Of a DNA stretch of 13,782 nucleotides, positions 1 to 13,782 are shown piece after piece; within the stretch, counting starts at the first letter, position 1, and each line of letters begins with the position of its first letter. The position numbers and the translations under genes are program-made. The stretch comes from a virus. The stretch is from UHGV virus genome UHGV-0081265; one strand, written 5' to 3'. The notes beneath the pieces are model-generated. The model did not search any database, had not been told where the DNA came from, and was given only the letters and a program-made list of their open reading frames with translations.

Positions 1-53
1 TCATCGGGCATTATCTGAACATAAAACACTATCAATAAGTTGGAGTCATTACC
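1..53 (-). mobile_element. IS1 terminal fragment (left-end inverted repeat); body of the element lies outside the window to the left
   Basis: Bases 1-53 are the exact reverse complement of bases 13730-13782. The sequence GGTAATGACTCCAACTTATTGATAGTGTTTTATGTTCAGATAATGCCCGATGA matches the IS1 left end as I recall it. Confidence 0.85.
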
Positions 54-721
54 GCTGTCATGCTAATAATAAAAAGAGCAACTGACACAGCAAAAAGGGA
101 TAAGCCTGATACTAAACGATTAAAATTAAATTTCCTTTTAATAACTAATGAACTAGCTAAATTGACCATGTTATAGGGGACCATAATTATAAGTCCTATT
201 AATATTATTTTTTCAGGAAGATTGTTCACCTGTATATGATGTTGAGCCAAGCTTCCAATATATACTGAAATCATAGAGGATATTACTATTTTTGCTGGGG
301 ATACATCTCGCAAAAATATGTATATATAGACTGTAATTGCACAAATCATTGCCCCTATTGGAAATGAGAGCATGAAAGCATAAGCTAATGTCGAGTAATT
401 AAGGTTTTCTGGGACTATACCATAAGCTATGTCAAGCTTAAACTTTGCGATCCATAAGCATACGGAATATGTAAAGCCAGTTACGCCCCATTTAACTACT
501 GCATTATTAAATACTTTATTTAATAAATCACGATATCCTATGTATACACTGGTTAATAAAGCTATAGATGATAGGAAAATTGGAGCGGCAATGTATATAT
601 TTTCTAGCCATAATGGGTTTTCTACAATCAAGTATCCAAAAGGTATTAAGTATATTATAGCCAATAGTTGAGGGTTGTTTAATTTTGGTGATGCATCAAC
701 TAACTTATTTTTATAATCCAT
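32..721 (-). CDS. polytopic membrane protein (at least 7-8 predicted TM helices), C-terminally truncated/altered by the IS1 insertion; function unknown
   Basis: 229-aa minus-strand ORF with many hydrophobic helices (e.g. LLAIIYLIPFGYLIV, IILIGLIIMVPYNMVNLASSLVI, LVSGLSLFAVSVALFIISMTAV). Very AT-rich. The last ~7 codons and the stop lie inside the IS1 end (positions 32-53), so the native 3' end is missing. It starts 10 bp after the upstream integrase stop. Confidence 0.55.
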   Translation of the reverse strand: MDYKNKLVDASPKLNNPQLLAIIYLIPFGYLIVENPLWLENIYIAAPIFLSSIALLTSVYIGYRDLLNKVFNNAVVKWGVTGFTYSVCLWIAKFKLDIAYGIVPENLNYSTLAYAFMLSFPIGAMICAITVYIYIFLRDVSPAKIVISSMISVYIGSLAQHHIQVNNLPEKIILIGLIIMVPYNMVNLASSLVIKRKFNFNRLVSGLSLFAVSVALFIISMTAVMTPTY

Positions 722-730
722 ACAACGTCC

Positions 731-1834
731 TTATTTCAACTTTAACGCCAAATCTTCAGCTTTTGGATGATAATACCGCATTAGCATTCTTGGATCTTTA
801 TGTCCTGTAATTTTGGTTAGTTCATGCATAGGGAAAATTTCAGCAAGTCGAGAAGTTGCTTCATGTCGAAGGTCATGAAATCTTAAATCTTTAAGGAAAG
901 ATTCATCACATAATGAGTTTGTTTTCTCGTATCGTTCTCTGGCTCGTTTTACAGCTCGGTCAAAAGCTCGGGTAATCGCGTCTGCACGCATATCAAAAAC
1001 CTTATCAGCAGCTGGCTTAGAATGTTCCTTGAGACTGGACAGTATCGTAATGGCTTTCGTTGATAAAGGGACATCGCGGGCATTACCATTCTTAGTATCC
1101 GGCAGATGTGCAACTCGCCGATCAAGATCGATAAAGCGCCATCGAAGCTCTGCGATTTCGCTACGGCGCATGGCTGTCTCTAACGCCAGAAGAATGATTG
1201 CTGGCAATACTAATGAATGTGTTGCGGCGATGATATGTTCGATCTCGTTGGCTATTTGCTTTCCTGACGTAACACCGGTTTTCTCAGAAACTACAGGCAG
1301 CGCTTCCAGGCGTCTGGTCCTGGAGTTCTTGGGTTGGGGTTTGCGAATGGCCTCTACGGGGTTCAGCAGGCTCTCCATGCCCCATTCTTTCCGCGAAACA
1401 TTGAATACATGAGAAAGTAAGGCCAAACGCCTTAAAACGGTTGCAGGAGCATAGATTTTCAACCATTCATCTCTCAGCTTGGCGACATCGGCACTCCTGA
1501 TGCTGGCCATATAGTTTTTCGCCAGCTGAGTGCCTTTTAGTATCCGCACCAATGATCGGTCTTGCACTGCCCCTTTTTTGTCGGGAACAATCTCTTTTTC
1601 ATATCGCGTTAGGGCTTCATACAATGTCGTAGATTCCGCTTCGCTGCGGCTAAGCCAAACTCCTCTCGCCATTTCTGACTCGATCATTTTGGCCCAAGCT
1701 TCTGCTTCTACTTTGGTGTTAAAGGTTTTGGTTTGAGAGGGAAAACCACGTTTACGGATTTGAGCTTCCCATTGGTAGTTACCACGTTTGCGTATAGTCG
1801 CCATTTCTGTCTGATTCCTAACGAACTGTGGCAA
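731..1834 (-). CDS. int: tyrosine-type site-specific recombinase / phage integrase
   Basis: 367-aa ORF with the catalytic signature of tyrosine recombinases: Arg in ETAMRRSEIAELRW, His-x-x-Arg in FHDLRHEATSRL, Tyr in MLMRYYHPK. Its start lies ~58 bp from the tRNA-Thr fragment. Confidence 0.85.
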   Translation of the reverse strand: MPQFVRNQTEMATIRKRGNYQWEAQIRKRGFPSQTKTFNTKVEAEAWAKMIESEMARGVWLSRSEAESTTLYEALTRYEKEIVPDKKGAVQDRSLVRILKGTQLAKNYMASIRSADVAKLRDEWLKIYAPATVLRRLALLSHVFNVSRKEWGMESLLNPVEAIRKPQPKNSRTRRLEALPVVSEKTGVTSGKQIANEIEHIIAATHSLVLPAIILLALETAMRRSEIAELRWRFIDLDRRVAHLPDTKNGNARDVPLSTKAITILSSLKEHSKPAADKVFDMRADAITRAFDRAVKRARERYEKTNSLCDESFLKDLRFHDLRHEATSRLAEIFPMHELTKITGHKDPRMLMRYYHPKAEDLALKLK

Positions 1835-1892
1835 TATTGTGGCAAAAAATCCATTTAAATTCGATAGGTATTGATTTTACAAGATCAATTTA

Positions 1893-1941
1893 CGCATTCG
1901 TAATGCGAAGGTCGTAGGTTCGACTCCTATTATCGGCACCA
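1893..1941 (+). other. partial tRNA-Thr (thrW-like) 3' segment, 49 nt, ending in CCA; attachment-site remnant, not a complete tRNA gene
   Basis: CGCATTCGTAATGCGAAGGTCGTAGGTTCGACTCCTATTATCGGCACCA matches the anticodon-loop-to-CCA portion of E. coli tRNA-Thr(CGU) as I recall it. The upstream sequence does not continue into the D-arm or acceptor stem. Confidence 0.7.
1925..1941 (+). repeat. 17-bp att core direct repeat, left copy (TCCTATTATCGGCACCA)
   Basis: Identical 17-mer occurs again at 13351-13367. Together they bracket an ~11.4 kb gene set that begins with an integrase. Confidence 0.75.
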
Positions 1942-2053
1942 TCTCTTAGTATTTCCAAGTCATCTCAAATCAACAAAACCCTTTAAAAACATAGATATTA
2001 CGCGATTTTTCGTCATTTGACGTCAACCCCTATCTCTTGAAATCAACATACAA

Positions 2054-2106
2054 TTGGGGGCACAATCGGGGGCATGTTCTGTTCGGTCTAGGAAATGTGC
2101 CCCCAA
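2054..2106. promoter_or_regulatory. GGGGGCA repeat cluster with an 11-bp inverted repeat (TTGGGGGCACA / TGTGCCCCCAA) ending at the integrase start codon; candidate Int arm-type sites and/or start-sequestering hairpin
   Basis: Direct GGGGGCA copies at 2056-2062 and 2068-2074, inverted copy at 2096-2106 abutting the ATG at 2106. Similar GGGGGCAT motifs sit on the other side of the att core at 13269-13292. Confidence 0.4.
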
Positions 2107-3287
2107 TGATGCTGAATGCCCGCAAGGTTGAAGCCGCTAAAGGAAAAGAGAAGAGCTATAAGCTATCTGATGGAGGTGGCCTGTACCTTCAGGTTGAACC
2201 TAATGGCTCGCGTTACTGGCGTATGAAGTATCGTTTTGCTGGTAAAGAGAAGCGCTTGTCCTTTGGTGTCTATCCAACAGTCACCCTCGCAGATGCCAGA
2301 CAAAAACGCGAAGACGCAAAGAAACTACTCGCAGCAGGTGAAGATCCTGGCGAAGTGAAAAAAGCAAAGAAGCATGCTTTAAACGCAGCGACCGAGACAC
2401 TTAACCCATTCAGAGAAGTGGCGTTAGAGTGGCACAAAATGAAATCTCCCAAATGGTCTGAGGGCTATGCTTCAGACATCATTGAGGCGTTTGAGAAAGA
2501 CATTTTCCCGCATATTGGACACAGACCTATAGCCGATATTCAGCCCCTAGAACTACTTGAAGTACTGAGGTTGATAGAAGCACGAGGCGCTATGGAGAAA
2601 GCGAAGAAAGTCCGTCAGCGATGCGGTGAAGTTTTCCGCTATGCCATCGTAACGGGTAGAGCAATCTACAATCCTGCACCGGATCTTGCCAGTGCGATGC
2701 AAGGACATGAAGCAGTCCACTATCCATTCCTCAAAGCCAACGAGCTGCCGGAGTTCTTTACTGCCCTTAACGCTTATTCAGGAAGCCCAATTGTATTGCT
2801 GGGGGCACATTTACTTATCCTGACGGGTCTAAGAACAGGAGAGCTAAGAGCAGGTGAGTGGCGTGAGGTGGATTTTGATAATGCGGTGTGGGAGATTCCC
2901 AAAGAACGTATGAAAATGCGACGTGCTCATATTGTGCCGCTTTCAAATCAAGCATTAGTCCATCTTGAAACCTTAAAAGAACTGACTGGAAACTATCCTT
3001 TGATGTTTCCTGGGCGTAACGATCCAAGTAAGTGCATGAGTGAGGCCAGTATTAATCAGGTCTTTAAGCGTATTGGATATGCTGGCCGTGTTACTGGCCA
3101 TGGCTTCAGACACACAATGAGCACTATTTTGCATGAAAAAGGCTTCAATAGTGCATGGATTGAAACCCAGCTTGCACATTTGGATAAAAATGCTATTCGG
3201 GGGATATACAATCATGCTCAGTATCTTGAGGGGCGTCGGGAAATGATGCAATGGTACAGTGATTTTATTGGTGGAACGGAGTCTTGA
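2106..3287 (+). CDS. int: P4-family tyrosine integrase (start moved to the internal ATG at 2106; the ORF-track start at 2037 is a TTG)
   Basis: N-terminal arm-binding-type region (KLSDGGGLYLQVEPNGSRYWRMKYRFAGKEKRLSFGVYPTVTLADARQKRED) typical of P4-like integrases. Catalytic Arg (LTGLRTGELR), His-x-x-Arg (GHGFRHT) and Tyr (IRGIYNHAQY). Lies directly downstream of the tRNA 3' fragment in the same orientation. Confidence 0.9.
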   Translation: MMLNARKVEAAKGKEKSYKLSDGGGLYLQVEPNGSRYWRMKYRFAGKEKRLSFGVYPTVTLADARQKREDAKKLLAAGEDPGEVKKAKKHALNAATETLNPFREVALEWHKMKSPKWSEGYASDIIEAFEKDIFPHIGHRPIADIQPLELLEVLRLIEARGAMEKAKKVRQRCGEVFRYAIVTGRAIYNPAPDLASAMQGHEAVHYPFLKANELPEFFTALNAYSGSPIVLLGAHLLILTGLRTGELRAGEWREVDFDNAVWEIPKERMKMRRAHIVPLSNQALVHLETLKELTGNYPLMFPGRNDPSKCMSEASINQVFKRIGYAGRVTGHGFRHTMSTILHEKGFNSAWIETQLAHLDKNAIRGIYNHAQYLEGRREMMQWYSDFIGGTES

Positions 3288-3290
3288 GTA

Positions 3291-4079
3291 ATGGCAAATA
3301 ATACTCTCAAGCTTCATCGAACTCATTATAGCATTAGTGAGACCGCTAAAATATTGGGCTGCGATGAGCAAGATGTTATTTATATTGCGGATGAAAAAGA
3401 CATTCCATTGTCGCTAAGAATGTGTGGGCGATGGTCTTTTTCAAAGCATAAAGTAAGAGATGTGGACTCCTTTATTCAGAATATAAACTCTTTGAAAAAA
3501 GACAAAGATGGTTTCAGTTATATATCTGAGTTTAGTTTGATTAAGATTAATGAAGTTAAAAAAGATAAAAAACTAGTGCTGGCGAGTACAAAAGGCTATT
3601 TCCAAATGCCACCAAAGGTTAAAAGTGATTTCGTTTTTTATGAAGGGCAGTTCCCGGAGTACCCATCATTGTTATCTCCTGCTGGTACCACCTATTCTGA
3701 AATGGTCAAATATATTCAAATTGACTGGAAAAATGATGATGGGTTTGGATATGAGGGAGATGCGTACCTGGAGCGGGAAGATGTAAAGAAATTGCATCTA
3801 ATATTAAATGATGATGTTTCTAATGATAAATATAAATCGTTATCAATTGCACAGCAAGAAAGACATGCTACCAAGAGAAATGAGATTCTAAGTGTAGCAT
3901 TATATCTTTATAAAGAGGATATGGCATACCGAAAGGAAAATGCAGCAGCCCTTGCTGACCTTATCTTTAGTCGGGCTGAGGAATTTTGGCCTGATAAAAA
4001 AGAGCCTCCGCTATCACACCCAATTATTAGCAAACTAATATCATCTATATTCAAGAAACCATCATTTACAAAAAATTAA
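3291..4079 (+). CDS. hypothetical protein: N-terminal excisionase/AlpA-type HTH plus ~190-aa domain of unknown function; AT-rich
   Basis: ATG 4 bp after the int stop with RBS GGAACGGAG. Residues ~14-60 (ISETAKILGCDEQDVIYIADEKDIPLSLRMCGRWSFSKHKVRD) resemble the Xis/AlpA helix-turn-helix. Markedly lower GC than the flanking int gene. Followed by a strong terminator. Confidence 0.7.
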   Translation: MANNTLKLHRTHYSISETAKILGCDEQDVIYIADEKDIPLSLRMCGRWSFSKHKVRDVDSFIQNINSLKKDKDGFSYISEFSLIKINEVKKDKKLVLASTKGYFQMPPKVKSDFVFYEGQFPEYPSLLSPAGTTYSEMVKYIQIDWKNDDGFGYEGDAYLEREDVKKLHLILNDDVSNDKYKSLSIAQQERHATKRNEILSVALYLYKEDMAYRKENAAALADLIFSRAEEFWPDKKEPPLSHPIISKLISSIFKKPSFTKN

Positions 4080-4086
4080 CAATTTT

Positions 4087-4121
4087 GGCGAGTAAGGAGA
4101 TTTTTCTTACTCGCCTTTTTT
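4087..4121 (+). terminator. rho-independent terminator ending the int-orf262 transcription unit
   Basis: 10-bp perfect stem GGCGAGTAAG / CTTACTCGCC, 9-nt loop, followed by TTTTTT. Confidence 0.8.
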
Positions 4122-4186
4122 ATATTTTTGAACGATGTTTTAATCCTCTTCGTTGATATAGATTGATACATAGAGAGGAACTCATT

Positions 4187-4387
4187 ATGGGGTTTACTGA
4201 TAATCGTCCTTCTGCTGACTCGCTCATTGATATGAAATTCATTACATCTGATTGTCTTTTTACTGATAAATGGATTTATAAACTGATTTCTCTGGGACGT
4301 TTTCCTAAACCAATCAAGTTAGGTCGTATGTCCCGATGGCGTGCTGGTGACTACTATGCTTGGCGTGATAGTCATTCTTCAGAGTAA
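4187..4387 (+). CDS. alpA: AlpA/Vis-family phage transcriptional regulator / excisionase-like DNA-binding protein
   Basis: Sequence FITSDCLFTDKWIYKLISLGRFPKPIKLGRMSRWRAGDYYAW is the classic AlpA-family HTH motif. Start placed at ATG 4187, 6 nt after RBS AGAGAGGA; the ORF-track start at 4163 is a TTG. Confidence 0.8.
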   Translation: MGFTDNRPSADSLIDMKFITSDCLFTDKWIYKLISLGRFPKPIKLGRMSRWRAGDYYAWRDSHSSE

Positions 4388-4423
4388 AAACATTAGTATT
4401 AGAAGCATTTATGAGGAGTTTAT

Positions 4424-5296
4424 ATGAATTACCGTCTACAACCAGCGGGGAGTCAATACATATCCCTTCCAATTAAGAATGAATATGTTTCCGTGTTAGG
4501 AAACTATAAAGTAAGTCCGTTTAAAGAAACTCATAGCGACACTGCATGTATTGTGCGAATTATTGAAATATTTTCATTGAATAAGCTGCGCGCTAAAGGT
4601 GAAAAGCTGTATTCACTTACGGGGTTAACAGTACCTGATACGGAAGCTGTGGCGAATGAGATCAACCTGCTCCTGAGCCGTTATGCCCAGTTGTGTCGTC
4701 AGGAAGAGGAAGAGTTATCTTTCCGGCAGCGTGAAGTGACAAATGCGGAAGTTGCATGGAAAAGCACATTCTCAAAAAACGGCGTCAGTAGCATTGCTGA
4801 AGCCAAAACGAATAAAACGGGGCATGCTGAACGAGCGGATGCTGAACGGTGTTACCATCTGGCTGTTTCTCGGCTGAATGAGCAACATAGCCGACTGAGC
4901 ACAATCAAGCTTTTACCGGGCGTACTGGTCGATGAAGTTAACTACATTGGTAAGGGAGTTGAGAAGCGTTTACTGAGCATATTTCCTCAATCCGGCCAGA
5001 TCCCTGCTGATTTTATTTCTGTGTTTAATGACAGTGACGTTGTTCGTGATATTAAATTTATTACAGATGCACTCAAATCTTTGTCTGATTCTGTGAATGA
5101 AATTATTAGCCGTTGTAGCGTTCCAACTGATCGTTATGTATTAAATAACGGTGGAATGGCAAGAGCTATGGCTTACAGGGAGTACTATCGAGCAGATAAT
5201 TATGTATTACGTTCAGTCGTTAGTGACCGGGATTATGTTGAGCATGTAATGAAATACAATCGGGTTACTGAGTACAAAAATAAAATCTTTTCTTAA
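4424..5296 (+). CDS. hypothetical protein, 290 aa; possible head-morphogenesis partner of the downstream capsid homolog
   Basis: Good RBS (GAGGAG) before ATG 4424. Sits immediately upstream of the GpN-like gene (23-bp gap). No family recognised by eye. The capsid-related role is inferred from position only. Confidence 0.6.
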   Translation: MNYRLQPAGSQYISLPIKNEYVSVLGNYKVSPFKETHSDTACIVRIIEIFSLNKLRAKGEKLYSLTGLTVPDTEAVANEINLLLSRYAQLCRQEEEELSFRQREVTNAEVAWKSTFSKNGVSSIAEAKTNKTGHAERADAERCYHLAVSRLNEQHSRLSTIKLLPGVLVDEVNYIGKGVEKRLLSIFPQSGQIPADFISVFNDSDVVRDIKFITDALKSLSDSVNEIISRCSVPTDRYVLNNGGMARAMAYREYYRADNYVLRSVVSDRDYVEHVMKYNRVTEYKNKIFS

Positions 5297-5318
5297 ATAC
5301 TAAAAAAGGTGAAAAACT

Positions 5319-6323
5319 ATGTATGCCTTCAAAACTGAAAGGCCGGACGCAGCACGTCGTTATCATAATAAATTCGTCACTGGTACTAACTATCAGGAGG
5401 AATCAAACAGACGCTTTGCATTAAGCGAACCCACTGAAAATATACTGCGTACCTCAATTCTGGAATCCGGGTGGCTTATTAAAAATATCACCCTACGTGA
5501 TGTTAACGCCGTGTCAGGTAATGCCGTCAATATTGGTGCCAGTGAACTGCATACCGGACGTGTGGATGGTGGCCGTTTCCACAAAAAAATGGCAATCAAT
5601 GGTACGGAGTTCTTTCTGACAGAGACGGATACCTGCGCCCGGATCAGCTATTCCGATATGTCTCATATTTACCATACCGGCGTGCCGGATGAGTTTGAGA
5701 AAACGGTTGAGAGCTTTTTTTCCCAGGCATATGCGCTGGACATGCTGCGGGTCGGTTTCAACGGTGTGTCGATTGCAAATACTACAAACCCGGAAATCAA
5801 TAAAAAAGGCGAGGATGTCAATATTGGCTGGCATGCACTGGCGAAAGCTTACGGGAACGGGAAGCAAATCATTTCTGAGCCTGTCACGCTGGGAGAGTCT
5901 GGCACCTGGAAAAACATTGATGCTCTGGCCAACCATCTGATTACTGAGCTTATTGCTGAGCAGTTTCGTGAAGATCCCCGTCTGGTTGTACTGGTTGGGG
6001 CAGAGCTGGCAGCACATCAACGCCTGAAGTTATTTAATGCCGCAGACCGCCCGGCTGATGTGAATGCGGCACAGATGGCGACAAGTTCTGTTGCTGGCCG
6101 CTTTGCGTTTATTCCCCCGTTTATGCCGGGTAAGCGTCTGGTAGTAACGACGCTGGATAATTTGCATATTTACACTCAGGCGATAACACGGTGGTTTCGT
6201 GCTGAGTTTGATGATGAAAACAGTGAATACGTACATTCCTACCTGCGTAATGAAGGCTATGCACTCGGTGAACCTGAACTGTACGCGGCTGTCGATGAGA
6301 GCGCCCTGACGTTTGCTGATTGA
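5319..6323 (+). CDS. P2 GpN-family major capsid protein homolog (HK97-fold capsid protein)
   Basis: 334 aa with RBS AAGGTGA. Several blocks align to P2 GpN as I recall it: ALDMLRVGFNGV vs SLDFIMAGFNGV; DALANHLITELIAEQFREDPRLVVLVGAELAA vs DALVMDATNNLIEPWYQEDPDLVVIVGRQLLA; TTLDNLHIYT vs TKLENLSIYY. Similar length to GpN (357 aa). Confidence 0.7.
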   Translation: MYAFKTERPDAARRYHNKFVTGTNYQEESNRRFALSEPTENILRTSILESGWLIKNITLRDVNAVSGNAVNIGASELHTGRVDGGRFHKKMAINGTEFFLTETDTCARISYSDMSHIYHTGVPDEFEKTVESFFSQAYALDMLRVGFNGVSIANTTNPEINKKGEDVNIGWHALAKAYGNGKQIISEPVTLGESGTWKNIDALANHLITELIAEQFREDPRLVVLVGAELAAHQRLKLFNAADRPADVNAAQMATSSVAGRFAFIPPFMPGKRLVVTTLDNLHIYTQAITRWFRAEFDDENSEYVHSYLRNEGYALGEPELYAAVDESALTFAD

Positions 6324-6336
6324 CTTAGCGACAGAA

Positions 6337-6363
6337 AGACCCGCTCAGAGGCGGGTCTCGTTT
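6337..6363 (+). terminator. putative rho-independent terminator after the capsid-homolog gene
   Basis: 8-bp stem AGACCCGC / GCGGGTCT with 6-nt loop, followed by a short T-tract (CGTTTA). Confidence 0.55.
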
Positions 6364-6520
6364 ACAGCATCAGGAAAAATGAAGAACTATTTTTAAGCAG
6401 AGGCTTAAGCATGCCAGCGTTAATTAATCCAGGCAATCATCAGTTTTCGGTTATAAATTTCTTGCCTCACAAGGAATACGCGGGATATAGTTCAAAGGTT
6501 GCCGCAAAATCGGCAGCCGG

Positions 6521-6786
6521 GCGTAGGAACCCGTGTAATCTAACGGCGACACAACACGCGCCAGGCGTGTTTTTTTGTGTCGTAGCTTTGACTCACCTTC
6601 GTTTTATGGTGTGGTGGCTGACTGCATGTTTTTATTTTTTACGCCACATCATCAGAATTATGGTAGTCCAGGCGGGGCAGCTTTCGGGCTGGCCGGTATC
6701 CGTTAGAGCCGGTATTCCTACCCCCGTCTGGGCTACCACCCATGAGCGTAGGAACTCCGGTGGTAGCGTTACCCGCTATCTAACGG
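6521..6786 (+). ncRNA. P4-type RNA immunity region: two direct repeats (seqA-like 6521-6546, seqC-like 6746-6786) flanking a complementary seqB-like element (6700-6721); candidate CI-RNA-like immunity RNA
   Basis: GCGTAGGAAC...ATCTAACGG occurs twice. Between them, CCGTTAGAGCCGGTATTCCTAC is the reverse complement of both sub-blocks (GTAGGAA and TCTAACGG). An internal terminator (6554-6576) and a 9-bp stem (GCTACCACC / GGTGGTAGC, 6731-6767) are present. Position upstream of the small-ORF/primase operon matches P4 organisation. Confidence 0.45.
6554..6576 (+). terminator. rho-independent terminator inside the immunity region
   Basis: Stem ACACGC / GCGTGT with 5-nt loop, followed by TTTTTT. Confidence 0.7.
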
Positions 6787-6797
6787 AGGTTGCCATT

Positions 6798-7001
6798 ATG
6801 GCTACAGTCCCTGCTTTATCTCACCCTGAATTTACCTTTGTTTTTCTGGCTGTCCGCCGTACAGACCGTGATGCCTGTCCACGTCCTGTGCGTGTAATCG
6901 CAGACTGCGAGCATGCTGCACGACTCAAACTTGCCACTGAATTTATCCTGAGCTTTGCTGCCCGTATCCCTGTGAAAAGCGCCGGGGAGGTGGTTGCATG
7001 A
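6798..7001 (+). CDS. small hypothetical protein (~67 aa), first gene of the replication operon
   Basis: ATG 6798 preceded by GGAGG. This is the C-terminal in-frame part of the 196-aa ORF-track entry, whose upstream part overlaps the terminator and repeats and is probably not translated. Stop overlaps the next start (ATGA). Confidence 0.5.
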   Translation: MATVPALSHPEFTFVFLAVRRTDRDACPRPVRVIADCEHAARLKLATEFILSFAARIPVKSAGEVVA

Positions 7002-7234
7002 AATCCATGAATTTTAAGCAAGGCTGCATATTGAGCGAACTAGGTGAGAGTCGTCTGTTACGGGCGGCACTGGCCAGTGAGTTTCTTGCAGAGGTCCTGT
7101 CCGTTCCCACAGTGAATGGAGCGAGAACTGTTTCAGCGGAAGGCGCTGCGGCTTTAGTGGCCTGTATTGCCGAACAACTGGATGGCGTTGTTAAGGAAAC
7201 CAGCACAATTAAGGGAGTGATGCGCGATGAATAA
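6998..7234 (+). CDS. small hypothetical protein (78 aa), translationally coupled
   Basis: ATG overlaps the upstream stop (ATGA), RBS GGGGAGG. Position is analogous to the epsilon/derepression genes of P4-like elements; no motif recognised. Confidence 0.55.
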   Translation: MKSMNFKQGCILSELGESRLLRAALASEFLAEVLSVPTVNGARTVSAEGAAALVACIAEQLDGVVKETSTIKGVMRDE

Positions 7235-7637
7235 TAATCAAAATTTAAAGGCGCATGCTTTACGAACAGCAGTCTTACGGTACTACATTGCTGATTCATT
7301 CATTTCCTTAATGGAGCGTGTTCATAATGAACCTGTTTATATTGAAGATGGCGAACGAATAGAACTCACCCACGAAAAAGTGGTGAGTAATATTATTTAC
7401 CATATTGAAATGCCGTGGGTGAATGAGTTTGGGGCTGATGCAGGTTGCATACTGGCCGCAGAAAAACTGGAAAAAATGCTTAAACCGGGCTTTATGTCAG
7501 AAAATATTCGCCTGTCAGTTTTTGGTGTCACAGAGATGCGTGAGGTTTACCGGGATATTATTTTCGGTGCACCTGATGGCGAACTACCCGAAGGTTTTGA
7601 GTTTGTGAAGCCGGAAGGTCAGGAGGTGCTGCTGTGA
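7227..7637 (+). CDS. hypothetical protein (136 aa), translationally coupled to the primase
   Basis: Start overlaps the upstream stop. Its own stop TGA overlaps the GTG start of the primase gene. Confidence 0.6.
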   Translation: MNNNQNLKAHALRTAVLRYYIADSFISLMERVHNEPVYIEDGERIELTHEKVVSNIIYHIEMPWVNEFGADAGCILAAEKLEKMLKPGFMSENIRLSVFGVTEMREVYRDIIFGAPDGELPEGFEFVKPEGQEVLL

Positions 7638-10321
7638 AAACACCGTCTGTATCCACGATTTCCGGGGCTGCAATTGGGCGCTGGCCTTATATCCTGTCAG
7701 CATTAGGTATCAAAGTACCGTCCGCAGGACATCATGGGGCTTGCCCTGCCTGTGGTGGCAAAGATCGCTTTCGGCTGGACGATAAAGCGGGGCGTGGGAC
7801 GTGGTTTTGTAATCAGTGCGGTCATGGCGATGGTCTTGATCTGGTTCGTCTGGTGACAGGAAGAAAGATAAAAGAAGTCGCCGGGATGGTATCTGAGGCG
7901 CTTGCATTACCAGAAATACAGGAGAAGCCCGCTTTGCCTGCCAGGAAAAAGGCCGCAGGAAAAGAAGCGGGCGCGGAGCGATATACCAGACTCAGACAGC
8001 AGTCCTGCAATGGTGAACCGGTCTATCTGACAAACAAGGGCTTACATGGGTATTCACTTCCCTTGCTGTCACAGCCTTTGAATCTGGCCGGAATAACATT
8101 TTCCTCCGGTTCATTACTGCTGCCGTTGACGGATATTTCCGGGAATATTACTGGTGGCCAGCTTATCAATCCTGACGGGGATAAAAGTCTGCTGCCCGGT
8201 AGCCAGCTGTCTGGCGCATTCATTGCCCTGACCGATATACCCGCTGAAACACCTGAACAGGTGATTATAACAGAGGGTTTTGCCACGGCGCTTACCGTCA
8301 GTCTGCTGACTGAAGGATGGATCGTGGCGGCTGTTGCTGCCACCAATTTACTGAAGGTGACGGAGCAGATCCGGAAACGCTGGCCGGAAACCCGGATCAT
8401 TCTGGCTGGCGATAATGATCTGGCTGACGGGAAAGAAAACACCGGGCGTATTCAGGCAGAGAAAGCTGCCAAAGCAGTGGATGGCTGGGTAACGCTCCCT
8501 CCGGTACGCCATAAGGCTGACTGGGATGATTATCGGCAGGAAGTGGGGAAAGAACGGGCGAGAGATGCCTTTCGTGAAGAAATGACGCTGCATGGCAAAG
8601 GGCAGACCCGTTTACCAGAAGGGTTCCGGCTGACAAAAGAATATTTGTGGTACGACAAGCTGGTTAATAAGTCTGATGGTGATACGGAGATACGAAATAT
8701 CAAAATTTGCAGTCCGTTACGGGTGACGGCAATCACCAGTGATGCTGATGGAAGTAATTACGGGCGTTTGCTGGAATGGGAAGATACCAACGGAAACAGC
8801 CGTAAATGGGCAATGCCAATGGAGATGCTGGGTGGCAGCGGGGAAGAGCTGCGCCGCGTTCTGCTGGTTAACGGGCTTTCTTACATCAACATTAACGGTA
8901 TGGCCAGAGCATTCCTTATGGAATATATCTCGCTGTGTAAACCGGACAGAAAAGTAACCTGTGTAAATAAAACGGGCTGGCACGGCGGGGTTTACGTTCT
9001 CCAGGATGAAGTGATAGGACGTGAAGCCCAGTCAGTCATCTTACAAACGTCGAGTGTGCAGGGGCGTGATTTTCGTGTCAGCGGTACATCAGAGGACTGG
9101 CGTGAAAATATAAGCCGTTACTGCATAAATAATGCCCGTCTTGCCTTTGCGGTGAGTCTGGCATTTGCTGCCCCCCTTCTGAAACTGGTTGGTATCGGCG
9201 GTGGAGGTTATCACCTCAAAGGGGAATCAACGGATGGTAAAACCACGACGATGAAAGTGGCTGCTTCAGTATGTGGTGGAACAGATTTCTGGCATACGTG
9301 GCGGGCGACGGGGAATGCCTTAGAAGGAACGGCGAGCCGCCGTAATGATGCCACGCTGATGCTGGATGAAATCCGGGAGGTTGACGGCAGGGAGGCGGGG
9401 AATATCGCTTATATGCTGGCTAACGGGCAGGGCAAAGCCAGAGCCAGAACAGATGGTTCGGTAAGGGAAACCAACCGCTGGAATCTGTTGTTTCTGTCCA
9501 CCGGGGAACTGTCACTGGTAGAACATGCGGCAAGCGCCGGGGAACGTACGTATGCCGGGGTTGAGGTCAGAATGATCCAGATCCCAAGCGATTCGGGCAA
9601 ATATGGCGTGTTTGAAGAACTTCATGGCTTCAGTAGCGGGAAAACCCTGGCAGAGCATCTTGAGCAGCATGTAGCGCATTATCATGGCGCACCATTCCGC
9701 GACTGGCTGCATTGCCTGACCGCTGATCTGCCGGAACTGACCAGCCAGGCCAAAGCCTTATTGAAAGAGTACACCCGAAGGCTGACGCCGGAAAATGCCG
9801 GGAATCAGGTTGGCCGGGCTGTTACCCGTTTTGCTCTGGTTGCAATGGCCGGGGAACTGGCCACAAAAGCGGGCATCACAGGATGGCCGGAGGGAGAGGC
9901 CTTTCGTGCCGCCCAAAGTTGTCTGGCTGCATGGATGGCTGACCGGGGCCATACAGCTAATCAGGAAGATAAAGCGGCACTTGAACAGGTACGGGACTTC
10001 ATGACGCGTAATCAGTTCAGTCGGTTTGCTGACTGGAATGACGACAGGAACCGGCCTGTTTCAATGATGGGATTCAGAAAAGTCGATAAAGGAGACAACG
10101 TGACAGAGCCGGTTGTGACGTTCTACGTTCTCCCATCAGGCTGGAAGGAGATCTGTAAGGGATTTGATTCGCGTAAGGTGGCTAGGTTGTGTGTGGACGC
10201 GGGCTGGCTGAAACCCGGTGAAGATGGCCGGACGCAAAACAGCATTCGCCTGCCAGAAATAGGGCTTAAACGTGTGTACCAGTTCAATACGCAGGTACTG
10301 GGAAGCGCCGAACCGGAGTAA
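7634..10321 (+). CDS. P4 alpha-like bifunctional DNA primase-helicase
   Basis: 895 aa. N-terminal zinc ribbon (CPACGG...CNQCGH), TOPRIM motifs (IITEGFATALTVS; ILAGDND), P-loop helicase Walker A (GESTDGKTT) and Walker B (LMLDEIRE). GTG start 8 nt after AGGAGG. Confidence 0.9.
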   Translation: MKTPSVSTISGAAIGRWPYILSALGIKVPSAGHHGACPACGGKDRFRLDDKAGRGTWFCNQCGHGDGLDLVRLVTGRKIKEVAGMVSEALALPEIQEKPALPARKKAAGKEAGAERYTRLRQQSCNGEPVYLTNKGLHGYSLPLLSQPLNLAGITFSSGSLLLPLTDISGNITGGQLINPDGDKSLLPGSQLSGAFIALTDIPAETPEQVIITEGFATALTVSLLTEGWIVAAVAATNLLKVTEQIRKRWPETRIILAGDNDLADGKENTGRIQAEKAAKAVDGWVTLPPVRHKADWDDYRQEVGKERARDAFREEMTLHGKGQTRLPEGFRLTKEYLWYDKLVNKSDGDTEIRNIKICSPLRVTAITSDADGSNYGRLLEWEDTNGNSRKWAMPMEMLGGSGEELRRVLLVNGLSYININGMARAFLMEYISLCKPDRKVTCVNKTGWHGGVYVLQDEVIGREAQSVILQTSSVQGRDFRVSGTSEDWRENISRYCINNARLAFAVSLAFAAPLLKLVGIGGGGYHLKGESTDGKTTTMKVAASVCGGTDFWHTWRATGNALEGTASRRNDATLMLDEIREVDGREAGNIAYMLANGQGKARARTDGSVRETNRWNLLFLSTGELSLVEHAASAGERTYAGVEVRMIQIPSDSGKYGVFEELHGFSSGKTLAEHLEQHVAHYHGAPFRDWLHCLTADLPELTSQAKALLKEYTRRLTPENAGNQVGRAVTRFALVAMAGELATKAGITGWPEGEAFRAAQSCLAAWMADRGHTANQEDKAALEQVRDFMTRNQFSRFADWNDDRNRPVSMMGFRKVDKGDNVTEPVVTFYVLPSGWKEICKGFDSRKVARLCVDAGWLKPGEDGRTQNSIRLPEIGLKRVYQFNTQVLGSAEPE

Positions 10322-10347
10322 TTATCGCGTGAGTCTTATTTTTATGA

Positions 10348-10540
10348 GGTAACACTGGTAACAGAGGTAACGCCCGCTACTGATGCGGTTCTTCAGTGTT
10401 ACCAGTCAAAAATACTGACTGGTAACAGAGGTAACAAAAAATGGTGCGTTACCACGCGTTACCTCTTGATTATGTTAACTGGTAACAGATTAAATCCTTT
10501 TAAATCAATAGCGTTACACGTGTTACCAGTGTTACACGTT
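10348..10540. repeat. iteron array (GGTAACA / TGTTACC heptamers, at least 10 copies, direct and inverted); candidate crr/ori-type binding sites for the primase-helicase
   Basis: Copies at 10348, 10357, 10366, 10397 (inv), 10421, 10430, 10448 (inv), 10457 (inv), 10481, 10522 (inv). 17-bp direct repeat CTGGTAACAGAGGTAAC at 10355-10371 and 10419-10435. 12-bp perfect inverted repeat TGTTACCAGTCA / TGACTGGTAACA at 10397-10408 and 10416-10427. Lies immediately 3' of the primase gene, as P4 crr does; P4 iterons (TGTTCACC) are similar. Confidence 0.6.
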
Positions 10541-10603
10541 CAGAACAAGAGGTAGGGACCCAAATCCCTTCTTCTGGCGGGCAACAGTAAAGGGCACAGA
10601 ACG

Positions 10604-10876
10604 ATGAAGATGATGAGAATGTACTGCCCCACATGTCAGGCAGTAGCGCGGATAGGTAAAACAAACAGGAAACACCCACAACTGTACGATGTGTACTGCT
10701 ATTGCTCTAATGTGGAGTGCGGTCACTCGTTTGTGATGAATGTTGCTTTCTCCCATTCCGTTAGTCCAAGCGCGCTGAACGGGCAGGGGAGGGTTAAAGA
10801 GCTAATTGATGCCATTCCACCCGAGGAGCGGGAAAAGGCTTTAAAGTTGCTGCTGGCTGCGCAAAAGAATGGGTAA
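10604..10876 (+). CDS. Ogr/Delta-family zinc-finger late-gene transcriptional activator
   Basis: Cys spacing C-x2-C-x22-C-x4-C (YCPTCQ...CYCSNVEC) is the Ogr/Delta signature. Size (85-90 aa) is Ogr-like. The true start may be the internal ATG at 10619. Confidence 0.8.
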   Translation: MKMMRMYCPTCQAVARIGKTNRKHPQLYDVYCYCSNVECGHSFVMNVAFSHSVSPSALNGQGRVKELIDAIPPEEREKALKLLLAAQKNG

Positions 10877-11482
10877 AGTATGCGTCGGGAATGGCCGATC
10901 CGTTCCCGGAACCTGACCACAGGATTTCAGTTTATACGAACATAAAATTATTATTTTTCAATTTGTTATGTTTTTCGTATTTCACGAACCTTCATAAAAT
11001 CACACACCTAAAATAAATTATCCATTTAATATCATAGTGTTGCGTATTCAGGCCACAAATGCGACGGACAGTAAAACTGAAAAAAGCTGAATTTCTTTTC
11101 ATTCTTTTCAGTTCCTGCCTCGCAGTGCATCCCCAGCACGGACGCGGGCTGGCGGTATCGTTTGTAAAAAATCACAACTGAAAAATTTTAGTGATATGAA
11201 AACCGCAGGCGGGTGCGGTGTAGTGCGATTTTGGTCTTATAAAGATTTGTGTCTTAAAATTAATTAATGGTTTTAACTATTTGTTTGGAATTAATTTCAC
11301 AATGTACATGTTTGATATGAATGATAAATTAGTATATGCTTGAGTAAAGAAATGATGTATATTTTTATGGTCGAGGTGTAAGCGCTTTTTTGATGTATTT
11401 AATAGGTGTATGTTTTTATTAATCGGAGAATTGTTAATATTTATAATTGTTATAAAATAGAAATCGCTATGAAGGTGTGTAT

Positions 11483-12085
11483 ATGAGAGATAATTCAAAT
11501 AAAGTAAAGGGGTATGTAAGACGTAAAGTTGATTTGTATATTTTGTCATTAGCTATTTTATTTTGTTTTTTTATTTTTATTACAATAAAATTTCCTGTGT
11601 GTTTTGGGGCTAAATGTGAGTTCATTGGCTGGTCTTTGCTGTTGAAAAATAATATTGTTCCCTTGATTTGCGTAGGGTTGCTTTTATATTGTGGGGTGGC
11701 CTACAAAAGGTTTCAATATGACACAAATAAAAGTGTCGAACTTCCAATGAAAATAACAAAAATTGAAAAAATAAATTATGAGCACCTTACCTTTTTAGCC
11801 ACATATATTATCCCATTGATTACATTTGATTTTGAAAAAGAAAGGTATGTGATCGTTCTAGCAGTTCTCTTGATAATTATGGGTATTATTTATATTAAAA
11901 CGGATTTGTTTTACGCTAATCCATCCTTGGCTTTATTAGGGTTTAATATTTATAAGTTGGATGTGAGTATAACAGGAGGTATTAATAAAACAGGGCTAAT
12001 ATTAATTACTAGGCGACAGTTAAAAGAAAATGACATGATAAGTTATATTGTGCTTGATGAAAGAGTTTACTATTCTGGAGATTAA
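11483..12085 (+). CDS. small 4-TM membrane protein (200 aa); first gene of an AT-rich two-gene cargo; KwaA-like architecture, unverified
   Basis: ATG 11483 after RBS GAAGG. Four hydrophobic helices (LYILSLAILFCFFIFITI, IVPLICVGLLLYCGVAY, LTFLATYIIPLITF, YVIVLAVLLIIMGIIYI) then a ~60-aa soluble tail. Very AT-rich. A 10-bp gap separates it from the next gene. Confidence 0.65.
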   Translation: MRDNSNKVKGYVRRKVDLYILSLAILFCFFIFITIKFPVCFGAKCEFIGWSLLLKNNIVPLICVGLLLYCGVAYKRFQYDTNKSVELPMKITKIEKINYEHLTFLATYIIPLITFDFEKERYVIVLAVLLIIMGIIYIKTDLFYANPSLALLGFNIYKLDVSITGGINKTGLILITRRQLKENDMISYIVLDERVYYSGD

Positions 12086-12094
12086 GGATTAAAT

Positions 12095-13078
12095 ATGTCA
12101 CCGCAGCAATTGGATAAAAAAGGCTTGGATGATAATCTAAGTTATTATATTAATAATAAAGATGATATTTCTGTTATTGTTTATGCCATTCTAAAAAATA
12201 GCCCTGTTGCATATCGAATGGATATAGAGGGAAGCGCTCAAGATGGCCTCAAAGAATTATTTTTAGAAAGTATAAAAAATAATATCATTGATAATGATGA
12301 TATCAGTATTTTACCTCTTTCGTCAGCAGATGAAAGAAATAATGTTATTTATCATTACGATATTGAATGGCCTGATGAGTTAACCTCCATGCAAAGTATG
12401 CTTGGGCAGCAAGGGGAGAGTGTTTTTGATTTTAATGTACAAAATATTGAAGATATTAGAGTGTTGCTAATTTGTATTGGTAATGTACAACAACAAATTA
12501 TACTCTACAAAACAATGGCTCCAGTCAATATTTTCTCTCGCTCAGGTTTTTTTCTAAAAAAATCAGCAACAAGACTTGAGGAAATTGAAGATGATTTTTT
12601 TCGAGTTAGTGATAATTTTCAAATTATCAAAGTTGAAAATGATTTATATGTGGTAGATCTTAAGTTAATCGAGAAAATGTTTGGTTTTCACGAGGTTATC
12701 AAAAAAGAGGCTACACTTGGCATGAATGCCATTGAGAGTATGAATATTATCACTGATATAAATGTGATAAAAGAACTAATAGATGATGTAAAATATGCTA
12801 GAAAACTAACAAGGATAGCAAAATCTTCTCCAGTAATATTAGCTAATATTGAAAATGAAAAAATTATAGAGTTTTGTAAAACCTACCCAGTGTTGGTCAA
12901 TAGAATCAGATTTAATGAAGATGGAACAAAGATCGCACTTGACACGAAGGTTTCAAAAGATCTATTTATTAAAATTCTGATGGATGATTTTTTAACCTCA
13001 CAGTTGACTCAATTTTATTATGAGAGTCTAGCAAAAGATGCAGTAAAAATAGCCGCTGATAATACTAAAGAAAACTAA
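12095..13078 (+). CDS. 327-aa soluble protein, second gene of the two-gene cargo; size and context fit KwaB (DUF4868) of Kiwa, but domain not confirmed
   Basis: RBS AAGGA before ATG 12095. Acidic, AT-rich, no TM segment, no obvious nuclease or NTPase motif by eye. Followed by a terminator hairpin. Lies in the variable position next to attR. Confidence 0.65.
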   Translation: MSPQQLDKKGLDDNLSYYINNKDDISVIVYAILKNSPVAYRMDIEGSAQDGLKELFLESIKNNIIDNDDISILPLSSADERNNVIYHYDIEWPDELTSMQSMLGQQGESVFDFNVQNIEDIRVLLICIGNVQQQIILYKTMAPVNIFSRSGFFLKKSATRLEEIEDDFFRVSDNFQIIKVENDLYVVDLKLIEKMFGFHEVIKKEATLGMNAIESMNIITDINVIKELIDDVKYARKLTRIAKSSPVILANIENEKIIEFCKTYPVLVNRIRFNEDGTKIALDTKVSKDLFIKILMDDFLTSQLTQFYYESLAKDAVKIAADNTKEN

Positions 13079-13083
13079 TTAAT

Positions 13084-13109
13084 ATTGTGGTGAGATTATT
13101 CACCACAAT
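13084..13109. terminator. terminator-like hairpin after the cargo operon
   Basis: 10-bp perfect stem ATTGTGGTGA / TCACCACAAT with 6-nt loop in AT-rich context, 6 bp after the stop of the 327-aa gene. Confidence 0.5.
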
Positions 13110-13268
13110 AATATTATCTAATATATTGATTGTGTTTTAAGTGTTTTAATTCTATTGTGAAAAAATTGACTTTGTTTTGATTTGGCAAAATTATAGCTTT
13201 TCTATTACTCACCCTGATGAAATGATCGATTAATCTATCTAGCATGCTGAAGTTACAGCTAAGGTGTA

Positions 13269-13292
13269 GGGGGGGGGCATTTTAGGGGGCAT
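13269..13292 (+). promoter_or_regulatory. G-run / GGGGGCAT repeats adjacent to the right att core; candidate integrase arm-type sites
   Basis: GGGGGGGGGCAT (13269-13280) and GGGGGCAT (13285-13292), same motif as the copies next to the left att core at 2056-2075. Confidence 0.35.
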
Positions 13293-13350
13293 TGATATGA
13301 TTGTTGTATTTTTTTATTAACAAAAACATTGTGTTATCGTTGTATTTTGT

Positions 13351-13367
13351 TCCTATTATCGGCACCA
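13351..13367 (+). repeat. 17-bp att core direct repeat, right copy (TCCTATTATCGGCACCA)
   Basis: Exact copy of 1925-1941 (the tRNA-Thr 3' end). Upstream sequence no longer matches the tRNA, so this is the element-distal junction. Confidence 0.75.
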
Positions 13368-13644
13368 TTAAAATCAAATTGTTACGTAAGATCTTATCAT
13401 TCTCCCACCAAAAAATTATCTTAATGTAACAGCTGGTGTAAGTAAATTCTATCAACGAAGATCAATCTTATCTACTGACCAAAAAGGCCTGATAGGGCTT
13501 CGCTCACTATACATCCTTGGCTGCAGGTTTAGTTGTACACCACTCCTAAATTTAATGTGTTGGCAATGTGTTCAATAAAGCTCGAACAAATTAGCTCATT
13601 ATGATCGGTTAATACTTCAACTTCTGGTTGCATGATTGTTTGTC

Positions 13645-13683
13645 CGTAAAAAGATAACGCGCCTGCCGGGTAGTAGCAGGCGC
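13645..13683 (-). terminator. rho-independent terminator on the minus strand
   Basis: 8-bp stem GCGCCTGC / GCAGGCGC (13659-13666 and 13676-13683) with 9-nt loop. On the minus strand it is followed by GTTATCTTTTTACGG. Confidence 0.5.
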
Positions 13684-13729
13684 ATTACGCAATAGGTAAA
13701 CAAGGGAGGAAGTTCAGAAATGTAAATCG

Positions 13730-13782
13730 GGTAATGACTCCAACTTATTGATAGTGTTTTATGTTCAGATAATGCCCGATGA
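13730..13782 (+). mobile_element. IS1 terminal fragment (left-end inverted repeat); element continues beyond the right edge of the window
   Basis: GGTAATGACTCCAACTTATTGATAGTGTTTTATGTTCAGATAATGCCCGATGA, perfect inverted copy of bases 1-53. Confidence 0.85.

Follow-up and report, generated by a model that had tools for sequence, protein, structure and literature searches.

The DNA analysed here, a 13,782-nt stretch designated UHGV-0081265 and referred to throughout as the window, is very likely an IS1-bounded, repeat-bounded piece of chromosome from the thrW integration hotspot of Escherichia coli. Its components are the remnant of a genomic island, a P4-like satellite bearing the genes of the Kiwa defence system, and one edge of a CP4-6-type prophage. 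In the history that we propose, an island with traJ/trbJ/trbL remnants and its own integrase first entered thrW, leaving a 49-nt copy of the thrW 3' end at its far end, beside the CP4-6-type element. The 3.2-kb element IS1-corA-IS1 then inserted into one of the island's genes, for a membrane protein, with the 9-bp duplication seen in FAM21845; the IS1 at the left edge of the window is the right arm of this element. The satellite, carrying KwaA and KwaB, recombined site-specifically into the 49-nt thrW fragment with duplication of 18 nt, and finally another IS1, oppositely oriented, inserted some 20 bp downstream of ykfI to form the right edge. The relative order of the last three events (IS1-corA-IS1, satellite, right-hand IS1) is presumptive. 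The IS1-bounded arrangement is itself ordinary, already known biology. The features of the window are as follows.

1-53, plus strand: IS1 terminus, IRR end, by its sequence (equal to the end of the AH04 IS1A; carries the 3' end of insB; junction found in 8 complete genomes)
32-721, minus strand: truncated thrW-island gene encoding a multi-pass hydrophobic protein (BLASTP against GPEC60-12-649)
731-1804, minus strand: tyrosine integrase of the older thrW island (Pfam Phage_integrase, E = 1.6e-26)
1893-1941, plus strand: 3' 49 nt of the tRNA-Thr gene thrW, distal att repeat of the older island (K-12 thrW suffix)
1925-1942, plus strand: left-hand 18-nt direct repeat TCCTATTATCGGCACCAT, the satellite att core (100% identical to 13351-13368)
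1943-13350, plus strand: P4-like phage satellite (also in AH04, AH02 and CT01 at 100% identity; Pfam, PADLOC and Rfam)
2106-3287: satellite integrase
3291-4079 and 4424-5296: two unannotated satellite genes
4187-4387: AlpA-like helix-turn-helix gene of the satellite
5319-6323: P2-capsid-family gene of the satellite
6411-7001: Icd-like gene of the satellite
6498-6743: isrK and C4 RNAs of the satellite
7227-7637: DUF5375 gene of the satellite
7634-10321: primase/DUF927 gene of the satellite
10604-10876: Ogr/Delta gene of the satellite
11483-12085: kwaA (Kiwa defence) of the satellite
12095-13078: kwaB (Kiwa defence) of the satellite
13351-13368, plus strand: right-hand 18-nt att repeat (17 nt from the 3' end of thrW and 1 more)
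13369-13729, plus strand: first 361 nt of a CP4-6-type element (exact match to K-12 MG1655 downstream of thrW)
13730-13782, minus strand: second IS1 terminus, with its IRR end against the segment (exact reverse complement of 1-53)

IS1 ends and contig boundaries

The arms at 1-53 and 13730-13782 are inverted and complementary at 53 of 53 positions, where about 1e-24 such inverted pairs would be expected by chance; the runner-up inverted repeat within the window has 45 nt at 71%. Positions 1-53 equal the final 53 nt of the annotated 768-bp IS1A of strain AH04, and translation of positions 3-38 gives the C terminus of InsB (IGHYLNIKHYQ, the final 11 codons, followed by the stop). A matching terminus with an adjacent transposase 3' end was found at both ends of the window. 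Annotated IS1 copies have GGTGATGCTGCC... on the insA side and GGTAATGACTCC... on the insB side, and by the ISfinder convention the end downstream of the transposase gene is IRR. Judged by their sequence, both termini of the window are the IRR end of IS1, downstream of insB. The sequence-only reading had correctly described perfect inverted IS1 ends at both edges but had taken them for left ends. The IS1 bodies point outward at both edges, and both transposase genes read into the enclosed segment. The resemblance to E. coli IS1A-type elements extends from the terminal 53 nt and the encoded InsB C terminus to the 9-bp target duplication seen in relatives and the AT-rich left target (30% GC over 100 nt); unlike the annotated copies, the window holds just the ends of the element, and the 53-nt arm length marks merely where the sequence was cut. 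Of the 5,426 complete E. coli genomes, 4,965 have a match to the IS1 right end; the junction query found a median of 10 matching places per genome. The IS1 bracketing is real yet commonplace, and short-read contigs routinely terminate in IS1.

The same segment was found in other assemblies. Metagenome contig L009 (13,925 nt, k127, MEGAHIT) contains a 13,676-nt core 100% identical to the window and runs 125 and 124 nt into IS1 at its two sides, where the two stretches are still perfect inverted copies and differ by one mismatch from the AH04 IS1 copy. An isolate assembly (GCA_017185715.1; L010) corresponds to window positions 57-13725, and 11 further similar places were reported. The two contigs suggest that the window is itself an assembler-terminated contig, probably cut just inside two IS1 copies by a short-read assembler. 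When an exact-protein look-up was carried out with a 290-aa satellite protein, this segment turned up only as the repeat-terminated contigs L009 and L010, and on long contigs the satellite lay in other contexts (the AH04 type, the primary thrW site and a LysR/XdhC-side locus).

The idea that assembly alone produced the terminal inverted repeat (from a single IS1, a hairpin or chimeric contig, or circular-contig overlap), so that the segment is not truly bracketed by two IS1 copies, is so improbable as to be almost negligible. In its favour, the ends halt at an arbitrary 53 nt, contigs of short-read assemblies typically end in collapsed repeats, and a collapsed repeat node would make both arms perfectly identical. 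Against it, three independent sequences (the window, L009 and L010) break at the same two places, and the left junction is seen with a full IS1 in eight finished genomes. Overlap of a circular contig, which had been named beforehand as an outcome that would undo the IS1 interpretation, was rejected: it would give a direct repeat, and the observed repeat is inverted.

The left junction and IS1-corA-IS1

The minus-strand ORF at 32-721 is truncated, with 223 native codons followed by 6 codons and a stop from IS1. The intact gene has 296 codons and was cut by IS1 after codon 223; in BLASTP the truncated product showed 223/224 identity to the intact 296-aa protein of strain GPEC60-12-649. It has five to six hydrophobic stretches between residues 19 and 227, and no Pfam or PADLOC family matched it. 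The exact left junction is present in 8 complete E. coli genomes among the 5,426 searched, at the identical position in the thrW island each time. All eight have an annotated IS1 transposase at the junction (the frameshifted gene being intact in most), and the IS1 concerned always forms the right arm of a 3.2-kb composite transposon, IS1-corA-IS1. In strain FAM21845 the 9-bp target duplication GCTGTCATG flanks the entire IS1-corA-IS1 unit; one copy of this duplication corresponds to window positions 54-62, and the remainder of the membrane-protein gene survives beyond the unit. Truncation of the gene by IS1, as originally proposed, is thus confirmed (223 of 296 residues are left), but the accompanying statement that IS1 had replaced its 3' end was overstated, because FAM21845 shows an insertion with a 9-bp duplication and the 3' part of the gene lies beyond IS1-corA-IS1. 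For annotation, the truncated 229-codon ORF is best treated as a pseudogene.

IS1-corA-IS1 has 9-bp target duplications at two different loci; a literature search for an IS1-flanked corA element found nothing specific. Rearrangements caused by its right arm are evident in relatives. In NCTC9008 the same IS1 arm made an adjacent deletion, so that its IRR end abuts ykgL, and strains H1, YJ6, LR-48 and 23CRST021 have an altered left flank at this arm.

The thrW fragment, the older island and the satellite

Positions 1893-1941 are an exact 49-nt suffix of K-12 thrW. ARAGORN called no tRNA at these positions, the Rfam tRNA model scored 22.3 bits, under its gathering score of 29, and the stretch does not make up a complete tRNA cloverleaf, only the 3' 49 nt being equal to thrW. 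In relatives, a 112-nt "tRNA-Ser" is annotated over the fragment, which is probably a miscall. The integrase of the older island is 357 aa long as annotated, with the ORF open to position 1834, and is the site-specific integrase WP_001396517.1 of FAM21845 and GPEC60-12-649.

In FAM21845, window positions 54-1942 are joined directly to 13369 onward, the satellite being absent, and the identical 49-nt thrW fragment is present without it. The strain also has an intact thrW, 14.7 kb upstream and at the opposite end of the island, and in this genome the 49-nt sequence occurs only in the full thrW and at the island's far end. No IS1 was found between the thrW fragment and ykfI in FAM21845. Because this strain carries the fragment without the satellite and has thrW 14.7 kb upstream, the 49-nt sequence is the att repeat at the distal end of an older island integrated in thrW. 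Inversion or transposition through IS1 had been offered in the sequence-only reading to explain why a tRNA fragment, and not a full gene, adjoins the satellite. Comparison with a relative does not support this: without the satellite and without a right-side IS1, FAM21845 retains the fragment together with an intact thrW 14.7 kb upstream. IS1 had no part in creating the tRNA fragment. The fragment was left behind by the older island as an att repeat, and no IS1 rearrangement is needed to account for its position next to the satellite.

Several observations show site-specific integration of the satellite. It is flanked by the 18-nt direct repeat, that repeat occurs once at the empty site of FAM21845, and an integrase gene (2106-3287) lies at one end of the element. 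The satellite thus took the 49-nt thrW fragment as a secondary attB, duplicating 18 nt. The same satellite adjoins full-length thrW in three other records (L005, L008 and L012). These findings show that a P4-like satellite can attach at the leftover att repeat of an older island to give a three-element tandem array at thrW, in the order intact thrW, island, 49-nt thrW copy, satellite, 17-nt thrW copy, CP4-6-type element, with the middle of the three elements having used the leftover repeat. This array does not differ in kind from other tandem arrays at tRNA genes, among them those at thrW (CP4-6 in K-12, P22-like and SfV-type phages). A short match of at least 99% identity was found in 106 phage records; all six among the matches listed lie in the 3' segment of thrW, as would be expected of attP.

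The gene content of the element is that of P4-like satellites: an integrase, a P2-capsid-family gene, an Icd-like gene with C4 and isrK RNAs, a DUF927 primase and Ogr/Delta. Also in keeping with such satellites is the predicted Kiwa system (KwaA/KwaB) in the variable region before attR; P4-like satellites reportedly have hotspots for anti-phage cargo (Rousset et al. 2022). The two unannotated satellite genes matched no Pfam or PADLOC family, and a marginal mad1 match (E = 0.008) from the Pfam/PADLOC search of these genes and the membrane protein was disregarded.

The right junction and possible rearrangements of the segment

About 20 bp separate the CP4-6-type stretch from the 3' end of ykfI, and the right-hand IS1 sits about 20 bp downstream of that gene. 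The match to K-12 continues into position 13731 because the target also reads GG. The right IS1 junction was found in none of the 5,426 complete E. coli genomes, and scans of genome-contig and metagenome-contig collections gave no match to the exact junction; a candidate in strain MEW (H121) was rejected, as its two matching pieces were spread over 384 nt of the record. AH04 and L008 have an independent IS1, in the same orientation and with a direct 9-bp target duplication, 160 bp from the right junction, which shows that simple IS1 insertions do occur in this intergenic stretch. We infer that the right-hand IS1 is also a simple insertion, and that the segment still lies in its ancestral place and orientation; the target repeat on that side is predicted to be TGTAAATCG, followed by GGAAGGTTGTACG...ykfI.

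In principle, an inverted pair of IS1 copies could allow inversion or composite transposition of the segment between them; the window itself bears no sign of either. Adjacent deletions and inversions mediated by IS1 are classical knowledge, including from work on the gal region, and the segment could have been inverted relative to its ancestral orientation in one of two ways: by intramolecular replicative transposition, the left-hand IS1 transposing within the molecule to a site near ykfI, or by subsequent homologous recombination of the two inverted copies. The replicative route necessarily leaves the two IS1 copies inverted, each with its IRR end towards the inverted segment, an exact geometric fit to the order found here (IRR, segment, IRR, the two IRL ends pointing outward), and the adjacent deletion in NCTC9008 is the sister outcome of intramolecular transposition, from the same IS1 arm. 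However, an independent insertion yields the same geometry with a 1-in-2 chance, and the AH04/L008 element, 160 bp away, is just such a plain insertion in the same orientation. Moreover, the four IS1 junction sequences read the same whether or not the segment is inverted, and the window therefore cannot speak for inversion. The case thus resembles known IS1 adjacent deletions and inversions in that the same IS1 end faces the segment on both sides and relatives show an adjacent deletion, and differs from them in offering geometry alone, which is the same for either orientation. We therefore regard inversion as unlikely and prefer simple insertion of the right-hand IS1. A rearranged state could nevertheless have arisen in this lineage, given that the same IS1 arm was rearranged in NCTC9008, H1, YJ6, LR-48 and 23CRST021.

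It is extremely unlikely that the 13.7-kb segment and its two IS1 copies constitute a composite transposon that moved as a unit and relocated the satellite and Kiwa. IS1 composite transposons with inverted arms do exist, the IS1 examples including Tn9, Tn1681 (inverted IS1 arms) and Tn2901/argF (in the CP4-6 region of K-12). The segment is bracketed by two IS1 ends, inverted as in Tn1681, and the neighbouring IS1-corA-IS1 has 9-bp target duplications at two loci. Against this, both inner edges of the segment naturally adjoin, in relatives, what lies beyond the IS1 copies (on the left the island gene, on the right the CP4-6 edge with ykfI), and the left junction occupies one thrW island position in eight of eight complete genomes. 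No second genomic context for the unit was found among complete E. coli genomes and plasmid and phage records, and no record in the plasmid and phage collections covered the 13.7-kb core to at least 80%. The window, L009 and L010 all stop short of the outer flanks. Unlike established IS1 composite transposons, the 13.7-kb unit was seen with neither a flanking duplication nor a second location, whereas the adjacent 3.2-kb IS1-corA-IS1 has both. A larger nested compound element (IS1-corA-IS1-segment-IS1), able to flip or transpose the satellite, the Kiwa genes and two integrases, is very unlikely. If it did exist, the satellite could move independently of helper phage and integrase, and its recurrence in a dozen or more assemblies would reflect spread of a unit and not clonal descent.

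The IS1-corA-IS1 composite transposon was found in 143 complete genomes and may merit separate study.

IS1 copies at the window ends

The window begins and ends with a perfect inverted repeat of 53 nt (1-53 and 13730-13782), for which the chance expectation is about 1e-24; the runner-up inverted repeat in the window is 45 nt long with 71% complementarity. Window 1-53 is identical to the final 53 nt of an annotated 768-bp IS1A copy in Escherichia coli AH04, and window 3-38 encodes the InsB C terminus IGHYLNIKHYQ*. In annotated IS1 copies, about 55 nt separate the GGTGATGCTGCC end from the transposase start, and the stop lies 15 nt short of the GGTAATGACTCC end; the window therefore carries the insB-distal end, which by the usual convention is IRR and not the left end named in the sequence-only reading. 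The two IS1 bodies extend outward from the intervening segment, with their transposase genes directed toward it. In L009, an independent 13,925-nt contig from a human-gut metagenome, a 13,676-nt core is 100% identical to the window and is followed on its two sides by 125 and 124 nt of IS1, still as perfect inverted copies; an isolate contig (L010, GCA_017185715.1) is identical to window 57-13725. Together with eleven further similar places reported, these contigs confirm that the bracketing by inverted IS1 copies is real and recurrent. The 53-nt arm length is set only by the cut-off of the sequence, where an assembler most likely broke within a repeat.

Layout between the IS1 ends (window coordinates)
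32-721, minus strand: truncated ORF
731-1804, minus strand: tyrosine integrase
1893-1941: 3' 49 nt of the tRNA-Thr gene thrW
1943-13350: P4-like satellite
13351-13367: second partial thrW copy
13369-13729: K-12-identical stretch (the sequence after thrW), 361 nt, stopping about 20 bp short of ykfI

The 229-aa ORF at 32-721 matches residues 1 to 223 of a 296-aa hydrophobic protein of strain GPEC60-12-649, and its final six codons and stop are supplied by IS1, in agreement with the proposed truncation of a membrane-protein gene. The exact junction is common to eight complete genomes. In one of these, FAM21845, the junction IS1 is the right arm of a unit comprising IS1(-), 1,706 bp with ysgD-corA, and IS1(+), both IRR ends facing outward. 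A 9-bp duplication, GCTGTCATG, present once in the intact gene, flanks the whole unit, and the 3' remainder of the gene survives beyond it. The event was therefore insertion of a composite transposon and not, as had been suggested, replacement of the 3' end of the gene. The corA unit adjoins the left junction in all eight genomes that have it.

This 3,242-bp composite transposon, IS1(-)/yigE fragment-ysgD-corA/IS1(+) with IRR ends outward, abuts window base 1 and is the most notable by-product of our analysis (FAM21845, L002 2781-6000; also L016 to L021). Of 5,426 complete E. coli genomes, 143 carry it, with two or three matching places in each carrier listed, and every genome examined has it at a different locus (yehE/yehD, near hipA, a prophage acyltransferase, ydeT, or the thrW island). 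Perfect 9-bp duplications flank it at two independent sites, in FAM21845 and in KFu022 (GGCAACATC). Where copy number was checked, as in these two strains, the element appears to provide an extra copy of corA. No description of it was found in the literature searched.

The thrW fragment and satellite integration

In FAM21845, window 54-1942 is joined directly to 13369 onward, and the identical 49-nt thrW fragment is present without the satellite; there is no IS1 between the fragment and ykfI, on its right side. proB-proA-thrW lies 14.7 kb upstream, and in this genome the 49-nt sequence has just two sites, one within thrW and one at the island's distal end, beside the island integrase. The fragment is therefore the far att repeat of an older island integrated at thrW. 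An 18-nt direct repeat borders the satellite (1925-1942 and 13351-13368) and is single at the empty site, and full-length thrW adjoins the same satellite in three other assemblies (L005, L008, and L012). There are 106 phage records with a short match of at least 99% identity to the core; the six listed match the thrW 3' segment, placed as an attP would be. Site-specific integration of the satellite into the att copy left behind fully accounts for the layout and does not need IS1, so we reject an IS1 inversion or transposition as the origin of the tRNA fragment. Overall, the basic observation of the sequence-only reading stands, but its labelling is partly wrong and its proposed link to the fragment is wrong.

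RefSeq annotates a 112-nt tRNA-Ser in relatives over window 1830-1941 (L002 7777-7888 and L003 7777-7888). ARAGORN found no tRNA in this stretch, the Rfam tRNA score there is 22.3 bits (gathering score, 29), and thrW accounts for just the final 49 nt; the annotation is probably a miscall.

Origin of the bracketed arrangement

K-12 and FAM21845 are uninterrupted through the right IS1 site to ykfI. The right junction (13729/13730) was found in none of the 5,426 complete E. coli genomes, nor in scans of genome-contig and metagenome-contig collections. AH04, AH02, CT01, and L008, in which the satellite is 100% identical, carry a same-orientation IS1, flanked by the 9-bp duplication GGCAATGTG, at a site 160 bp left of the right-hand IS1 in the window (window 13562-13570; L001 19676-20443; L008 15765-end). 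Simple IS1 insertions therefore strike this short intergenic stretch repeatedly, and the two right-hand IS1 copies are independent hits.

Plain in situ IS1 insertions are, with good confidence, the origin of the arrangement. Movement of the 13.7-kb unit by composite transposition is unlikely: in relatives, the segment's two inner edges natively adjoin the sequence past the IS1 copies, the left junction lies at one and the same thrW island position in 8/8 complete genomes having it, and the unit was not found elsewhere in any genome, plasmid, or phage record searched. Inversion of the segment, whether by homologous recombination between the inverted IS1 copies or by replicative transposition of the left IS1, within the same molecule, into the site near ykfI, would yield exactly the IRR/segment/IRR geometry, but all four IS1 junction sequences are identical with or without it, such that the window fits both states and only connectivity through the 768-bp IS1 bodies differs; we regard inversion as improbable. 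All components are of known kinds: the two ends belong to the known IS1 insertion type, the array is one of tandem integrative elements at thrW, and the satellite is P4-like and carries Kiwa.

In NCTC9008, the right IS1 arm of the corA element abuts ykgL (L017 10373 onward), an adjacent deletion that removed the rest of the island and the whole CP4-6-type element. In strain H1, the integrase remnant of a P22-like prophage lies directly against the left arm (L016 6400-7002). Relatives thus show this IS1 to be active in rearrangement, and IS1 repeatedly drives decay of the thrW array.

Satellite cargo and relatives

The satellite encodes an integrase, two unannotated proteins, an AlpA-like regulator, a P2-capsid-family protein, an Icd-like protein, a DUF927 primase, Ogr/Delta, and KwaA/KwaB. 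The two unannotated genes (262 and 290 aa; 3291-4079 and 4424-5296) lie between the integrase and the conserved core and match no family in Pfam or PADLOC. The core, from about 4470, is conserved across many genomes and the stretch with these genes varies; in some related records, sce7725/sce7726 genes are annotated under the match. This stretch appears to be a second variable cargo region, additional to the one between Ogr/Delta and attR that holds the complete Kiwa anti-phage pair (11483-13078; PADLOC KwaA, E = 4e-83; KwaB, E = 3e-131). Within the Icd-like gene region, Rfam matches to isrK (6498-6575; 71.8 bits) and C4 antisense RNA (6656-6743; 81 bits) reproduce the arrangement of P4-type immunity RNAs. 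Between the primase gene and ogr, 10334-10550 contains clustered direct and inverted repeats with GGTAAC/GTTACC units, including two exact copies of ACTGGTAACAGAGGTAAC; these are probably the replication-origin iterons of the satellite.

Apart from the window's own context, the same gene set, with an identical 290-aa protein, occurs in at least three others: at the primary thrW site next to proA-thrW (L005, L008, and L012), in the AH04-type prophage-side position, and beside LysR/XdhC-family genes, a locus next to xanthine dehydrogenase accessory genes (L007 and L011). OX345456.1, deposited as a Salmonella enterica plasmid of 6,989 bp, is 97.5% identical to the satellite core (window 4417-10916) over almost its whole length and may represent a plasmid-state or excised P4-like satellite.

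Follow-up and report, generated by a model that had tools for sequence, protein, structure and literature searches.

A putative mobilizable island at thrW, in tandem with a P4-like satellite and carrying an IS1-interrupted membrane-protein gene beside its integrase

The window, that is, the whole stretch of 13,782 nucleotides of the virus genome UHGV-0081265 that was analysed, begins inside an insertion sequence and continues with an interrupted membrane-protein gene, here called X, an integrase gene and a piece of a tRNA gene, beyond which a second integrase is read in the opposite direction. The features on which the analysis rests are the following, in the coordinates of the window.

1..53, plus strand: right end of IS1, an exact IRR match, with the terminal inverted repeat at 31-53
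54..62, no strand: 9-bp IS1 target GCTGTCATG, one copy of the target-site duplication
54..721, minus strand: X, a predicted seven-helix inner-membrane protein, 5' 223 of 296 codons; intact orthologue at L001:7778-8668
722..730, minus strand: 9-bp spacer with an AAGGA ribosome-binding site, read from the sequence
731..1804, minus strand: tyrosine integrase of the thrW island, intact, 357 aa, WP_001396517.1 (PF00589, phrog_1)
1805..1892, no strand: island-specific DNA from int to the att repeat, conserved with int in all island copies
1893..1942, plus strand: 3' 49 nt of the tRNA-Thr gene thrW and one further identical base, identical to the intact thrW of strain 19KM1776
2037..3287, plus strand: P4-like satellite integrase with Arm-DNA-bind_3, Phage_int_M and Phage_integrase domains, annotated in AH04

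Positions 1893-1941 correspond to thrW from the anticodon stem to the CCA end, and the identity runs on through T1942; a 25-mer taken from this piece occurs once in the window, with 0 chance matches expected. ARAGORN found no tRNA here and the Rfam tRNA model reached only 22.3 bits against a gathering score of 29, so the tRNA is a fragment, and its 49-nt identity with thrW agrees with the initial annotation, which had taken it for part of a tRNA-Thr gene. The PGAP call of a 'tRNA-Ser' at 1830-1941 (112 nt) was rejected, given the same ARAGORN and Rfam results and the identity of its 3' 49 nt with thrW. In 17 fetched loci, drawn from several genera, the fragment adjoins the island integrase. 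Particularly, in 19KM1776 a distance of 11 kb separates the 49-nt repeat from an intact thrW upstream, which is the arrangement of a tRNA-targeting island: an intact tRNA gene, a direct repeat of its 3' end and an integrase gene beside one of the repeats. Judging from these sequences, we read 1893..1942 as the attR repeat of the island, which doubles as the left junction of the P4-like satellite.

The integrase of the left island matched Pfam Phage_integrase (PF00589) with E=1.5e-26 and 93.7 bits (cutoff 27.1) and the phrog_1 integrase with E=2e-49. When it was aligned with three other integrases, namely P4-type integrases and a 387-aa lambdoid-prophage integrase that we take to be P22-type, the catalytic residues R213, K238, H310, R313 and Y344 were invariant, while H336 aligned with H or W. 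It lacks the Arm-DNA-bind_3 and Phage_int_M domains, both of which are present in the P4-type integrase of the window. The more likely start is the ATG at 1804, giving 357 aa, rather than the TTG at 1834, as it is the choice of PGAP and the sole form in L021 and has an AGGA 11 nt upstream. The tyrosine recombinase noticed at first sight is thus present and does read away from the tRNA fragment, into the island, but it probably begins at 1804 instead of 1834 and would then lie 88 bp from the fragment, not 58 bp. Similarly, the membrane-protein gene does adjoin int, although after 9 bp and not 10 bp; the corresponding spacing in other alleles is 10 bp in L018 and L023 and 18 bp in L037. From this layout int and X look co-transcribed, and 1805..1892 is presumed to hold the int promoter and arm region. 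Scans of positions 1-2100 for promoters, terminators and repeats gave nothing better than shuffled sequence.

The reading frame listed at 32-721 on the minus strand is real only over 54-721, as IS1 supplies its last six codons and the stop. The terminal inverted repeat, ATCAATAAGTTGGAGTCATTACC, spans 31-53, and genomes without the insertion resemble the window only from position 54, which confirms that the membrane gene was disrupted by IS1. In strain FAM21845, GCTGTCATG stands at both ends of a 3220-bp IS1-[ysgD corA]-IS1 composite, and the uninterrupted gene of 19KM1776 has it in a single copy; this 9-bp duplication is inside the 8-10 bp expected of IS1. The identical junction between IS1 and the membrane gene occurs in eight complete E. 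coli genomes including FAM21845, the one among them whose locus was examined. There the remaining island is found past the IS1-corA-IS1 composite transposon, on its far side. The description of the locus as a remnant consequently does not hold, as the window merely ends inside IS1. We infer that an IS1-bounded composite transposon inserted into X in this lineage, with a 9-bp duplication; it cut the gene after helix 7, removing a C-terminal domain of ~73 aa. The resulting allele is very likely null.

Intact X, located by searching for an uninterrupted ortholog, has 296 aa (L001:7778-8668), so that the window keeps residues 1-223 of a protein that is indeed truncated. The retained part contains all seven predicted helices, consistent with the at least seven transmembrane helices first noticed, and the gene is as AT-rich as had been stated, with 30% GC vs 46% in int. 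The loops contain 11 vs 1 K/R residues on the two sides, favouring an N-in/C-out topology. Since the hydrophobicity of helix 3 is low, the protein may instead have six helices and a tail in the cytoplasm. Six residues are invariant in the family (W78, I102, Y109, D238, C245 and C262), and half of them (D238, C245 and C262) are in the tail lost to IS1. For X we predict an inner-membrane protein of seven helices in N-in/C-out orientation, with its conserved residues facing the periplasm, where they would lie in the loop that joins helices 3 and 4 and in a C-terminal two-cysteine domain. An AlphaFold2 model built on a 16-sequence alignment, which left out the deeper homologues P0034-P0050, reached a pLDDT of 42, too low for the model to be used.

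The X family is small, comprising 18 clusters among 1.84 billion representatives. A genome scan returned close relatives only, and a metagenome scan with the subfamily alignment gave further loci. In the 15 members scanned we found no sequence relationship to Pfam, NCBIfam, PADLOC or PDB entries, and among the PHROGs X belongs only to its own, which is unannotated; weak matches to DUF2085, Wzy_C, holin and MsbA were discarded as noise from transmembrane composition. X had no match in 50,697 phage genomes, and its one distant match among 72,556 plasmids is on a 710-kb plasmid of Pantoea dispersa. All its occurrences are in island, hotspot or IS-flanked contexts, and we therefore rejected the idea of a core chromosomal membrane protein, the finding that would have detached X from mobile elements. 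Serotype-converting phages carry gtr or oac genes adjoining int-att, and a polytopic membrane protein beside an integrase at thrW recalls the thrW-targeting phages of Shigella and Salmonella, in which lysogenic conversion enzymes of the Wzy, GtrC, EpsG or O-acyltransferase type modify the surface. This identity, suggested for X in the initial annotation, found no support and we consider it very improbable. No Pfam family was significant in the 15 members (Wzy_C appeared in one, at E=0.35, which is noise), no neighbourhood contained GtrA or GtrB, a protein of seven helices and 296 aa is small for such an enzyme, and the absence from phage genomes also speaks against it. To our knowledge, the invariant W, I, Y, D and two C residues are not those of acyltransferase-3 or Wzy motifs.

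The window holds the end of the island only, and the structure to the left of position 54 was inferred from other genomes. In these the island is bounded by an intact thrW on one side and by the 49-nt direct repeat of the thrW 3' end on the other, and its backbone runs in the order int, X, a VbhA-like gene, hyp70, TrbL, a 57-aa ORF in the position of TrbK, TrbJ, and TraJ with an IncP-like oriT, after which variable defence cargo lies beside thrW. The same backbone is conserved in six genera, represented by E. coli, Salmonella, Klebsiella, Enterobacter, Pantoea and Pectobacterium, and the copy fetched from Salmonella has an integrase 100% identical to that of E. coli and a membrane protein 96% identical. 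The only transfer genes annotated are trbJ, trbL, traJ and the small ORF, and neither a relaxase nor a complete type IV secretion system was annotated in the island copies examined. The region upstream of traJ (L001 4290-4810) matches the traJ/oriT regions of 254 plasmids at 67-74% identity, 191 of them conjugative, and its nic site presumably resembles that of RP4. A defective ICE remnant was also considered and rejected, because the same compact backbone recurs intact across many genera. The gene content points instead to a relaxase-less mobilizable island, which would excise via its own integrase, after which an IncP-type helper plasmid would act on its oriT to mobilise it.

Positions 1-1942 of the window are very probably the attR-side end of such an integrative mobilizable island of ~11 kb in thrW, corresponding to StmGI_0323, a genomic island described at thrW in Salmonella Typhimurium (Sci Rep 2017, PMC5575072). 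The original description gives the order and sizes TraJ(121)-TrbJ(264)-hyp57-TrbL-hyp70-hyp-'putative membrane protein'-recombinase as ORF7-14, lists the island by its ORFs and calls it 'of plasmid origin', and does not contain an analysis of the att repeat, the oriT, a variable slot or the membrane protein (PMC5575072). The two agree in the thrW site and in gene order and sizes, and StmGI_0323 was likewise reported in tandem, with a P22-like prophage (PMC5575072). They differ in the IS1 disruption of the window copy and in the neighbour of that copy, a P4-like satellite instead of P22. A second comparison is with the Pseudomonadota integrative mobilizable elements (PIMEs; bioRxiv 10.64898/2026.01.12.698999) and with the 'iOriT' islands, which have an RP4-type oriT (bioRxiv 10.64898/2026.01.13.699239). 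Like them, the thrW island combines an integrase, a traJ-trbJ-trbK-trbL module and an IncP-like oriT without a full type IV secretion system, and has a large accessory region rich in defence systems. However, PIMEs are defined by the co-occurrence of int, alpA, replicase, trbJ and trbL (Perta et al. 2026; bioRxiv 10.64898/2026.01.12.698999), and annotations and precomputed Pfam lists showed int, trbJ and trbL in the island, but no Phage_AlpA domain or replicase. Its integrase, without the Arm-DNA-bind_3 and Phage_int_M domains, is also of a different family. By these annotations the island would be placed near the PIME family but outside it.

To the right of the att repeat stands the P4-like integrase, whose start is placed by PGAP at about position 2106. 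The two integrases flanking the thrW fragment are 22% identical overall, their sole match being a stretch of 82 residues in the catalytic domain, and each element occurs alone in other genomes. The two are different recombinases at one att fragment, as had been proposed. The island is found without the P4-like element in, for example, 19KM1776, where similarity to the window stops at 1942, and the satellite is found without the int/X end of the island in AH04, TK3887, LI60C3 and others, where similarity starts from 1893/1896. Because the satellite is independent and each element exists alone elsewhere, the proposal of successive integrations at a single tRNA gene is supported, and the possibility that both integrases belong to one element is contradicted by the island-only and satellite-only genomes. 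Tandem arrays at thrW are common: L006 and L008 combine the island with the 387-aa lambdoid-prophage integrase, whereas its partners in L010, L038 and GPEC60-12-649 are P4-like integrases. In the window the P4-like satellite, which carries Kiwa, lies immediately downstream and shares this thrW sequence as its site. Both the tandem use of a tRNA site and knock-outs by IS1 are textbook phenomena.

The gene behind int is more unusual. X, or what replaces it, follows int directly in every island backbone copy found, a fixed position that does not fit its initial description as cargo. Between L001 and L023 the DNA is 93% identical from the thrW fragment to the int stop, shows no similarity across X, and is then 95.8% identical over 3.5 kb. 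Protein identities between backbones are 94% for int, 98% for TrbL and 100% for TrbJ, but 25-28% for X. Backbones with 93-98% DNA identity thus hold X alleles that are 25-28% identical, or an unrelated membrane protein, as in L037, in which a 465-aa two-helix coiled-coil protein occupies the slot. Recombination would swap very divergent alleles in this fixed position. PADLOC-DB 2.0 gave no match for X of types I, II or III, for the 465-aa alternative or for the VbhA-like protein.

From the exchange of such divergent alleles in a fixed slot we propose, tentatively, that X may work on the periplasmic side of the inner membrane and keep incoming DNA out, be it in phage superinfection or in conjugative entry. 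Temperate phages carry superinfection-exclusion membrane proteins beside int, such as lactococcal Sie2009, SieA of P22 and HK97 gp15. X resembles these as a membrane protein of small to medium size that is encoded next to the integrase, at a variable position, and is dispensable for the element; it differs in that its host is a mobilizable island, and no sequence or fold relationship to them is shown. Against the proposal, searches of PADLOC, Pfam, NCBIfam, PHROGs and the PDB found no homology between X and known exclusion or defence proteins, and entry exclusion could already be supplied by the TrbK-like lipoprotein ORF of the island.

The VbhA-like gene that follows X, past the IS1 and outside the window, suggests another role, in which X would be a toxin that damages membranes and the small protein would counteract it as antitoxin, the two forming an addiction pair that stabilises the island. 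The two genes are co-oriented and share 14 bp, and the small protein has the PGAP name 'antitoxin VbhA family'. It is modelled as a bundle of three helices, and its top PDB matches, to the Fic antitoxin homologue BiaA (5eu0_B and 5nh2_B), are weak (E=1.6, TM 0.48/0.62), while a PDB sequence search with its profile returned nothing relevant. Where X has been exchanged, the divergence extends into the 5' ~41 nt of the small gene, its whole protein being 58% identical, and the loss of X to IS1 with the small gene kept is tolerated, as the pairing would predict. Nevertheless, we regard this explanation as quite unlikely. Intact X homologues occur without a VbhA-like ORF in the four fetched metagenomic loci L018-L021 and in at least three more contexts (L026, L028 and L013), which is unexpected for a toxin and is not the pattern of a type II toxin-antitoxin system; in L022 the small gene is convergent and not co-transcribed, and in L037 the same small protein follows the unrelated 465-aa protein. 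The inhibitory motif of Fic antitoxins is [S/T]xxxE[G/N]. Other members of the family carry S-x-x-x-E-G like VbhA and BiaA, for example in the ASLRLEG of relatives, but the island subfamily reads ASL[F/Y]LS[G/S/N/K], with Ser in place of the inhibitory Glu, and there is no Fic gene in any neighbourhood examined. The small protein is thus unlike a VbhA-type Fic antitoxin, even though its model weakly resembles BiaA.

X could also be a transfer factor that exploits or interferes with the type IV secretion system of the helper, or provides entry exclusion, with alleles matched to different helpers. Since X lies tightly behind int and is probably co-transcribed with it, it would be made during excision or integration of the island, which has TrbJ and TrbL homologues, the ORF in the TrbK position and the IncP-like oriT, and related integrative mobilizable elements interact with IncP helpers (bioRxiv 10.64898/2026.01.12.698999). 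The wider VbhA-like family, moreover, is found directly behind MOBV relaxase genes on plasmids of ~2.6 kb. We nonetheless consider this role improbable. The identity of X between copies spans 25% to 100%, against 98-100% for TrbL and TrbJ, so X does not co-vary with the secretion-system parts of the island; homologues of X also occur outside any Trb context (L026, L028, L013 and L030), plasmids yielded only the single distant match, and the IS1-null allele persists in its eight complete genomes. A wider version of the exclusion proposal is that the position after int may be a hotspot, one gene in size, where a new class of exclusion or defence determinants embedded in the membrane is exchanged. 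Among them would be an orphan family of seven-helix proteins with a two-cysteine domain in the periplasm, represented in the window by a type I allele and often paired with a VbhA-derived protein that lacks the Fic-inhibiting glutamate and would have been recruited to a new partner. We put this forward as a speculation that is rather unlikely to hold in full.

The island was already described in 2017 and its structure is ordinary. The present analysis corrects its annotation, in which PGAP called the att fragment a 'tRNA-Ser' and the stump fused to IS1 passed for an intact protein. The locus also illustrates cleanly how three mobile elements can be stacked at thrW, here a mobilizable island, a Kiwa-carrying P4-like satellite and CP4-6-type genes. 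Finally, the exchange of a single slot between otherwise near-identical backbones is what genes in conflict with phages or plasmids typically show, and the intact X allele is therefore a reasonable and cheap candidate for a defence or exclusion screen.

Reading the ORF list, the tRNA scan, the composition profile and the sequence itself, we distinguished these features at the left end of the window:

Features around the thrW fragment
1-53, IS1 right end, with the terminal inverted repeat IRR at 31-53
32-721, minus strand, AT-rich ORF, the stump of a membrane-protein gene (ORF list)
731-1804 or 731-1834, minus strand, island integrase (int) ORF of 357 or 367 codons (ORF list)
1893-1941, plus strand, the 3' 49 nt of thrW, identical to tRNA-Thr thrW
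from 2037, plus strand, P4-type integrase (domain matches)

Because ARAGORN found no complete tRNA at the thrW-derived stretch and the Rfam tRNA model scored it at 22.3 bits, below the threshold of 29, 1893-1941 is a tRNA fragment, as the initial annotation held. In dozens of genomes, many of them E. coli, PGAP labels the equivalent of 1830-1941 as 'tRNA-Ser', 112 nt long; given the same two scans we rejected this label as an artefact, the interval being made up of the 3' fragment of thrW and adjoining island DNA. The IS1-fused stump at 32-721 is likewise called an intact hypothetical protein by PGAP (WP_020244647.1). Both ends of the window (1-53 and 13730-13782) are IS1 right-end sequence in inverted orientation, with the reverse complement of the IRR at 13730-13752, which gives the whole the look of an assembly contig delimited by IS1 repeats.

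The presence of two integrases at one tRNA-Thr fragment is confirmed. It had been read as successive integration at the same site, and this tandem reading holds, since each element is found without the other. The P4-like satellite, which lies right of the fragment, occurs at 100% identity in E. coli AH04 and its sister strains without the int/membrane end of the island, similarity to the window beginning at 1896. Conversely, E. coli 19KM1776 and some 50 further complete genomes have the island without the satellite, and in these similarity ends at 1942. In GPEC60-12-649 the two stand together, with the membrane gene intact. That both integrases belong to a single element was considered and is excluded. 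In all three loci where the position of the intact thrW was seen directly (19KM1776) or inferred from island orientation (FAM21845, GPEC60-12-649), the island is the thrW-proximal member, which fits an order in which it entered a regenerated intact tRNA after the arrival of the other element.

The island integrase matches Pfam Phage_integrase (E=1.5e-26) and an integrase PHROG (E=2e-49), and R213, K238, H310, R313 and Y344 are invariant when it is aligned to two integrases of P4 type and to a prophage integrase of 387 aa (locus L006) that we take to be P22-type. It shares 21-22% identity with the P4-type enzymes and 34% with the 387-aa enzyme, which adjoins the same thrW fragment; in pairwise BLAST against the P4-like integrase of the window, the sole match covers 82 residues of the catalytic domain. 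ATG 1804 is likelier than 1834 as its start; it is the start chosen by PGAP, the only form available in the homologue of locus L021, and is preceded by AGGA. The protein is identical between E. coli and a Salmonella copy.

The satellite carries C4/isrK RNAs, a DUF927 primase-like gene and Kiwa. At 6485-6743, Rfam detects a C4 antisense RNA (81 bits) and isrK (72 bits), which mark its P4/P1-type immunity RNA region, and a c4 a1/b1 target element slightly under threshold. An AT-rich gene pair lies at 11477-13078, and identical copies of it are annotated as Kiwa (kwaA, a membrane protein, and kwaB); this agrees with the defence hotspot known from P4-like satellites. In AH04 the satellite is followed by IS1 and then by ykfI-yafW, presumably genes of the K-12 CP4-6 prophage. 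Should the genome continue to the right of the window as it does in AH04, thrW would hold a stack of three or more elements in this lineage.

In 19KM1776 the int/membrane block forms the right end of an 11-kb insert bounded by the intact thrW, adjoining proA, and a 49-nt repeat. Past the repeat lie an integrase pseudogene fragment, a LysR-family regulator and paoD, a flank that we take to be the K-12 CP4-6 / yagP-paoD region. From thrW the insert reads retron Ec78 with a HigA gene, two small ORFs, traJ, trbJ, a 57-codon ORF, trbL, a 70-codon ORF (hyp70), a 75-codon 'VbhA family' gene, the membrane gene and int. This backbone is also found in Salmonella, Klebsiella, Enterobacter, Pantoea, Pectobacterium and metagenomes with different thrW-proximal cargo, and the thrW fragment adjoins int in 17 of the loci that we fetched. 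Some copies carry metabolic cargo between the VbhA-like gene and hyp70. The thrW-proximal end is a defence hotspot whose contents differ by copy:

Defence cargo at the thrW-proximal end of island copies
Spans: L001 (19KM1776), 1-2584; L007, 15822-18589; L010, 18192-20891; L005, 17033-19915
Various copies: retron Ec78 (RT, PtuA, HNH); Gabija-like OLD-ATPase and UvrD helicase
Other copies: methylase, HEPN and GmrSD proteins; 960-aa DEAD helicase

Just upstream of traJ (L001 4318-4425) there is an IncP-like oriT, in which the inverted repeat GTAAAGTAG...CTACTTTAC is accompanied by a nic-like GGGCAGGAC with a presumed likeness to RP4. The region aligns at 67-74% identity with traJ/oriT regions from 254 plasmids, most of which are conjugative. 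As neither a relaxase nor a full T4SS is annotated in the island, the label that suits it best is that of an integrative mobilizable element which lacks a relaxase and has an oriT of IncP type. Two 2026 preprints (bioRxiv 10.64898/2026.01.12.698999; 10.64898/2026.01.13.699239) describe elements close to it, PIME and 'iOriT'; the island falls outside the search definition used for PIMEs, as neither alpA nor a replicase can be recognised among its genes. The object is an already known island of a known kind: gene order and sizes of the backbone equal those of ORF7-14 of StmGI_0323, which appeared in 2017 in a list of Salmonella Typhimurium islands as an insertion at thrW, there in tandem with a P22-like prophage (PMC5575072).

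In E. coli FAM21845 (L002 4834-8053), the membrane gene is split by a 3220-bp composite with the 9-bp duplication GCTGTCATG on both sides. The composite consists of two inverted IS1 copies around ysgD-corA, a copy of chromosomal genes, and represents a mobile extra copy of the magnesium transporter gene corA. The 9-mer is single in the intact membrane gene, and in the window it stands at 54-62, directly past the IS1 end. Because the identical junction is common to 8 complete genomes, from cheese, cattle and humans, the IS1 allele is inherited. The initial annotation spoke of a remnant, a term that is not justified, as FAM21845 keeps the rest of the island beyond the composite; the window itself just stops in IS1.

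Nor is the membrane gene free cargo, as had been supposed. Between L001 and L023, DNA identity is 93% from the att fragment exactly to the int stop codon, is undetectable over the entire membrane gene, and resumes at 95.8% over 3.5 kb starting 41 nt inside the next gene. Backbone proteins are 94% (int), 98% (TrbL), 100% (TrbJ) and 87% (hyp70) identical, against 25-28% for the membrane protein and 58% for the VbhA-like protein. A third allele group (L018-L021) lies at the same position and lacks the VbhA-like gene. In L037 the slot (4599-5996) encodes an unrelated protein of 465 aa that starts with two helices, contains a long coiled coil, ends in an acidic tail and has no Pfam or PADLOC match; a 62-aa VbhA-like gene follows it. 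In L039 there are small ORFs only, of 83 and 93 aa, which may be gene fragments, and in L036 the place expected for int and the membrane gene is taken by an IS transposase gene. Since divergent alleles occupy the same position after int in a conserved frame, these comparisons identify a fixed, recombinationally exchanged position. In each of four alleles checked, 9-18 bp separate the int stop from the start of the slot gene, and the window copy carries an AAGGA site of its own, which suggests co-transcription with int.

The intact membrane protein has 296 aa. Its relatives in a large word-indexed database are all at least 82% identical and from Enterobacterales only, and an exhaustive HMM search of 1.84 billion representatives yielded 18 clusters, 14 of them with E below 1e-10. 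The idea that it is a surface-modification enzyme finds no support, as 15 diverse members showed no relationship in Pfam, NCBIfam, PADLOC or PDB. The sole matching PHROG is its own family, with no function attached; the protein was not found among 50,697 phage genomes, and 72,556 plasmids gave one 26%-identical match, beside a TIR-domain gene on a 710-kb Pantoea dispersa plasmid. In locus L028 (7962-10801), a distant homologue lies at an insert edge, beside a 1219-aa P-loop protein and adjoining the 3' end of a 536-aa ORF, putatively guaA, with no integrase or VbhA-like gene near it; guaA is the attachment site for GIsul2/PIME-type islands. The AlphaFold model is unusable (pLDDT 42), although its helices match the hydropathy profile. 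Under a seven-helix model, 11 K/R fall in the loops of one side against 1 in those of the opposite side, which points to an N-in/C-out topology, one that we infer rather than assert because helix 3 is weakly hydrophobic. The invariant residues W78, I102, Y109, D238, C245 and C262 sit in the helix 3-4 loop and in a C-terminal two-cysteine domain of ~70 residues, two regions that this model would place in the periplasm. The IS1 junction follows residue 223, where helix 7 ends, so that D238, C245 and C262 are lost and the allele is very probably null.

The VbhA-like family is larger, with 184 matches. Most members carry the motif ASLRLEG, which we take to fit the Fic-antitoxin inhibitory motif [S/T]xxxE[G/N]; in the island subfamily it reads ASL[F/Y]LS[G/S/N/K], with Ser replacing Glu. 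The protein is confidently modelled as a three-helix bundle (pLDDT 82), whose best PDB matches, weak ones, are BiaA chains, and no Fic gene lies near the island gene. In four metagenomic contigs (L031-L034), ~2.6-kb plasmids assembled as concatemers and free of Fic genes, 66-67 aa ASLRLEG proteins directly follow, and overlap, a MOBV (Mob_Pre) relaxase gene; some other relatives are fused to HigA-type HTH domains. These settings hint that VbhA-like proteins may act in mobilisation or protect from Fic toxins. Three observations weaken the idea that the membrane and VbhA-like proteins form a toxin-antitoxin pair: intact membrane homologues occur without the small gene, the small gene is convergent in L022, and in L037 the same small protein is encoded after an unrelated gene. 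A structural part in transfer is weakened as well, as the membrane protein does not co-vary with TrbL and TrbJ and occurs outside Trb contexts.

Exclusion or defence is most consistent with the conserved surface that would face the periplasm, the extreme allelic divergence in a conserved frame, the exchange for other membrane proteins, the defence-laden element and the tolerance of null alleles. We therefore favor, tentatively and at rather less than even odds, a dispensable membrane determinant at the periplasmic face, where it would block incoming phage or conjugative DNA. The slot is the sole non-routine feature here, and together with the orphan seven-helix family it is the only part worth taking to experiment.

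Follow-up and report, generated by a model that had tools for sequence, protein, structure and literature searches.

Phage satellites of the P4-like family are defined by a psu-delta-sid operon and epsilon (Moura de Sousa & Rocha, PMC8628076; SatelliteFinder, PMC10085698). Among Gram-negative PICIs, PmCI172 encodes a capsid homologue and makes small capsids (PMC6092414); EcCICFT073 is transferred without any need for its capsid homologue, full-size heads packaging the island (PMC6092414, PMC10111431). The SaPI capsid homologue Ccm redirects SaPIbov5 assembly to small capsids, according to the summary in bioRxiv 10.1101/2022.09.08.507074.

The element described here is, as read from its sequence, a phage satellite in which control and replication parts of the P4 type are set in a one-way layout of the PICI type. 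Our literature search found no paper describing this satellite lineage.

Results

The window analysed is the whole 13,782-nt stretch (UHGV virus genome UHGV-0081265). The 17-mer TCCTATTATCGGCACCA occurs in it in two exact copies (Table 1); no third copy was found in the window at up to 2 mismatches, with 0 expected from 200 shuffles. Positions 13351-13727 exhibit 100% identity to K-12 genomes, a match that starts precisely where the right repeat does. A tRNA-Thr is annotated beneath this match, and the 17-mer is the 3' end of thrW. Positions 58-1941 and 13368-13727, when joined, reproduce the locus of E. coli FAM21845 over 2,244 nt without a single mismatch. This exact empty-site match indicates that the window contains a discrete 11,426-bp insertion. 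An earlier note on this DNA had described a complete ~11.4-kb element between tRNA-Thr-derived repeats, and had proposed comparing its junctions with an empty thrW locus; FAM21845 provides that comparison and bears out the boundaries, and the completeness is likewise supported. The derivation from thrW also holds, but the left copy lies inside a 49-nt remnant and not in an intact tRNA gene. ARAGORN found no tRNA gene in the window.

Positions 1893-1945 match attP cores that derive from thrW in records of phages such as mEpX2, GF-2 and P22-like phages, and the remnant is the leftover of another, upstream integrated element. The satellite is flanked by this upstream element and a CP4-6 remnant. 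Strains TK3887 and LI60C3 have this satellite immediately 3' of an intact thrW, downstream of proBA. The arm-type motif GGGGGCAY occurs 6 times in the window, where 0.65 matches would be expected, and its copies cluster inside both element ends. The identical copy of the element in strain AH04 carries no pseudogene flags, in agreement with the earlier impression of intactness. We thus consider positions 1925-13350 (11,426 bp, one repeat copy counted) to be, with good probability, an integrative phage satellite that sits, intact, at the thrW 3' end.

Table 1. Predicted features of the satellite and its junctions (window coordinates)
Feature	Coordinates	Strand	Evidence or remark
3' thrW (tRNA-Thr) remnant, 49 nt, anticodon arm onward, incomplete tRNA gene	1893..1941	+	sequence, ARAGORN
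attL core, left 17-bp repeat copy	1925..1941	+	repeat search, precise FAM21845 empty site
Three GGGGGCAY arm-type integrase-binding motifs (predicted), left end	2056..2104	-	at 2056, 2068, 2097
Tyrosine integrase, P4 Int type, 393 aa	2106..3287	+	Pfam Arm-DNA-bind_3, Phage_int_M, Phage_integrase
orf262, weak N-terminal HTH	3291..4079	+	HTH_17 E=0.046; position conserved, fast-evolving
Intrinsic terminator ending int-orf262 unit	4087..4115	+	13-pair stem, then T run
Small AlpA-like HTH protein (regulator or excision factor), 66 aa	4187..4387	+	PF05930 20.3 bits; AH04 annotation
orf290, lineage-specific all-alpha protein, immediately upstream of capsid gene	4424..5296	+	AF2 pLDDT 87
P2-family (HK97-fold) major capsid protein homologue, full-length, 334 aa	5319..6323	+	PF05125 4.8e-67
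GC-rich hairpin 3' of capsid gene, probable terminator	6338..6357	+	sequence inspection
Promoter-like site upstream of immunity leader, P4 P_LE position	6462..6491	+	TTGCCT-18-TATAGT, consensus match only
Immunity leader (Rfam isrK model) with seqA and internal terminator	6498..6575	+	RF01394 71.8 bits
seqA	6519-6548		within immunity leader
Internal terminator of immunity leader	6553-6571		
CI/C4-type immunity RNA with seqB (6700-6725)	6656..6743	+	RF01695 81 bits
seqC, second target repeat GTAGGAA ... ATCTAACGG	6746..6789	+	downstream of CI RNA
Icd-like small protein, 67 aa	6798..7001	+	NF033153 1.2e-18
orf78	6998..7234	+	phrog_38507; conserved in relatives
orf136, weak DUF5375	7227..7637	+	PF17345 E=0.018, under cut-off; phrog_5991
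Primase-helicase: zinc ribbon, Toprim, DUF927	7634..10321	+	Pfam; phrog_1139 DNA primase 2e-186
Probable replication origin: array of iterons (GGTAAC, both orientations)	10340..10535	.	families D1, D3, I2, I3
Ogr/Delta-type zinc-finger late-gene activator, 90 aa, C-X2-C-X22-C-X4-C	10604..10876	+	PF04606 5e-14
cos region	11072..11245	+	~77% identity to ESSI-2 record terminus
Presumed cohesive-end core, 19 nt, GGCGGGTGCGGTGTAGTGC	11208-11226	+	identical to ESSI-2 (Cronobacter phage) terminus core
kwaA (Kiwa defence system)	11483..12085	+	PADLOC KwaA 4.4e-83; AH04 annotation
kwaB (Kiwa defence system)	12095..13078	+	PF16162 3.6e-41; PADLOC KwaB 2.6e-131
Terminator 3' of kwaB	13083..13110	+	
Two arm-type motifs GGGGGCAT, right arm	13273..13292	+	motif scan
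attR core, right 17-bp repeat copy	13351..13367	+	runs on into the K-12-type sequence 3' of thrW

Every gene in Table 1 lies on the + strand. The integrase start is the ATG of the AH04 annotation, the ORF itself opening at 2037. The orf262 protein exhibits no match in family searches other than the weak HTH_17 hit, and its relatives form only 14 clusters; its AF2 model (pLDDT 70.7) has no significant match in the PDB. The AlpA-like protein, annotated as an HTH regulator in AH04, scores slightly below the PF05930 cut-off of 21 bits.

The immunity region exhibits 50% identity to that of P4, which returns the identical Rfam pair (isrK and C4), with the CI/C4-type RNA at the homologous position. 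The pairing of seqA with seqB is preserved by compensatory changes, both sides having changed in 15 of the 75 predicted pairs, and seqC co-varies with seqA and seqB between lineages. By these matches the region is of the P4 type and RNA-based, acting through the leader seqA, the seqB of the CI RNA, and seqC. An annotated 196-aa ORF starting at 6411 overlaps both immunity RNA genes. In the replication module, DUF5375 is the family of P4 ORF106, and ORF106 and orf136 share their place upstream of the primase. Ten of the 15 copies of GGTAAC in the window fall in 10348-10527, with 4.5 expected window-wide.

The capsid protein exhibits 49% identity over 320 aa to that of ESSI-2, and matches PDB entries 7OZ4 and 7JW1 (gpN). 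In a tblastn search against ESSI-2, it and Ogr were the only matches. The hairpin 3' of its gene was not called by a consensus terminator scan. The upstream orf290 protein (290 aa) has no match in Pfam, PHROG, NCBIfam or PADLOC and no specific match in a fold search. Its relatives form 89 clusters, the named ones being nearly all from Enterobacteriaceae, and none is detectable outside this satellite lineage. It exhibits no similarity to the ESSI-2 GpO scaffold, and sequence and fold comparisons found no link to any scaffold, Sid or Psu. We suggest it as a candidate capsid-assembly partner.

The satellite Ogr exhibits 50% identity to the Ogr-like protein of ESSI-2, but just 21% to P4 delta. Matches to the P2-type Ogr box TGT-N12-ACA number 4 in the window, no enrichment over the 3.5 expected, and none lies upstream of orf290 or of the capsid gene. 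For the cos region, ESSI-2-type records are the sole matches among 50,697 phage records. The ESSI-2 record has a 15-nt terminal repeat, and the ESSI2_ev015 record ends inside the same cos core, abutting sequencing-adaptor sequence, which would fit a physical DNA end. Every related locus extending that far has the 16-nt core GGCGGGTGCGGTGTAG, and the full 21-nt CAGGCGGGTGCGGTGTAGTGC is identical in 3 inspected diverged loci where orf290 is only ~50% identical. The closest phage relatives of capsid protein, Ogr and cos are thus ESSI-2-like peduoviruses. Since this cohesive-end core is present and the P2/P4 cos 19-mer is absent from the window, even allowing 3 mismatches, the probable helper is an ESSI-2-like peduovirus and not P2; the earlier note had spoken of a P2-like helper phage.

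Discussion

The satellite resembles P4 in its size (~11.5 kb), its integrase of the P4 type (43% identity to P4 Int), which inserts it at the 3' end of a tRNA gene, its homologous RNA immunity (isrK-like leader, CI/C4 RNA, seqC), its zinc-ribbon/Toprim primase N-terminus (317 aa, 38% identity to P4 alpha), an orf136 weakly similar to the ORF106 family, an Ogr/Delta-family activator, and a P2-family-style cos adjoining a defence-gene hotspot. In contrast to P4, no Sid, Psu or epsilon homologue was found in the element and there is no divergent late operon. Its Ogr is a single 90-aa module after primase and origin. The helicase part is of DUF927 type and unrelated to P4 alpha, cos and hotspot lie at the end distant from int, the cos core is ESSI-2-type instead of the P2/P4 19-mer, and the satellite, unlike P4, has a major capsid gene of its own.

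Gram-negative PICIs (PMC6092414; Fillol-Salom et al. 2018) share with it the one-way order int, alpA, capsid homologue, primase and iteron origin, a size of 10-15 kb with accessory genes at the far end, the lack of recognised tail, lysis and terminase genes, and a helper-resembling cos-type packaging signal. They differ from it in that the satellite has P4-type RNA immunity and an Ogr activator, no detected TerS/Rpp homologue, a capsid protein of the P2 family instead of the lambda E type, an att site (thrW 3' end) shared with temperate phages, and a peduovirus as putative helper. The SaPIbov5-type cos SaPIs with Ccm likewise combine a helper major-capsid homologue with a helper-type cos, but host, helper and sequences are unrelated, and the role of the capsid homologue was shown there, whereas we only infer it here. 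The cfPICIs also encode their own HK97-fold capsid protein, but in addition portal, protease, head-tail connectors and terminase, families of which none was detected in the satellite.

These comparisons agree with much of what the earlier note had read from the DNA. Precise insertion and the P4-homologous integrase, immunity region and primase N-terminus speak for a phage satellite. The inventory of that note (integrase, AlpA-like protein, P2-family capsid protein, immunity region, primase, iterons, Ogr-like gene, cargo) was recovered, as were the co-directional genes, the Ogr gene downstream of primase and iterons, the absence of Sid and Psu, and the separation of the lineage from P4. Of its two "capsid-related genes", only one is a capsid gene, of the P2 family; the upstream orf290 has no detectable relative outside the lineage. 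Its term "P4-like" suits the modules and the size but not family membership, which we reject because the published definition requires the psu-delta-sid operon and epsilon; the layout is that of Gram-negative PICIs.

Judged from its genes and sites, the satellite could live as follows. At rest, CI RNA would terminate the replication operon by pairing with the seqA and seqC of the nascent transcript, as in P4. Infection by, or induction of, an ESSI-2-like peduovirus would switch on alpA, Int and AlpA would excise the satellite through the 17-bp core, and the primase would replicate the circle from the iterons. Satellite and helper Ogr would cross-activate late genes, and the helper terminase would cut the satellite cos, giving packaged DNA of unit length (11.4 kb). 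Most speculatively, the capsid protein of the satellite, perhaps together with orf290 from the same transcript, may build or co-assemble P4-sized small shells, which would use the portal, scaffold and tails of the helper and could not hold its ~30-kb genome. Kiwa would move along and protect the new host. Against this scheme speak the scarcity of resident helpers (numbers below), the lack of Ogr-box enrichment, the missing link of orf290 to any scaffold, and IMG/VR, where copies sit within longer contigs of ~14.5-65 kb and no unit-length satellite contig was found.

Alternatively, helper heads of normal size might package the satellite as multimers, and its capsid homologue and orf290 would then only interfere with the helper or be dispensable. 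EcCICFT073, with its unneeded capsid homologue, is a precedent (PMC6092414, PMC10111431), so the satellite capsid gene may serve interference and not particle formation; orf290 has no detectable scaffold relationship, which also speaks for this reading. However, six delimited copies with different cargo all measure 11,114-11,967 bp, the size of P4 (11,624 bp), and a dimer would fill ~75% and a trimer ~115% of a 29-31 kb helper genome (candidate helpers, 28.8-30.9 kb). Moreover, the capsid protein is full length and strongly constrained, both it and Ogr being under purifying selection among satellite copies (pN 0.10-0.20, pS 0.65-0.94). We regard such multimers as unlikely and prefer the small shells, speculative as they are.

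It is very improbable that the locus is a defence island no longer mobilised by phages, with satellite relics and a capsid homologue acting as a decoy that poisons P2-like phage assembly. In favour of this, defence genes are always present in the slot after cos, and prophages that could serve as helpers are seldom resident and show no enrichment in genomes with the satellite: the capsid module is present in 450 of 5,426 complete E. coli genomes, ESSI-2-like head modules (at least 80% coverage) in only 29, and both in 4, of which 3 are near-identical strains (~2.4 expected by chance). TK3887 and LR778152 carry both, whereas AH04 has no ESSI-2-like prophage. Against such immobility, the satellite retains an intact set of integrase, arm sites, immunity RNA, primase and iterons, size is tightly constrained, and the cos core is kept across genera in all examined relatives reaching the region. 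The architecture recurs in Enterobacter, Franconibacter and Citrobacter, and copies are near-identical in E. coli, Citrobacter and Salmonella (proteins of Citrobacter youngae and Salmonella ~96-99% identical to those of the satellite).

A true P4-family satellite with P2 itself as helper would account for the homologous integrase, CI RNA immunity and primase N-terminus, but is scarcely credible given the missing cos 19-mer, the missing Sid, Psu and epsilon, and a capsid protein, Ogr and cos nearest to ESSI-2-type phages. Least probable, to a negligible degree, is a decayed P2-like prophage remnant, which would explain the P2-family capsid gene, Ogr gene and cos but not the precise insertion, the architecture conserved in those 450 genomes and several genera, the P4-type integrase, RNA immunity and primase, the lack of other structural genes, lysis genes and pseudogenes, or satellite capsid proteins 72-92% identical among themselves and at most 51% to any phage capsid protein.

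According to its profile matches, the cargo of the present satellite is a Kiwa anti-phage defence system, lying in the slot after cos; other copies carry there Shosta, DRT UG17 with SLATT, or PDC candidates.

Insertion at thrW

The window contains exactly two copies of the 17-mer TCCTATTATCGGCACCA, at 1925-1941 (attL) and 13351-13367 (attR). No further copy with up to 2 mismatches is present in the window, and none is expected by chance. This 17-mer corresponds to the 3' end of the tRNA-Thr gene thrW. The match of 13351-13727 to K-12 genomes is 100%; it begins exactly with base 1 of the right copy, and a tRNA-Thr is annotated beneath it. The origin of the repeats from tRNA-Thr, proposed in the earlier note, is confirmed in this respect; the left copy lies within a 49-nt remnant of the thrW 3' end (1893-1941), and no complete tRNA gene is identified in the window by ARAGORN.

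In the E. coli strain FAM21845 the genes found upstream of the element and the CP4-6 genes found downstream of it adjoin each other with nothing in between. The fusion of 58-1941 with 13368-13727 rebuilds its locus with 0 mismatches over 2,244 nt, and the window therefore holds a discrete insertion of 11,426 bp. This is the comparison of the junctions with an empty thrW-side locus that the earlier note had proposed, and it agrees with the repeats being the bounds of the insertion. In the strains TK3887 and LI60C3 the same backbone directly follows an intact thrW, downstream of proBA, and a copy with 100% identity, spanning 1896-13731, is present in AH04, AH02 and CT01. The motif GGGGGCAY occurs 6 times in the window (0.65 expected), three times just inside the left end and twice just inside the right end, a placement as would be seen for arm-type integrase sites. 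Many phages, too, carry the 3' end of thrW as attP core in their records, for instance P22-like phages, mEpX2 and GF-2. The satellite nature of the element and its boundaries are well supported.

The thrW site harbors more than this element. In FAM21845 and GPEC60-12-649, the two genes upstream of it (32-1834) form the end of an element to which the conjugative-transfer gene trbL also belongs. Given trbL among its neighbours, we rejected the interpretation of the upstream integrase as the end of a P22-like prophage. On the downstream side the satellite is followed by the CP4-6 remnant (ykfI, yafW and others). The site is therefore occupied in tandem by the trbL-containing element, the satellite and the CP4-6 remnant. 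The upstream element displaced the 49-nt thrW remnant, the last 17 nt of which were then used by the satellite. In RefSeq, a 112-nt "tRNA-Ser" is annotated over the thrW remnant and upstream sequence (5773-5884 of the locus compared for the upstream element, about 1830-1941 of the window); ARAGORN predicts no tRNA in the same sequence, so this annotation is probably an artefact. The termini of the window (1-57 and 13728-13782) are IS1 ends, and AH04 has an IS1 copy elsewhere in the same downstream flank.

Gene content

The element has 12 genes, all of them on the plus strand and with int first, as the co-directional order described previously would have it, and the Ogr gene is indeed located downstream of both the primase and the iterons.

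Features of the element and its upstream flank
Feature	Position	Strand	Evidence or remark
Unknown protein, 229-aa ORF, upstream of element	32-721	-	
Second tyrosine integrase, upstream of element	731-1834	-	
Integrase	2106-3287	+	Pfam integrase domains
orf262, weak HTH	3291-4079	+	No assigned function
Strong terminator	4087-4115	+	
AlpA-like protein	4187-4387	+	Borderline Pfam match
orf290	4424-5296	+	
P2-family major capsid protein	5319-6323	+	PF05125 at 4.8e-67
Hairpin after capsid gene	6338-6357	+	Sequence
Promoter-like site	6462-6491	+	
Leader matching Rfam isrK	6498-6575	+	RF01394, 71.8 bits
C4/CI antisense RNA	6656-6743	+	RF01695, 81 bits
Icd-like protein, 67 aa (probable extent)	6798-7001	+	
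orf78	6998-7234	+	
orf136, weak DUF5375 (family of P4 ORF106)	7227-7637	+	
Zinc-ribbon/Toprim/DUF927 primase-helicase	7634-10321	+	
GGTAAC iteron array	10340-10535	Both orientations	GGTAAC at 10348-10527
Ogr-type zinc finger, single 90-aa module	10604-10876	+	PF04606 at 5e-14
Conserved non-coding block (cos)	11072-11245	+	
kwaA and kwaB, adjacent	11483-13078	+	PADLOC, PF16162
Terminator	13083-13110	+	

The AlpA-like protein scores 20.3 bits against the 21-bit cut-off of PF05930, and its position and size fit the alpA that follows int in phage-inducible chromosomal islands (PICIs); it exhibits no significant match to P4 ORF88. orf262 has few relatives and a predicted structure of mediocre confidence (pLDDT 70.7), for which no significant match was found in the PDB. 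No ORF, including three without assigned function, exhibits a terminase-related match in Pfam, PHROGs or NCBIfam. The adjacent kwaA and kwaB identify a Kiwa system: PADLOC matches KwaA (4.4e-83) and KwaB (2.6e-131), both near full length, and PF16162 is matched as well. The sole exact intergenic TGT-N12-ACA of the window (10530-10547), which overlaps the last iterons and precedes the start codon of ogr by about 57 nt, could be an Ogr-responsive promoter or a chance occurrence. Such P2-type Ogr boxes are not enriched, and none is found in the head-gene promoter region of the proposed helper described below; the motif is uninformative here.

Relation to P4 and RNA immunity

Compared with the P4 genome by tblastn, the element exhibits three clear matches: the integrase (43% identity to P4 Int over 412 aa), the immunity region (50%) and the first 317 aa of the primase (38% to P4 alpha). 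The remainder of the primase (DUF927) has no tblastn match to P4 alpha. Ogr exhibits a marginal 21% identity to P4 delta, and its gene lies outside any psu-delta-sid operon. No match to Sid, Psu, epsilon (P4 CDS 7888-8175), ORF151 or the P4 helicase domain was obtained among the element proteins by tblastn, nor a Psu-type match in Pfam or PHROGs, consistent with the previous failure to see Sid or Psu. The match of the immunity region falls in the P4 cI/CI-RNA region (8189-8728), and the P4 genome exhibits the same pair of Rfam families, isrK then C4, in the same order.

We aligned the immunity regions of this element, P4 and four relatives. The segment seqA of the leader (6519-6548) pairs with seqB in the CI RNA (6700-6725), with compensatory changes following the lineage: GTAGGAA/TTCCTAC (seqA/seqB) in this element, GTGAGAA/TTCTCAC in P4, and GTGGAAA/TTTCCAC in the Enterobacter and Franconibacter copies. 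Changes on both sides are observed in 15 of the 75 predicted seqA-seqB pairs. The seqA motifs recur in a second target, seqC (6746-6789), which varies in step with them. This covariation, together with seqC, is on the sequence level the signature of a P4-type RNA immunity with its own specificity; RF01695, RF01394 and the seqA/seqC targets are all present, as expected for C4/CI antisense-RNA immunity. In P4, pairing of the CI RNA leads to premature termination, and by analogy the same mechanism would operate in the element.

The annotated 196-aa "Icd-like" CDS (6411-7001) overlaps both the isrK-like leader and the C4/CI RNA, and Pfam Phage_ASH matches its residues 26-141 (1.4e-34), running across the two RNA genes. 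The real Icd-like protein is probably the last 67 aa only, so that part of what the Phage_ASH family models may be the translation of RNA genes. On the P4 leader (8615-8692), too, the isrK model, which Rfam describes as a Salmonella Hfq-binding sRNA, scores above its gathering threshold. The P4-type leader, the carrier of seqA, therefore has an apparent homologue in isrK.

The cos site and the candidate helper

The 19-mer of the P2/P4 cos, GGCGAGGCGGGGAAAGCAC, is absent from the window at up to 3 mismatches. In a distant-mode comparison with phage records, the non-coding block 11072-11245 exhibits about 77% identity to the end of Cronobacter phage ESSI-2. Only 11 of the 50,697 phage records have a match to this block, among them the E. 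coli phages ESSI2_ev015, ev040 and ev129 and Yersinia phage vB_YenM_324. The ESSI-2 record has the same 15 nt, GCGGGTGCGGTGTAG, at both its start and its end. The ev015 record ends with GGCGGGTGC and begins with 48 nt of sequencing-adaptor sequence followed by GTAGCGCC; it therefore breaks inside the cos core. The satellite carries an identical AGGCGGGTGCGGTGTAGTGC, and its presumed 19-nt cohesive end is 11208-11226. Together these observations are evidence of a true DNA end at this site. The cos core of the satellite is related to that of P2/P4 but distinct from it, being of the ESSI-2 type. The 48 nt in question (positions 1-48 of NC_049395.1) are a Nextera adaptor (...AGATGTGTATAAGAGACAG) fused to the phage end, hence a case of adaptor contamination in a RefSeq reference genome.

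The closest phage relatives of the satellite capsid protein (49% identity over 320 aa) and of Ogr (50%) are the same ESSI-2-type phages. In E. coli genomes, this type of cos is found only at the identity level of the satellite (at least 80%, about 469 genomes) or at 60-80% (49 genomes); two of the latter cases were cross-checked, and both are in genomes with ESSI-2-like head modules. These modules, at a coverage of at least 80%, are found in only 29 complete E. coli genomes. With a chimeric query, the satellite and an ESSI-2-like prophage occur together in exactly four genomes, TK3887 and three near-identical LR7781xx strains. This is close to the number predicted by chance, with no enrichment of co-occurrence. 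AH04, with its identical element, has no ESSI-2-like prophage, and no packaged unit-length copy is present in IMG/VR, where all copies are parts of longer contigs. The ESSI-2-like peduoviruses are the probable helper of the satellite. The lineage would thereby point to a helper group for which no satellite turned up in our literature search.

Further prophages, found mainly in isolates from pigs, form a second group, whose terminase shares only 73% identity with that of ESSI2_ev015. Within this group, 1916D6 and STK78-E match the satellite region at 89.7% in the part that holds the cos core. This group may provide alternative helpers.

The capsid module

Among the "capsid-related genes" recognized earlier, the capsid gene itself stands. 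It encodes a full-length protein with matches in the PDB to 7OZ4 and to the chain of P2 gpN in the P4 procapsid structure (7JW1). The satellite capsid proteins from other genera are 72-92% identical to that of this element, those of phages at most 51%. In the capsid gene pN is 0.10-0.19 versus a pS of 0.65-0.83, and Ogr exhibits the same pattern, with pN far below pS. The capsid gene is a functional gene that has long resided in the satellite, neither a recent capture nor a relic.

For orf290 neither structure nor sequence comparison gave a specific relative. Its structure is predicted with confidence (pLDDT 87) as all-alpha and contains a long hairpin of helices. The family comprises 89 clusters without annotation, the source-named members being nearly all from Enterobacteriaceae. 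The gene lies 36 nt past alpA and 22 nt ahead of the capsid gene with no intervening terminator; it is this position and the co-conservation that suggest a role in capsid assembly. Transfer of EcCICFT073 does not require its capsid homologue (PMC6092414, PMC10111431).

The proposed mechanism for capsid size is a reasoned hypothesis. In a further-reaching reading, which we consider rather unlikely as a whole, the hybrid lineage would represent a third, so far unrecognised enterobacterial strategy of capsid piracy. P4-sized shells would be built from the satellite's own long-diverged P2-family capsid protein and the lineage-specific helical orf290, and only the portal, scaffold, terminase and tails would be taken from ESSI-2-like peduoviruses. 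If true, an own-capsid route would replace the external-cage mechanism of P4 (Sid/Psu), and the lineage would sit between classical and capsid-forming PICIs. Should its own capsid protein set the size, the satellite would offer a tractable E. coli system for the choice of shell size in the HK97 fold without an external cage, and gene delivery would gain a second route to small transducing particles that are free of helper.

Classification

P4-like satellites are defined by int, psu, delta, sid, alpA, epsilon and alpha (PMC8628076, PMC10085698). The element has the integrase and a Delta/Ogr-family activator of this set but lacks Sid, Psu and the P2/P4 cos. Since it has neither two of the defining genes nor the late-operon organisation, we do not file it as P4-like. 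With the Gram-negative PICIs (PMC6092414, PMC10085698) it shares most structural features, namely the one-way layout with int at one end, the position of the AlpA-like gene, a primase followed by an iteron origin, and a capsid homologue with no other virion genes. In contrast to these, it has no recognisable small terminase or Rpp gene, and its thrW att is also used by phages, whereas an att site never used by temperate phages is one of the criteria for Gram-negative PICIs. Capsid-forming PICIs encode their own portal, connectors, protease and large terminase, none of which was detected in the element with Pfam or PHROGs.

The element is best described as a P4/PICI hybrid lineage, of which the parts for hijacking a helper, the capsid protein, Ogr and cos, are closest, among phages, to those of ESSI-2-like peduoviruses. 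It joins two satellite families usually held apart, with P4-type immunity, integrase and primase in a PICI layout with a capsid homologue. The earlier proposal of a distinct, intact satellite lineage was essentially right. A literature search found no paper describing the lineage and none on a P4-like element with thrW.

Cargo, size and distribution

The slot between cos and attR holds Kiwa in this element. Other copies have in its place Shosta, a candidate PDC-M36 system, DRT UG17 together with a SLATT protein, a PDC-M02/REase-like protein, or sce7725/sce7726. P4 likewise has a cargo hotspot beside its cos (PMC8628076, PMC13586616). Despite the differing cargo, six copies delimited by the 17-mer measure 11,114-11,967 bp, and the P4-like size noted for the element agrees with the 11,624 bp of the P4 genome.

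The orf290-capsid module is present at 95% identity or more in 450 of 5,426 complete E. coli genomes, many of them ST131. In most of the 450 the match begins at window position 4470, and where features are seen to the left of it they belong to a different integrase module, such as IntS. As about 8% of complete E. coli genomes carry the backbone, it is a common vehicle for swapping Kiwa, Shosta, DRT and other anti-phage systems in this species.

The full architecture from int through cos is also found in Enterobacter, Franconibacter and one assembly labelled Vagococcus, and two Citrobacter contigs exhibit parts of it. The integrase, orf262 and orf290 are about 96-99% identical in Citrobacter youngae (CCUG 30791) and Salmonella enterica, which suggests a recent transfer of the element between genera. 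The Vagococcus record (NZ_JBQPOM010000063.1, "Vagococcus sp. WN89Y") holds a full satellite copy of enterobacterial type bounded by the same thrW 17-mer. Vagococcus is a Gram-positive genus, and the assembly is probably mislabelled or contaminated.

Follow-up and report, generated by a model that had tools for sequence, protein, structure and literature searches.

The five copies of a G5CA(Y) motif which flank the two attachment cores of the satellite in UHGV-0081265 probably are the arm-type binding sites of a phage P4-type attachment site and probably also serve in autoregulation of the integrase gene int. From the sequence comparisons presented below we estimate the probability of this reading at about 0.8. 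The window, i.e. the entire stretch of 13,782 nucleotides which was analysed, carries a P4-like satellite of 11.4 kb, which is inserted at a thrW-type tRNA-Thr site. The arrangement is a known and ordinary one and not a new RNA switch; a new mechanism is not revealed by the result. It fixes the ends and the thrW-type attachment site of the satellite and explains the presence of an apparent RBS-occluding hairpin at the start of int.

Attachment cores and repeats of the satellite

The satellite is bordered by an 18-nt direct repeat, TCCTATTATCGGCACCAT, which matches the 3' end of tRNA-Thr. The attL core (1925-1942, + strand) lies over the tRNA 3' end and is exactly repeated as the attR core at 13351-13368 (+). 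The 3' 49 nt of a tRNA-Thr(CGT) at 1893-1941 (+) agree in every position with the 3' portion of the complete tRNA-Thr of a related locus, L001. This fragment was left by tandem insertion at the thrW site. ARAGORN did not find a tRNA in the window, and an Rfam tRNA match at 1867-1934 was sub-threshold. The 49-nt fragment and a divergent integrase gene are located upstream of int, and a tRNA promoter is absent there in the window. From the start of the core to the ATG of int are 181 nt. The gene (2106-3287, +) codes for a P4-family tyrosine integrase with an N-terminal arm-DNA-binding domain (Pfam matches Arm-DNA-bind_3, 5.9e-28; Phage_int_M, 3.9e-35; Phage_integrase, 2.6e-23); a second in-frame ATG is at 2109. 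The cargo includes a P2-family capsid gene and Kiwa. psu and sid were not found in the element of the window, and a 290-aa ORF preceding the capsid gene had no PHROG, Pfam or phage tblastn match. An ORF at 4163-4387 is AlpA-like with a weak Pfam match (6.4e-4, below the curated cut-off).

Five repeats are present, with the motif at 2056, 2068, 2098 (-), 13273 and 13285. Upstream of int, S1 (TTGGGGGCACA, 2054-2064, +) is followed 12 bp further by S2 (TCGGGGGCATG, 2066-2076, +) and then by the inverted S3 (2096-2106, -), which reads TTGGGGGCACA on the minus strand. The int-distal arm carries S4 (GGGGGGGCATT, 13271-13281, +) and, 12 bp past it, S5 (TAGGGGGCATT, 13283-13293, +). S3 occupies the spacer from the Shine-Dalgarno site to the ATG; we read AGGA at 2090-2093 (+) as the Shine-Dalgarno-like sequence of int; relatives have GGAG or GGAGG at the same place. 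The first-pass annotation had described TTGGGGGCACA (2054-2064, +) and TGTGCCCCCAA (2096-2106) as exact reverse complements, the latter reaching the int start codon. Both observations are correct, and the perfect inverted repeat actually comprises 12 nt, 2053-2064 pairing with 2096-2107. With respect to the ATG at 2106-2108, the last A of the annotated repeat is the A of the start codon. The copies of GGGGGCAT described near both att cores are equally borne out (2068-2075, 13273-13280 and 13285-13292); the first distal copy is at the end of a run of nine Gs at 13269-13277.

How unusual are these repeats? GGGGGCA was observed seven times in the window versus 1.38 expected occurrences, and 0/200 shuffled sequences reached seven. 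Five of the seven copies form two clusters which adjoin the att cores; within either direct pair the distance is exactly 12 bp. The remaining two, at 2801 within int and at 9169, are a number allowed by chance. The copy at 2801 was considered as a sixth site, comparable to an intragenic repeat in P4, and was discarded: it is located about 695 nt into the gene, whereas the P4 repeat is at about 290 nt, and a surplus of two copies can be explained by chance. Perfect inverted repeats of 11 nt or more, separated by a loop of up to 60 nt, are expected 0.24 times per window of equal size and composition, and at least one was obtained in 17% of Markov simulations. Taken alone, the inverted repeat is only mildly unusual. 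We regard it as real because it is conserved in relatives, and we infer that it is a by-product of one arm site in opposite orientation.

The closest known system is the set of attP arm repeats with the Pint region of phage P4 (NC_001609; Pierson and Kahn, 1987; Piazzolla et al., 2006). NC_001609 annotates five features as 'attP arm sequence repeat': a direct pair spaced by 12 bp upstream of int, a copy in inverted orientation where int starts and, beyond the core, a second direct pair with the same spacing. S1 to S5 are the equivalents of P4 repeats 3954-3965, 3942-3953, 3915-3926, 4163-4174 and 4151-4162, respectively. This one-to-one correspondence strongly supports the earlier proposal that the G5CAT motifs on both att flanks are integrase arm-type sites. 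Common to P4 and the window are the motif TGGGGGCAY (P4 repeats read TGGGGGCAYA), the copy number of five, the orientations, the 12-bp spacing, the inverted copy abutting the int start and the integrase family with its arm-binding N-terminal domain. A window attP, rebuilt from attR arm, core and attL arm, aligned collinearly to P4 attP with 61% identity. In this alignment hardly any difference is seen in the repeats and promoter hexamers; the core differs, being the tRNA-Thr 3' end in the window and that of tRNA-Leu (leuX) in P4. In seven elements S1 is located 115-116 nt and S3 157-160 nt from the tRNA CCA end, and S4 and S5 precede it by 93-96 and 81-84 nt. The P4 distances to the tRNA 3' end, counted by hand from the P4 repeat sequences, are the same as those of the window (S1 at +115, S5 at -82; 157-160 nt for S3 and 94 nt for S4). 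There are differences in detail. The ATG inside S3 is in frame and is the annotated int start in P4, whereas in the window it is out of frame with int and opens a mini-ORF of four codons. The cargo with P2-family capsid gene and Kiwa is unlike that of P4. The P4 arm-site module, comprising motif, geometry and promoter, is thus reused with a tRNA-Thr instead of a tRNA-Leu core and with a very different cargo.

Arm motifs among integrase relatives

The comparison set consisted of 80 integrase relatives (GTDB loci) with 56-100% amino-acid identity. Two direct copies and one inverted copy upstream of int were kept in 57/80. In 52 of these 57, 0-5 nt separate the end of the inverted copy from the start codon. 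The motif itself varies, and five classes were distinguished, GGGGGCA, GGGGGTA, GGGGGCY, GYGTRTA and TGGTAYA. In the TGGTAYA class (five loci) S3 ends 24 nt before the ATG; the gap between S2 and S3 is still 19 nt. Between S2 and S3 a box, GTTCGGTC in the window (2081-2088, +), is kept across lineages with differing arm motifs and reads GTTCAAT or GTTCGAT in the others. Upstream of S1 an (A/G)AATCAA box is conserved. As an IHF site it was rejected: it resembles the WATCAA half, and the TTR half is at the wrong distance.

Detection of attR by an exact core repeat succeeded in 5/80 GTDB loci (L008, L009, L067, L073 and the window); the number is small because the flanks end 10 kb after int. Where both arms were readable (about nine elements with a readable attR) the distal pair follows the motif of its lineage, with L009 as a partial exception. 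The distal arm has GGGGGCA twice in the window, L008 and L086 (at a second position in L086, GGGGGCA and AGGGGCA), GGGGGTA twice in L002 and L003, GTGTGTAG twice in L067, and GAGTGTAG plus GCGTATAG in L073. L009, a member of the GGGGGCA lineage, has GGGGGTA plus GGGGGCA, i.e. the correspondence is not entirely strict. A scan of the + strand downstream of int for GGGGG-N7-GGGGG gave five occurrences in 418 kb, in all cases just inside an attR core, compared with a single occurrence in 1.33 Mb of control sequence. The layout is kept while the motif changes by lineage on both arms; therefore, the data fit DNA sites which are read by the N-terminal domain of Int. The co-variation with the integrase lineage on both arms further backs the assignment as arm-type sites. 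The N-terminal Int sequence differs among the motif classes, a covariation which is confounded by phylogeny.

L001 is an island with entirely different cargo and has GGGGGCA sites at the same spacing upstream of int; its annotation lists no excisionase or AlpA-like gene. The same sites are also present in PICI-like and P4-like elements which have only the integrase in common. Five motif classes at fixed geometry constitute a natural covariation set from which the recognition code of Arm-DNA-bind_3 could be read. A table of arm motifs and Int N-termini could help to predict att sites and cross-reactivity of P4-family integrases in Enterobacterales islands, PICIs and satellites.

The candidate int promoter

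The proposed mechanism is as follows. The N-terminal Arm-DNA-bind_3 domain of Int would bind S1-S5 and the catalytic domain the core. The intasome would be built by bridging of arms and core, both for integration on attP and for attL x attR excision, in the latter case together with an excisionase. Phage lambda is comparable: its five arm sites P1, P2 and P'1-P'3 are split 2 + 3 between the arms, the N-terminal domain of the integrase recognises them, and their bridging to the core builds the intasome. The lambda integrase belongs to a different subfamily and has an N-terminal domain of a different fold family from that of the window. Lambda int is not known to be transcribed from within att or autoregulated through the arm sites. 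In the satellite, binding of Int at S1-S3 may additionally shut off int transcription, i.e. exert negative autoregulation. This is proposed because S1 overlaps a predicted -10 box, S2 contains the predicted start and S3 is positioned in the Shine-Dalgarno-to-ATG spacer.

The promoter was identified by a consensus scan. A promoter-like TTGAAA-18 nt-CACAAT at 2037-2066 (+) is the candidate Pint and was the only promoter-like site; its -10 falls in the 3' half of S1. From the consensus, transcription is predicted to start inside S2. The P4 equivalent, TTGAAA-18-CATAAT, is found at the same offset, again with the -10 in S1. The same hexamers at the same offset were also seen in the subfamily of the window; they are weak in other lineages. 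Because of this weakness and because the promoter is a consensus match, autoregulation is less secure than the identification of the arm sites.

Precedents for such a regulation exist. For P4, the findings of Piazzolla (2006), as relayed in PMC2951348 and PMC7286903, are that Pint is repressed both by Int and by Vis and that Int binds close to the start of transcription. The integrase of PAI I-536 represses its own promoter (PMC7286903). In the KplE1 (CPS-53) prophage of E. coli K-12 with IntS, attL and PintS, int likewise adjoins the att site at the tRNA side (Panis et al., 2010, PMC2951348). The KplE1 promoter is embedded in attL, as predicted for the window; its arm-type sites overlap the intS promoter at the -10 region, and int is repressed by Int as well as by the directionality factor (PMC2951348). 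The KplE1 arm motif is different as it contains TAAA, and site number and layout also differ. Regulation was demonstrated experimentally in KplE1, whereas that of the window is predicted from the sequence. By analogy to P4, for which it has been reported, intasome assembly together with Int autorepression is the most likely function of the repeats.

Alternative readings of the repeats

Is it conceivable that a G-rich word clusters here by chance, devoid of function? An inverted repeat of such length in 17% of the simulated windows and two further GGGGGCA copies (2801, 9169), which probably are due to chance, would be compatible with this. The chance that it is correct is virtually nil. Seven copies against 1.38 expected were not reached in any of 200 shuffles, P4 and 57/80 relatives show the same number, orientation and spacing, and the distal pair was found only adjoining attR cores. 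The comparative data already refute chance clustering. Alternatively, the repeats might be sites for an excisionase or regulator, i.e. the AlpA/Vis-like helix-turn-helix protein encoded at 4163-4387, instead of the integrase. Directionality factors as a rule recognise direct repeats which are separated by about one turn of the helix, and a spacing of 12 bp would suit such sites. The element does have an AlpA-like ORF, though its Pfam match is weak (6.4e-4), and P4 Vis represses Pint as well, to the extent that this is covered in PMC2951348 and PMC7286903. Yet sites on both arms plus an inverted copy are the pattern of integrase arm sites, and the P4 record itself names the repeats attP arm repeats. 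L001 has the same GGGGGCA sites and spacing without an annotated AlpA-like gene, the PICI-like and P4-like elements share only the integrase, and motif class and Int N-terminus vary together. We therefore consider a regulator as the principal ligand very improbable.

The hairpin required a closer look. Here, GGGGGCA(C/U) of S1/S2 would pair with UGUGCCCCC just upstream of the AUG in int mRNA and make the start of translation inaccessible. The expected result is less translation of Int or attenuation of read-through transcripts; this could be the principal role of the repeats or be added to their role as arm sites. The first-pass annotation had proposed to fold 2040-2120. On folding of 2040-2125 the hairpin was indeed part of the minimum-energy structure (-30 kcal/mol), which was not clearly better than shuffles (z = -1.81; 9/200 shuffles were as good). 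The hairpin also appeared in the minimum-energy fold of 1943-2135. The 193-nt attL-arm transcript did not exceed shuffles in stability (z = 0.11). The predicted leader lacks the 5' stem arm because the -10 is inside S1; starting at 2072 within S2, it folds at -10.4 kcal/mol (z = +1.22). Thus, none of the three transcript versions stood out clearly from its shuffles, and the leader beginning at the predicted start did worse. An Rfam scan of the int leader matched no family; a single sub-threshold match to a microRNA hairpin model was due to chance. In favour of a hairpin, the stem arms change together across lineages (GCA/UGC, GUA/UAC, GCY/GGC), and the inverted copy is 0-5 nt before the start codon in 52/57 relatives. 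However, the covariation is not specific to the paired positions, as the distal-arm copies show the same base changes and cannot join a leader when integrated. Further, S3 can pair at 8-11/11 positions with S4/S5, 11 kb away, versus 9-11/11 with S1/S2. S3 pairs about equally well with both; therefore, the complementarity is what any opposed motif copies would give. P4 and L008 lack the perfect match of 11-12 nt seen in the window, and the 3' arm does not have a constant position relative to the Shine-Dalgarno site and the start codon, as the 24-nt distance in the TGGTAYA lineage demonstrates. P4 Int expression has a post-transcriptional layer, too (PMC2951348), and in ICEKp1, whose integrase gene adjoins a tRNA gene, expression from the tRNA promoter is lowered by stem-loops of the int 5' UTR (PMC13023037). 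Upstream of int in the window, however, are a tRNA fragment and a divergent integrase gene in place of a tRNA promoter. Sequestration of the int initiation region thus is not supported, the stem arms being two opposed copies of the arm motif, and we consider it unlikely. For transcripts which start further upstream it could still hold.

A combination of both has a slim chance: the arm sites may serve twice, as DNA bound by Int and, in RNA, by pairing of S3 with the transcribed direct copies. In the integrated state S3 would pair with S1/S2 in transcripts entering from upstream. After excision it could pair with S4/S5, too, in transcripts which cross attP from the kwaAB side, which is oriented in the same way as int. 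Translation of Int, or read-through, would then depend on the integrated versus excised state. Here ICEKp1 is the pertinent comparison. Its integrase gene is about 200 bp downstream of a tRNA gene, att-arm stem-loops lower int expression from upstream transcripts, and the other end of the element is complementary to one of them, with a 15-bp segment proposed to pair with it (PMC13023037). ICEKp1 shows state-dependent promoter switching which is driven by an intact tRNA promoter, absent upstream of int in the window, and the ICEKp1 paper does not connect the stem-loops with arm sites (PMC13023037). If dual use were true, the P4 arm-site layout would be linked to the stem-loop attenuation and 'other-end pairing' of ICEKp1.

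The arm repeats and the attachment site of phage P4

The first-pass annotation had described an exact inverted repeat at the start of the integrase gene int, TTGGGGGCACA at 2054-2064 with its reverse complement at 2096-2106. The repeat is indeed present and its pairing reaches 12 nt (2053-2064 with 2096-2107). As claimed it ends at the int ATG at 2106; its last base is the A of the start codon. Inverted repeats of such length alone were present in 17% of simulated windows. Therefore, the case for function rests on clustering and conservation. GGGGGCA occurs seven times in the window (1.38 expected; none of 200 shuffles reached 7), and five of the seven copies are clustered. Three of them, at 2056(+), 2068(+) and 2098(-), are located 115-160 nt inside the attL core (1925-1942) within the int-proximal repeats S1 (2054-2064), S2 (2066-2076) and S3 (2096-2106, inverted). 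The other two, at 13273(+) and 13285(+), are 66-78 nt before the attR core (13351-13368) within the distal repeats S4 (13271-13281) and S5 (13283-13293). The spacing in both direct pairs is exactly 12 bp.

This is exactly the layout of the features annotated as "attP arm sequence repeat" in the satellite phage P4 (NC_001609). There, two direct repeats 12 bp apart precede int (3954-3965, 3942-3953), an inverted repeat is at the int start (3915-3926), and beyond the att core (4078-4097) the other arm carries a second direct pair, also 12 bp apart (4163-4174, 4151-4162). In int orientation the P4 copies read GTGGGGGCACA, AAGGGGGCATA, TTGGGGGCATA and TTGGGGGCATC, with TTGGGGGCACA inverted, i.e. 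the motif is that of the window. The attP of the element was reconstructed from attR arm, core and attL arm. Its alignment to P4 attP was collinear (61% identity), with near-identical repeats and TTGAAA/CAYAAT hexamers and a different core. Distances agree across seven elements, namely the window, P4, a P4-like prophage at leuX (L086) and the loci L002, L003, L008 and L009 of integrase relatives, the P4 distal-pair distances being counted by hand. From the CCA end of the tRNA the first G of S1 is 115-116 nt and the C-run of S3 157-160 nt away; S4 and S5 precede the CCA end by 93-96 and 81-84 nt, respectively. Every sequence-level trait of a P4-type attachment site that was checked was found in the element. 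Window and P4 share the arm module and the promoter-like site and differ in cargo and in the core, which is tRNA-Thr here and tRNA-Leu in P4. On these sequence grounds the G5CA repeats are P4-type att arm repeats, an already-known arrangement and ordinary biology.

Another, small difference is the reading frame of the ATG within S3. P4 has this codon in frame, as the annotated start of int, and in the L001 group of relatives the equivalent ATG is likewise in frame with int. P4 Int has been reported with two possible start codons. In the window the corresponding ATG at 2095 opens a four-codon mini-ORF, MCPQ* (ATG TGC CCC CAA TGA, 2095-2109), the stop of which overlaps the int ATG (AATGATG).

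Joint variation of both arms among integrase relatives

Searching one genome for each species gave 80 integrase relatives at 56-100% identity, which were aligned on the start codon. Two direct copies followed by one inverted copy were present upstream of int in 57 of the 80. The motif varies by lineage: GGGGGCA at 30 loci, GGGGGCY at 11, GYGTRTA at 10, TGGTAYA at 5 and GGGGGTA at 1, plus the E. coli loci L002 and L003. The three proximal copies vary jointly. Where the other element end was reachable, the distal pair showed the motif of the respective lineage, again spaced by 12 bp: GGGGGTA twice in L002 (27713, 27725) and L003 (30383, 30395), GGGGGCA twice in L008, GGGGGCA and AGGGGCA in L086, GTGTGTAG twice in L067, and GAGTGTAG with GCGTATAG in L073. 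L009 of the GGGGGCA lineage is a partial exception (GGGGGTA and GGGGGCA). GGGGG-N7-GGGGG on the plus strand downstream of int was found five times in 418 kb, always just inside an attR core, vs once in 1.33 Mb of control sequence. The first-pass annotation had taken the G5CAT copies as integrase arm-type sites on both flanks; the P4 layout and the lineage covariation of both arms speak for this assignment.

The N-terminal domain of Int varies between motif classes, a relation confounded by phylogeny. The sites are retained in elements that have only the integrase in common, i.e. a restriction-modification island without excisionase gene (L001), PICI-like elements (L002, L003) and P4-like satellites. 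It is Int, rather than an AlpA/Vis-like protein, that this pattern favours as the likely reader of the sites. In L041 and L048 an extra inverted copy is located 15-18 nt after S2, besides that at the start codon. Two boxes are conserved across lineages with differing arm motifs, at the same positions in L001-L083: (A/G)AATCAA, which precedes S1 by about 8 nt (within 2028-2048), and GTTCGGTC, GTTCAAT or GTTCGAT between S2 and S3 (2081-2088). They could be host-factor (IHF-like) sites, excisionase sites or promoter elements.

Probable intasome role, predicted int promoter and possible leader hairpin

Heterobivalent tyrosine integrases such as that of lambda bind arm sites with the N-terminal and the core with the catalytic domain, and this bridging builds the intasome (PMC2951348). 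Int of this element would bind its arm sites and core in the same manner. The only promoter-like site on the int strand in 1840-2200 is TTGAAA(2037)-18-CACAAT(2066). Its counterpart in P4, TTGAAA-18-CATAAT, has the same offset, and the site is kept across the whole subfamily of the window; hexamers at this offset are weak in other lineages. The predicted -10 is within the 3' half of S1, the predicted start within S2, and S3 occupies the spacer from the Shine-Dalgarno-like AGGA (2090-2093) to the ATG. Because of these overlaps Int bound to S1-S3 would shut its own promoter. Accounts of Piazzolla 2006 in PMC2951348 and PMC7286903 describe repression of P4 Pint by Int and Vis and binding of Int near the start. 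Repression of the own promoter was also reported for KplE1 IntS (PMC2951348) and the PAI I-536 integrase (PMC7286903). A likely second role of the arm sites is int autorepression, given the predicted promoter.

The inverted repeat had also been read as an RNA structure that would sequester the int start. In a transcript of the entire region, S2 (or S1) and S3 do form a hairpin in the minimum-energy fold. Such transcripts are not notably stable: 2040-2125 (86 nt) folds at -30 kcal/mol with z = -1.81, the 193-nt attL arm (1943-2135) has z = 0.11, and the leader from the predicted start (2072-2135), which lacks the 5' arm, folds at -10.4 kcal/mol with z = +1.22. The window has no tRNA promoter to feed a long leader. 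The covariation of the stem arms is real, yet not RNA-specific, as the distal DNA copies vary likewise; S4/S5 match S3 at 8-11 of 11 positions, S1/S2 at 9-11 of 11. The perfect 11-12-nt match of the window is absent from P4 and L008. In the TGGTAYA lineage the gap from S2 to S3 is again 19 nt, but S3 ends 24 nt upstream of the start codon and does not touch the ribosome-binding site. This indicated that the conserved constraint is the S1-S2-S3 geometry and not start occlusion. A precedent comes from ICEKp1 (PMC13023037): transcripts driven by the tRNA promoter are attenuated by stem-loops located in the int 5' UTR, and one of these has been proposed to pair with a 15-bp segment from the opposite end of that element. 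Opposed arm repeats are expected to look like this as RNA. We consider a dual DNA/RNA role of the arm sites unlikely, and likewise a state-dependent leader structure formed by them. The repeat had been correctly observed and its interpretation was half-correct: the DNA part is well supported, sequestration of the start is not.

The element, its insertion site and its cargo

A perfect 53-nt inverted repeat, the end of IS1, forms both ends of the window (1-53/13730-13782); the annotation of E. coli AH04 has IS1 copies at the matching positions. The core TCCTATTATCGGCACCAT is an 18-nt direct repeat (1925-1942, 13351-13368) and equals the tRNA-Thr 3' end by comparison with the full gene in L001. 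ARAGORN found no tRNA in the window, which contains only the last 49 nt of tRNA-Thr (1893-1941); similar fragments are 5' of int in L002 and L003. To the left a second, divergent tyrosine integrase gene is located (731-1834, minus strand). Fragment and second integrase mark the locus as a tandem array at the thrW site. The region 1-1941 represents the right-hand end of a different element inserted at thrW, which IS1 has truncated at position 53. It also carries a phage ORF without known function (32-721, phrog_26661).

The 11.4-kb element between the cores encodes the P4-family integrase (2106-3287; Arm-DNA-bind_3, Phage_int_M and catalytic domains), an AlpA-like ORF, a P2-family major capsid protein (5319-6323; PF05125, 4.8e-67; phrog_70), an Ash/Icd-like ORF, a DUF927 primase and an Ogr/Delta zinc finger. 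Inside the Ash/Icd-like ORF are P4-type immunity RNAs (6485-6743, Rfam): C4 antisense RNA (6656-6743, 81 bits) and isrK (6498-6575, 71.8 bits) are above the Rfam thresholds, the c4-a1b1 target model (6485-6537, 44.6 bits) is slightly below. No psu or sid was recognisable in this P4-like satellite. The capsid protein encoded by the satellite itself shares no more than 49% identity with phage capsid proteins of the collection searched. The P4 core gene set given in PMC8628076 contains no capsid gene from the family of the helper. A 290-aa ORF without match (4424-5296) precedes the capsid gene at the position of the P2 scaffold gene. The same element was also seen in E. coli AH04 and Citrobacter youngae.

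Iterons ACTGGTAACAGAGGTAAC at 10354, 10418 and 10478 with nested inverted repeats GTTACC/GGTAAC form a cluster (10334-10550) between the primase gene and ogr/delta, probably a replication origin or cis-required region. Between ogr/delta and attR, KwaA and KwaB (11477-13078; PADLOC 4.4e-83 and 2.6e-131) constitute a complete Kiwa defence system; this location is known as a defence hotspot in P4-like satellites (see also PMC9122126). Directly after kwaB there is a perfect 11-nt inverted repeat, TATTGTGGTGA...TCACCACAATA (13083-13110), terminator-like but without a clear T-run. In the excised form it would be situated between kwaAB transcription and attP.

Follow-up and report, generated by a model that had tools for sequence, protein, structure and literature searches.

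SaPI Stl, a protein of about 260 aa that is encoded beside int, has three parts: an HTH-type domain at the N-terminus, a middle that is divergent, and a C-terminal part that is conserved. Its divergence from element to element is strong, as would be expected of a helper-specific sensor. In the Gram-negative PICIs (GN-PICIs), an "integration zone" has been described that holds Int, HTH_17 proteins and AlpA (PMC10111431); the HTH_17 proteins are mentioned there generically. AlpA is the helper-induced master regulator, and its mode of induction is unknown (PMC10111431, PMC11773190). The P4 CI-type RNA immunity has been assigned to a "Bro zone" (PMC10111431), a minor "primase-to-att" hotspot has been described (PMC13586616), and gop-beta-cII was found to protect against lambda and P1 (PMC9122126).

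The present analysis concerns a gene, here called X, that lies between int and alpA in a stretch of 13,782 nucleotides from UHGV virus genome UHGV-0081265 (the whole stretch is termed "the window"). In satellites and mobilizable islands that use P4-type integrases, X is a constant third member of the integration zone (in the order Int, X, terminator, AlpA), and it is linked to int and alpA across deep divergence and differing replication modules. It is under purifying selection, evolves fast and is swapped as a cassette, with constant ends and a variable middle.

The satellite and its gene order

The window contains an integrated element of ca. 11.4 kb that is delimited by an 18-nt direct repeat; all of its genes lie on the plus strand. 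The element is a P4-like satellite, or Gram-negative PICI, without psu and sid. It matches the thrW-integrated element of E. coli AH04, with identity from position 1896 onward, and the RefSeq annotation of that strain agrees with an int start at 2106. An identical att core (TCCTATTATC) is given for thrW satellites in PMC11773190. The following features were assigned:

1925-1942, plus strand: attL core, TCCTATTATCGGCACCAT, the 3'-terminal part of a truncated tRNA-Thr(CGT) (1893-1941)
2106-3287, plus strand: P4-type tyrosine integrase (int), with Arm-DNA-bind_3, Phage_int_M and Phage_integrase domains (Pfam E 6e-28 to 4e-35)
3291-4079, plus strand: gene X, the ORF after int, 262 aa
4087-4121, plus strand: intrinsic terminator that closes the int-X unit (stem 4087-4115, T-run 4116-4121; 12-13 pairs, -19.6 kcal/mol)
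4136-4179, plus strand: alpA control region (extended -10 and inverted repeat)
4187-4387, plus strand: AlpA-family regulator/excisionase (Pfam Phage_AlpA, E 5e-4; phrog_66 and phrog_2790)
Within 4424-6323, before the capsid gene, plus strand: 290-aa ORF, which might encode a scaffold
5319-6323, plus strand: P2-family major capsid protein (Pfam E 5e-67)
Between the capsid and primase genes, plus strand: Ash/Icd-like protein, followed by two small ORFs
7634-10321, plus strand: Zn-ribbon/Toprim/DUF927 primase-helicase
10604-10876, plus strand: Ogr/Delta zinc-finger protein
11477-13078, plus strand: KwaA and KwaB, the Kiwa defense system (NCBIfam equivalogs, 1.9e-67 and 4e-106)
13351-13368, plus strand: attR core, identical to the repeat at 1925-1942, which sets the element size

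Three RNA elements were located inside the Ash/Icd-like gene with Rfam: the c4-a1b1 target (6485-6537), isrK (6498-6575) and a C4 antisense RNA (6656-6743, 81 bits). The set is a P4 CI-type RNA immunity, carried by a satellite without psu and sid. With C4 RNA immunity present, a protein master repressor would not be required for the early operon.

The slot after ogr/delta varies in its defense content: it holds Kiwa in the window, DRT3 in strain C21, and DprA with a phosphoribosyltransferase in PSJ-36. It matches the "primase-to-att" hotspot of PMC13586616. The Kiwa block between ogr/delta and attR has a GC content of 25-31%, and the Kiwa proteins found there in E. coli NCTC9100 are just 54-62% identical. 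The pair formed by an own P2-family capsid gene and the preceding 290-aa ORF recurs in relatives from Serratia, Salmonella, Brenneria, Enterobacter and Phytobacter.

The left flank (1-1941) belongs to another element, the ICE-like end of which carries a tyrosine recombinase (731-1834, minus strand), a 229-aa ORF (32-721) and an IS1 remnant. Adjoining this end is a tRNA-like hybrid sequence, where the tRNA-Thr match is limited to the 3' 49 nt (1893-1941); no complete tRNA was found by ARAGORN. At the same hybrid site in E. coli FAM21845, RefSeq gives a 112-nt "tRNA-Ser", where ARAGORN finds none. The ICE-like flank and the hybrid junction indicate that thrW is occupied by a tandem array. GGGGGCA repeats were observed upstream of the int start (2056-2062 and 2068-2074, and inverted at 2098-2104) and beside attR (13273-13279 and 13285-13291). 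These are candidate arm-type sites of the integrase, and the left set overlaps the int promoter/start region.

Position, expression and control signals of X

The ORF of X is the only long frame in 3291-4079 on the plus strand, and 3 nt separate its ATG (3291) from the TGA of int (3285-3287). The first-pass annotation of this DNA had described an ORF just after int, with a GC content well below that of int and a strong terminator at its end. Each of these statements was borne out: the GC content is 0.35 for X and 0.47 for int (GC3, 0.30 and 0.42), and the terminator is the hairpin of 12-13 bp listed above. The low GC content is not confined to the copy in the window. In every locus read, the X homolog lies 6-15 GC points under its own int (10-15 points in all but one), and the offset persists in hosts of higher GC content (0.45 for X vs. 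0.57 for int, and 0.39 vs. 0.54). Because the offset was found in every locus, the AT-richness of X is a property of the family and not a mark of recent insertion.

A hairpin was likewise found 3' of the X homolog in every locus read. The stem sequences vary by locus (GGCGAGTAAG.., GTGACTAATGA.., AATGGCTGTAA..) yet still pair, which indicates compensatory change. From the region of the int start to X, the plus strand yielded no sigma-70-like promoter. In the close clades, the gap between int and X measures -41 to +7 nt (up to 93-96 nt in distant loci). The lack of an internal promoter and the tight gap show that X is produced with Int: X is made from the int transcript and is translationally coupled to int in the clade of the window, and the terminator separates it from alpA. 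That regulator gene had been placed two genes downstream by the first-pass annotation; it is in fact the very next one.

The alpA control region opens with an extended -10 element (TG-n-TTTAAT, 4136-4144; conserved across loci in the form TG-n-T[T/G/C]TAAT). An inverted repeat follows, the 5' arm of which is TCCTCTT (4144-4150) and the 3' arm GAGAGGA (4173-4179), the latter being the alpA Shine-Dalgarno sequence. A stem search was performed locus by locus, with shuffles. The arms vary between clades and stay complementary (TCCTCTC/GAGAGGA, ATTTTCCGT/ACGGAGAAT, TCACTCCA/TGGAGTGA, TATCCCCC/GGGGGATG and others), and the loop measures 17-24 nt across loci. RNAalifold, applied to a MAFFT alignment of the leader, returned a weak consensus owing to misalignment. 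The repeat looks like an anti-SD element that would, with the terminator, keep int-X read-through from expressing alpA; alternatively, it is possibly a protein operator. A repeat search for an operator-like motif shared around int, X and alpA returned none that was convincing.

In the window, X lies between an Arm-DNA-bind_3 integrase and AlpA, on the same strand as both, in an att-bounded element with a DUF927 primase. The order Int, X, AlpA on one strand was found in all 14 related loci from genome collections (from E. coli, Shigella, Citrobacter, Enterobacter, Siccibacter, Phytobacter, Pantoea and Brenneria), and the full order with the hairpin in all contexts read but one. Short contigs identified with tblastn also support it, and AlpA is encoded 3' of X in every case in which the next gene can be seen. 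The order is unchanged for distant members of the family (17-31% identity) in elements with other replication genes: one with D5_N/Pox_D5 and Bro-N, one with AAA_25 and a MobA/MobL relaxase, another with DUF927, and another that bears a capsid gene. Elements that carry X span four different replication modules. The sole exception is a JGI metagenome contig (L024, 136-4325) in which a GmrSD-family gene and a 210-aa ORF precede X, and AlpA and then a DUF3987 protein follow; no int lies directly upstream, where the contig ends. This may be a defense insertion between int and X.

Among 5426 complete E. coli genomes, the int type of the window was found in 83 and an X homolog in 79 (13 + 66). A comparison of the slot downstream of int had been suggested, with the expectation that it might be a variable site in which X was a single-gene cargo. 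The comparison refuted this: a homolog occupies the same position in all related elements examined, and the variable slot is the one after ogr/delta. At very deep distances, unrelated genes are found downstream of int, namely P4 cII, CP4-57 yfjH (on the opposite strand) and EcCIMP1_002. P4, CP4-57 and EcCIMP1 are elements with a P4-type Int and AlpA that work without X, which makes X an add-on and not a core factor. The position of X is conserved in related elements; the family has no known housekeeping role. YfjH of K-12 CP4-57 and EcCIMP1_002 were both considered as X homologs on account of the shared slot and were rejected; the paper on the latter gives a much smaller protein.

Family, evolution and predicted fold of X

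Word-indexed searches yielded 14 and 18 relatives of X, all of which are annotated as "hypothetical" and are without Pfam domains. When 1.84 billion cluster representatives (clusters at 50% identity) were searched with a profile, homologs were found in 130 clusters at E ≤ 1e-3, mostly of 250-373 aa. The hosts are Gamma- and Betaproteobacteria, and among the sources with a name are Salmonella, Serratia, Cronobacter, Pantoea, Erwinia, Pseudaeromonas and a Gallionella MAG. No paper was found that describes the family or cites accessions of its members. Nine of 50 relatives match phrog_7144, which has no annotation (best E 8e-10), so part of the family had already been clustered earlier; X of the window does not itself reach the threshold of that PHROG. 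It had no match in NCBIfam, and none in phage and plasmid collections by tblastn. Weak matches in PADLOC-DB 2.0 to the mad1 HTH (E 0.008) and PDC-M03A (E 0.01) recur in 0 of 50 relatives, and a weak match to phrog_1726 ("anti-repressor") does not recur in relatives either; these identities were rejected.

The broad family alignment is without any conserved stretch of 7-10 residues. Between clades, identity is 36-45% in the C-terminal domain, 28-37% in the N-terminal domain and 17-25% in the center, which in distant members is unalignable and varies in length by more than 100 residues. Family motifs are found at the N-terminus (L-P-L-x-x-Y-x-x-x-x-A-A-x-L-L-x-C-x-x-x-D-L-L-H) and the C-terminus (E-R-H-A-x-x-R-E-x-V-L-x-A-A-I ... 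F-W-P-x-x-G-x-P-P-L-S). The dN/dS values are 0.08-0.19 for X vs. 0.03-0.07 for int and primase, and for most pairs of elements the ratio of the X dN to the int dN is ca. 2-10. Because of these dN/dS values and of motifs common to homologs down to ca. 20% identity, X is regarded as a real, functional gene. Two anomalous copies were encountered. In Citrobacter youngae CCUG 30791 (L005, 6001-6787), X matches in two frames, with the break after residue 203, suggestive of a frameshift, and the relative P0003 has a scrambled central region; either occasional pseudogenization or assembly errors would explain these.

The element of E. coli NCTC9100 is 98-100% identical to the window at the nucleotide level outside of a mosaic block (2880-4080). 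Within this block, the last third of int is ca. 80% identical and X ca. 60%, and the right breakpoint lies at the terminator. The X protein of NCTC9100 is 58% identical to that of the window and closest to an Enterobacter allele. From this sharply bounded block, comprising the 3' third of int and X, it follows that X alleles are swapped as a cassette. The integrases associated with X fall into at least two clades that are ca. 25% identical. Monophyly of these integrases was sought and not found: P4 Int, which is without X, nests among them. It follows that the linkage is an old one that has suffered losses, or else that X is transferred from one integration module to another.

An AlphaFold2 model of X was built on 25 homologs (pLDDT 81, pTM 0.62). 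The following domains were delimited:

Residues 12-54 (3324-3452, plus strand): N-terminal domain, MerR/excisionase-like winged helix, with an acidic helix 2 (D25, E26, D28)
Residues 58-175 (3462-3815, plus strand): central alpha/beta domain, acidic and least conserved
Residues 176-262 (3816-4076, plus strand): C-terminal helical domain, basic (pI 9.4) and most conserved

An excisionase/AlpA-type HTH had been proposed for the N-terminal part, which held for the fold and failed for the profile. In the model, residues 12-54 form a helix-turn-helix and a beta-hairpin wing, as in the MerR-like winged-helix fold. Against Pfam, the similarity to HTH_17 was below threshold (E 0.046; 14.4 bits, under the gathering cut-off of 27), there was no match to Phage_AlpA, and 0 of 50 relatives reached either profile at E ≤ 0.01. 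X was accordingly ruled out, by profile, as a member of Phage_AlpA or HTH_17.

Beyond the HTH, the alpha/beta part (58-175) and a helical part (178-254) are predicted with confidence to be folded, in line with the earlier description of a large, unrecognized C-terminal region and at odds with the possibility that no folded C-terminal domain would be found. No significant match to the ca. 200 residues after the winged helix was obtained in Pfam, the PDB or BFVD, and the C-terminal domain alone had no Pfam match; the two non-HTH domains may be new folds. At 262 aa, with two further predicted domains, X exceeds the ca. 60-100 aa of a single-domain excisionase. It is thus, as the first-pass annotation had maintained, not simply an excisionase; rather, an excisionase-like winged helix is fused to a large folded region. 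No recognizable effector domain (nuclease, NTPase, TIR, SIR2 or membrane segment) was found in X.

The distribution of charge was examined in 74 members. The median pI is 5.0 for the first 60 residues, the median net charge of the center is -8, and only the last 85 residues form a basic part (median pI 9.1); the wing is basic in the clade of the window only. Helix 2 of X is DEQDVIYIADEKD, and D28 in it is near-invariant, being kept in at least 90% of members. The HTH_17 consensus presumably has a DNA-contacting Thr at the position that matches Asp28. Ordinary operator binding by the N-terminal domain is therefore doubtful. We infer that nucleic acids are more likely to be bound by the C-terminal domain and that the N-terminal domain is a protein-contact module.

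Possible functions of X and comparison with known systems

X is best explained, tentatively and with somewhat less than even confidence, as a regulatory adaptor that acts in the Int/AlpA excision-induction switch and whose variable center would give partner specificity. This reading draws on the constant synteny with int and alpA across replication modules, the matching prevalence of X and its int type in E. coli, the coupling to int, the purifying selection, the cassette swap, the charge pattern of the three domains, the family-wide low GC content and the published role of AlpA in the integration zone. In a quiescent element, X would be produced together with Int. Its conserved ends would engage constant partners (DNA or RNA through the basic C-terminal domain, Int or AlpA through the acidic winged helix), and its center would provide specificity for a partner or signal, e.g. 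a helper-phage product. X would thereby set the timing of AlpA-driven excision and of late expression. Several observations weigh against an adaptor: many elements with a P4-type Int and AlpA do without X (P4, CP4-57 and EcCIMP1), the acidic helix 2 speaks against ordinary operator binding by the HTH, the C4/isrK RNA immunity already covers the early operon, and GmrSD, not int, precedes X in L024. In addition, the synteny with int and alpA could mean that X hitch-hikes in a module of tight linkage and shares no function with them.

It is possible, if somewhat unlikely, that X is an exclusion or anti-phage protein of the lysogen that is expressed constitutively from the int promoter and senses a phage component with its center. 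Such a protein might well be AT-rich and fast-evolving, with alleles that swap horizontally and a center that is hypervariable between conserved ends. Expression with int and insulation by the terminator would suit it as well; moreover, P4 cII, the positional analog of X, belongs to the validated gop-beta-cII anti-phage system, and one distant copy of X adjoins GmrSD (L024). However, the PADLOC matches are at noise level (best E 5e-4), are confined to isolated single members and include none that is common to members, and a recognizable effector domain is missing from X. Defense cargo is also rarely fixed at one syntenic site across Gamma- and Betaproteobacteria and across element types, and the real variable defense slot (Kiwa, DRT3 or DprA with the phosphoribosyltransferase) is at the other end of the element.

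That X is a recombination accessory of the integrase, i.e. a directionality or architectural protein at att, is considered improbable. The translational coupling or overlap of X with int would be expected of such a cofactor, as would an N-terminal fold shared with excisionases and MerR-type DNA binders, a basic and conserved C-terminal domain, and a swapped block made up of X and the catalytic third of int. These points are countered by the two or more clades of X-associated integrases (ca. 25% identical, with the X-less P4 Int among them), by related Int/AlpA elements that recombine without X, and by gaps between int and X of up to 93-96 nt in distant loci. A hypervariable acidic center of 100-200 aa would be unexpected for an att-binding protein, and helix 2 of the HTH is acidic.

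A repressor or sensor that links helper infection to induction had been proposed in the first-pass annotation, and this proposal has been weakened. The sensor part fits the hypervariable center and the swapping of alleles. A classical repressor is disfavored by the acidic helix 2 with its near-invariant Asp, by the median pI of 5.0 of the N-terminal domain, and by the P4-type C4/CI RNA immunity that the element already has. It is quite unlikely that X is the helper-sensing switch of Gram-negative satellites, a functional analog of Stl on a different fold. By analogy, the conserved ends of X would restrain AlpA, Int or the alpA control region, and the hypervariable acidic center would serve as a decoy or receptor; the binding of a helper-phage protein to it would free alpA and trigger excision. 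If this were true, allele swapping would re-target the satellite to a new helper, and the switch would be important, given the unexplained induction of alpA by helpers (PMC11773190, PMC10111431).

Recent acquisition of X as AT-rich cargo in a variable int-proximal slot, which its lower GC content compared to int and the unrelated genes in the slot at very deep distances (P4 cII, CP4-57 yfjH and EcCIMP1_002) might have suggested, is highly improbable given the constant position in all related loci, the 79 X-carrying vs. 83 int-type E. coli genomes, the GC offset found in every homolog, and the purifying selection.

For annotators, the X family can serve as a third marker for the integration zone. 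Returning to the adaptor and to the exclusion protein, the variable, specificity-type domain of X makes the family an evident candidate for a layer of alpA control or for a new exclusion function. The X genes of NCTC9100 and the window constitute a natural allele swap on a near-identical backbone and could be used as specificity controls.

Among known systems, SaPI Stl resembles X in length, in its three-part layout and in its location beside int, a likeness that is one of analogy: a comparison with the solved Stl structures revealed no sequence or fold relationship. An Stl-like repressor is also transcribed divergently from the operon that it represses, with operators in the intergenic region that both share, whereas X is co-directional with alpA, with a terminator between the two. 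P4 cII (sce7726 family) has the same layout as X, in which int is followed by a gene of ca. 264 aa and a rho-independent terminator. X was rejected as a homolog of cII: the hhalign probability was 0.5%, and cII hits sce7726_fam (2.5e-44, 151 bits), whereas X hits nothing. With the excisionase-regulators of the AlpA/Vis/TorI type, X shares the winged-helix fold and the G-R-W-x-F wing motif of its N-terminal domain, and it occupies the same genomic zone beside a P4-type integrase. It differs from them in being four times larger, with two extra domains of unknown fold, in falling below Pfam thresholds, and in coexisting with a canonical AlpA to which it has no detectable sequence similarity. The X family is a hitherto unnamed family of integration-zone accessory proteins with an excisionase-like domain.

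Follow-up and report, generated by a model that had tools for sequence, protein, structure and literature searches.

The window analyzed here (a stretch of 13,782 nucleotides from UHGV virus genome UHGV-0081265) is best explained as carrying an integrated helper-dependent phage satellite of 11.4 kb (bases 1925-13368) with a P4-type backbone, in which the gene for a P2-family major capsid protein is paired with a gene for an all-alpha protein that we call X. Our preferred reading, held tentatively and with slightly less than even confidence, is that X and the capsid protein form a self-encoded head-assembly module that makes satellite-specific small procapsids, with the helper supplying the rest. 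Canonical P4 has no capsid gene; it reshapes the capsids of P2 with the external scaffold Sid and decorates them with Psu. The two ORFs that the earlier note had placed in this region on reading the DNA, of 290 aa and 334 aa, lie exactly there, at 4424-5296 (X) and 5319-6323 (capsid), both on the plus strand and each preceded by a Shine-Dalgarno sequence (GAGGAG and AAGGTGA, respectively). Its view that the region holds nothing resembling Sid or Psu was borne out by tblastn in all six frames, which gave no match to Sid at E<=10 and only noise for Psu (E=0.7).

The satellite and its backbone genes

The element is bounded by two exact copies of an 18-bp direct repeat, TCCTATTATCGGCACCAT, attL at 1925-1942 and attR at 13351-13368, spaced 11,426 bp apart. 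The repeat ends in ...GGCACCA and seems to resemble the 3′ end of a tRNA, and a Citrobacter relative (L010) is flanked by the same 18 bp. Element size is tightly controlled in this lineage: the 15 att-bounded elements measure 10.9-12.2 kb although their cargo differs, about 37-40% of the length of an ESSI-2-like genome (28.8-30.9 kb).

All genes that we assign are on the plus strand. A P4-type tyrosine integrase (2037-3287; 43% identity to P4 Int over 409 aa, E=8e-112), with the Pfam domains Arm-DNA-bind_3, Phage_int_M and Phage_integrase, is followed at 3291-4079 by a 262-aa protein in the place of P4 cII, which has a weak HTH_17 match only and no similarity to P4 cII in direct comparison. 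Beyond a strong terminator (4087-4115), an AlpA/Vis-like small HTH regulator (4163-4387, annotated start 4187) is the first gene of the alpA-X-capsid unit. Its match to Pfam Phage_AlpA is weak (E=6.4e-4, 20.0 bits against a cut-off of 21), and it is 34% identical to P4 orf88 (E=4e-4) and labeled as an HTH/AlpA regulator in RefSeq. Directly 3′ of the capsid stop codon, a GC-rich hairpin (6333-6362) can be read from the sequence as AGACCCGC-tcagag-GCGGGTCT followed by cgttt; the terminator scan did not call it. The P4-type immunity region comes next (6498-7001), with an isrK RNA (6498-6575; 71.8 bits in Rfam, gathering score 50), a C4/CI-type antisense RNA (6656-6743; 81 bits, gathering score 45) and an Icd-like ORF (about 6799-7001; the NCBIfam Icd-like match falls on residues 141-188 of an overcalled ORF). 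This region is 57% identical to the P4 cI region, and X and the capsid gene thus lie between alpA and the immunity region, as had been proposed.

Two small conserved satellite ORFs of 78 aa and 136 aa (6998-7637; phrog_38507, E=1e-54, and phrog_5991, E=3e-37), with a weak match to DUF5375, the family of P4 orf106, precede an alpha-like primase-helicase (7634-10321; Pfam Zn ribbon, Toprim and DUF927; phrog_1139 DNA primase, E=2e-186), the N-terminal 317 aa of which are 38% identical to P4 alpha and the helicase part of which is DUF927. A cluster of iterons 3′ of the primase gene (10354-10547; ACTGGTAACAGAGGTAAC and inverted GTTACC units, direct-repeat families D2 and D4), kept in all related satellites on both strands, is a candidate replication origin. 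It is followed by an Ogr/Delta-type zinc-finger late-gene activator (10604-10876; Pfam Ogr_Delta, E=5e-14; phrog_603, E=2e-31). A hotspot beside attR holds the Kiwa anti-phage system (11477-13078; kwaA and kwaB in RefSeq) as cargo; KwaA and KwaB are also found by Pfam in Providencia relatives, and other relatives carry DndB, GmrSD or HATPase genes in the same hotspot.

The earlier note had called the element a P4-like satellite. The integrase, the primase domain, the cI region, the C4 RNA and Ogr/Delta speak for this, but P4-like elements are defined by seven core components (int, psu, delta, sid, alpA, epsilon and alpha; PMC10085698), of which the window element has only four (int, alpA, delta and a partial alpha), fewer than the Type C elements that go without two (PMC10085698). 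For epsilon, tblastn of the window gave noise only (E>=0.09 for Psu and epsilon).

The capsid protein

The 334-aa protein belongs to the GpN family, as had been suggested from its sequence: it matches Pfam Phage_cap_P2 (PF05125) with E=4.8e-67 (226.8 bits against a cut-off of 27) over profile positions 16-325 of 327 and PHROG 70, 'major head protein', with E=4.5e-86. Its score against NCBIfam TIGR01551 falls below the equivalog cut-off (202 against 219.65 bits), so that on these profiles the protein is a homolog of phage GpN that lies outside the curated equivalog. In phmmer searches of PDB the matches were 7oz4 (1e-21) and P2 gpN in 7jw1 (3e-16), and Foldseek placed the AlphaFold model (pLDDT 81.9) closest to gpN in the P4 procapsid (7jw1; E=1.8e-23, TM 0.70-0.79), with 7oz4 at E=1.2e-22. 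Profiles and model together identify the gene as an intact major capsid gene whose product is predicted to adopt the HK97 fold.

The idea of a paralog of P2 GpN did not hold in any close sense, because identity is about 25% to the capsid proteins of P2 and 186 as against about 50% to those of ESSI-2/ev015-like phages (49% to that of ESSI2_ev015); the gene derives from the ESSI-2/ev015-like lineage. The N-terminal ~140 residues have diverged most from the phage capsids: they share 25-45% of consensus residues, compared with 55-75% for the rest of the protein. Strong purifying selection on the whole capsid sequence goes back to before the five bacterial families diverged, with dN/dS values of 0.05-0.18 in comparisons with the window.

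Conservation and origin of the gene pair

Of 5,426 complete E. coli genomes, 450 (about 8%) contain the X-capsid module, and the satellite lineage extends over at least five families of Enterobacterales. The 80 loci gathered with the capsid profile, the capsid alignment serving as the query of the genome scan, fall cleanly into two contexts, satellites (capsid identity at least 52%) and phages (53 loci, 41-53%). Wherever the flanks reach far enough, satellites have the gene order alpA-X-capsid-...-DUF927 primase-delta, and X is located directly 5′ of the capsid gene in every satellite with its upstream flank present, in both subclades, while other neighbors vary. The phage loci are arranged as ogr-portal-terL and scaffold-capsid-terS...sheath, and X is absent from all 53 of them as well as from 50,697 phage records. 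In a distance tree of the capsid proteins with 60 bootstraps, the satellite capsids were monophyletic in 60 of 60 replicates and nested among ESSI-2-like phage capsids. From these comparisons the gene pair is evidently old, tightly linked and maintained by selection, which makes a role in head assembly or in interference reasonable.

A sister subclade (relatives in Yersinia, Providencia, Pectobacterium, Xenorhabdus, Proteus, Morganella and Pantoea) carries a 173-177-aa Phage_GPO_N gene directly after the capsid gene. The encoded fragment spans profile positions 3-145 of 268 and keeps the residues aligned to D19, H48 and S107 of P2 GpO, but it is missing the entire C-terminal scaffolding domain that all phage homologs have, and would thus be a protease-only, active-looking form of GpO. 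Since capsid protein and protease are present in the sister clade and the scaffold domain is missing, X is left as the sole unexplained conserved partner. The window's subfamily does not have the GpO_N gene after the capsid gene; having lost it, its capsid protein would need a helper protease, or none.

Protein X

X (4424-5296; 290 aa) gave no match in Pfam, NCBIfam, PHROG or the PDB sequences. Its AlphaFold model (pLDDT 86.5, pTM 0.80) consists of twelve helices, among them a long hairpin (77-117 and 131-161), and nothing better than E=0.26 was found for it in PDB by Foldseek. When the profile of the X family was compared by hhalign with Sid, Psu and the GpO-type scaffold, a check that the earlier note had proposed, the probability was below 1% for each, and against the ev015 scaffold BLASTP gave E=1.4 and hhalign a probability of 0.85%. 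The family comprises 59 cluster representatives among 1.84 billion proteins and is without prior description or assignment in the databases searched.

As modeled, all-alpha and with a long helical hairpin, X would have the build of a scaffold, and we tentatively take it to be structural. In the window's subfamily its C-termini (K-N/K-K/R-I/L-F-S) resemble, over a short motif, the conserved tail of phage scaffolds (K-F/Y-K/N-F/Y-L/I), but across the family an aromatic residue occurs among the five C-terminal positions in only 22 of the 39 full-length representatives. Comparisons with the window gave dN/dS values of 0.14-0.20 for X.

Helper phage, candidate packaging site and late-gene control

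The helper is most likely an ESSI-2/ev015-like phage or another P2-type myovirus, as we infer. A conserved non-coding block 3′ of delta (11073-11237), 70-81% identical across satellites of different bacterial families, is a candidate cos site: it is weakly similar, in collinear order, to the sequence on the left of P4 cos (local score 41, compared with 22.6 +/- 3.7 and a maximum of 37 for shuffles). The 19-mer of P2/P4 cos is absent from the window even with three mismatches, and the block has no match in the ev015-like phage loci, three of them in genomes that also harbor the satellite; between the two kinds of loci, no shared sequence was found apart from the capsid and delta genes. The Ogr/Delta box TGT-N12-ACA occurs in the window at chance frequency (4 against 3.5 expected) and is not conserved among relatives upstream of alpA, X or delta. 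In E. coli the satellite is about ten times as common as prophages of the ev015 type (450 against 29-48 of 5,426 genomes). The unmatched candidate cos block, the lack of a conserved late promoter box and this rarity of the prophages weigh against our preferred reading. Among the matches listed, E. coli TK3887 carries both the satellite and an ev015-like late region, and strain AH04 is not among the 48 genomes with such a region.

Proposed function and alternative explanations

Since the satellite has no Sid or Psu but an intact, conserved P2-family capsid gene together with X, the making or reshaping of a small capsid of its own is probable, and this would be a little-studied form of helper exploitation. 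In the module that we propose, the two head genes directly 3′ of alpA would stand in place of the sid-delta-psu operon of P4, and the satellite capsid protein would assemble with X as a dedicated scaffold or size determinant, and X would thereby replace the C-terminal scaffolding domain of GpO. The helper would be switched on through Ogr/Delta cross-activation and would provide the portal, the terminase, the head-completion proteins, the tail and lysis and, in the window's subfamily, the maturation protease as well. The capsids would be small and their shell formed by satellite rather than helper protein; a shell large enough for the ~11-kb satellite and too small for the ~30-kb genome of the helper would serve the spread of the satellite and at the same time interfere with the helper. 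A further step, that a widespread P4-related lineage has swapped the Sid/Psu cage for a minimal self-encoded procapsid kit (the capsid protein, X as a scaffold of a new type and, ancestrally, a protease-only GpO) and takes from its helper no more than portal, terminase, connectors and tail, seems possible but rather doubtful to us.

It could also be that the satellite capsid protein enters helper assemblies, for instance their pentamers, and so forces a small T=4 shell, X being an accessory factor, perhaps a chaperone or a link with the helper scaffold. The Ccm protein of SaPIbov5 is a direct precedent for such co-assembly (PMC8569155, PMC6893505), and the window's subfamily, which is without protease and portal, must certainly rely heavily on helper head proteins. 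The full-length alignment and about 50% identity to ESSI-2-like capsids would be compatible with mixed capsomers. Against co-assembly, the common P2-like capsids of E. coli are only about 25% identical, and the part of the protein that has diverged most is the N-terminal third, which would have to contact the helper scaffold and neighboring subunits. Moreover, the protease of the sister subclade and the occurrence of X in both subclades are more than a vertex substitute needs, and we regard co-assembly as unlikely, though it deserves serious consideration. Another possibility, which we think quite improbable, is that the capsid homolog and X are a decoy that poisons helper head assembly, the satellite itself being packaged in ordinary helper heads. 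Interference with helpers is common among satellites (PMC6893505), the element bears other defense cargo (Kiwa), EcCICFT073 travels in full-size heads despite its capsid homolog (PMC6092414), and X has evolved fast in some pairs (dN/dS 0.86 between L015 and L018, against 0.18 for the capsid gene), as in an arms race. However, a decoy has no need for a co-inherited, active-looking protease as in the sister clade, purifying selection over the whole capsid sequence fits a protein that must still assemble correctly, and the narrow range of element size (10.9-12.2 kb), whatever the host and the cargo, speaks for a small head of matching capacity.

Finally, X could instead be a regulator or an anti-helper factor, for example an anti-repressor or derepressor replacing epsilon, of which the element has no homolog, or a partner of AlpA, with the capsid protein acting alone or being a near-functionless passenger. 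X does follow alpA directly, its distant family member P0277 is a fusion of an AlpA/Cox-HTH with X, and deletion of the capsid homolog of EcCICFT073 was without phenotype (PMC6092414). Yet X and the capsid gene are neighbors in all satellites for which the upstream flank is available, domain profile and structure searches detected no DNA-binding or enzymatic domain in it, and a dN/dS of about 0.1 for the capsid gene excludes a decaying passenger; we consider this explanation the least probable of those weighed here.

Implications

Satellites of the P4-like and PICI classes are major vehicles of anti-phage defense and shape the dynamics between phages and bacteria in Enterobacterales. Two solutions to capsid-size control precede it, cages on the outside (Sid, TcaP) and competing scaffolds on the inside (CpmB). 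Should the module build or seed small capsids, a third would be added, in the best-studied satellite lineage. We found no description of a head-morphogenesis module for this lineage in the searchable literature. The arrangements observed form a series that shows a stepwise reduction of a captured head module, from O-N in the phages through X-N-O (protease only) in the sister satellites to X-N in the satellites of the window's subfamily. The lineage also blurs the boundary between P4-like elements and PICIs that satellite-finding software uses, and its members are probably mis-typed or missed. With its two or three genes, the module might also serve as a compact tool in the engineering of small transducing particles.

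Comparison with known satellites and phages

In size the satellite is close to P4 (11.4 against 11.6 kb), and it shares with P4 the integrase, the alpha primase domain, a CI/C4-type RNA immunity system with an Icd-like ORF and Ogr/Delta. In both, an AlpA/Vis-like gene heads the main operon and a defense hotspot lies beside the integration end, and the iterons 3′ of the primase gene have the crr region of P4 in an analogous position. Unlike P4, the satellite is without sid, psu and epsilon and has X and the capsid gene, which P4 does not; its delta gene is situated 3′ of the primase gene rather than in a divergent sid-delta-psu operon, and its helicase part is DUF927, unlike that of P4.

The layout int-alpA-capsid-primase-ori fits the Gram-negative PICIs at least as well as the P4 class. 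The element shares with them int, alpA, a primase gene with a downstream iteron origin, a capsid gene, unidirectional organization, a length of 10-20 kb and att repeats; no ORF in the window or in the satellite loci matches ev015 terS. A capsid gene is present in 21 of 29 reference Gram-negative PICIs (PMC10111431), and EcCICFT073 (c1499) and PmCI172 likewise encode their own homolog of a helper-type major capsid protein (PMC6092414, PMC10111431, PMC10085698). The capsid protein of the EcCICFT073-like HE-PICI 11capE is of the lambda-E family and goes with lambdoid helpers (PMC10111431), whereas that of the window is of the P2 family. The one Gram-negative PICI tested, EcCICFT073 with lambda as helper, speaks against our proposal: deletion of the capsid homolog did not restore normal phage plaques and caused no loss of interference, and transfer was reported to be independent of such capsid genes, the DNA being found in full-size heads (PMC6092414, PMC10111431). 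PmCI172 forms small capsids with a myovirus helper and without Sid or CpmAB, and the resident phage of its strain is Mu-like (PMC6893505). The window satellite differs from these PICIs in its P4-type immunity RNAs and Ogr/Delta, and X and the GpO_N gene of the sister clade are undescribed for them.

The Ccm protein of SaPIbov5 is, like the capsid protein studied here, a satellite-encoded HK97-fold homolog of the helper capsid protein, and it serves to form small capsids and to suppress the helper (PMC8569155). Ccm is 23% identical to its helper counterpart, which continues to be required (PMC8569155, PMC6893505), and in small capsids it occupies the pentamers (PMC8569155). It differs in its Gram-positive host, its siphovirus helper and the switch from prolate to isometric heads that it brings about, and it acts with the helper capsid protein and no dedicated partner like X. 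The two proteins have only the fold in common (Foldseek E of about 6e-9 for 7rwz, against 2e-23 for gpN).

The closest capsid proteins are those of ESSI-2/ev015-like Peduoviridae (Quadragintavirus and relatives), at 46-53% identity, and the GpO protease domain of these phages is homologous to that of the sister-clade satellites. In the phages, however, the capsid gene lies between a full-length GpO scaffold-protease gene and terS, beside portal and terL, whereas in the satellite it lies between X and the immunity region.

The cfPICIs assemble whole capsids of their own (PMC10085698). The window satellite resembles them in having its own major capsid protein, its sister clade in having its own prohead protease, and in both cases the tails would come from the helper (PMC10085698). 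But the cfPICIs encode in addition the portal, the head-tail adaptor, the connector, terS, terL and HNH; the window has no portal, terminase, adaptor, connector or HNH gene, and portal and terminase genes are likewise absent from the satellite loci. By comparison, its kit would be far smaller and would still depend on the helper for portal and terminase. If the swap of the Sid/Psu cage for a self-encoded kit is true, the lineage would be a missing intermediate between satellites that remodel capsids (P4, SaPI1, PLE) and the capsid-forming cfPICIs. Given Ccm (PMC8569155), the Gram-negative PICIs (PMC10111431) and the cfPICIs (PMC10085698), a capsid gene in a satellite is not without precedent; where the literature was searched for a P2-family capsid gene in a P4-type satellite, general precedents alone came up. 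Capsid homologs of satellites are thus already known, and the satellite described here is a new variation on them.

Results

The window is a 100% match to the chromosome of E. coli AH04 (NZ_CP081706.1). Within it, an 11.4-kb unit lies between exact copies of an 18-bp direct repeat (1925-1942 and 13351-13368), and its first gene is an integrase 43% identical to P4 Int. Between this gene and alpA, in the position of cII in P4, lies a 262-aa gene of unassigned function (3291-4079) with a weak N-terminal HTH_17 match and no similarity to P4 cII, and 3' of it is a strong terminator with a 13-bp stem (4087-4115). The AlpA-like gene precedes X (290 aa, 4424-5296, + strand) and the capsid gene (334 aa, 5319-6323, + strand), both of which have good Shine-Dalgarno sequences; a GC-rich hairpin stands immediately 3' of the capsid stop codon. 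Next comes a P4-type immunity region with isrK (6498-6575) and C4 antisense (6656-6743) RNAs over Rfam thresholds and a short Icd-like ORF, so that X and the capsid gene do lie between alpA and the immunity region, as the earlier note had placed them. The 196-aa 'Icd-like' ORF of RefSeq (6411-7001) is overcalled: the isrK and C4 RNA genes fall inside it, and the Icd-like model is matched by its final ~48-67 codons only. Further on are two small conserved ORFs, a primase-helicase (38% identity to P4 alpha in the N-terminal third, DUF927 in the remainder), an iteron cluster, an Ogr/Delta zinc-finger gene, a 165-bp non-coding block that is kept in all relatives and has weak collinear similarity to the region left of P4 cos, and, in a cargo slot, a Kiwa defence system (11477-13078). 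Genes for portal, terminase, head completion, tail and lysis are absent from the element, so their products must come from a helper; the element, a helper-dependent satellite, has a backbone related to that of P4.

The att repeats of the window and of several relatives (loci L003, L006, L012, L015, L023, L027 and L085) end in ...GGCACCA or its complement, resembling a tRNA 3' end; at least three different att sequences are in use among the elements compared, and ARAGORN found no intact tRNA within the window. The cargo slot is a hotspot for defence genes, bounded on one side by delta and the candidate cos block and on the other by the att end. Kiwa occupies it in the window and in Providencia; three Yersinia ruckeri strains whose elements are identical elsewhere have DndB-like, GmrSD-like or HATPase genes there (L003-L008, about 16300-18300). 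Just outside attL are a second, unrelated tyrosine integrase (367 aa, 731-1834, - strand) and a membrane-like ORF (229 aa, 32-721, - strand), which are part of a neighbouring island; IS1, IS66 and CP4-6-type ykfI/yafW genes also lie in the AH04 flank.

The 334-aa protein is a genuine but atypical member of the P2 capsid family, and its earlier assignment to the GpN family is upheld. Its match to Pfam Phage_cap_P2 spans the full length (E=4.8e-67); further matches are to PHROG 70 'major head protein' (E=4.5e-86) and, by sequence, to the solved capsids of phiRSA1 (7oz4, 1e-21) and P2 gpN (7jw1, 3e-16). Comparison of its AlphaFold model (pLDDT 81.9) with known structures by Foldseek gave as top match gpN in the P4 procapsid (E=1.8e-23, TM 0.70-0.79), with other HK97-fold shells next; its NCBIfam TIGR01551 score (202 bits) is slightly below the equivalog cut-off of 219.65.

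X has zero matches in Pfam, NCBIfam, PHROGs and PDB sequences. It belongs to a small family made up entirely of Enterobacterales hypothetical proteins, which form 89-106 clusters at 90% identity; a set of 1.84 billion proteins contains 59 representatives, almost all of them 275-300 aa long. The AlphaFold model is a confident all-alpha fold (pLDDT 86.5, pTM 0.80) that includes a long helical hairpin. Sid and Psu, whose absence had been remarked on from the sequence, are encoded in no frame of the window, and comparison of the X profile with Sid, Psu and a GpO-type scaffold gave probabilities all below 1%, so that X is none of these in disguise. In a distant X homologue from the representative library (P0277, 385 aa), a Cox/AlpA-like excisionase HTH (phrog_575, E=1e-6) is fused at the N-terminus, an arrangement that parallels the gene order alpA-X; the fusion may be genuine or an error of gene calling.

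A capsid-profile scan of one genome per species, annotated by profile and phmmer searches, yielded 80 loci that separate cleanly into satellite and phage contexts. Satellite loci come from ~15 genera (among them Citrobacter, Buttiauxella, Franconibacter, Atlantibacter, Kosakonia, Phytobacter, Siccibacter, Intestinirhabdus, Erwinia, Pectobacterium, Pantoea, Yersinia, Morganella, Proteus, Providencia and Xenorhabdus), have capsids 52% or more identical to that of the window and the order (int) alpA-X-capsid-...-DUF927 primase-delta-cargo-(int), and contain X wherever the upstream flank is present. The 53 phage loci (capsid identity 41-53%) have ogr-portal-terL diverging from full-length GpO scaffold-capsid-terS...sheath, and X in none. 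Likewise, tblastn with X against 50,697 phage records gave zero matches, and capsids in phage records do not exceed 51% identity. The satellite capsids are monophyletic in 60/60 bootstraps of a neighbour-joining tree rooted on P2 gpN and are nested among ESSI-2/ev015-like Peduoviridae. The capsid derives from ESSI-2-like phages and not from P2 itself. In window comparisons the capsid gene gives pairwise dN/dS values of 0.05-0.18 and X of 0.14-0.20; those of the primase are 0.02-0.11. The linkage in satellites, the single capsid clade and the low dN/dS therefore show that the X-capsid pair is old, co-inherited and functional.

In one close pair (L015 and L018, Kosakonia/Phytobacter), X has diverged roughly tenfold faster than the capsid gene beside it (dN 0.093 vs 0.009; dN/dS 0.86 vs 0.18), which suggests relaxed or diversifying selection, or recombination, on X alone. 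X, GpO_N, capsid gene or primase is split into 2-3 ORFs in L026 (Pantoea), L027 (Morganella), L029 (Siccibacter) and L022 (Pectobacterium); these may be frameshifts or assembly errors, and decaying copies would thus coexist with intact ones.

In satellites of the sister clade (capsid identity 52-59%) the capsid gene is followed directly by a third gene, which encodes a Phage_GPO fragment of 173-177 aa. In an alignment with P2 GpO and phage scaffolds, this fragment retains the residues at P2 D19, H48 and S107, the catalytic triad, and ends where the phage proteins run on into a 90-120-residue C-terminal scaffolding domain. Sister-clade satellites thus encode capsid protein and protease without a scaffolding domain, X being the only other conserved neighbour. 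The subclade of the window, monophyletic in 60/60 and with capsids at least 64% identical, has lost the protease gene, and there is only the GC-rich hairpin between capsid gene and immunity region.

Ev015-like prophages occur in 29-48 of 5,426 E. coli genomes vs 450 for the satellite module. In E. coli TK3887 (NZ_AP044767.1) the module (97.8% identity) occurs together with the late region of an ev015-like prophage (97.4%), which makes this strain a candidate natural satellite-helper pair. The candidate cos block has no match in the fetched ev015-like loci, including genomes carrying both elements, and the P2 cos 19-mer does not occur. Upstream of the X-capsid module there is no conserved Ogr-type promoter box. 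One TGT-N12-ACA dyad, of the kind that Ogr/Delta proteins bind (TGTTACACGTTCAGAACA, 10530-10547), lies ~60 bp upstream of the start codon of delta, overlapping the iteron region; it is kept only in the closest relative, L010 from Citrobacter, and such dyads occur across the window at chance level.

Discussion

We infer that X and the capsid protein may form a satellite-encoded head-assembly module in which X would act as scaffold or size determinant. Satellite and phage capsids diverge most in the N-terminal ~140 residues, which supports this reading, as does element size: fifteen att-bounded elements measure 10.9-12.2 kb regardless of cargo, about 37-40% of ESSI-2-like genomes (29-31 kb) and close to P4 (11.6 kb), which fits a small head. 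The C-termini of X offer a lead only. In the window's subclade they read K-N/K-K/R-I/L-F-S, like the conserved phage-scaffold tail K-F/Y-K/N-F/Y-L/I, and in Xenorhabdus the satellites end in LNYM/LNFM and the phages in FNYL/FNFL; family-wide the motif is loose, with an aromatic residue within the last five positions in 22 of 39 representatives.

A well-precedented alternative is that the capsid protein, like Ccm (PMC8569155), would enter helper shells, for example as pentamers. It is also possible that the pair acts solely as a decoy poisoning helper head assembly, or that X acts on gene expression and not on structure. For EcCICFT073, deletion of the capsid homologue left lambda interference in place, such capsid genes were reported to be unnecessary for transfer, and the DNA was packaged in full-size heads (PMC6092414, PMC10111431). 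These results call for caution, as do the cos comparisons, the rarity of ev015-like prophages next to the satellite module and the absence of a conserved Ogr-type promoter box. What the earlier note observed is confirmed, and its interpretation is supported in part: the capsid gene exists and probably serves morphogenesis, though the strategy is less unusual than first claimed. Capsid homologues are established in satellites, in the form of Ccm (PMC8569155), of cfPICIs and of the 'capsid morphogenesis' component that Gram-negative PICIs carry. Our literature search found no description of a P4-related backbone combined with a P2-family capsid gene and a novel all-alpha partner and, in the ancestral state, a protease-only GpO. 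The designation as a P4-type element holds for the backbone and needs qualifying for the whole: only four of the components in the seven-component definition of P4-like satellites (PMC10085698) are present, and, although terS is lacking, the int-alpA-capsid-primase-ori layout fits the Gram-negative PICI scheme equally well.

Follow-up and report, generated by a model that had tools for sequence, protein, structure and literature searches.

Leader RNAs, small ORFs and replication genes

The locus studied here lies on the + strand of a 13.8-kb window (the whole stretch of DNA that was analysed, 13,782 nt) and contains a promoter-like site, two structured RNA elements, a Kil/Icd-like ORF and a set of replication genes. 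The sigma-70 promoter-like site TTGCCT-18-TATAGT (6462-6491; 9/12 match) is the homologue of the P4 PLE promoter, its -35 and -10 blocks both being kept in P4 (alignment A1), and the predicted transcription start at ~6498 is also where the isrK model begins (position 1). From there extends an isrK-family leader RNA (6498-6575; Rfam RF01394), the equivalent of the P4 seqA leader, which matches the model at 71.8 bits (GA 50) over positions 1-77 of 77. It carries a proximal, seqA-like target copy (6521-6546) composed of box a1, GTAGGAA (6523-6529), in the loop of hairpin 2 and box b1, TCTAACGG (6539-6546), in a single-stranded spacer, with their starts 16 nt apart. Between the promoter and the downstream antisense RNA, there is an intrinsic terminator with a 7-bp GC-rich stem and a T7 run (6553-6576). 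This terminator was found independently of the Rfam model and is kept with P4, including one compensatory stem change (alignment A1). In position, it corresponds to P4 t1, whose name and role in P4 reportedly go back to Briani in 2000. At the sequence level, both the promoter-like site and the t1-like terminator are conserved with P4. Folded alone, the isrK leader reached a z-score of only -0.98, which is not significant, and the single-sequence MFE structure differs in the 5' part, so that support for this element comes from the covariance model and not from thermodynamics.

Further downstream, a C4-family antisense RNA (6656-6743; Rfam RF01695), the homologue of the P4 CI RNA, was detected at 81.0 bits (GA 45; E = 5.5e-15) over model positions 1-87 of 87. 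A 17-bp closing stem (6661-6677 / 6722-6738) surrounds two hairpins, and the MFE fold, run independently, reproduces the structure of the Rfam model (-47.8 kcal/mol, z = -5.08; equally stable shuffles 0/200). Within the seqB-like recognition region (6699-6721), box b' (CCGTTAGA, 6700-6707) sits in the loop of hairpin 2 and box a' (TTCCTAC, 6715-6721) in the single-stranded 3' linker, both unpaired in the model as well as in the MFE fold. The cognate box duplexes in the window amount to -12.7 and -9.3 kcal/mol.

The distal, seqC-like target copy (6746-6787) comprises a2 (6748-6754) and b2 (6779-6786), whose starts are 31 nt apart. Pairing of b' with this copy extends to 6787, inside the Shine-Dalgarno (SD) sequence GGAGG of the kil/icd-like ORF (6785-6789), which b2 overlaps. 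The spacer between a2 and b2 holds the segment GGTGGTAGC (6759-6767), complementary to 6732-6740. The latter is the 3' strand of the C4 closing stem, and a helix between the two segments is a candidate alternative that would be mutually exclusive with the closing stem. Across 140 sequences, 96.3% of the cells of this alternative helix were paired, with double changes in 6/9 pairs, as compared to 18-52% in slid controls. Two other candidate helices were rejected: a local hairpin between a2 and b2 (GGUAGCG/CGCUAUC) was 65% paired in alignment A2, where the quality of the loop alignment is probably limiting, and an SD-sequestering helix (CUCCG/CGGAG) was 87% paired but almost invariant, so its covariation says little.

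The first translated gene after the RNA is the Kil/Icd-like ORF of 67 aa (6798-7001), which has its start codon at 6798-6800 and translates cleanly. It scores 66.9 bits against NCBIfam phage_ICD_like (cut-off 25) and shares 51% identity (E = 8e-17) with the 65-aa P4 ORF at the same position after seqC, named Kil in the literature. In the kil frame, a longer, eta-like ORF of 196 aa (6411-7001), the counterpart of P4 eta, begins upstream of the promoter and spans both RNA elements; the match to the Icd/Kil family model is limited to its 3'-terminal 67 codons. In RefSeq, the entire 6411-7001 ORF is labelled 'Icd-like protein' and neither RNA is annotated. Among related loci, the kil frame is open for at least 300 nt upstream in 155/215, vs 3 and 24 for the other two frames, and this open upstream frame is present in 98 of the 107 loci having a primase downstream. 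As regards base composition, a rut-like excess of C over G (C/G 2.6) is confined to the first 40 nt of kil and the sequence is unremarkable beyond, so a Rho-dependent site is not evident from sequence.

Two small ORFs (6998-7234 and 7227-7637; matching phrog_38507 and phrog_5991) and a primase/helicase gene (7634-10321) follow, with overlapping start and stop codons. The primase/helicase combines the Pfam domains Zn_Ribbon_Prim, Toprim_3 and DUF927, and shares 39% identity with P4 alpha over the N-terminal 317 aa. A primase lies downstream in 107/168 related loci. Going by position, the operon (6998-10321) is presumed to be under immunity control.

This gene order bears on a reading modelled on P1 and N15-type prophages, in which the RNA merely blocks translation of the Icd-like ORF and coupled genes and has no role in termination or replication. 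It can point to the Rfam C4 family that P1/P7 and the window share, to the Icd-like ORF directly after copy 2, to isrK and C4 pairs that adjoin icd in PY54 and lie inside an 'Ant' CDS in a Stx phage, and to the repression of Ant synthesis by c4 RNA in P1 (PMC8546580). However, no antirepressor is found here and two small ORFs and a primase stand downstream instead, as in P4; a conserved intrinsic terminator follows copy 1, and the homologous P4 module works via termination (PMC4825925, PMC10111431). As a complete account we hold it to be improbable.

A two-box motif in three covarying copies

The composite motif GTAGGAA…TCTAACGG is found on the + strand at 6523-6546 and 6748-6786, and as its reverse complement at 6700-6721. 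Its two halves lie within the direct repeats GCGTAGGAAC (6521-6530 and 6746-6755) and ATCTAACGG (6538-6546 and 6778-6786) on the + strand, and the inverted copy CCGTTAGAGCCGGTATTCCTAC (6700-6721) is the reverse complement of both motif halves. A search for the pattern GTAGGAA-N5-30-TCTAACGG on both strands of the 13.8-kb window returned three matches (two +, one -) against 0.00 expected, and 0/200 shuffles contained any. An earlier note on this DNA had described two direct repeats (6521-6546 and 6746-6786) and, at 6700-6721, an element complementary to both repeat halves. The repeats are indeed located at these positions, far above chance, and the complementarity was confirmed by the reverse-complement matches. 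The same note had placed the module just upstream of small ORFs and a primase, both of which are present, had proposed an internal terminator, which we found as a stem at 6553-6571 and seven T at 6570-6576, and had let the seqC-like copy end at a ribosome-binding site, in line with GGAGG (6785-6789), which shares its first two bases with the 3' end of the distal copy.

We then looked beyond the window at 222 unique related loci, retrieved with a box-blind search pattern in which every box position was set to N. A locus' own boxes matched its own flanks in 72-98% of the 222 cases, vs 0.01-3% for non-self boxes. The complement of the own a' was present upstream in 217/222 and downstream in 218/222 loci (non-self, 3.1% and 0.01%), and that of the own b' 8-mer in 159/222 and 171/222, respectively (non-self, 0.7% and 0.4%). 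Single mismatches were G·U wobbles in 80 of 102 instances. The geometry is likewise shared by most related loci: the 16-nt a1-b1 spacing is common to 178/212 and the 31-nt a2-b2 spacing to 156/214, a run of at least five T begins no more than 45 nt after b1 in 198/212, and an SD-like motif coincides with b2 in 200/214, followed by a start codon in 212/214.

These data also speak to the question of whether the repeats might be operators in the DNA, bound by a repressor protein, or a product of chance. An ORF does span the region, old P4 and RefSeq annotations refer to a repressor or Icd-like protein, and phrog_1743 is labelled 'transcriptional repressor'. Yet chance would produce 0.00 composite matches, the inverted middle copy falls exactly on the loop and linker that stay unpaired in a strongly structured RNA, mismatches are mainly G·U, which is meaningful for RNA pairing only, and the P4 immunity factor is an RNA (PMC4825925, PMC3632133). 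The chance test and the G·U mismatch pattern effectively refute both readings, and we consider their probability negligible.

Similarly, an inactive relic, i.e. a defective prophage whose RNA module is no longer functional, appears very improbable. Although IS elements occur on both flanks in the matching E. coli genome, the three copies are perfectly complementary, both Rfam models are matched over their full length with high scores, and promoter, terminator, SD as well as the kil and eta frames are intact. Besides, near-identical copies (≥95% identity over ≥80% of the query) reside in 448/5426 complete E. coli genomes.

Within the family, at least 17 distinct a-boxes and at least 44 distinct b-boxes occur in at least 92 combinations on one invariant scaffold. 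Of the 17 a-boxes, 11 were found with more than one b-box, and the b-box of the window occurs with three different a-boxes, that of P4 among them. Box changes always hit all three copies together. This pattern would be compatible with a modular two-box code whose frequent re-assortment has given rise to many mutually heteroimmune satellites and phages, a proposal we put forward only tentatively. Both the two-box code and the covarying alternative helix, as features of the whole family, may be undescribed so far. Equally tentatively, the helix could work as a co-transcriptional switch that determines whether the antisense RNA is excised or the kil ribosome-binding site becomes accessible; as another option, it could be the structural basis of the atypical terminator t4 of P4.

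A candidate RNA immunity switch

Taken together, the locus is very probably an RNA-based immunity switch, serving lysogeny maintenance, in a P4-like satellite prophage of E. coli, and on sequence grounds it is homologous to the PLE-seqA-t1-cI-seqC-kil region of P4. For RNA processing, termination, the immunity phenotype and the eta override, we draw on work on P4, P1 and Gifsy-1, models for P4 and the Gifsy-1 homologue having been published (PMC3632133, PMC4825925, PMC10111431). By analogy, a constitutive promoter (6462-6491) would start the leader at ~6498. Some transcripts would end at the terminator (6553-6576), yielding an isrK-like RNA of ~77 nt that carries target copy 1, and read-through transcripts would contain the C4/CI-like RNA (6656-6743), to be excised as a stable RNA of ~70-80 nt whose b' is displayed in the loop of a hairpin and whose a' lies in an unpaired linker. 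Pairing of this antisense RNA with copy 1 on nascent leaders should enhance termination at the t1-like site and so autoregulate the antisense RNA, and pairing with copy 2 would cover the SD of the kil/icd-like ORF. With kil untranslated, transcription is expected to end prematurely before the primase operon, which would keep the prophage quiescent; a superinfecting element that carries identical boxes would be repressed by the antisense RNA, too. Translation of the long eta-like ORF from putative upstream transcripts may override this control.

This scheme agrees with the P4-style CI-RNA reading (seqA/seqB/seqC) of the earlier note, which gains support from the homology to P4 cI and from the C4 and isrK matches, both full length and above the curated gathering scores. 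The stable fold of the C4 region with both boxes unpaired points the same way, as does the alignment with seqA, seqB and seqC of P4, in which the scaffold is nearly invariant and the boxes are changed in all three copies. That seqC pairing might occlude the ribosome-binding site, as also suggested there, fits the published kil/eta model of P4 (PMC10111431) and the recurrent overlap of b2 with an SD-like motif. Overall, the interpretation is supported in a refined form, with boxes unlike those of P4, a replicase that is P4-like in part, and mechanistic steps carried over from related systems.

In the MFE structure of the full leader, seqA pairs with seqB in cis instead of the C4 fold being formed, which makes the balance of conformers uncertain. 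This cis pairing resembles that of Gifsy-1 and could be taken to indicate that activation of the IsrK type is the main function: the short leader ending at 6576 would serve in trans as a decoy or anti-antisense RNA that opens the C4-like region, switches the first ORF on and hence behaves as an inducer. In favour of this, the isrK match is full length and has its own terminator, the seqA equivalent of Gifsy-1 binds the C4-like region and turns on translation downstream (PMC4825925), and IsrK-like elements of P4-like prophages were required in an S. Typhi TraDIS study (PMC3632133). On the other hand, genetics in P4, a 71% identical homologue, assign repression to the CI RNA acting on seqA and seqC (PMC4825925, PMC10111431), and the distal copy covers the SD in 200/214 loci, an overlap that a pure decoy model does not need. 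As the main role, IsrK-type activation thus seems unlikely; since the two roles are not mutually exclusive, it is more likely an additional layer on top of the repressive immunity switch.

If the immunity reading holds, there is a gain for annotation, in that a region labelled 'Icd-like protein' by RefSeq would encode a satellite immunity switch, and box sequences should predict which P4-like satellites exclude each other. The family would also be a natural source of dozens of antisense regulators with two boxes each, probably orthogonal to one another, that share a fixed scaffold and could serve synthetic biology and the study of competition between satellites.

Relation to P4 and other phage RNA switches

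The system to which we assign the locus is known and has been understood since the 1990s, but the recognition boxes here differ from those of P4. The P4 CI RNA is matured from the leader by RNase P and PNPase into a stable small RNA, and termination in P4 immunity involves t1, t4 and the Rho-dependent timm. The P4 cI region is 71.2% identical to window positions 6483-6878 (~400 nt, E = 3e-49) and, like the window, yields isrK followed by C4 in the Rfam search. The equivalence of C4 with the P4 CI RNA/seqB and of isrK with the PLE leader carrying seqA follows previous work (PMC3632133, PMC4825925). Shared features further include the promoter blocks, the terminator after copy 1, the three-way complementarity and the SD overlap (alignment A1), as well as a Kil homologue, the nested long eta-like frame and a downstream primase operon. 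Of the core genes that would mark a P4-like satellite (int, alpA, alpha, delta/ogr, sid, psu and epsilon), the element has int, a primase, Ogr/Delta and a weak AlpA match. None of sid, psu and epsilon is annotated in it, its unassigned ORFs have no Pfam or PHROG match, and it has a P2-family capsid gene instead.

The differences from P4 concern, first of all, specificity. The a box reads GTGAGAA in P4 and GTAGGAA here (a', TTCTCAC vs TTCCTAC), and the b box TTCACAGG in P4 and TCTAACGG here (b', CCTGTGAA vs CCGTTAGA). Cross-pairs with P4 reach only -2.4 to -3.7 kcal/mol per box, vs -9.2 to -13.2 kcal/mol for cognate pairs. Since none of the three copies keeps either P4 box, the element should represent a specificity variant within the same family and is probably heteroimmune to P4; P4 and the window element are predicted not to repress one another. 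Moreover, the leader between t1 and the antisense RNA is 29 nt shorter than in P4, and the replicase shares only its N-terminal primase domain with P4 alpha, the C-terminal domain being DUF927 here. The upstream neighbour in P4 is the alpA-like ORF88, whereas here it is a P2-family capsid gene and a terminator-like hairpin, which leaves an upstream 'late' promoter for eta translation only putative.

In P1 and P7, a' and b' boxes address the targets a1b1 and a2b2, and box differences account for the heteroimmunity of P1 vs P7; the c4 antisense RNA of their immI operon was reportedly characterised by Citron and Schuster in 1990 and 1992. Like the window, immI (c4, icd, ant1/2) belongs to RF01695, relies on two boxes whose targets flank the RNA on one transcript, and has a distal target overlapping the ribosome-binding site of an Icd-like ORF. 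Unlike P1/P7, which are plasmid prophages, the window element is a satellite that has integrated, and carries a replication operon as cargo in place of an antirepressor, with no match to Ant, KilA or Bro in the downstream ORFs (Pfam, NCBIfam, PHROG). P1 is absent from the best 25 of 111 nucleotide matches to the window, so the relation rests on RNA-family membership.

Closer in sequence are PY54 and phiKO2, N15-like linear plasmid prophages with which the window shares 83-86% identity in the RNA parts, more than with P4 among the matches listed. In PY54, the isrK and C4 pair precedes icd as in the window, yet the module is situated between the partition genes and the protelomerase gene, without a downstream primase operon. 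In a Stx phage, such an isrK and C4 pair is embedded in a CDS annotated as 'Ant'.

Finally, the IsrK/STnc1160 (orf45)/AnrP locus of Gifsy-1 likewise starts with an isrK leader that has a terminator of its own and continues with a C4-like RNA that undergoes processing. Compensatory mutants demonstrated that this leader pairs with the C4-like region in cis and in trans (PMC4825925), the cis pairing being the one seen in the full-leader MFE of the window. Neither the antirepressor-like gene AnrP nor antQ is found in the window. The outcome described for Gifsy-1, a lambdoid prophage, is the activation of an antirepressor-like protein and an antiterminator, whereas here the related RNA pair is linked to Kil/Icd and replication genes.

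Two RNAs of the P4 immunity type and their recognition boxes

When the window was scanned against Rfam at gathering thresholds, exactly two matches were returned, both full length and both within the module: isrK (RF01394) at 6498-6575, with 71.8 bits against a threshold of 50, and the C4 antisense RNA (RF01695) at 6656-6743, with 81 bits against 45. P4, scanned likewise, gave the same two matches in identical order, and the literature explicitly equates C4 with the P4 CI RNA and isrK with the seqA leader (PMC3632133; PMC4825925). At the nucleotide level, window 6483-6878 aligned to the P4 cI region with 71.2% identity (BLASTN against phage records, E = 3e-49), the top query coverage among the best 25 of 111 matches.

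The earlier note had proposed a P4-style RNA immunity module at 6462-6797, and its coordinates for the repeat and complement blocks proved accurate. Two direct copies were confirmed: GCGTAGGAAC (6521-6530) with ATCTAACGG (6538-6546), and again GCGTAGGAAC (6746-6755) with ATCTAACGG (6778-6786). In the stretch between them, 6700-6721 (CCGTTAGAGCCGGTATTCCTAC), each half has its reverse complement. Three matches to the composite pattern GTAGGAA-N5-30-TCTAACGG occur in the window (two on the plus strand, one on the minus strand) and none in 200 dinucleotide-preserving shuffles. At the sequence level, the proposal is supported by Rfam, by homology to P4 and by this three-way complementarity. The module adds a member, predicted to be a variant in specificity, to a well-known, Rfam-curated system; what might be new is confined to the box code across the family and to an alternative helix, both described below.

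A promoter-like site (TTGCCT-18-TATAGT, 6462-6491), conserved with P4 in the alignment, predicts a start at ~6498, the nucleotide aligned with position 1 of isrK. The consensus structure of isrK puts box a1 (6523-6529) in the second hairpin's loop and box b1 (6539-6546) in the single-stranded spacer ahead of the terminator. After this first, seqA-like copy, where the earlier note had placed an internal terminator, lies a terminator-like hairpin (6553-6571) followed by a T7 run. The computed fold of the C4-like RNA agrees with the model (-47.8 kcal/mol, z = -5.08), having a 17-bp closing stem (6661-6677/6722-6738) and two hairpins; box b' (6700-6707) sits in hairpin 2's loop, box a' (6715-6721) in an unpaired linker. 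The second, seqC-like copy comprises boxes a2 (6748-6754) and b2 (6779-6786), its complementarity to b' reaching 6787, within the Shine-Dalgarno (SD) sequence. As had been claimed, this GGAGG (6785-6789) overlaps the end of copy 2; the sole correction to the module's coordinates concerns the start codon of the downstream ORF, which is the ATG at 6798-6800.

This first ORF (6798-7001, 67 aa) is kil-like, matching NCBIfam phage_ICD_like with 66.9 bits (cut-off 25) and sharing 51% identity with the 65-aa ORF at the equivalent position of P4, known in the literature as Kil. A long, eta-like ORF of 196 aa (6411-7001) begins upstream of the promoter and ends with the kil-like ORF, paralleling the nested kil/eta genes of P4 (PMC10111431). 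Two small ORFs with stop/start codon overlaps follow, and then the primase. RefSeq annotates the entire 196-aa ORF (7512-8102 at locus L002) as 'host cell division inhibitor Icd-like protein', of which the Icd model matches residues 141-188 only, and marks neither isrK nor C4. PHROGs names the Kil/Icd families 'transcriptional repressor', probably a legacy of the old 'cI protein' annotation of P4.

Variable boxes on an invariant scaffold

Aligned pairwise with P4, both RNAs show an almost unchanged scaffold, and the boxes differ in three of three copies, each time compensatorily: the a box reads GTGAGAA in both P4 targets and GTAGGAA in the window (a', TTCTCAC and TTCCTAC, respectively), the b box TTCACAGG in P4 and TCTAACGG in the window (b', CCTGTGAA and CCGTTAGA).

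To gather relatives, species-representative genomes and IMG/VR were scanned with a scaffold pattern in which both boxes were set to N. Each scan yielded at least 120 loci, and the matches listed, to which the counts in this section refer, included 222 unique regions with full flanks. The complement of a locus's own a' box was present upstream in 217/222 and downstream in 218/222 (non-self, 3.1% and 0.01%), and the exact 8-mer for its own b' in 159/222 and 171/222 (non-self, 0.7% and 0.4%). Nearly all b' boxes were matched on both flanks with at most one mismatch, and 80 of 102 single mismatches were U·G or G·U, which fits RNA-RNA pairing and not DNA-level repeats. Spacing is likewise shared, with the window's own distances of 16 nt (a1-b1) and 31 nt (a2-b2) recurring in 178/212 and 156/214 loci. 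A T-run follows b1 in 198/212, an SD-like motif lies at b2 in 200/214 and a start codon follows it in 212/214. The kil frame stays open for at least 300 nt upstream, across both RNA elements, in 155/215 loci (the other two frames in 3 and 24), and 98 of 107 primase-bearing loci combine it with a kil-like ORF of 55-85 aa.

The related loci carry at least 17 distinct a' and 44 distinct b' boxes, with at least 92 loop/linker combinations. At least 11 of the 17 a-boxes are paired with more than one b-box (loci L003-L242), and the window's b-box co-occurs with at least three a-boxes, that of P4 included. This suggests that immunity specificity is re-assorted modularly, as box combinations on one invariant scaffold.

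Predicted control and an alternative helix

By analogy, the P4 model is the best-supported explanation of the module. The processed antisense RNA would bind copy 1 of nascent leaders and favour the t1-like terminator, a step that would also provide RNA autoregulation; at copy 2, its pairing would mask the kil SD. Leader RNA left untranslated would terminate upstream of the replication genes. Transcripts from upstream, by translation of their eta-like frame, would override immunity control. Demonstrated here are the sequence-level components; processing, termination and immunity we infer from P4 and the Gifsy-1 homologue. In P4, these processes were reportedly worked out by Sabbattini (1995), Forti (1999) and Briani (2000). 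For Gifsy-1, compensatory mutants proved that the leader pairs with the C4-like region both in cis and in trans (PMC4825925). Cognate box duplexes in the window are predicted at -12.7 (b) and -9.3 kcal/mol (a), compared with -2.4 to -3.7 kcal/mol for P4 CI against the window's targets and the reverse; the element is therefore predicted to be heteroimmune with P4.

The whole leader (6498-6812) has a minimum free energy of -133.8 kcal/mol (z = -5.96), at which seqA and seqB pair in cis, and its centroid retains the C4 fold. A conformational switch akin to the Gifsy-1 'structure A/B' would fit this purely thermodynamic prediction. Across 140 aligned, distinct seqC regions, positions 6732-6740, which form the 3' strand of the closing stem of C4, are complementary to the a2-b2 spacer (6759-6767) and covary strongly with it. 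Of the cells of this alternative helix, 96.3% are paired (18-52% in slid controls), 6 of 9 pairs show double changes (127 cells), and the covariation score of 0.372 (0.204 in shuffles) was reached in 0/500 shuffles. Alternative helix and closing stem are mutually exclusive, and the former would, as modelled, put a2 into a hairpin loop. A rival local fold, consisting of a spacer hairpin and a CUCCG/CGGAG helix over the SD, has weaker support. The alternative helix may represent a switch or P4's t4.

The carrier element and comparison with P4 and other phages

E. coli AH04 carries a chromosomal element with 100% identity to the window, over 1896-13570 only, and matches are present in 1779 of 5426 complete E. 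coli genomes; the satellite prophage that harbours the module is common in E. coli. Judged from sequence, the neighbouring genes are a P4-type satellite set: a tyrosine integrase (2037-3287), a weak AlpA-like ORF (4163-4387), a Zn-ribbon/Toprim primase (7634-10321) and an Ogr/Delta zinc finger (10604-10876). Three prime of the latter sits the Kiwa anti-phage pair kwaA/kwaB (11477-13078; PADLOC, E = 4.4e-83 and 2.6e-131), at the place where the literature has the known P4-like defence hotspot. The satellite also carries a P2-family gene for a major capsid protein (5319-6323; Pfam Phage_cap_P2, E = 4.8e-67), and the 290-aa ORF ahead of it (within 4424-6323) had no Pfam, NCBIfam or PHROG match. 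Between the capsid stop and the eta-like start codon lies a GC-rich hairpin (GACCCGC-TCAGAG-GCGGGTC, then TCGTTT; 6333-6356), which could limit upstream read-through and so bears on the existence of an immunity-insensitive upstream transcript. Of the two flanks of the window (1-1895 and 13562-13782), the left carries, on the minus strand, a putative second tyrosine-recombinase-like ORF (731-1834; family assigned by visual inspection of the translated sequence) and an ORF resembling a membrane protein (32-721), neither present in the AH04 locus. The two window ends match one ~53-nt stretch at the edge of the IS1 annotated in AH04, in opposite orientations.

In P4, ORF88 lies directly upstream of the module, whereas the window has the capsid gene there, and none of sid, psu and epsilon is annotated in the element's matching E. 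coli genome record. The satellite may build capsids with its own capsid protein instead of redirecting that of a helper. The replicase (7634-10321) is, by sequence, a mosaic: its likeness to P4 alpha is confined to the N-terminal primase domain (39% identical across 317 aa), and a C-terminal DUF927 domain, which just 15 of the 168 related loci among the matches listed have after the module, replaces the helicase part. Elsewhere, the isrK+C4 pair adjoins icd in the N15-like phage PY54 and lies within an 'Ant' CDS in a Stx phage. Since it occurs beside such differing genes, the module is a mobile regulatory cassette with varied cargos, that of the window being of the P4 type (replication) and not of the P1 type (antirepressor).

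Follow-up and report, generated by a model that had tools for sequence, protein, structure and literature searches.

Origins of the SaPI satellites consist of 6-12 iterons that lie immediately downstream of rep and are opposed on both sides of an AT-rich region, and the SaPI Rep protein, a self-loading helicase, binds these iterons without ATP through a C-terminal winged helix (PMC9371898). The same ori organisation is reported to be shared by the PICIs of E. coli (PMC6092414), one of which, EcCICFT073, has a pri-rep-ori segment that sustains a plasmid only when rep and ori are both intact (Fillol-Salom et al. 2018, PMC6092414). Gram-negative PICIs are laid out as int, alpA and pri, with the ori downstream of pri, and often carry a capsid gene, matches to C4/isrK and primases that include DUF927 types (PMC10111431, PMC6092414).

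When the origin of EcCICFT073 was located in the CFT073 genome, it was found to occupy a 288-bp gap after the gene, with about 12 GGTAGAYA iterons in both orientations and AT-rich stretches. The arrangement in P4 is a different one, as both an ori and a crr array are needed, which are some 4.7 kb from each other. The crr element (4291-4590) lies directly 3' of the alpha gene (4636-6969, minus strand) and consists of a pair of 120-bp direct repeats with a 60-bp spacer between them.

Here, a stretch of 13,782 nucleotides of viral DNA (UHGV-0081265, the 13.8-kb window) was analysed, in which a dense iteron array follows a primase-helicase gene. An initial annotation of this DNA had likened the array to P4 crr and had marked it as a likely replication cis-element. 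As judged from slot-by-slot conservation and from a core that covaries with the C-terminal winged helix of the adjacent protein, the latter proposal is very probably right, and the closest counterparts of the array are the origins of PICI and SaPI satellites rather than crr.

Results

Gene content of the element

The genes for a P4-type integrase (int, 2037-3287), an AlpA-like protein (4163-4387), a full-length P2-family major capsid protein (5319-6323) and the primase-helicase (pri-rep, 7634-10321) are all encoded on the + strand. Between the capsid gene and two small ORFs that precede pri-rep, Rfam matches to the isrK RNA (6498-6575, +) and the C4 RNA (6656-6743, +) were detected. The array follows pri-rep, and after it come an Ogr/Delta-like zinc-finger gene (10604-10876, +; Pfam Ogr_Delta, 5e-14), which lies outside the putative origin, and KwaA/KwaB.

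The unidirectional int-alpA-pri-ori order, the small size and the capsid cargo are those of a Gram-negative PICI. The element is best read as an integrated phage satellite of this layout that has an Ogr-like gene and RNA immunity of the P4 type, and the combination of the Ogr/Delta gene with a P2-family capsid gene suggests a P2-like helper. Over the 701 bases of positions 10200-10900, which include the array, the chromosome of E. coli AH04 matched with 100% identity. Copies with at least 95% identity were present in about 450 of the 5426 complete E. coli genomes, every one of them chromosomal.

The capsid gene is preceded by an ORF of 290 aa for which neither Pfam nor PHROG gave a match (region 4424-6323). 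Further downstream (region 6411-7001), an ORF named 'Icd-like cell division inhibitor' in RefSeq overlaps the strong Rfam matches to isrK and C4, and P4-type immunity RNAs are more likely to be encoded there than an Icd-like protein. Directly after the ogr-like gene, the KwaA/KwaB (Kiwa) anti-phage pair forms a low-GC cargo (11477-13078; 25-40% GC); these names are taken from the RefSeq annotation of E. coli AH04, whose identity to the window was established for positions 10200-10900 only.

At the left end, two tyrosine recombinase genes are placed back to back (731-1834, - strand; 2037-3287, + strand), which suggests either two tandem islands or a remnant beside the satellite's own integrase. 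In an identical E. coli copy (locus L001, 28.7 kb), IS elements were found in place of the paired recombinase region. The P2/P4 cos 19-mer, GGCGAGGCGGGGAAAGCAC, had no match in the whole window when up to 3 mismatches were allowed, so the element may be defective; a packaging signal, if any, would be different from P2/P4 cos or lie outside the window.

Iteron array downstream of pri-rep

The gap between the TAA stop codon of pri-rep (10319-10321) and the ATG of the ogr-like gene (10604) measures 282 bp (10322-10603), exactly as first annotated, and the Pfam domains of both flanking genes agree with their earlier description. Seven exact copies of GGTAACA/TGTTACC were counted in it, fewer than the 'at least ten' that had been reported, together with 10 copies of GGTAAC; the number rises to 12 only if degenerate positions are allowed ([GT]GTAAC[AG]). 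All of these sequences fall within 10345-10539, the array starting 24 nt past the pri-rep stop codon, and alignment of the 12 copies yielded an iteron unit of approximately 10 bp, A-S-W-G-GTAAC-R.

The array opens with three forward copies, iterons 1 (TGAGGTAACA, 10345-10354), 2 (ACTGGTAACA, 10354-10363) and 3 (AGAGGTAACG, 10363-10372), followed by the reverse iteron 4 (+ strand TGTTACCAGT, 10397-10406). Next come two forward copies, iterons 5 (ACTGGTAACA, 10418-10427) and 6 (AGAGGTAACA, 10427-10436), two reverse copies, iterons 7 (+ strand CGTTACCACG, 10447-10456) and 8 (+ strand CGTTACCTCT, 10457-10466), and the forward iteron 9 (ACTGGTAACA, 10478-10487). Beyond a 23-nt AT-rich block, the array closes with three reverse copies, iterons 10 (+ strand CGTTACACGT, 10512-10521), 11 (+ strand TGTTACCAGT, 10521-10530) and 12 (+ strand TGTTACACGT, 10530-10539), of which iteron 10, with a TGTAAC core, and iteron 12 are degenerate.

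Longer repeats are built from these units. A direct repeat that had been given as 17 bp is in fact 18 bp long (ACTGGTAACAGAGGTAAC; 10354-10371 and 10418-10435), its second copy being opened by iteron 5. The perfect 12-bp inverted repeat of the initial annotation was recovered at 10397-10408/10416-10427 and corresponds to iterons 4 and 5, its left and right arms, facing apart. An outer inverted repeat (40 nt, 75%; 10334-10373/10511-10550) is formed by the two outer iteron triplets.

Over the whole window, 9 heptamers were found against 1.38 expected, a number that none of 200 shuffled sequences reached when this suggested check was run, and GGTAAC hexamers amounted to 15 against 4.5 expected. 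The density of GTAACR was likewise concentrated, with 12 occurrences in one 250-bp interval and 2 in the next best interval anywhere. A density scan, in which P4 ori and crr were both recovered as a control, detected a single array in the window, in agreement with the earlier statement that no second one is present there, and also a single one in the 28.7-kb L001 locus and in the +/-3 kb flanks of the relatives described below.

The main AT-rich segment (GATTAAATCCTTTTAAATCAATA, 10488-10510, 83% AT) contains a conserved AAATCAA core and is placed between iteron 9 and the converging iterons 10-12, off-centre in the array; it is the proposed melting site. Shorter AT runs part the inner iteron groups. 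Within the gap, the 20-mer of lowest stability is 10491-10510 (85% AT), which ranks 421 of 13,762 window-wide and is thus unremarkable for the window. Three boxes were kept in every iteron class, at fixed positions relative to the array: a left border box (GTCTTATTTTTA, 10333-10344), which is AT-rich and coincides with the second least stable 20-mer of the gap, a middle box (TTTTAAATCAA, 10497-10507) and a right border box (TTCTGGCGGGC, 10572-10582).

Comparison of the gap DNA with 50,697 phage records, P4 included, returned no similarity match. An Rfam search of the gap gave nothing, the window matches being only the upstream isrK and C4, and no canonical DnaA or IHF boxes were present. A scan of the gap for sigma-70 promoters and terminators revealed no + strand promoter and only weak hairpins built from iterons. 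The right border box was complementary to the codons for LPEIG (10252-10267) at 10-13 of 16 positions; as this lies at the upper edge of the shuffled controls (means about 9-10, maxima 11-13), no claim is made for it.

Domains of the Pri-Rep protein

Pri-Rep has 895 aa and matched the Pfam families Zn_Ribbon_Prim, Toprim_3 and DUF927, with no Pox_D5 or D5_N domain found in the same search. Its Zn-ribbon and Toprim primase region (aa 1-317) showed 39% identity to P4 alpha, and no alignment to alpha was obtained past aa 317. The rest of the protein consists of a DUF927 helicase (aa ~331-650), whose Walker A sequence is GESTDGKT, and a C-terminal domain (aa ~690-895). When the C-terminal domain was compared by hhalign with the C-terminus of alpha, no similarity was seen (probability 0.3%).

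The sequence matches of Pri-Rep in the PDB were SCCmec Cch (5dgk) and SaPIbov1 Rep (8tch). An AlphaFold model of aa 690-895, based on a 16-sequence alignment, had a pLDDT of 85 and ended in the order strand-helix-helix-strand-strand of a winged helix. Foldseek searches of the PDB with this model returned only 8tch and 5dgk, both with a probability of 1.0 over about 200 columns, and identity in the fold alignment to the SaPI and Cch C-terminal domains was 13-15%. On these sequence and fold comparisons, SaPI Rep and SCCmec Cch, and not P4 alpha, are the homologues of the DUF927 helicase and the C-terminal domain. Domain by domain, the predicted initiator is therefore a mosaic, in which a P4-alpha-type primase is joined to a helicase and putative origin binder of the SaPI-Rep type.

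The terminal winged helix of the model (aa 826-890, encoded at 10109-10303 on the + strand) is the proposed iteron reader. A putative recognition helix was assigned to aa 846-855 and a beta-hairpin wing to aa 869-884.

Conservation of the array in relatives

A scan with a degenerate pattern, using one genome per species, yielded 55 loci from many Enterobacterales genera, with protein identities of 60-93%. Nearly all intact loci have 10-13 iterons that start about 25 nt past the primase stop codon and share the slot order, and the position of the array directly after the primase-helicase gene is common to about 45 relatives. The boxes are also shared by the relatives, as GTCTTATTT on the left, AAATCAA inside the AT-rich block and TTCTGGCNGGC on the right; relative to the primase stop codon, the right box lies at +252 to +293, except in L035, where it lies at +348. 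Among the loci of the GGTAACA class (72-93% protein identity), the GTAAC core columns were 97.5% conserved versus 70.9% for the other columns of the array.

Four loci seemed at first to be devoid of an array. In three of them (L038, L044 and L055; region about 5670-7050), an integrase-like ORF is inserted between the primase stop codon and the array, which has up to 13 copies of GTGGGAACA; by this insertion, the putative origin was shifted away from the gene by about 1.1 kb. The remaining locus is a degraded copy in a symbiont.

The DUF927 protein of a Serratia sp. Ag1 locus (L049, 2614-4695) has 693 aa and lacks the Zn-ribbon/Toprim domain, yet the locus keeps 12 GGTGGAACA iterons; the primase domain is a separable module. 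An ogr gene directly downstream of the array is missing in many loci. As read from the L049 locus and the loci without ogr, the array travels with the DUF927 and C-terminal module, and not with the primase domain or ogr.

A similar layout was found on the protelomerase-bearing, linear plasmid pCECT9189-4 of Photobacterium toruni (L062, 3100-3495), where about 14 GTGTAAC/GTTACAC iterons, arranged around an AT-rich centre, come after a DUF927 gene (33% identity). The arrangement of rep followed by iterons therefore reaches well beyond satellites. Two other plasmid records were set aside. A sequence labelled 'plasmid: 118' (L060, OX345456.1) encodes a 99.8% identical Pri-Rep and was discarded as evidence of autonomous replication, because it is a 7-kb linear contig from a fragmented Salmonella assembly. 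On the small plasmid pTAO100 of Nitrosoglobus, a DUF927 gene occurs together with RepM and has no array beside it, so that this plasmid was uninformative.

Covariation of iterons and winged helix

The flanks are nearly identical across lineages, but the iteron core varies by lineage and falls into eight classes, namely GGTAACA, GGTGTAACA, GGGTAACA, GGTGGAACA, GTGGGAACA, GGATACA, a mixture of GGTTACA with GGTGACA, and GTAGTACA. Some of the class switches were seen between near-identical elements: Pectobacterium L021 (GGTAACA) and L008 (mixed) with Brenneria L009 (GGATACA), Proteus L018 (GGTGTAACA) with L020 (GGGTAACA), and Xenorhabdus L010 (GGTAACA) with L015 (GGTGTAACA).

In switched pairs, the winged helix (aa 826-890) was less conserved than the remainder of Pri-Rep (for example, 0.83 versus 0.96 for L021/L009 and 0.89 versus 0.99 for L021/L008), the reverse of what was observed in pairs of the same class (0.98 versus 0.97). 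The Pantoea pairs of classes GGTGTAACA and GGTGGAACA showed no excess of winged-helix divergence. Substitutions linked to the switches map to residues 846, 850 and 854 of the predicted recognition helix and to 861-871 and 878-880 of the wing. Two residues partition the classes: at 866, the three classes whose core is extended have K and the five others R, and at 880, four classes carry R/K and four W/F. This protein-iteron covariation is good but not conclusive evidence that the winged helix reads the iterons, as it is drawn from roughly five independent switches and the Pantoea pairs lack the excess.

In Pectobacterium polonicum (L008, 5685-5900), GGTTACA, GGTGACA and GGATACA are mixed across the 12 slots, and the flanks are nearly identical to those of L021, where all iterons are GGTAACA, and L009, where all are GGATACA. 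The array of L008 may be an intermediate of a specificity switch or may reflect relaxed specificity. Two elements were found together in genomes of Pantoea stewartii (L026/L053), P. leporis (L042/L043) and Enterobacter intestinihominis (L004/L050), and their iteron classes differ in all three, which is not significant given the class frequencies.

As a tentative interpretation that we regard as somewhat less probable than its opposite, the family could represent a natural series of origin-specificity switches, in which all 12 iterons are replaced in concert with substitutions of the winged helix. The switches lead from GGTAACA to GGATACA, GGTGTAACA, GGGTAACA and others in elements with 95-99% identical Pri-Rep proteins and nearly identical flanks. 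The accompanying substitutions in the recognition helix and the wing number only 4-11 and include R866K and R880W/F. If this were true, the series would provide a readable recognition code for SaPI-type initiators, and the switching could have been driven by escape from replicon cross-talk between co-resident satellites.

Discussion

Given the single array, the putative reader domain of the SaPI-Rep type and the iterons arranged around AT-rich DNA 3' of rep, a PICI/SaPI-type origin is the best reading of the fragment. We estimate at roughly 80% the probability that the array at 10345-10539 and its conserved AT-rich flanks constitute the replication origin of the integrated satellite. Like the origins of that type, the array is located immediately 3' of the initiator ORF, and its 12 iterons are opposed, two or more of them lying on either side of an AT-rich region; the likeness to a self-loading helicase with an iteron-reading winged helix is one of homology and fold only.

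By analogy with these systems, Pri-Rep, encoded just upstream, would bind the 12 iterons through its C-terminal winged helix after induction and would form a self-loading hexameric helicase of the SaPI Rep/Cch type. The adjacent AT-rich DNA, most likely 10488-10510, would then be melted, and priming could be carried out by the protein's own N-terminal Toprim primase.

Other functions were weighed against that of an origin. The array could be an auxiliary site like crr, a replication enhancer that needs a separate true origin with the same iterons, to which it would be looped by the initiator. Of the initial statement that the array mirrors P4 crr, the 3' position stood, as crr follows alpha in the way that the array follows pri-rep. 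The alpha-like N-terminal primase domain and the isrK/C4 RNA immunity upstream of the primase gene are further likenesses to P4, and GGTAACA is one base off the P4 type I sequence GGTGAACA, which also resembles the class GGTGGAACA, with tandem copies at 9-10 bp spacing. The rest of the comparison did not hold. P4 has two arrays, whereas no separate ori with the same iterons was detected in the window, in the 28.7-kb E. coli locus or in the flanks of the relatives. The 120-bp direct repeats are absent, the longest direct repeat being the 18-bp one in a gap with loose modules of about 60 bp only. The type I iteron TGTTCACC was not found, with 0 copies of GGTGAACA in the gap, and the TGTTACC motif is one base shorter than it.

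The DNA-binding domains set the two systems further apart. In alpha, the helicase and origin-binding part is of the D5_N, DUF5906 and Pox_D5 type, whereas the window protein has DUF927 and a SaPI-type C-terminal domain, and no Pox_D5-type C-terminus was found in it. As the reading domains are unrelated, the likeness between the iterons is unexplained and was not taken as evidence of membership. The resemblance to crr is positional only, and a crr-like role is very unlikely.

A second explanation, no more probable than a crr-like role, is that of a transcriptional control region, in which the repeats would be operators of the ogr-like gene bound by Ogr or Pri-Rep, with no origin function. The array is directly upstream of ogr and, since no sigma-70-like promoter or convincing terminator was found inside the gap, ogr expression must cross the gap or start near it. 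One TGT-N12-ACA sequence, the shape of Ogr/Delta sites, occurs at 10530-10547, but it was rejected as an operator because it is not conserved, being present in only 3 of the 21 loci that bear ogr. Against such operators, the array is kept in relatives without ogr downstream, the iteron classes track the winged helix of Pri-Rep, and 12 sites over 195 bp with AT-rich spacers make an origin-like architecture.

The iterons of plasmids also serve handcuffing and incompatibility. A site for copy control, incompatibility, partition or packaging, bound by Pri-Rep or another factor with initiation taking place elsewhere, would fit this background and the differing iteron classes of the three genomes with two elements. 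Such differences are, however, equally expected for origins, no other candidate origin was found in the element, and no partition or terminase genes were found near the array; we give this explanation the same small chance as the two before it. That the repeats arose by chance or are decaying without function can be dismissed, given the shuffling result, the conservation of slots one by one across genera and the switching of whole arrays in concert.

The origin reading places a probable origin and its putative reader domain in a satellite family that is widespread in E. coli and other Enterobacterales, and it corrects the comparison with P4 crr, which is attractive but misleading. The layout was already known from PICI and SaPI satellites, and the find is thus solid but ordinary; a search of the literature located no test of this origin or of its DUF927/alpha-primase mosaic initiator. 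This mosaic links replication modules of P4, Gram-negative PICIs and Gram-positive SaPIs. The most useful by-product is the concerted switching of iterons and winged helix between near-identical elements, and the paired variants provide material for specificity swaps and for the design of orthogonal satellite replicons.

The gene order of Gram-negative PICIs such as EcCICFT073 matches that of the window element, with int, alpA, a C4/isrK region, a capsid gene, pri and an ori in a gap of ~285 bp after pri. The iteron of EcCICFT073 is GGTAGAYA instead of GGTAACA, and features additional in the window element are an Ogr/Delta gene and a capsid gene of the P2 family. The Pri-Rep of EcCICFT073 belongs to the D5_N/DUF5906/Pox_D5 type and has no detectable similarity to the window protein, and therefore the analogy is one of layout and not of homology.

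Compared with the SaPIs, the window element has a Gram-negative host, a fused primase of the P4-alpha-like Zn-ribbon/Toprim kind, longer iterons (about 7-10 bp) and several AT-rich spacers instead of one central block. What it has in common with them is the homologous helicase and C-terminal domain, supported by sequence and fold (8tch and 5dgk for SaPI Rep and Cch), the short iterons of both orientations that surround AT-rich DNA directly after rep and, as in SaPI5, the fusion of a primase to Rep.

Follow-up and report, generated by a model that had tools for sequence, protein, structure and literature searches.

The AT-rich gene pair near the right end of the window, by which we mean the whole 13,782-nucleotide stretch of UHGV virus genome UHGV-0081265 analyzed here, is in our judgment a complete two-gene Kiwa system that is carried as exchangeable cargo in a cos-adjacent slot of an integrated P4-type satellite. 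We give this reading a probability of about 93%. The assignment to Kiwa can be considered settled, because curated HMMs and sequence matches to solved structures agree. A first-pass annotation of this DNA had reasoned from the letters alone that an AT-rich, self-contained pair at the variable end of a satellite, with the architecture of Kiwa, should be an anti-phage system, and this reasoning proved right. The fallback that it had named, an uncharacterised pair, is ruled out by the Kiwa assignment of both proteins. Kiwa, its structures, its mechanism and its presence in P4 hotspots (Rousset et al. 2022, PMC9122126) are all already known, and the locus described here is one more documented case of Kiwa as satellite cargo, an ordinary one that matters little beyond annotation.

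The kwaA-kwaB pair and its family assignment

The upstream gene, kwaA (11483-12085, plus strand), encodes a protein of 200 aa from an ATG at position 11483, which is preceded by AAGG 7 nt upstream and is also the start chosen by RefSeq; an alternative GTG start at 11477 would yield 202 aa. The downstream gene, kwaB (12095-13078, plus strand), encodes a protein of 327 aa and carries the sequence TAAGGA ahead of its ATG. Both ORFs are intact, without internal stops. The operon runs from kwaA to kwaB on one strand, with an intergenic gap of only 9 nt (12086-12094) and a single hairpin downstream, in agreement with the closely spaced, co-directional pair described in the first-pass annotation.

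A hydropathy profile with a 15-residue window revealed four peaks for KwaA, located at residues ~16-36, 50-72, 100-117 (the weakest one, with a value of 1.5) and 119-140, as anticipated for the four-TM protein proposed earlier, and zero peaks for KwaB. KwaA is accordingly predicted to be a four-TM membrane protein with a cytoplasmic C-terminal region, the membrane protein of Kiwa. For KwaB, the soluble effector of the system, a Rossmann-like N-terminal domain ahead of a C-terminal DUF4868 domain is predicted.

The two genes are far poorer in GC than their surroundings: kwaA has a GC content of 0.294, kwaB of 0.301 and the cargo slot as a whole (11249-13272) of 0.291, compared to 0.466 for the satellite core (1925-11236), just as the first-pass annotation had stated. 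The AT-rich region upstream of the cassette (11249-11482, plus strand) contains candidate σ70 promoters according to a consensus scan, which found 25 promoter-like matches versus 16 expected, such matches being common in AT-rich DNA. The best-placed candidate, TTGTTA-16-TAAAAT, is located at 11431-11458. A terminator-like hairpin (13083-13110, plus strand) begins 5 nt past the kwaB stop codon and corresponds to the terminator that had been attributed to the pair. Scanning gave it a stem of 12 bp and a loop of 4 nt, RNA folding 11 bp and 6 nt; it has a free energy of –15.1 kcal/mol (z = –4.0 versus shuffled sequences) and is followed by a tail that is T-rich only to a moderate degree.

KwaB matches the Pfam family PF16162 (KwaB-like, formerly DUF4868) with an E value of 3.6e-41 and 141.7 bits, compared to a gathering cut-off of 26.3 bits, and residues 119-305 align to positions 2-186 of the 186-position model. 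This profile search had been suggested in the first-pass annotation, as had a comparison with the PADLOC models, where KwaA matches PDLC00219 (4.4e-83) and KwaB matches PDLC00233 (2.6e-131), both models being covered over practically their full length. Systems other than Kiwa are absent from the PADLOC match lists of both proteins. The NCBIfam equivalogs, which are used by PGAP for naming, score 226.6 bits for KwaA (NF041622, cut-off 100) and 354.7 bits for KwaB (NF041623, cut-off 200), and RefSeq lists the proteins as “anti-phage protein KwaA” (WP_023565260.1) and “anti-phage protein KwaB” (WP_223571321.1). Three complete E. coli genomes in RefSeq (AH04, AH02 and CT01) share a 2.1-kb segment with the window at 100% identity and have the genes annotated as kwaA and kwaB.

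Both proteins also give near full-length sequence alignments with the solved Kiwa structures 9mrg, 9mrx and 9o0i. KwaA aligns to 9mrg_A without gaps over 184 residues (43% identity, chain positions 7-190 of 195, E = 8.4e-41). The alignment of KwaB to 9o0i_H comprises 303 aligned residues (31% identity, chain positions 6-313, E = 2.7e-38) and, judged from sequence alone, spans the Rossmann-like N-terminal domain (residues 1-185). Pfam, PADLOC, NCBIfam and PDB thus all agree with the architecture that had initially been a guess. A match to a non-defence function, such as transport or metabolism, had been named as the outcome that would speak against it, and no such family was matched in Pfam at E values up to 1.

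The satellite, its putative cos site and the cargo slot

The limits of the element are given by an 18-bp direct repeat, TCCTATTATCGGCACCAT. One copy forms the attL core at 1925-1942, at the 3′ end of a tRNA-Thr remnant, and an exact second copy forms the attR core at 13351-13368. In relatives, the attL sequence is the 3′ end of the tRNA-Thr gene beside proA. E. coli FAM21845 represents the empty site, in which positions 1-1942 of the window are joined to 13351-13731 via a single copy of the repeat. Because the empty site and the att repeats fix its ends, the element has a size of 11,426 bp, close to that of P4 (11,624 bp). The end of kwaB is 272 bp away from attR, and the repeats and the empty site confirm the earlier placement of the cargo beside this attachment site.

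Between the repeats, we identified a P4-type integrase with integrase domains (2037-3287), a HTH/AlpA-like ORF (4163-4387; PF05930 with 20.0 bits, just below the cut-off of 21, and a helix-turn-helix regulator according to RefSeq), a homolog of the P2-family major capsid protein (5319-6323), an Ash/Icd-like protein (Phage_ASH, 6411-7001) with Rfam matches to C4 antisense RNA and isrK inside the gene, including a C4/CI-type RNA at 6656-6743, an α-type primase with Zn-ribbon, Toprim and DUF927 (7634-10321) and an Ogr/Delta protein (Ogr_Delta, 10604-10876). The DNA identity to P4 is 69% for int and 71% for the immunity region. Psu and Sid were not matched by any satellite ORF in Pfam, PHROG or NCBIfam. 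A 290-aa ORF shows no similarity to P4 Sid (E = 0.41) or to the ESSI-2 scaffold protein, and the 262-aa gene following int shows none to P4 cII.

P4-like satellites are defined by seven components (PMC10085698). In this scheme, integrase, Delta, Ash/ε and the α primase are clearly represented, AlpA is borderline, and Psu and Sid were not detected. Because only four clear components and one borderline component of the seven are found, we use the label “P4-type”: the element is a variant that would count as “Type C” at best, and we do not regard it as a canonical P4-like satellite.

The cargo slot is preceded, at a distance of about 25 bp, by a 15-mer, GCGGGTGCGGTGTAG (11209-11223, plus strand), which is probably the cohesive end of a cos site. 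A search of a phage database led to Cronobacter phage ESSI-2 (Peduoviridae), whose linear record begins and ends with exactly this 15-mer. The flanking DNA at 11072-11226, comprising ~150 bp before the 15-mer, shares ~76% identity with the end of the ESSI-2 record. In eight of eight related satellite loci, the 15-mer occurs a single time, right before the cargo. Neither a P2/P4 cos sequence nor similarity to the P4 cos region was found in 10877-11482.

The slot itself (11249-13272), which here is occupied by Kiwa, was delimited by the break points of similarity to near-identical satellites. In LI60C3 and TK3887, the core is 97.5-98% identical to the window; this similarity stops at 11236/11248 and resumes at 13273 with 74-78% identity. 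We inspected eight sister satellite loci and found eight different cargos at this position. AH04 carries the Kiwa allele of the window, BCE049 a divergent Kiwa (65% identical), LI60C3 the Shosta system (ShosA/ShosT), TK3887 the PADLOC candidate defence gene PDC-M36A, SC477 a type IV retron together with its 2TM effector, FDAARGOS_1261 an AriA/AriB-like (PARIS-type) pair, BR1220 Shedu, and MLI104K2 two unknown genes. Hence, seven of the eight cargos are known or candidate defence systems, two of them being Kiwa alleles, which corroborates the variable hotspot proposed in the first-pass annotation.

The gene order of the tRNA-Thr lineage, to which the satellite of the window belongs, is delta, cos, cargo and attR, with int at the opposite end. 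The sister tRNA-Arg lineage has delta, cos, cargo and int in succession, which agrees with the published layout of canonical P4 except that delta takes the place of psu. The cargo of the tRNA-Thr lineage is located beside attR because attP falls between cargo and int. Since the putative cos lies just upstream, the slot is the cos-adjacent hotspot of Rousset et al. (2022; PMC9122126), but not literally a position “between psu and int”. The first-pass annotation, which had placed the pair in the reported defence hotspot of P4-like satellites, was therefore correct with respect to the variable hotspot; in this satellite, psu is absent and attP separates the cargo from int. The satellite of the window, which is cleanly delimited by its att repeats and the empty site, belongs to a psu/sid-less sub-family that puts defence genes in the same cos-adjacent slot. 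Psu-less satellites should escape surveys that are keyed to psu, among them the published one of the hotspot (PMC9122126).

Alleles, proposed mechanism and alternative readings

Among 5426 complete E. coli genomes, just 3 possess the exact allele of the window, and these appear to be clonal. A cassette with 88% identity occurs in 18 complete E. coli genomes, and one with 65% identity in BCE049 and NCTC9100. In all, 23 complete E. coli genomes reach a DNA identity of 65% or more, and none of them bears the name of a strain with an experimentally tested Kiwa operon (ECOR8, ECOR12, ECOR49 or D9). A search of the cargo against plasmids gave zero matches. In the two genomes inspected, the 88% allele is located in an IS-rich, non-satellite island adjoining a type I restriction-modification system. 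The homology with this allele spans 11425-13109, beginning just before the promoter candidate and reaching the end of the hairpin. The promoter-like site at 11431-11458 is inside the common span and travels with the genes, and we therefore propose that the moving unit consists of the promoter, the two genes and the terminator.

The rarity of the exact allele and its clonal appearance could indicate a decaying or inactive Kiwa remnant that is passively carried and no longer protective. Loss does happen, as illustrated by SMS-3-5 and KD0845, in which kwaB of the 88% allele is interrupted by an IS4-like element. In the window, by comparison, neither ORF is truncated, the HMM matches extend from end to end, and the ribosome-binding sites, the promoter candidate and the terminator are kept. 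Relative to the 88% allele, the dN/dS ratio is about 0.09-0.10 (kwaA, 0.085; kwaB, 0.103) at a dS of 0.5-0.6, and these ratios of ~0.1 show that both genes are under purifying selection.

The residues described for other homologs are a further point in favor of a remnant, as published interface residues and some of the DNA-contact residues are replaced in this allele. Compared to O55:H7, the basic DNA-contact residues R167, K187 and R233 of KwaB are kept as R170, K190 and R236, N134 is changed to T and D169 to S, and R142 falls into an unaligned insertion; this set of residues (N134, R142, R167, D169, K187 and R233) comes from an AlphaFold3 model (bioRxiv 10.1101/2023.02.26.530102) and from one homolog, O55:H7, and is not family-defining. 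We mapped nine positions of KwaA and seven of KwaB at the KwaA-KwaB interface. The sole residue retained is Y181 of KwaA, as Y188, and the replaced ones include R21, R35, Y157, P100, N101 and Q103 of KwaB as well as K75, N77 and H156 of KwaA; the interface set derives from two homologs (O55:H7 and ECOR49) and is likewise not family-defining. Divergence on both sides of the interface is, however, what would be expected of co-evolving partners, and the interface residues of ECOR49 Kiwa also differ (bioRxiv 10.1101/2023.02.26.530102). The changes on both partners probably reflect clade-level co-variation, and complex formation by this allele is predicted at most. In the light of the intact genes and the selection acting on them, we regard a remnant as very improbable and favor a complete Kiwa system. 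In the literature, we came across no experiment with this allele.

The mechanism of Kiwa has been described in a preprint from 2023, with a version from 2025 (bioRxiv 10.1101/2023.02.26.530102). According to this work, KwaA comprises four TM helices and a cytoplasmic β-barrel and forms tetramers in the membrane, which are linked by KwaB dimers into a fence-like supercomplex. The complex goes to phage attachment sites and reacts to membrane perturbation. KwaB binds DNA via DUF4868 without cutting it; replication is stalled, late transcription is prevented, and the cells survive. Gam-type DNA mimics inhibit the system.

By analogy, KwaA tetramers in the inner membrane would bind KwaB dimers via their cytoplasmic β-barrel, giving rise to an extended supercomplex at the membrane. 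Perturbation of the membrane by phage attachment, DNA ejection or conjugation would then activate the complex at the site of entry. Here, KwaB would grip the incoming DNA via DUF4868, so that replication stalls and late transcription is blocked, and the cell would not be killed. Phage-encoded Gam-type DNA mimics might inhibit this step. In a lysogen of the satellite, the cassette probably relies on its own promoter for expression and would shield the host from unrelated phages, and in this way the satellite as well.

The same published action of KwaB, the stalling of replication and the loss of late transcription, could be exploited by the satellite. The cassette might be Kiwa in structure but serve the satellite life cycle, for example by curbing replication or late transcription of a helper in favor of packaging. 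Its location ~25 bp from a putative cos that matches ESSI-2-type helpers would fit such a role, and a possible action of P4 cargo against P2 has been raised in a 2026 preprint. The satellite, however, needs the late genes of its helper, and blocking them would be self-defeating. Moreover, unrelated defence systems fill the same slot in the sister satellites, which argues that no single cargo is required, and the 88% allele resides in a defence island outside any satellite. We consider a life-cycle role to be exceedingly improbable, and an exchangeable defence cassette remains our preferred reading.

A related idea concerns the specificity of this cassette. Because the interface residues are nearly all replaced and the cassette is carried by a psu/sid-less, capsid-encoding satellite with an ESSI-2-like cos, the trigger or target range of the diverged allele may spare an ESSI-2-type helper and exclude competitors. 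We hold this to be unlikely. If true, a helper-sparing Kiwa would provide a natural test case for satellite cargo that tells helper from non-helper phages.

Comparison with known Kiwa loci

The Kiwa system of E. coli O55:H7 RM12579 (Doron et al. 2018) shows the same kwaA-kwaB order, with a four-TM KwaA of ~200 aa and a DUF4868-containing KwaB of ~320 aa, and its structures are available as 9mrg, 9mrr, 9mrx, 9mtn, 9nyu and 9o0i (Zhang, Todeschini et al., bioRxiv 10.1101/2023.02.26.530102). The proteins of the window are 43% (KwaA) and 31% (KwaB) identical to those of O55:H7 and differ in context, being encoded in a satellite slot.

Close relatives of the pair are WP_001204062.1 and WP_000074845.1 (E. 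coli strains 205, MSB1_6C and others), with 89% amino acid identity for each protein, which are encoded in the IS-rich island and not in a satellite. The proteins of BCE049, WP_023568590.1 and WP_023568589.1, are 62% and 53% identical and are encoded in this very slot, in a satellite that belongs to the family of the one described here. For both pairs of relatives, the best PADLOC models are PDLC00219 and PDLC00233, as in the case of the window. The accessions of all three alleles, namely those of the window, the 88% allele and BCE049, do not occur in the supplementary material of Rousset et al. (PMC9122126).

Kiwa is listed among the contents of P4 hotspots by Rousset et al. (2022; PMC9122126), and hotspots of P4 and P2, including minor ones near the att sites, have been catalogued in a 2026 preprint. 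The supplement of the former study contains a three-gene WYL-Kiwa cassette from the psu-int hotspot of E. coli TA280 (plasmid pFR79). Like the pair described here, this cassette is cargo of the cos-adjacent hotspot of a P4-type satellite. It consists of three genes, with a WYL-domain protein encoded upstream, whereas the window contains two genes without WYL, and the accessions differ. The satellites are also distinct: the one carrying WYL-Kiwa has psu-delta-sid, whereas in that of the window psu and sid were not detected and a homolog of the P2-family capsid protein is encoded instead.

The variable slot and other genes

The variable cargo site of the satellite (11249-13272) holds a Kiwa cassette in the window, and a second Kiwa cassette fills that slot in a satellite of the same family from E. 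coli BCE049 (L005, 14504-16153). Compared with 11483-13078 of the window, the BCE049 Kiwa DNA is only 65% identical, and the two encoded proteins share 62% and 53% identity. Because one slot holds cassettes this divergent in DNA, Kiwa was either gained there at least twice or exchanged through recombination.

A second accessory slot could be represented by the AT-rich gene directly downstream of int (3291-4079, GC 0.35), which encodes a 262-aa protein without a match in Pfam, PHROG or NCBIfam and without a significant one in PADLOC. A comparison of this gene with P4 cII showed no similarity. Near the left border, a 229-aa protein encoded on the minus strand (32-721, GC 0.32) likewise had no match in NCBIfam or PADLOC; its gene adjoins that of a second, unrelated tyrosine integrase (731-1834, minus strand).

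Integration site and borders of the window

In the sister strains, the satellite resides at an intact tRNA-Thr gene beside proA, whereas in the window it is not at that gene. Here, within 731-1942, the insertion site is a 3′ tRNA remnant, which the second integrase gene adjoins; ARAGORN found no tRNA over the window, and in FAM21845, an E. coli strain with an empty att site, this remnant bears the odd annotation of a 112-nt "tRNA-Ser". Positions 1-53 and 13730-13782 are one IS1 terminus, inverted relative to each other, and the window therefore looks like a complete assembly contig bordered by IS1 copies at both ends. AH04, a sister strain with identical Kiwa DNA, has an IS1 copy 170 bp nearer to the satellite, and positions 13562-13570 (9 bp) are duplicated there.

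Immunity region and repeats

Positions 6498-6743 are a P4-type RNA immunity region: an annotated Ash/Icd-like ORF contains Rfam matches to both isrK (6498-6575, 71.8 bits) and the C4 antisense RNA (6656-6743, 81 bits). Directly downstream of the primase gene lie three copies of ACTGGTAACAGAGGTAAC (10354-10495), spaced 60-64 bp apart and accompanied by inverted partners, which look like replication-origin iterons or a crr-like region.

Putative cos site, capsid homolog and candidate helper

Within 11072-11248, we identified a putative cos 15-mer, GCGGGTGCGGTGTAG (11209-11223), identical to both termini of the record of Cronobacter phage ESSI-2 (Peduoviridae, Seongnamvirus). The 150 bp flanking it match the end of that record at ∼76% identity, and the 15-mer occurs once in each sister satellite (8/8). 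Taken together, these sequence matches suggest an ESSI-2-type phage rather than P2 as the helper; the putative cos is unlike the P2/P4 type.

A major capsid homolog of the P2 family is encoded by the satellite itself (5319-6323, in region 4424-6323); it shares 49% identity with the ESSI-2 capsid protein, and its gene is preceded by one for a 290-aa protein without a family match. Psu and Sid are absent from the satellite, and capsid redirection may follow a route other than that of P4.
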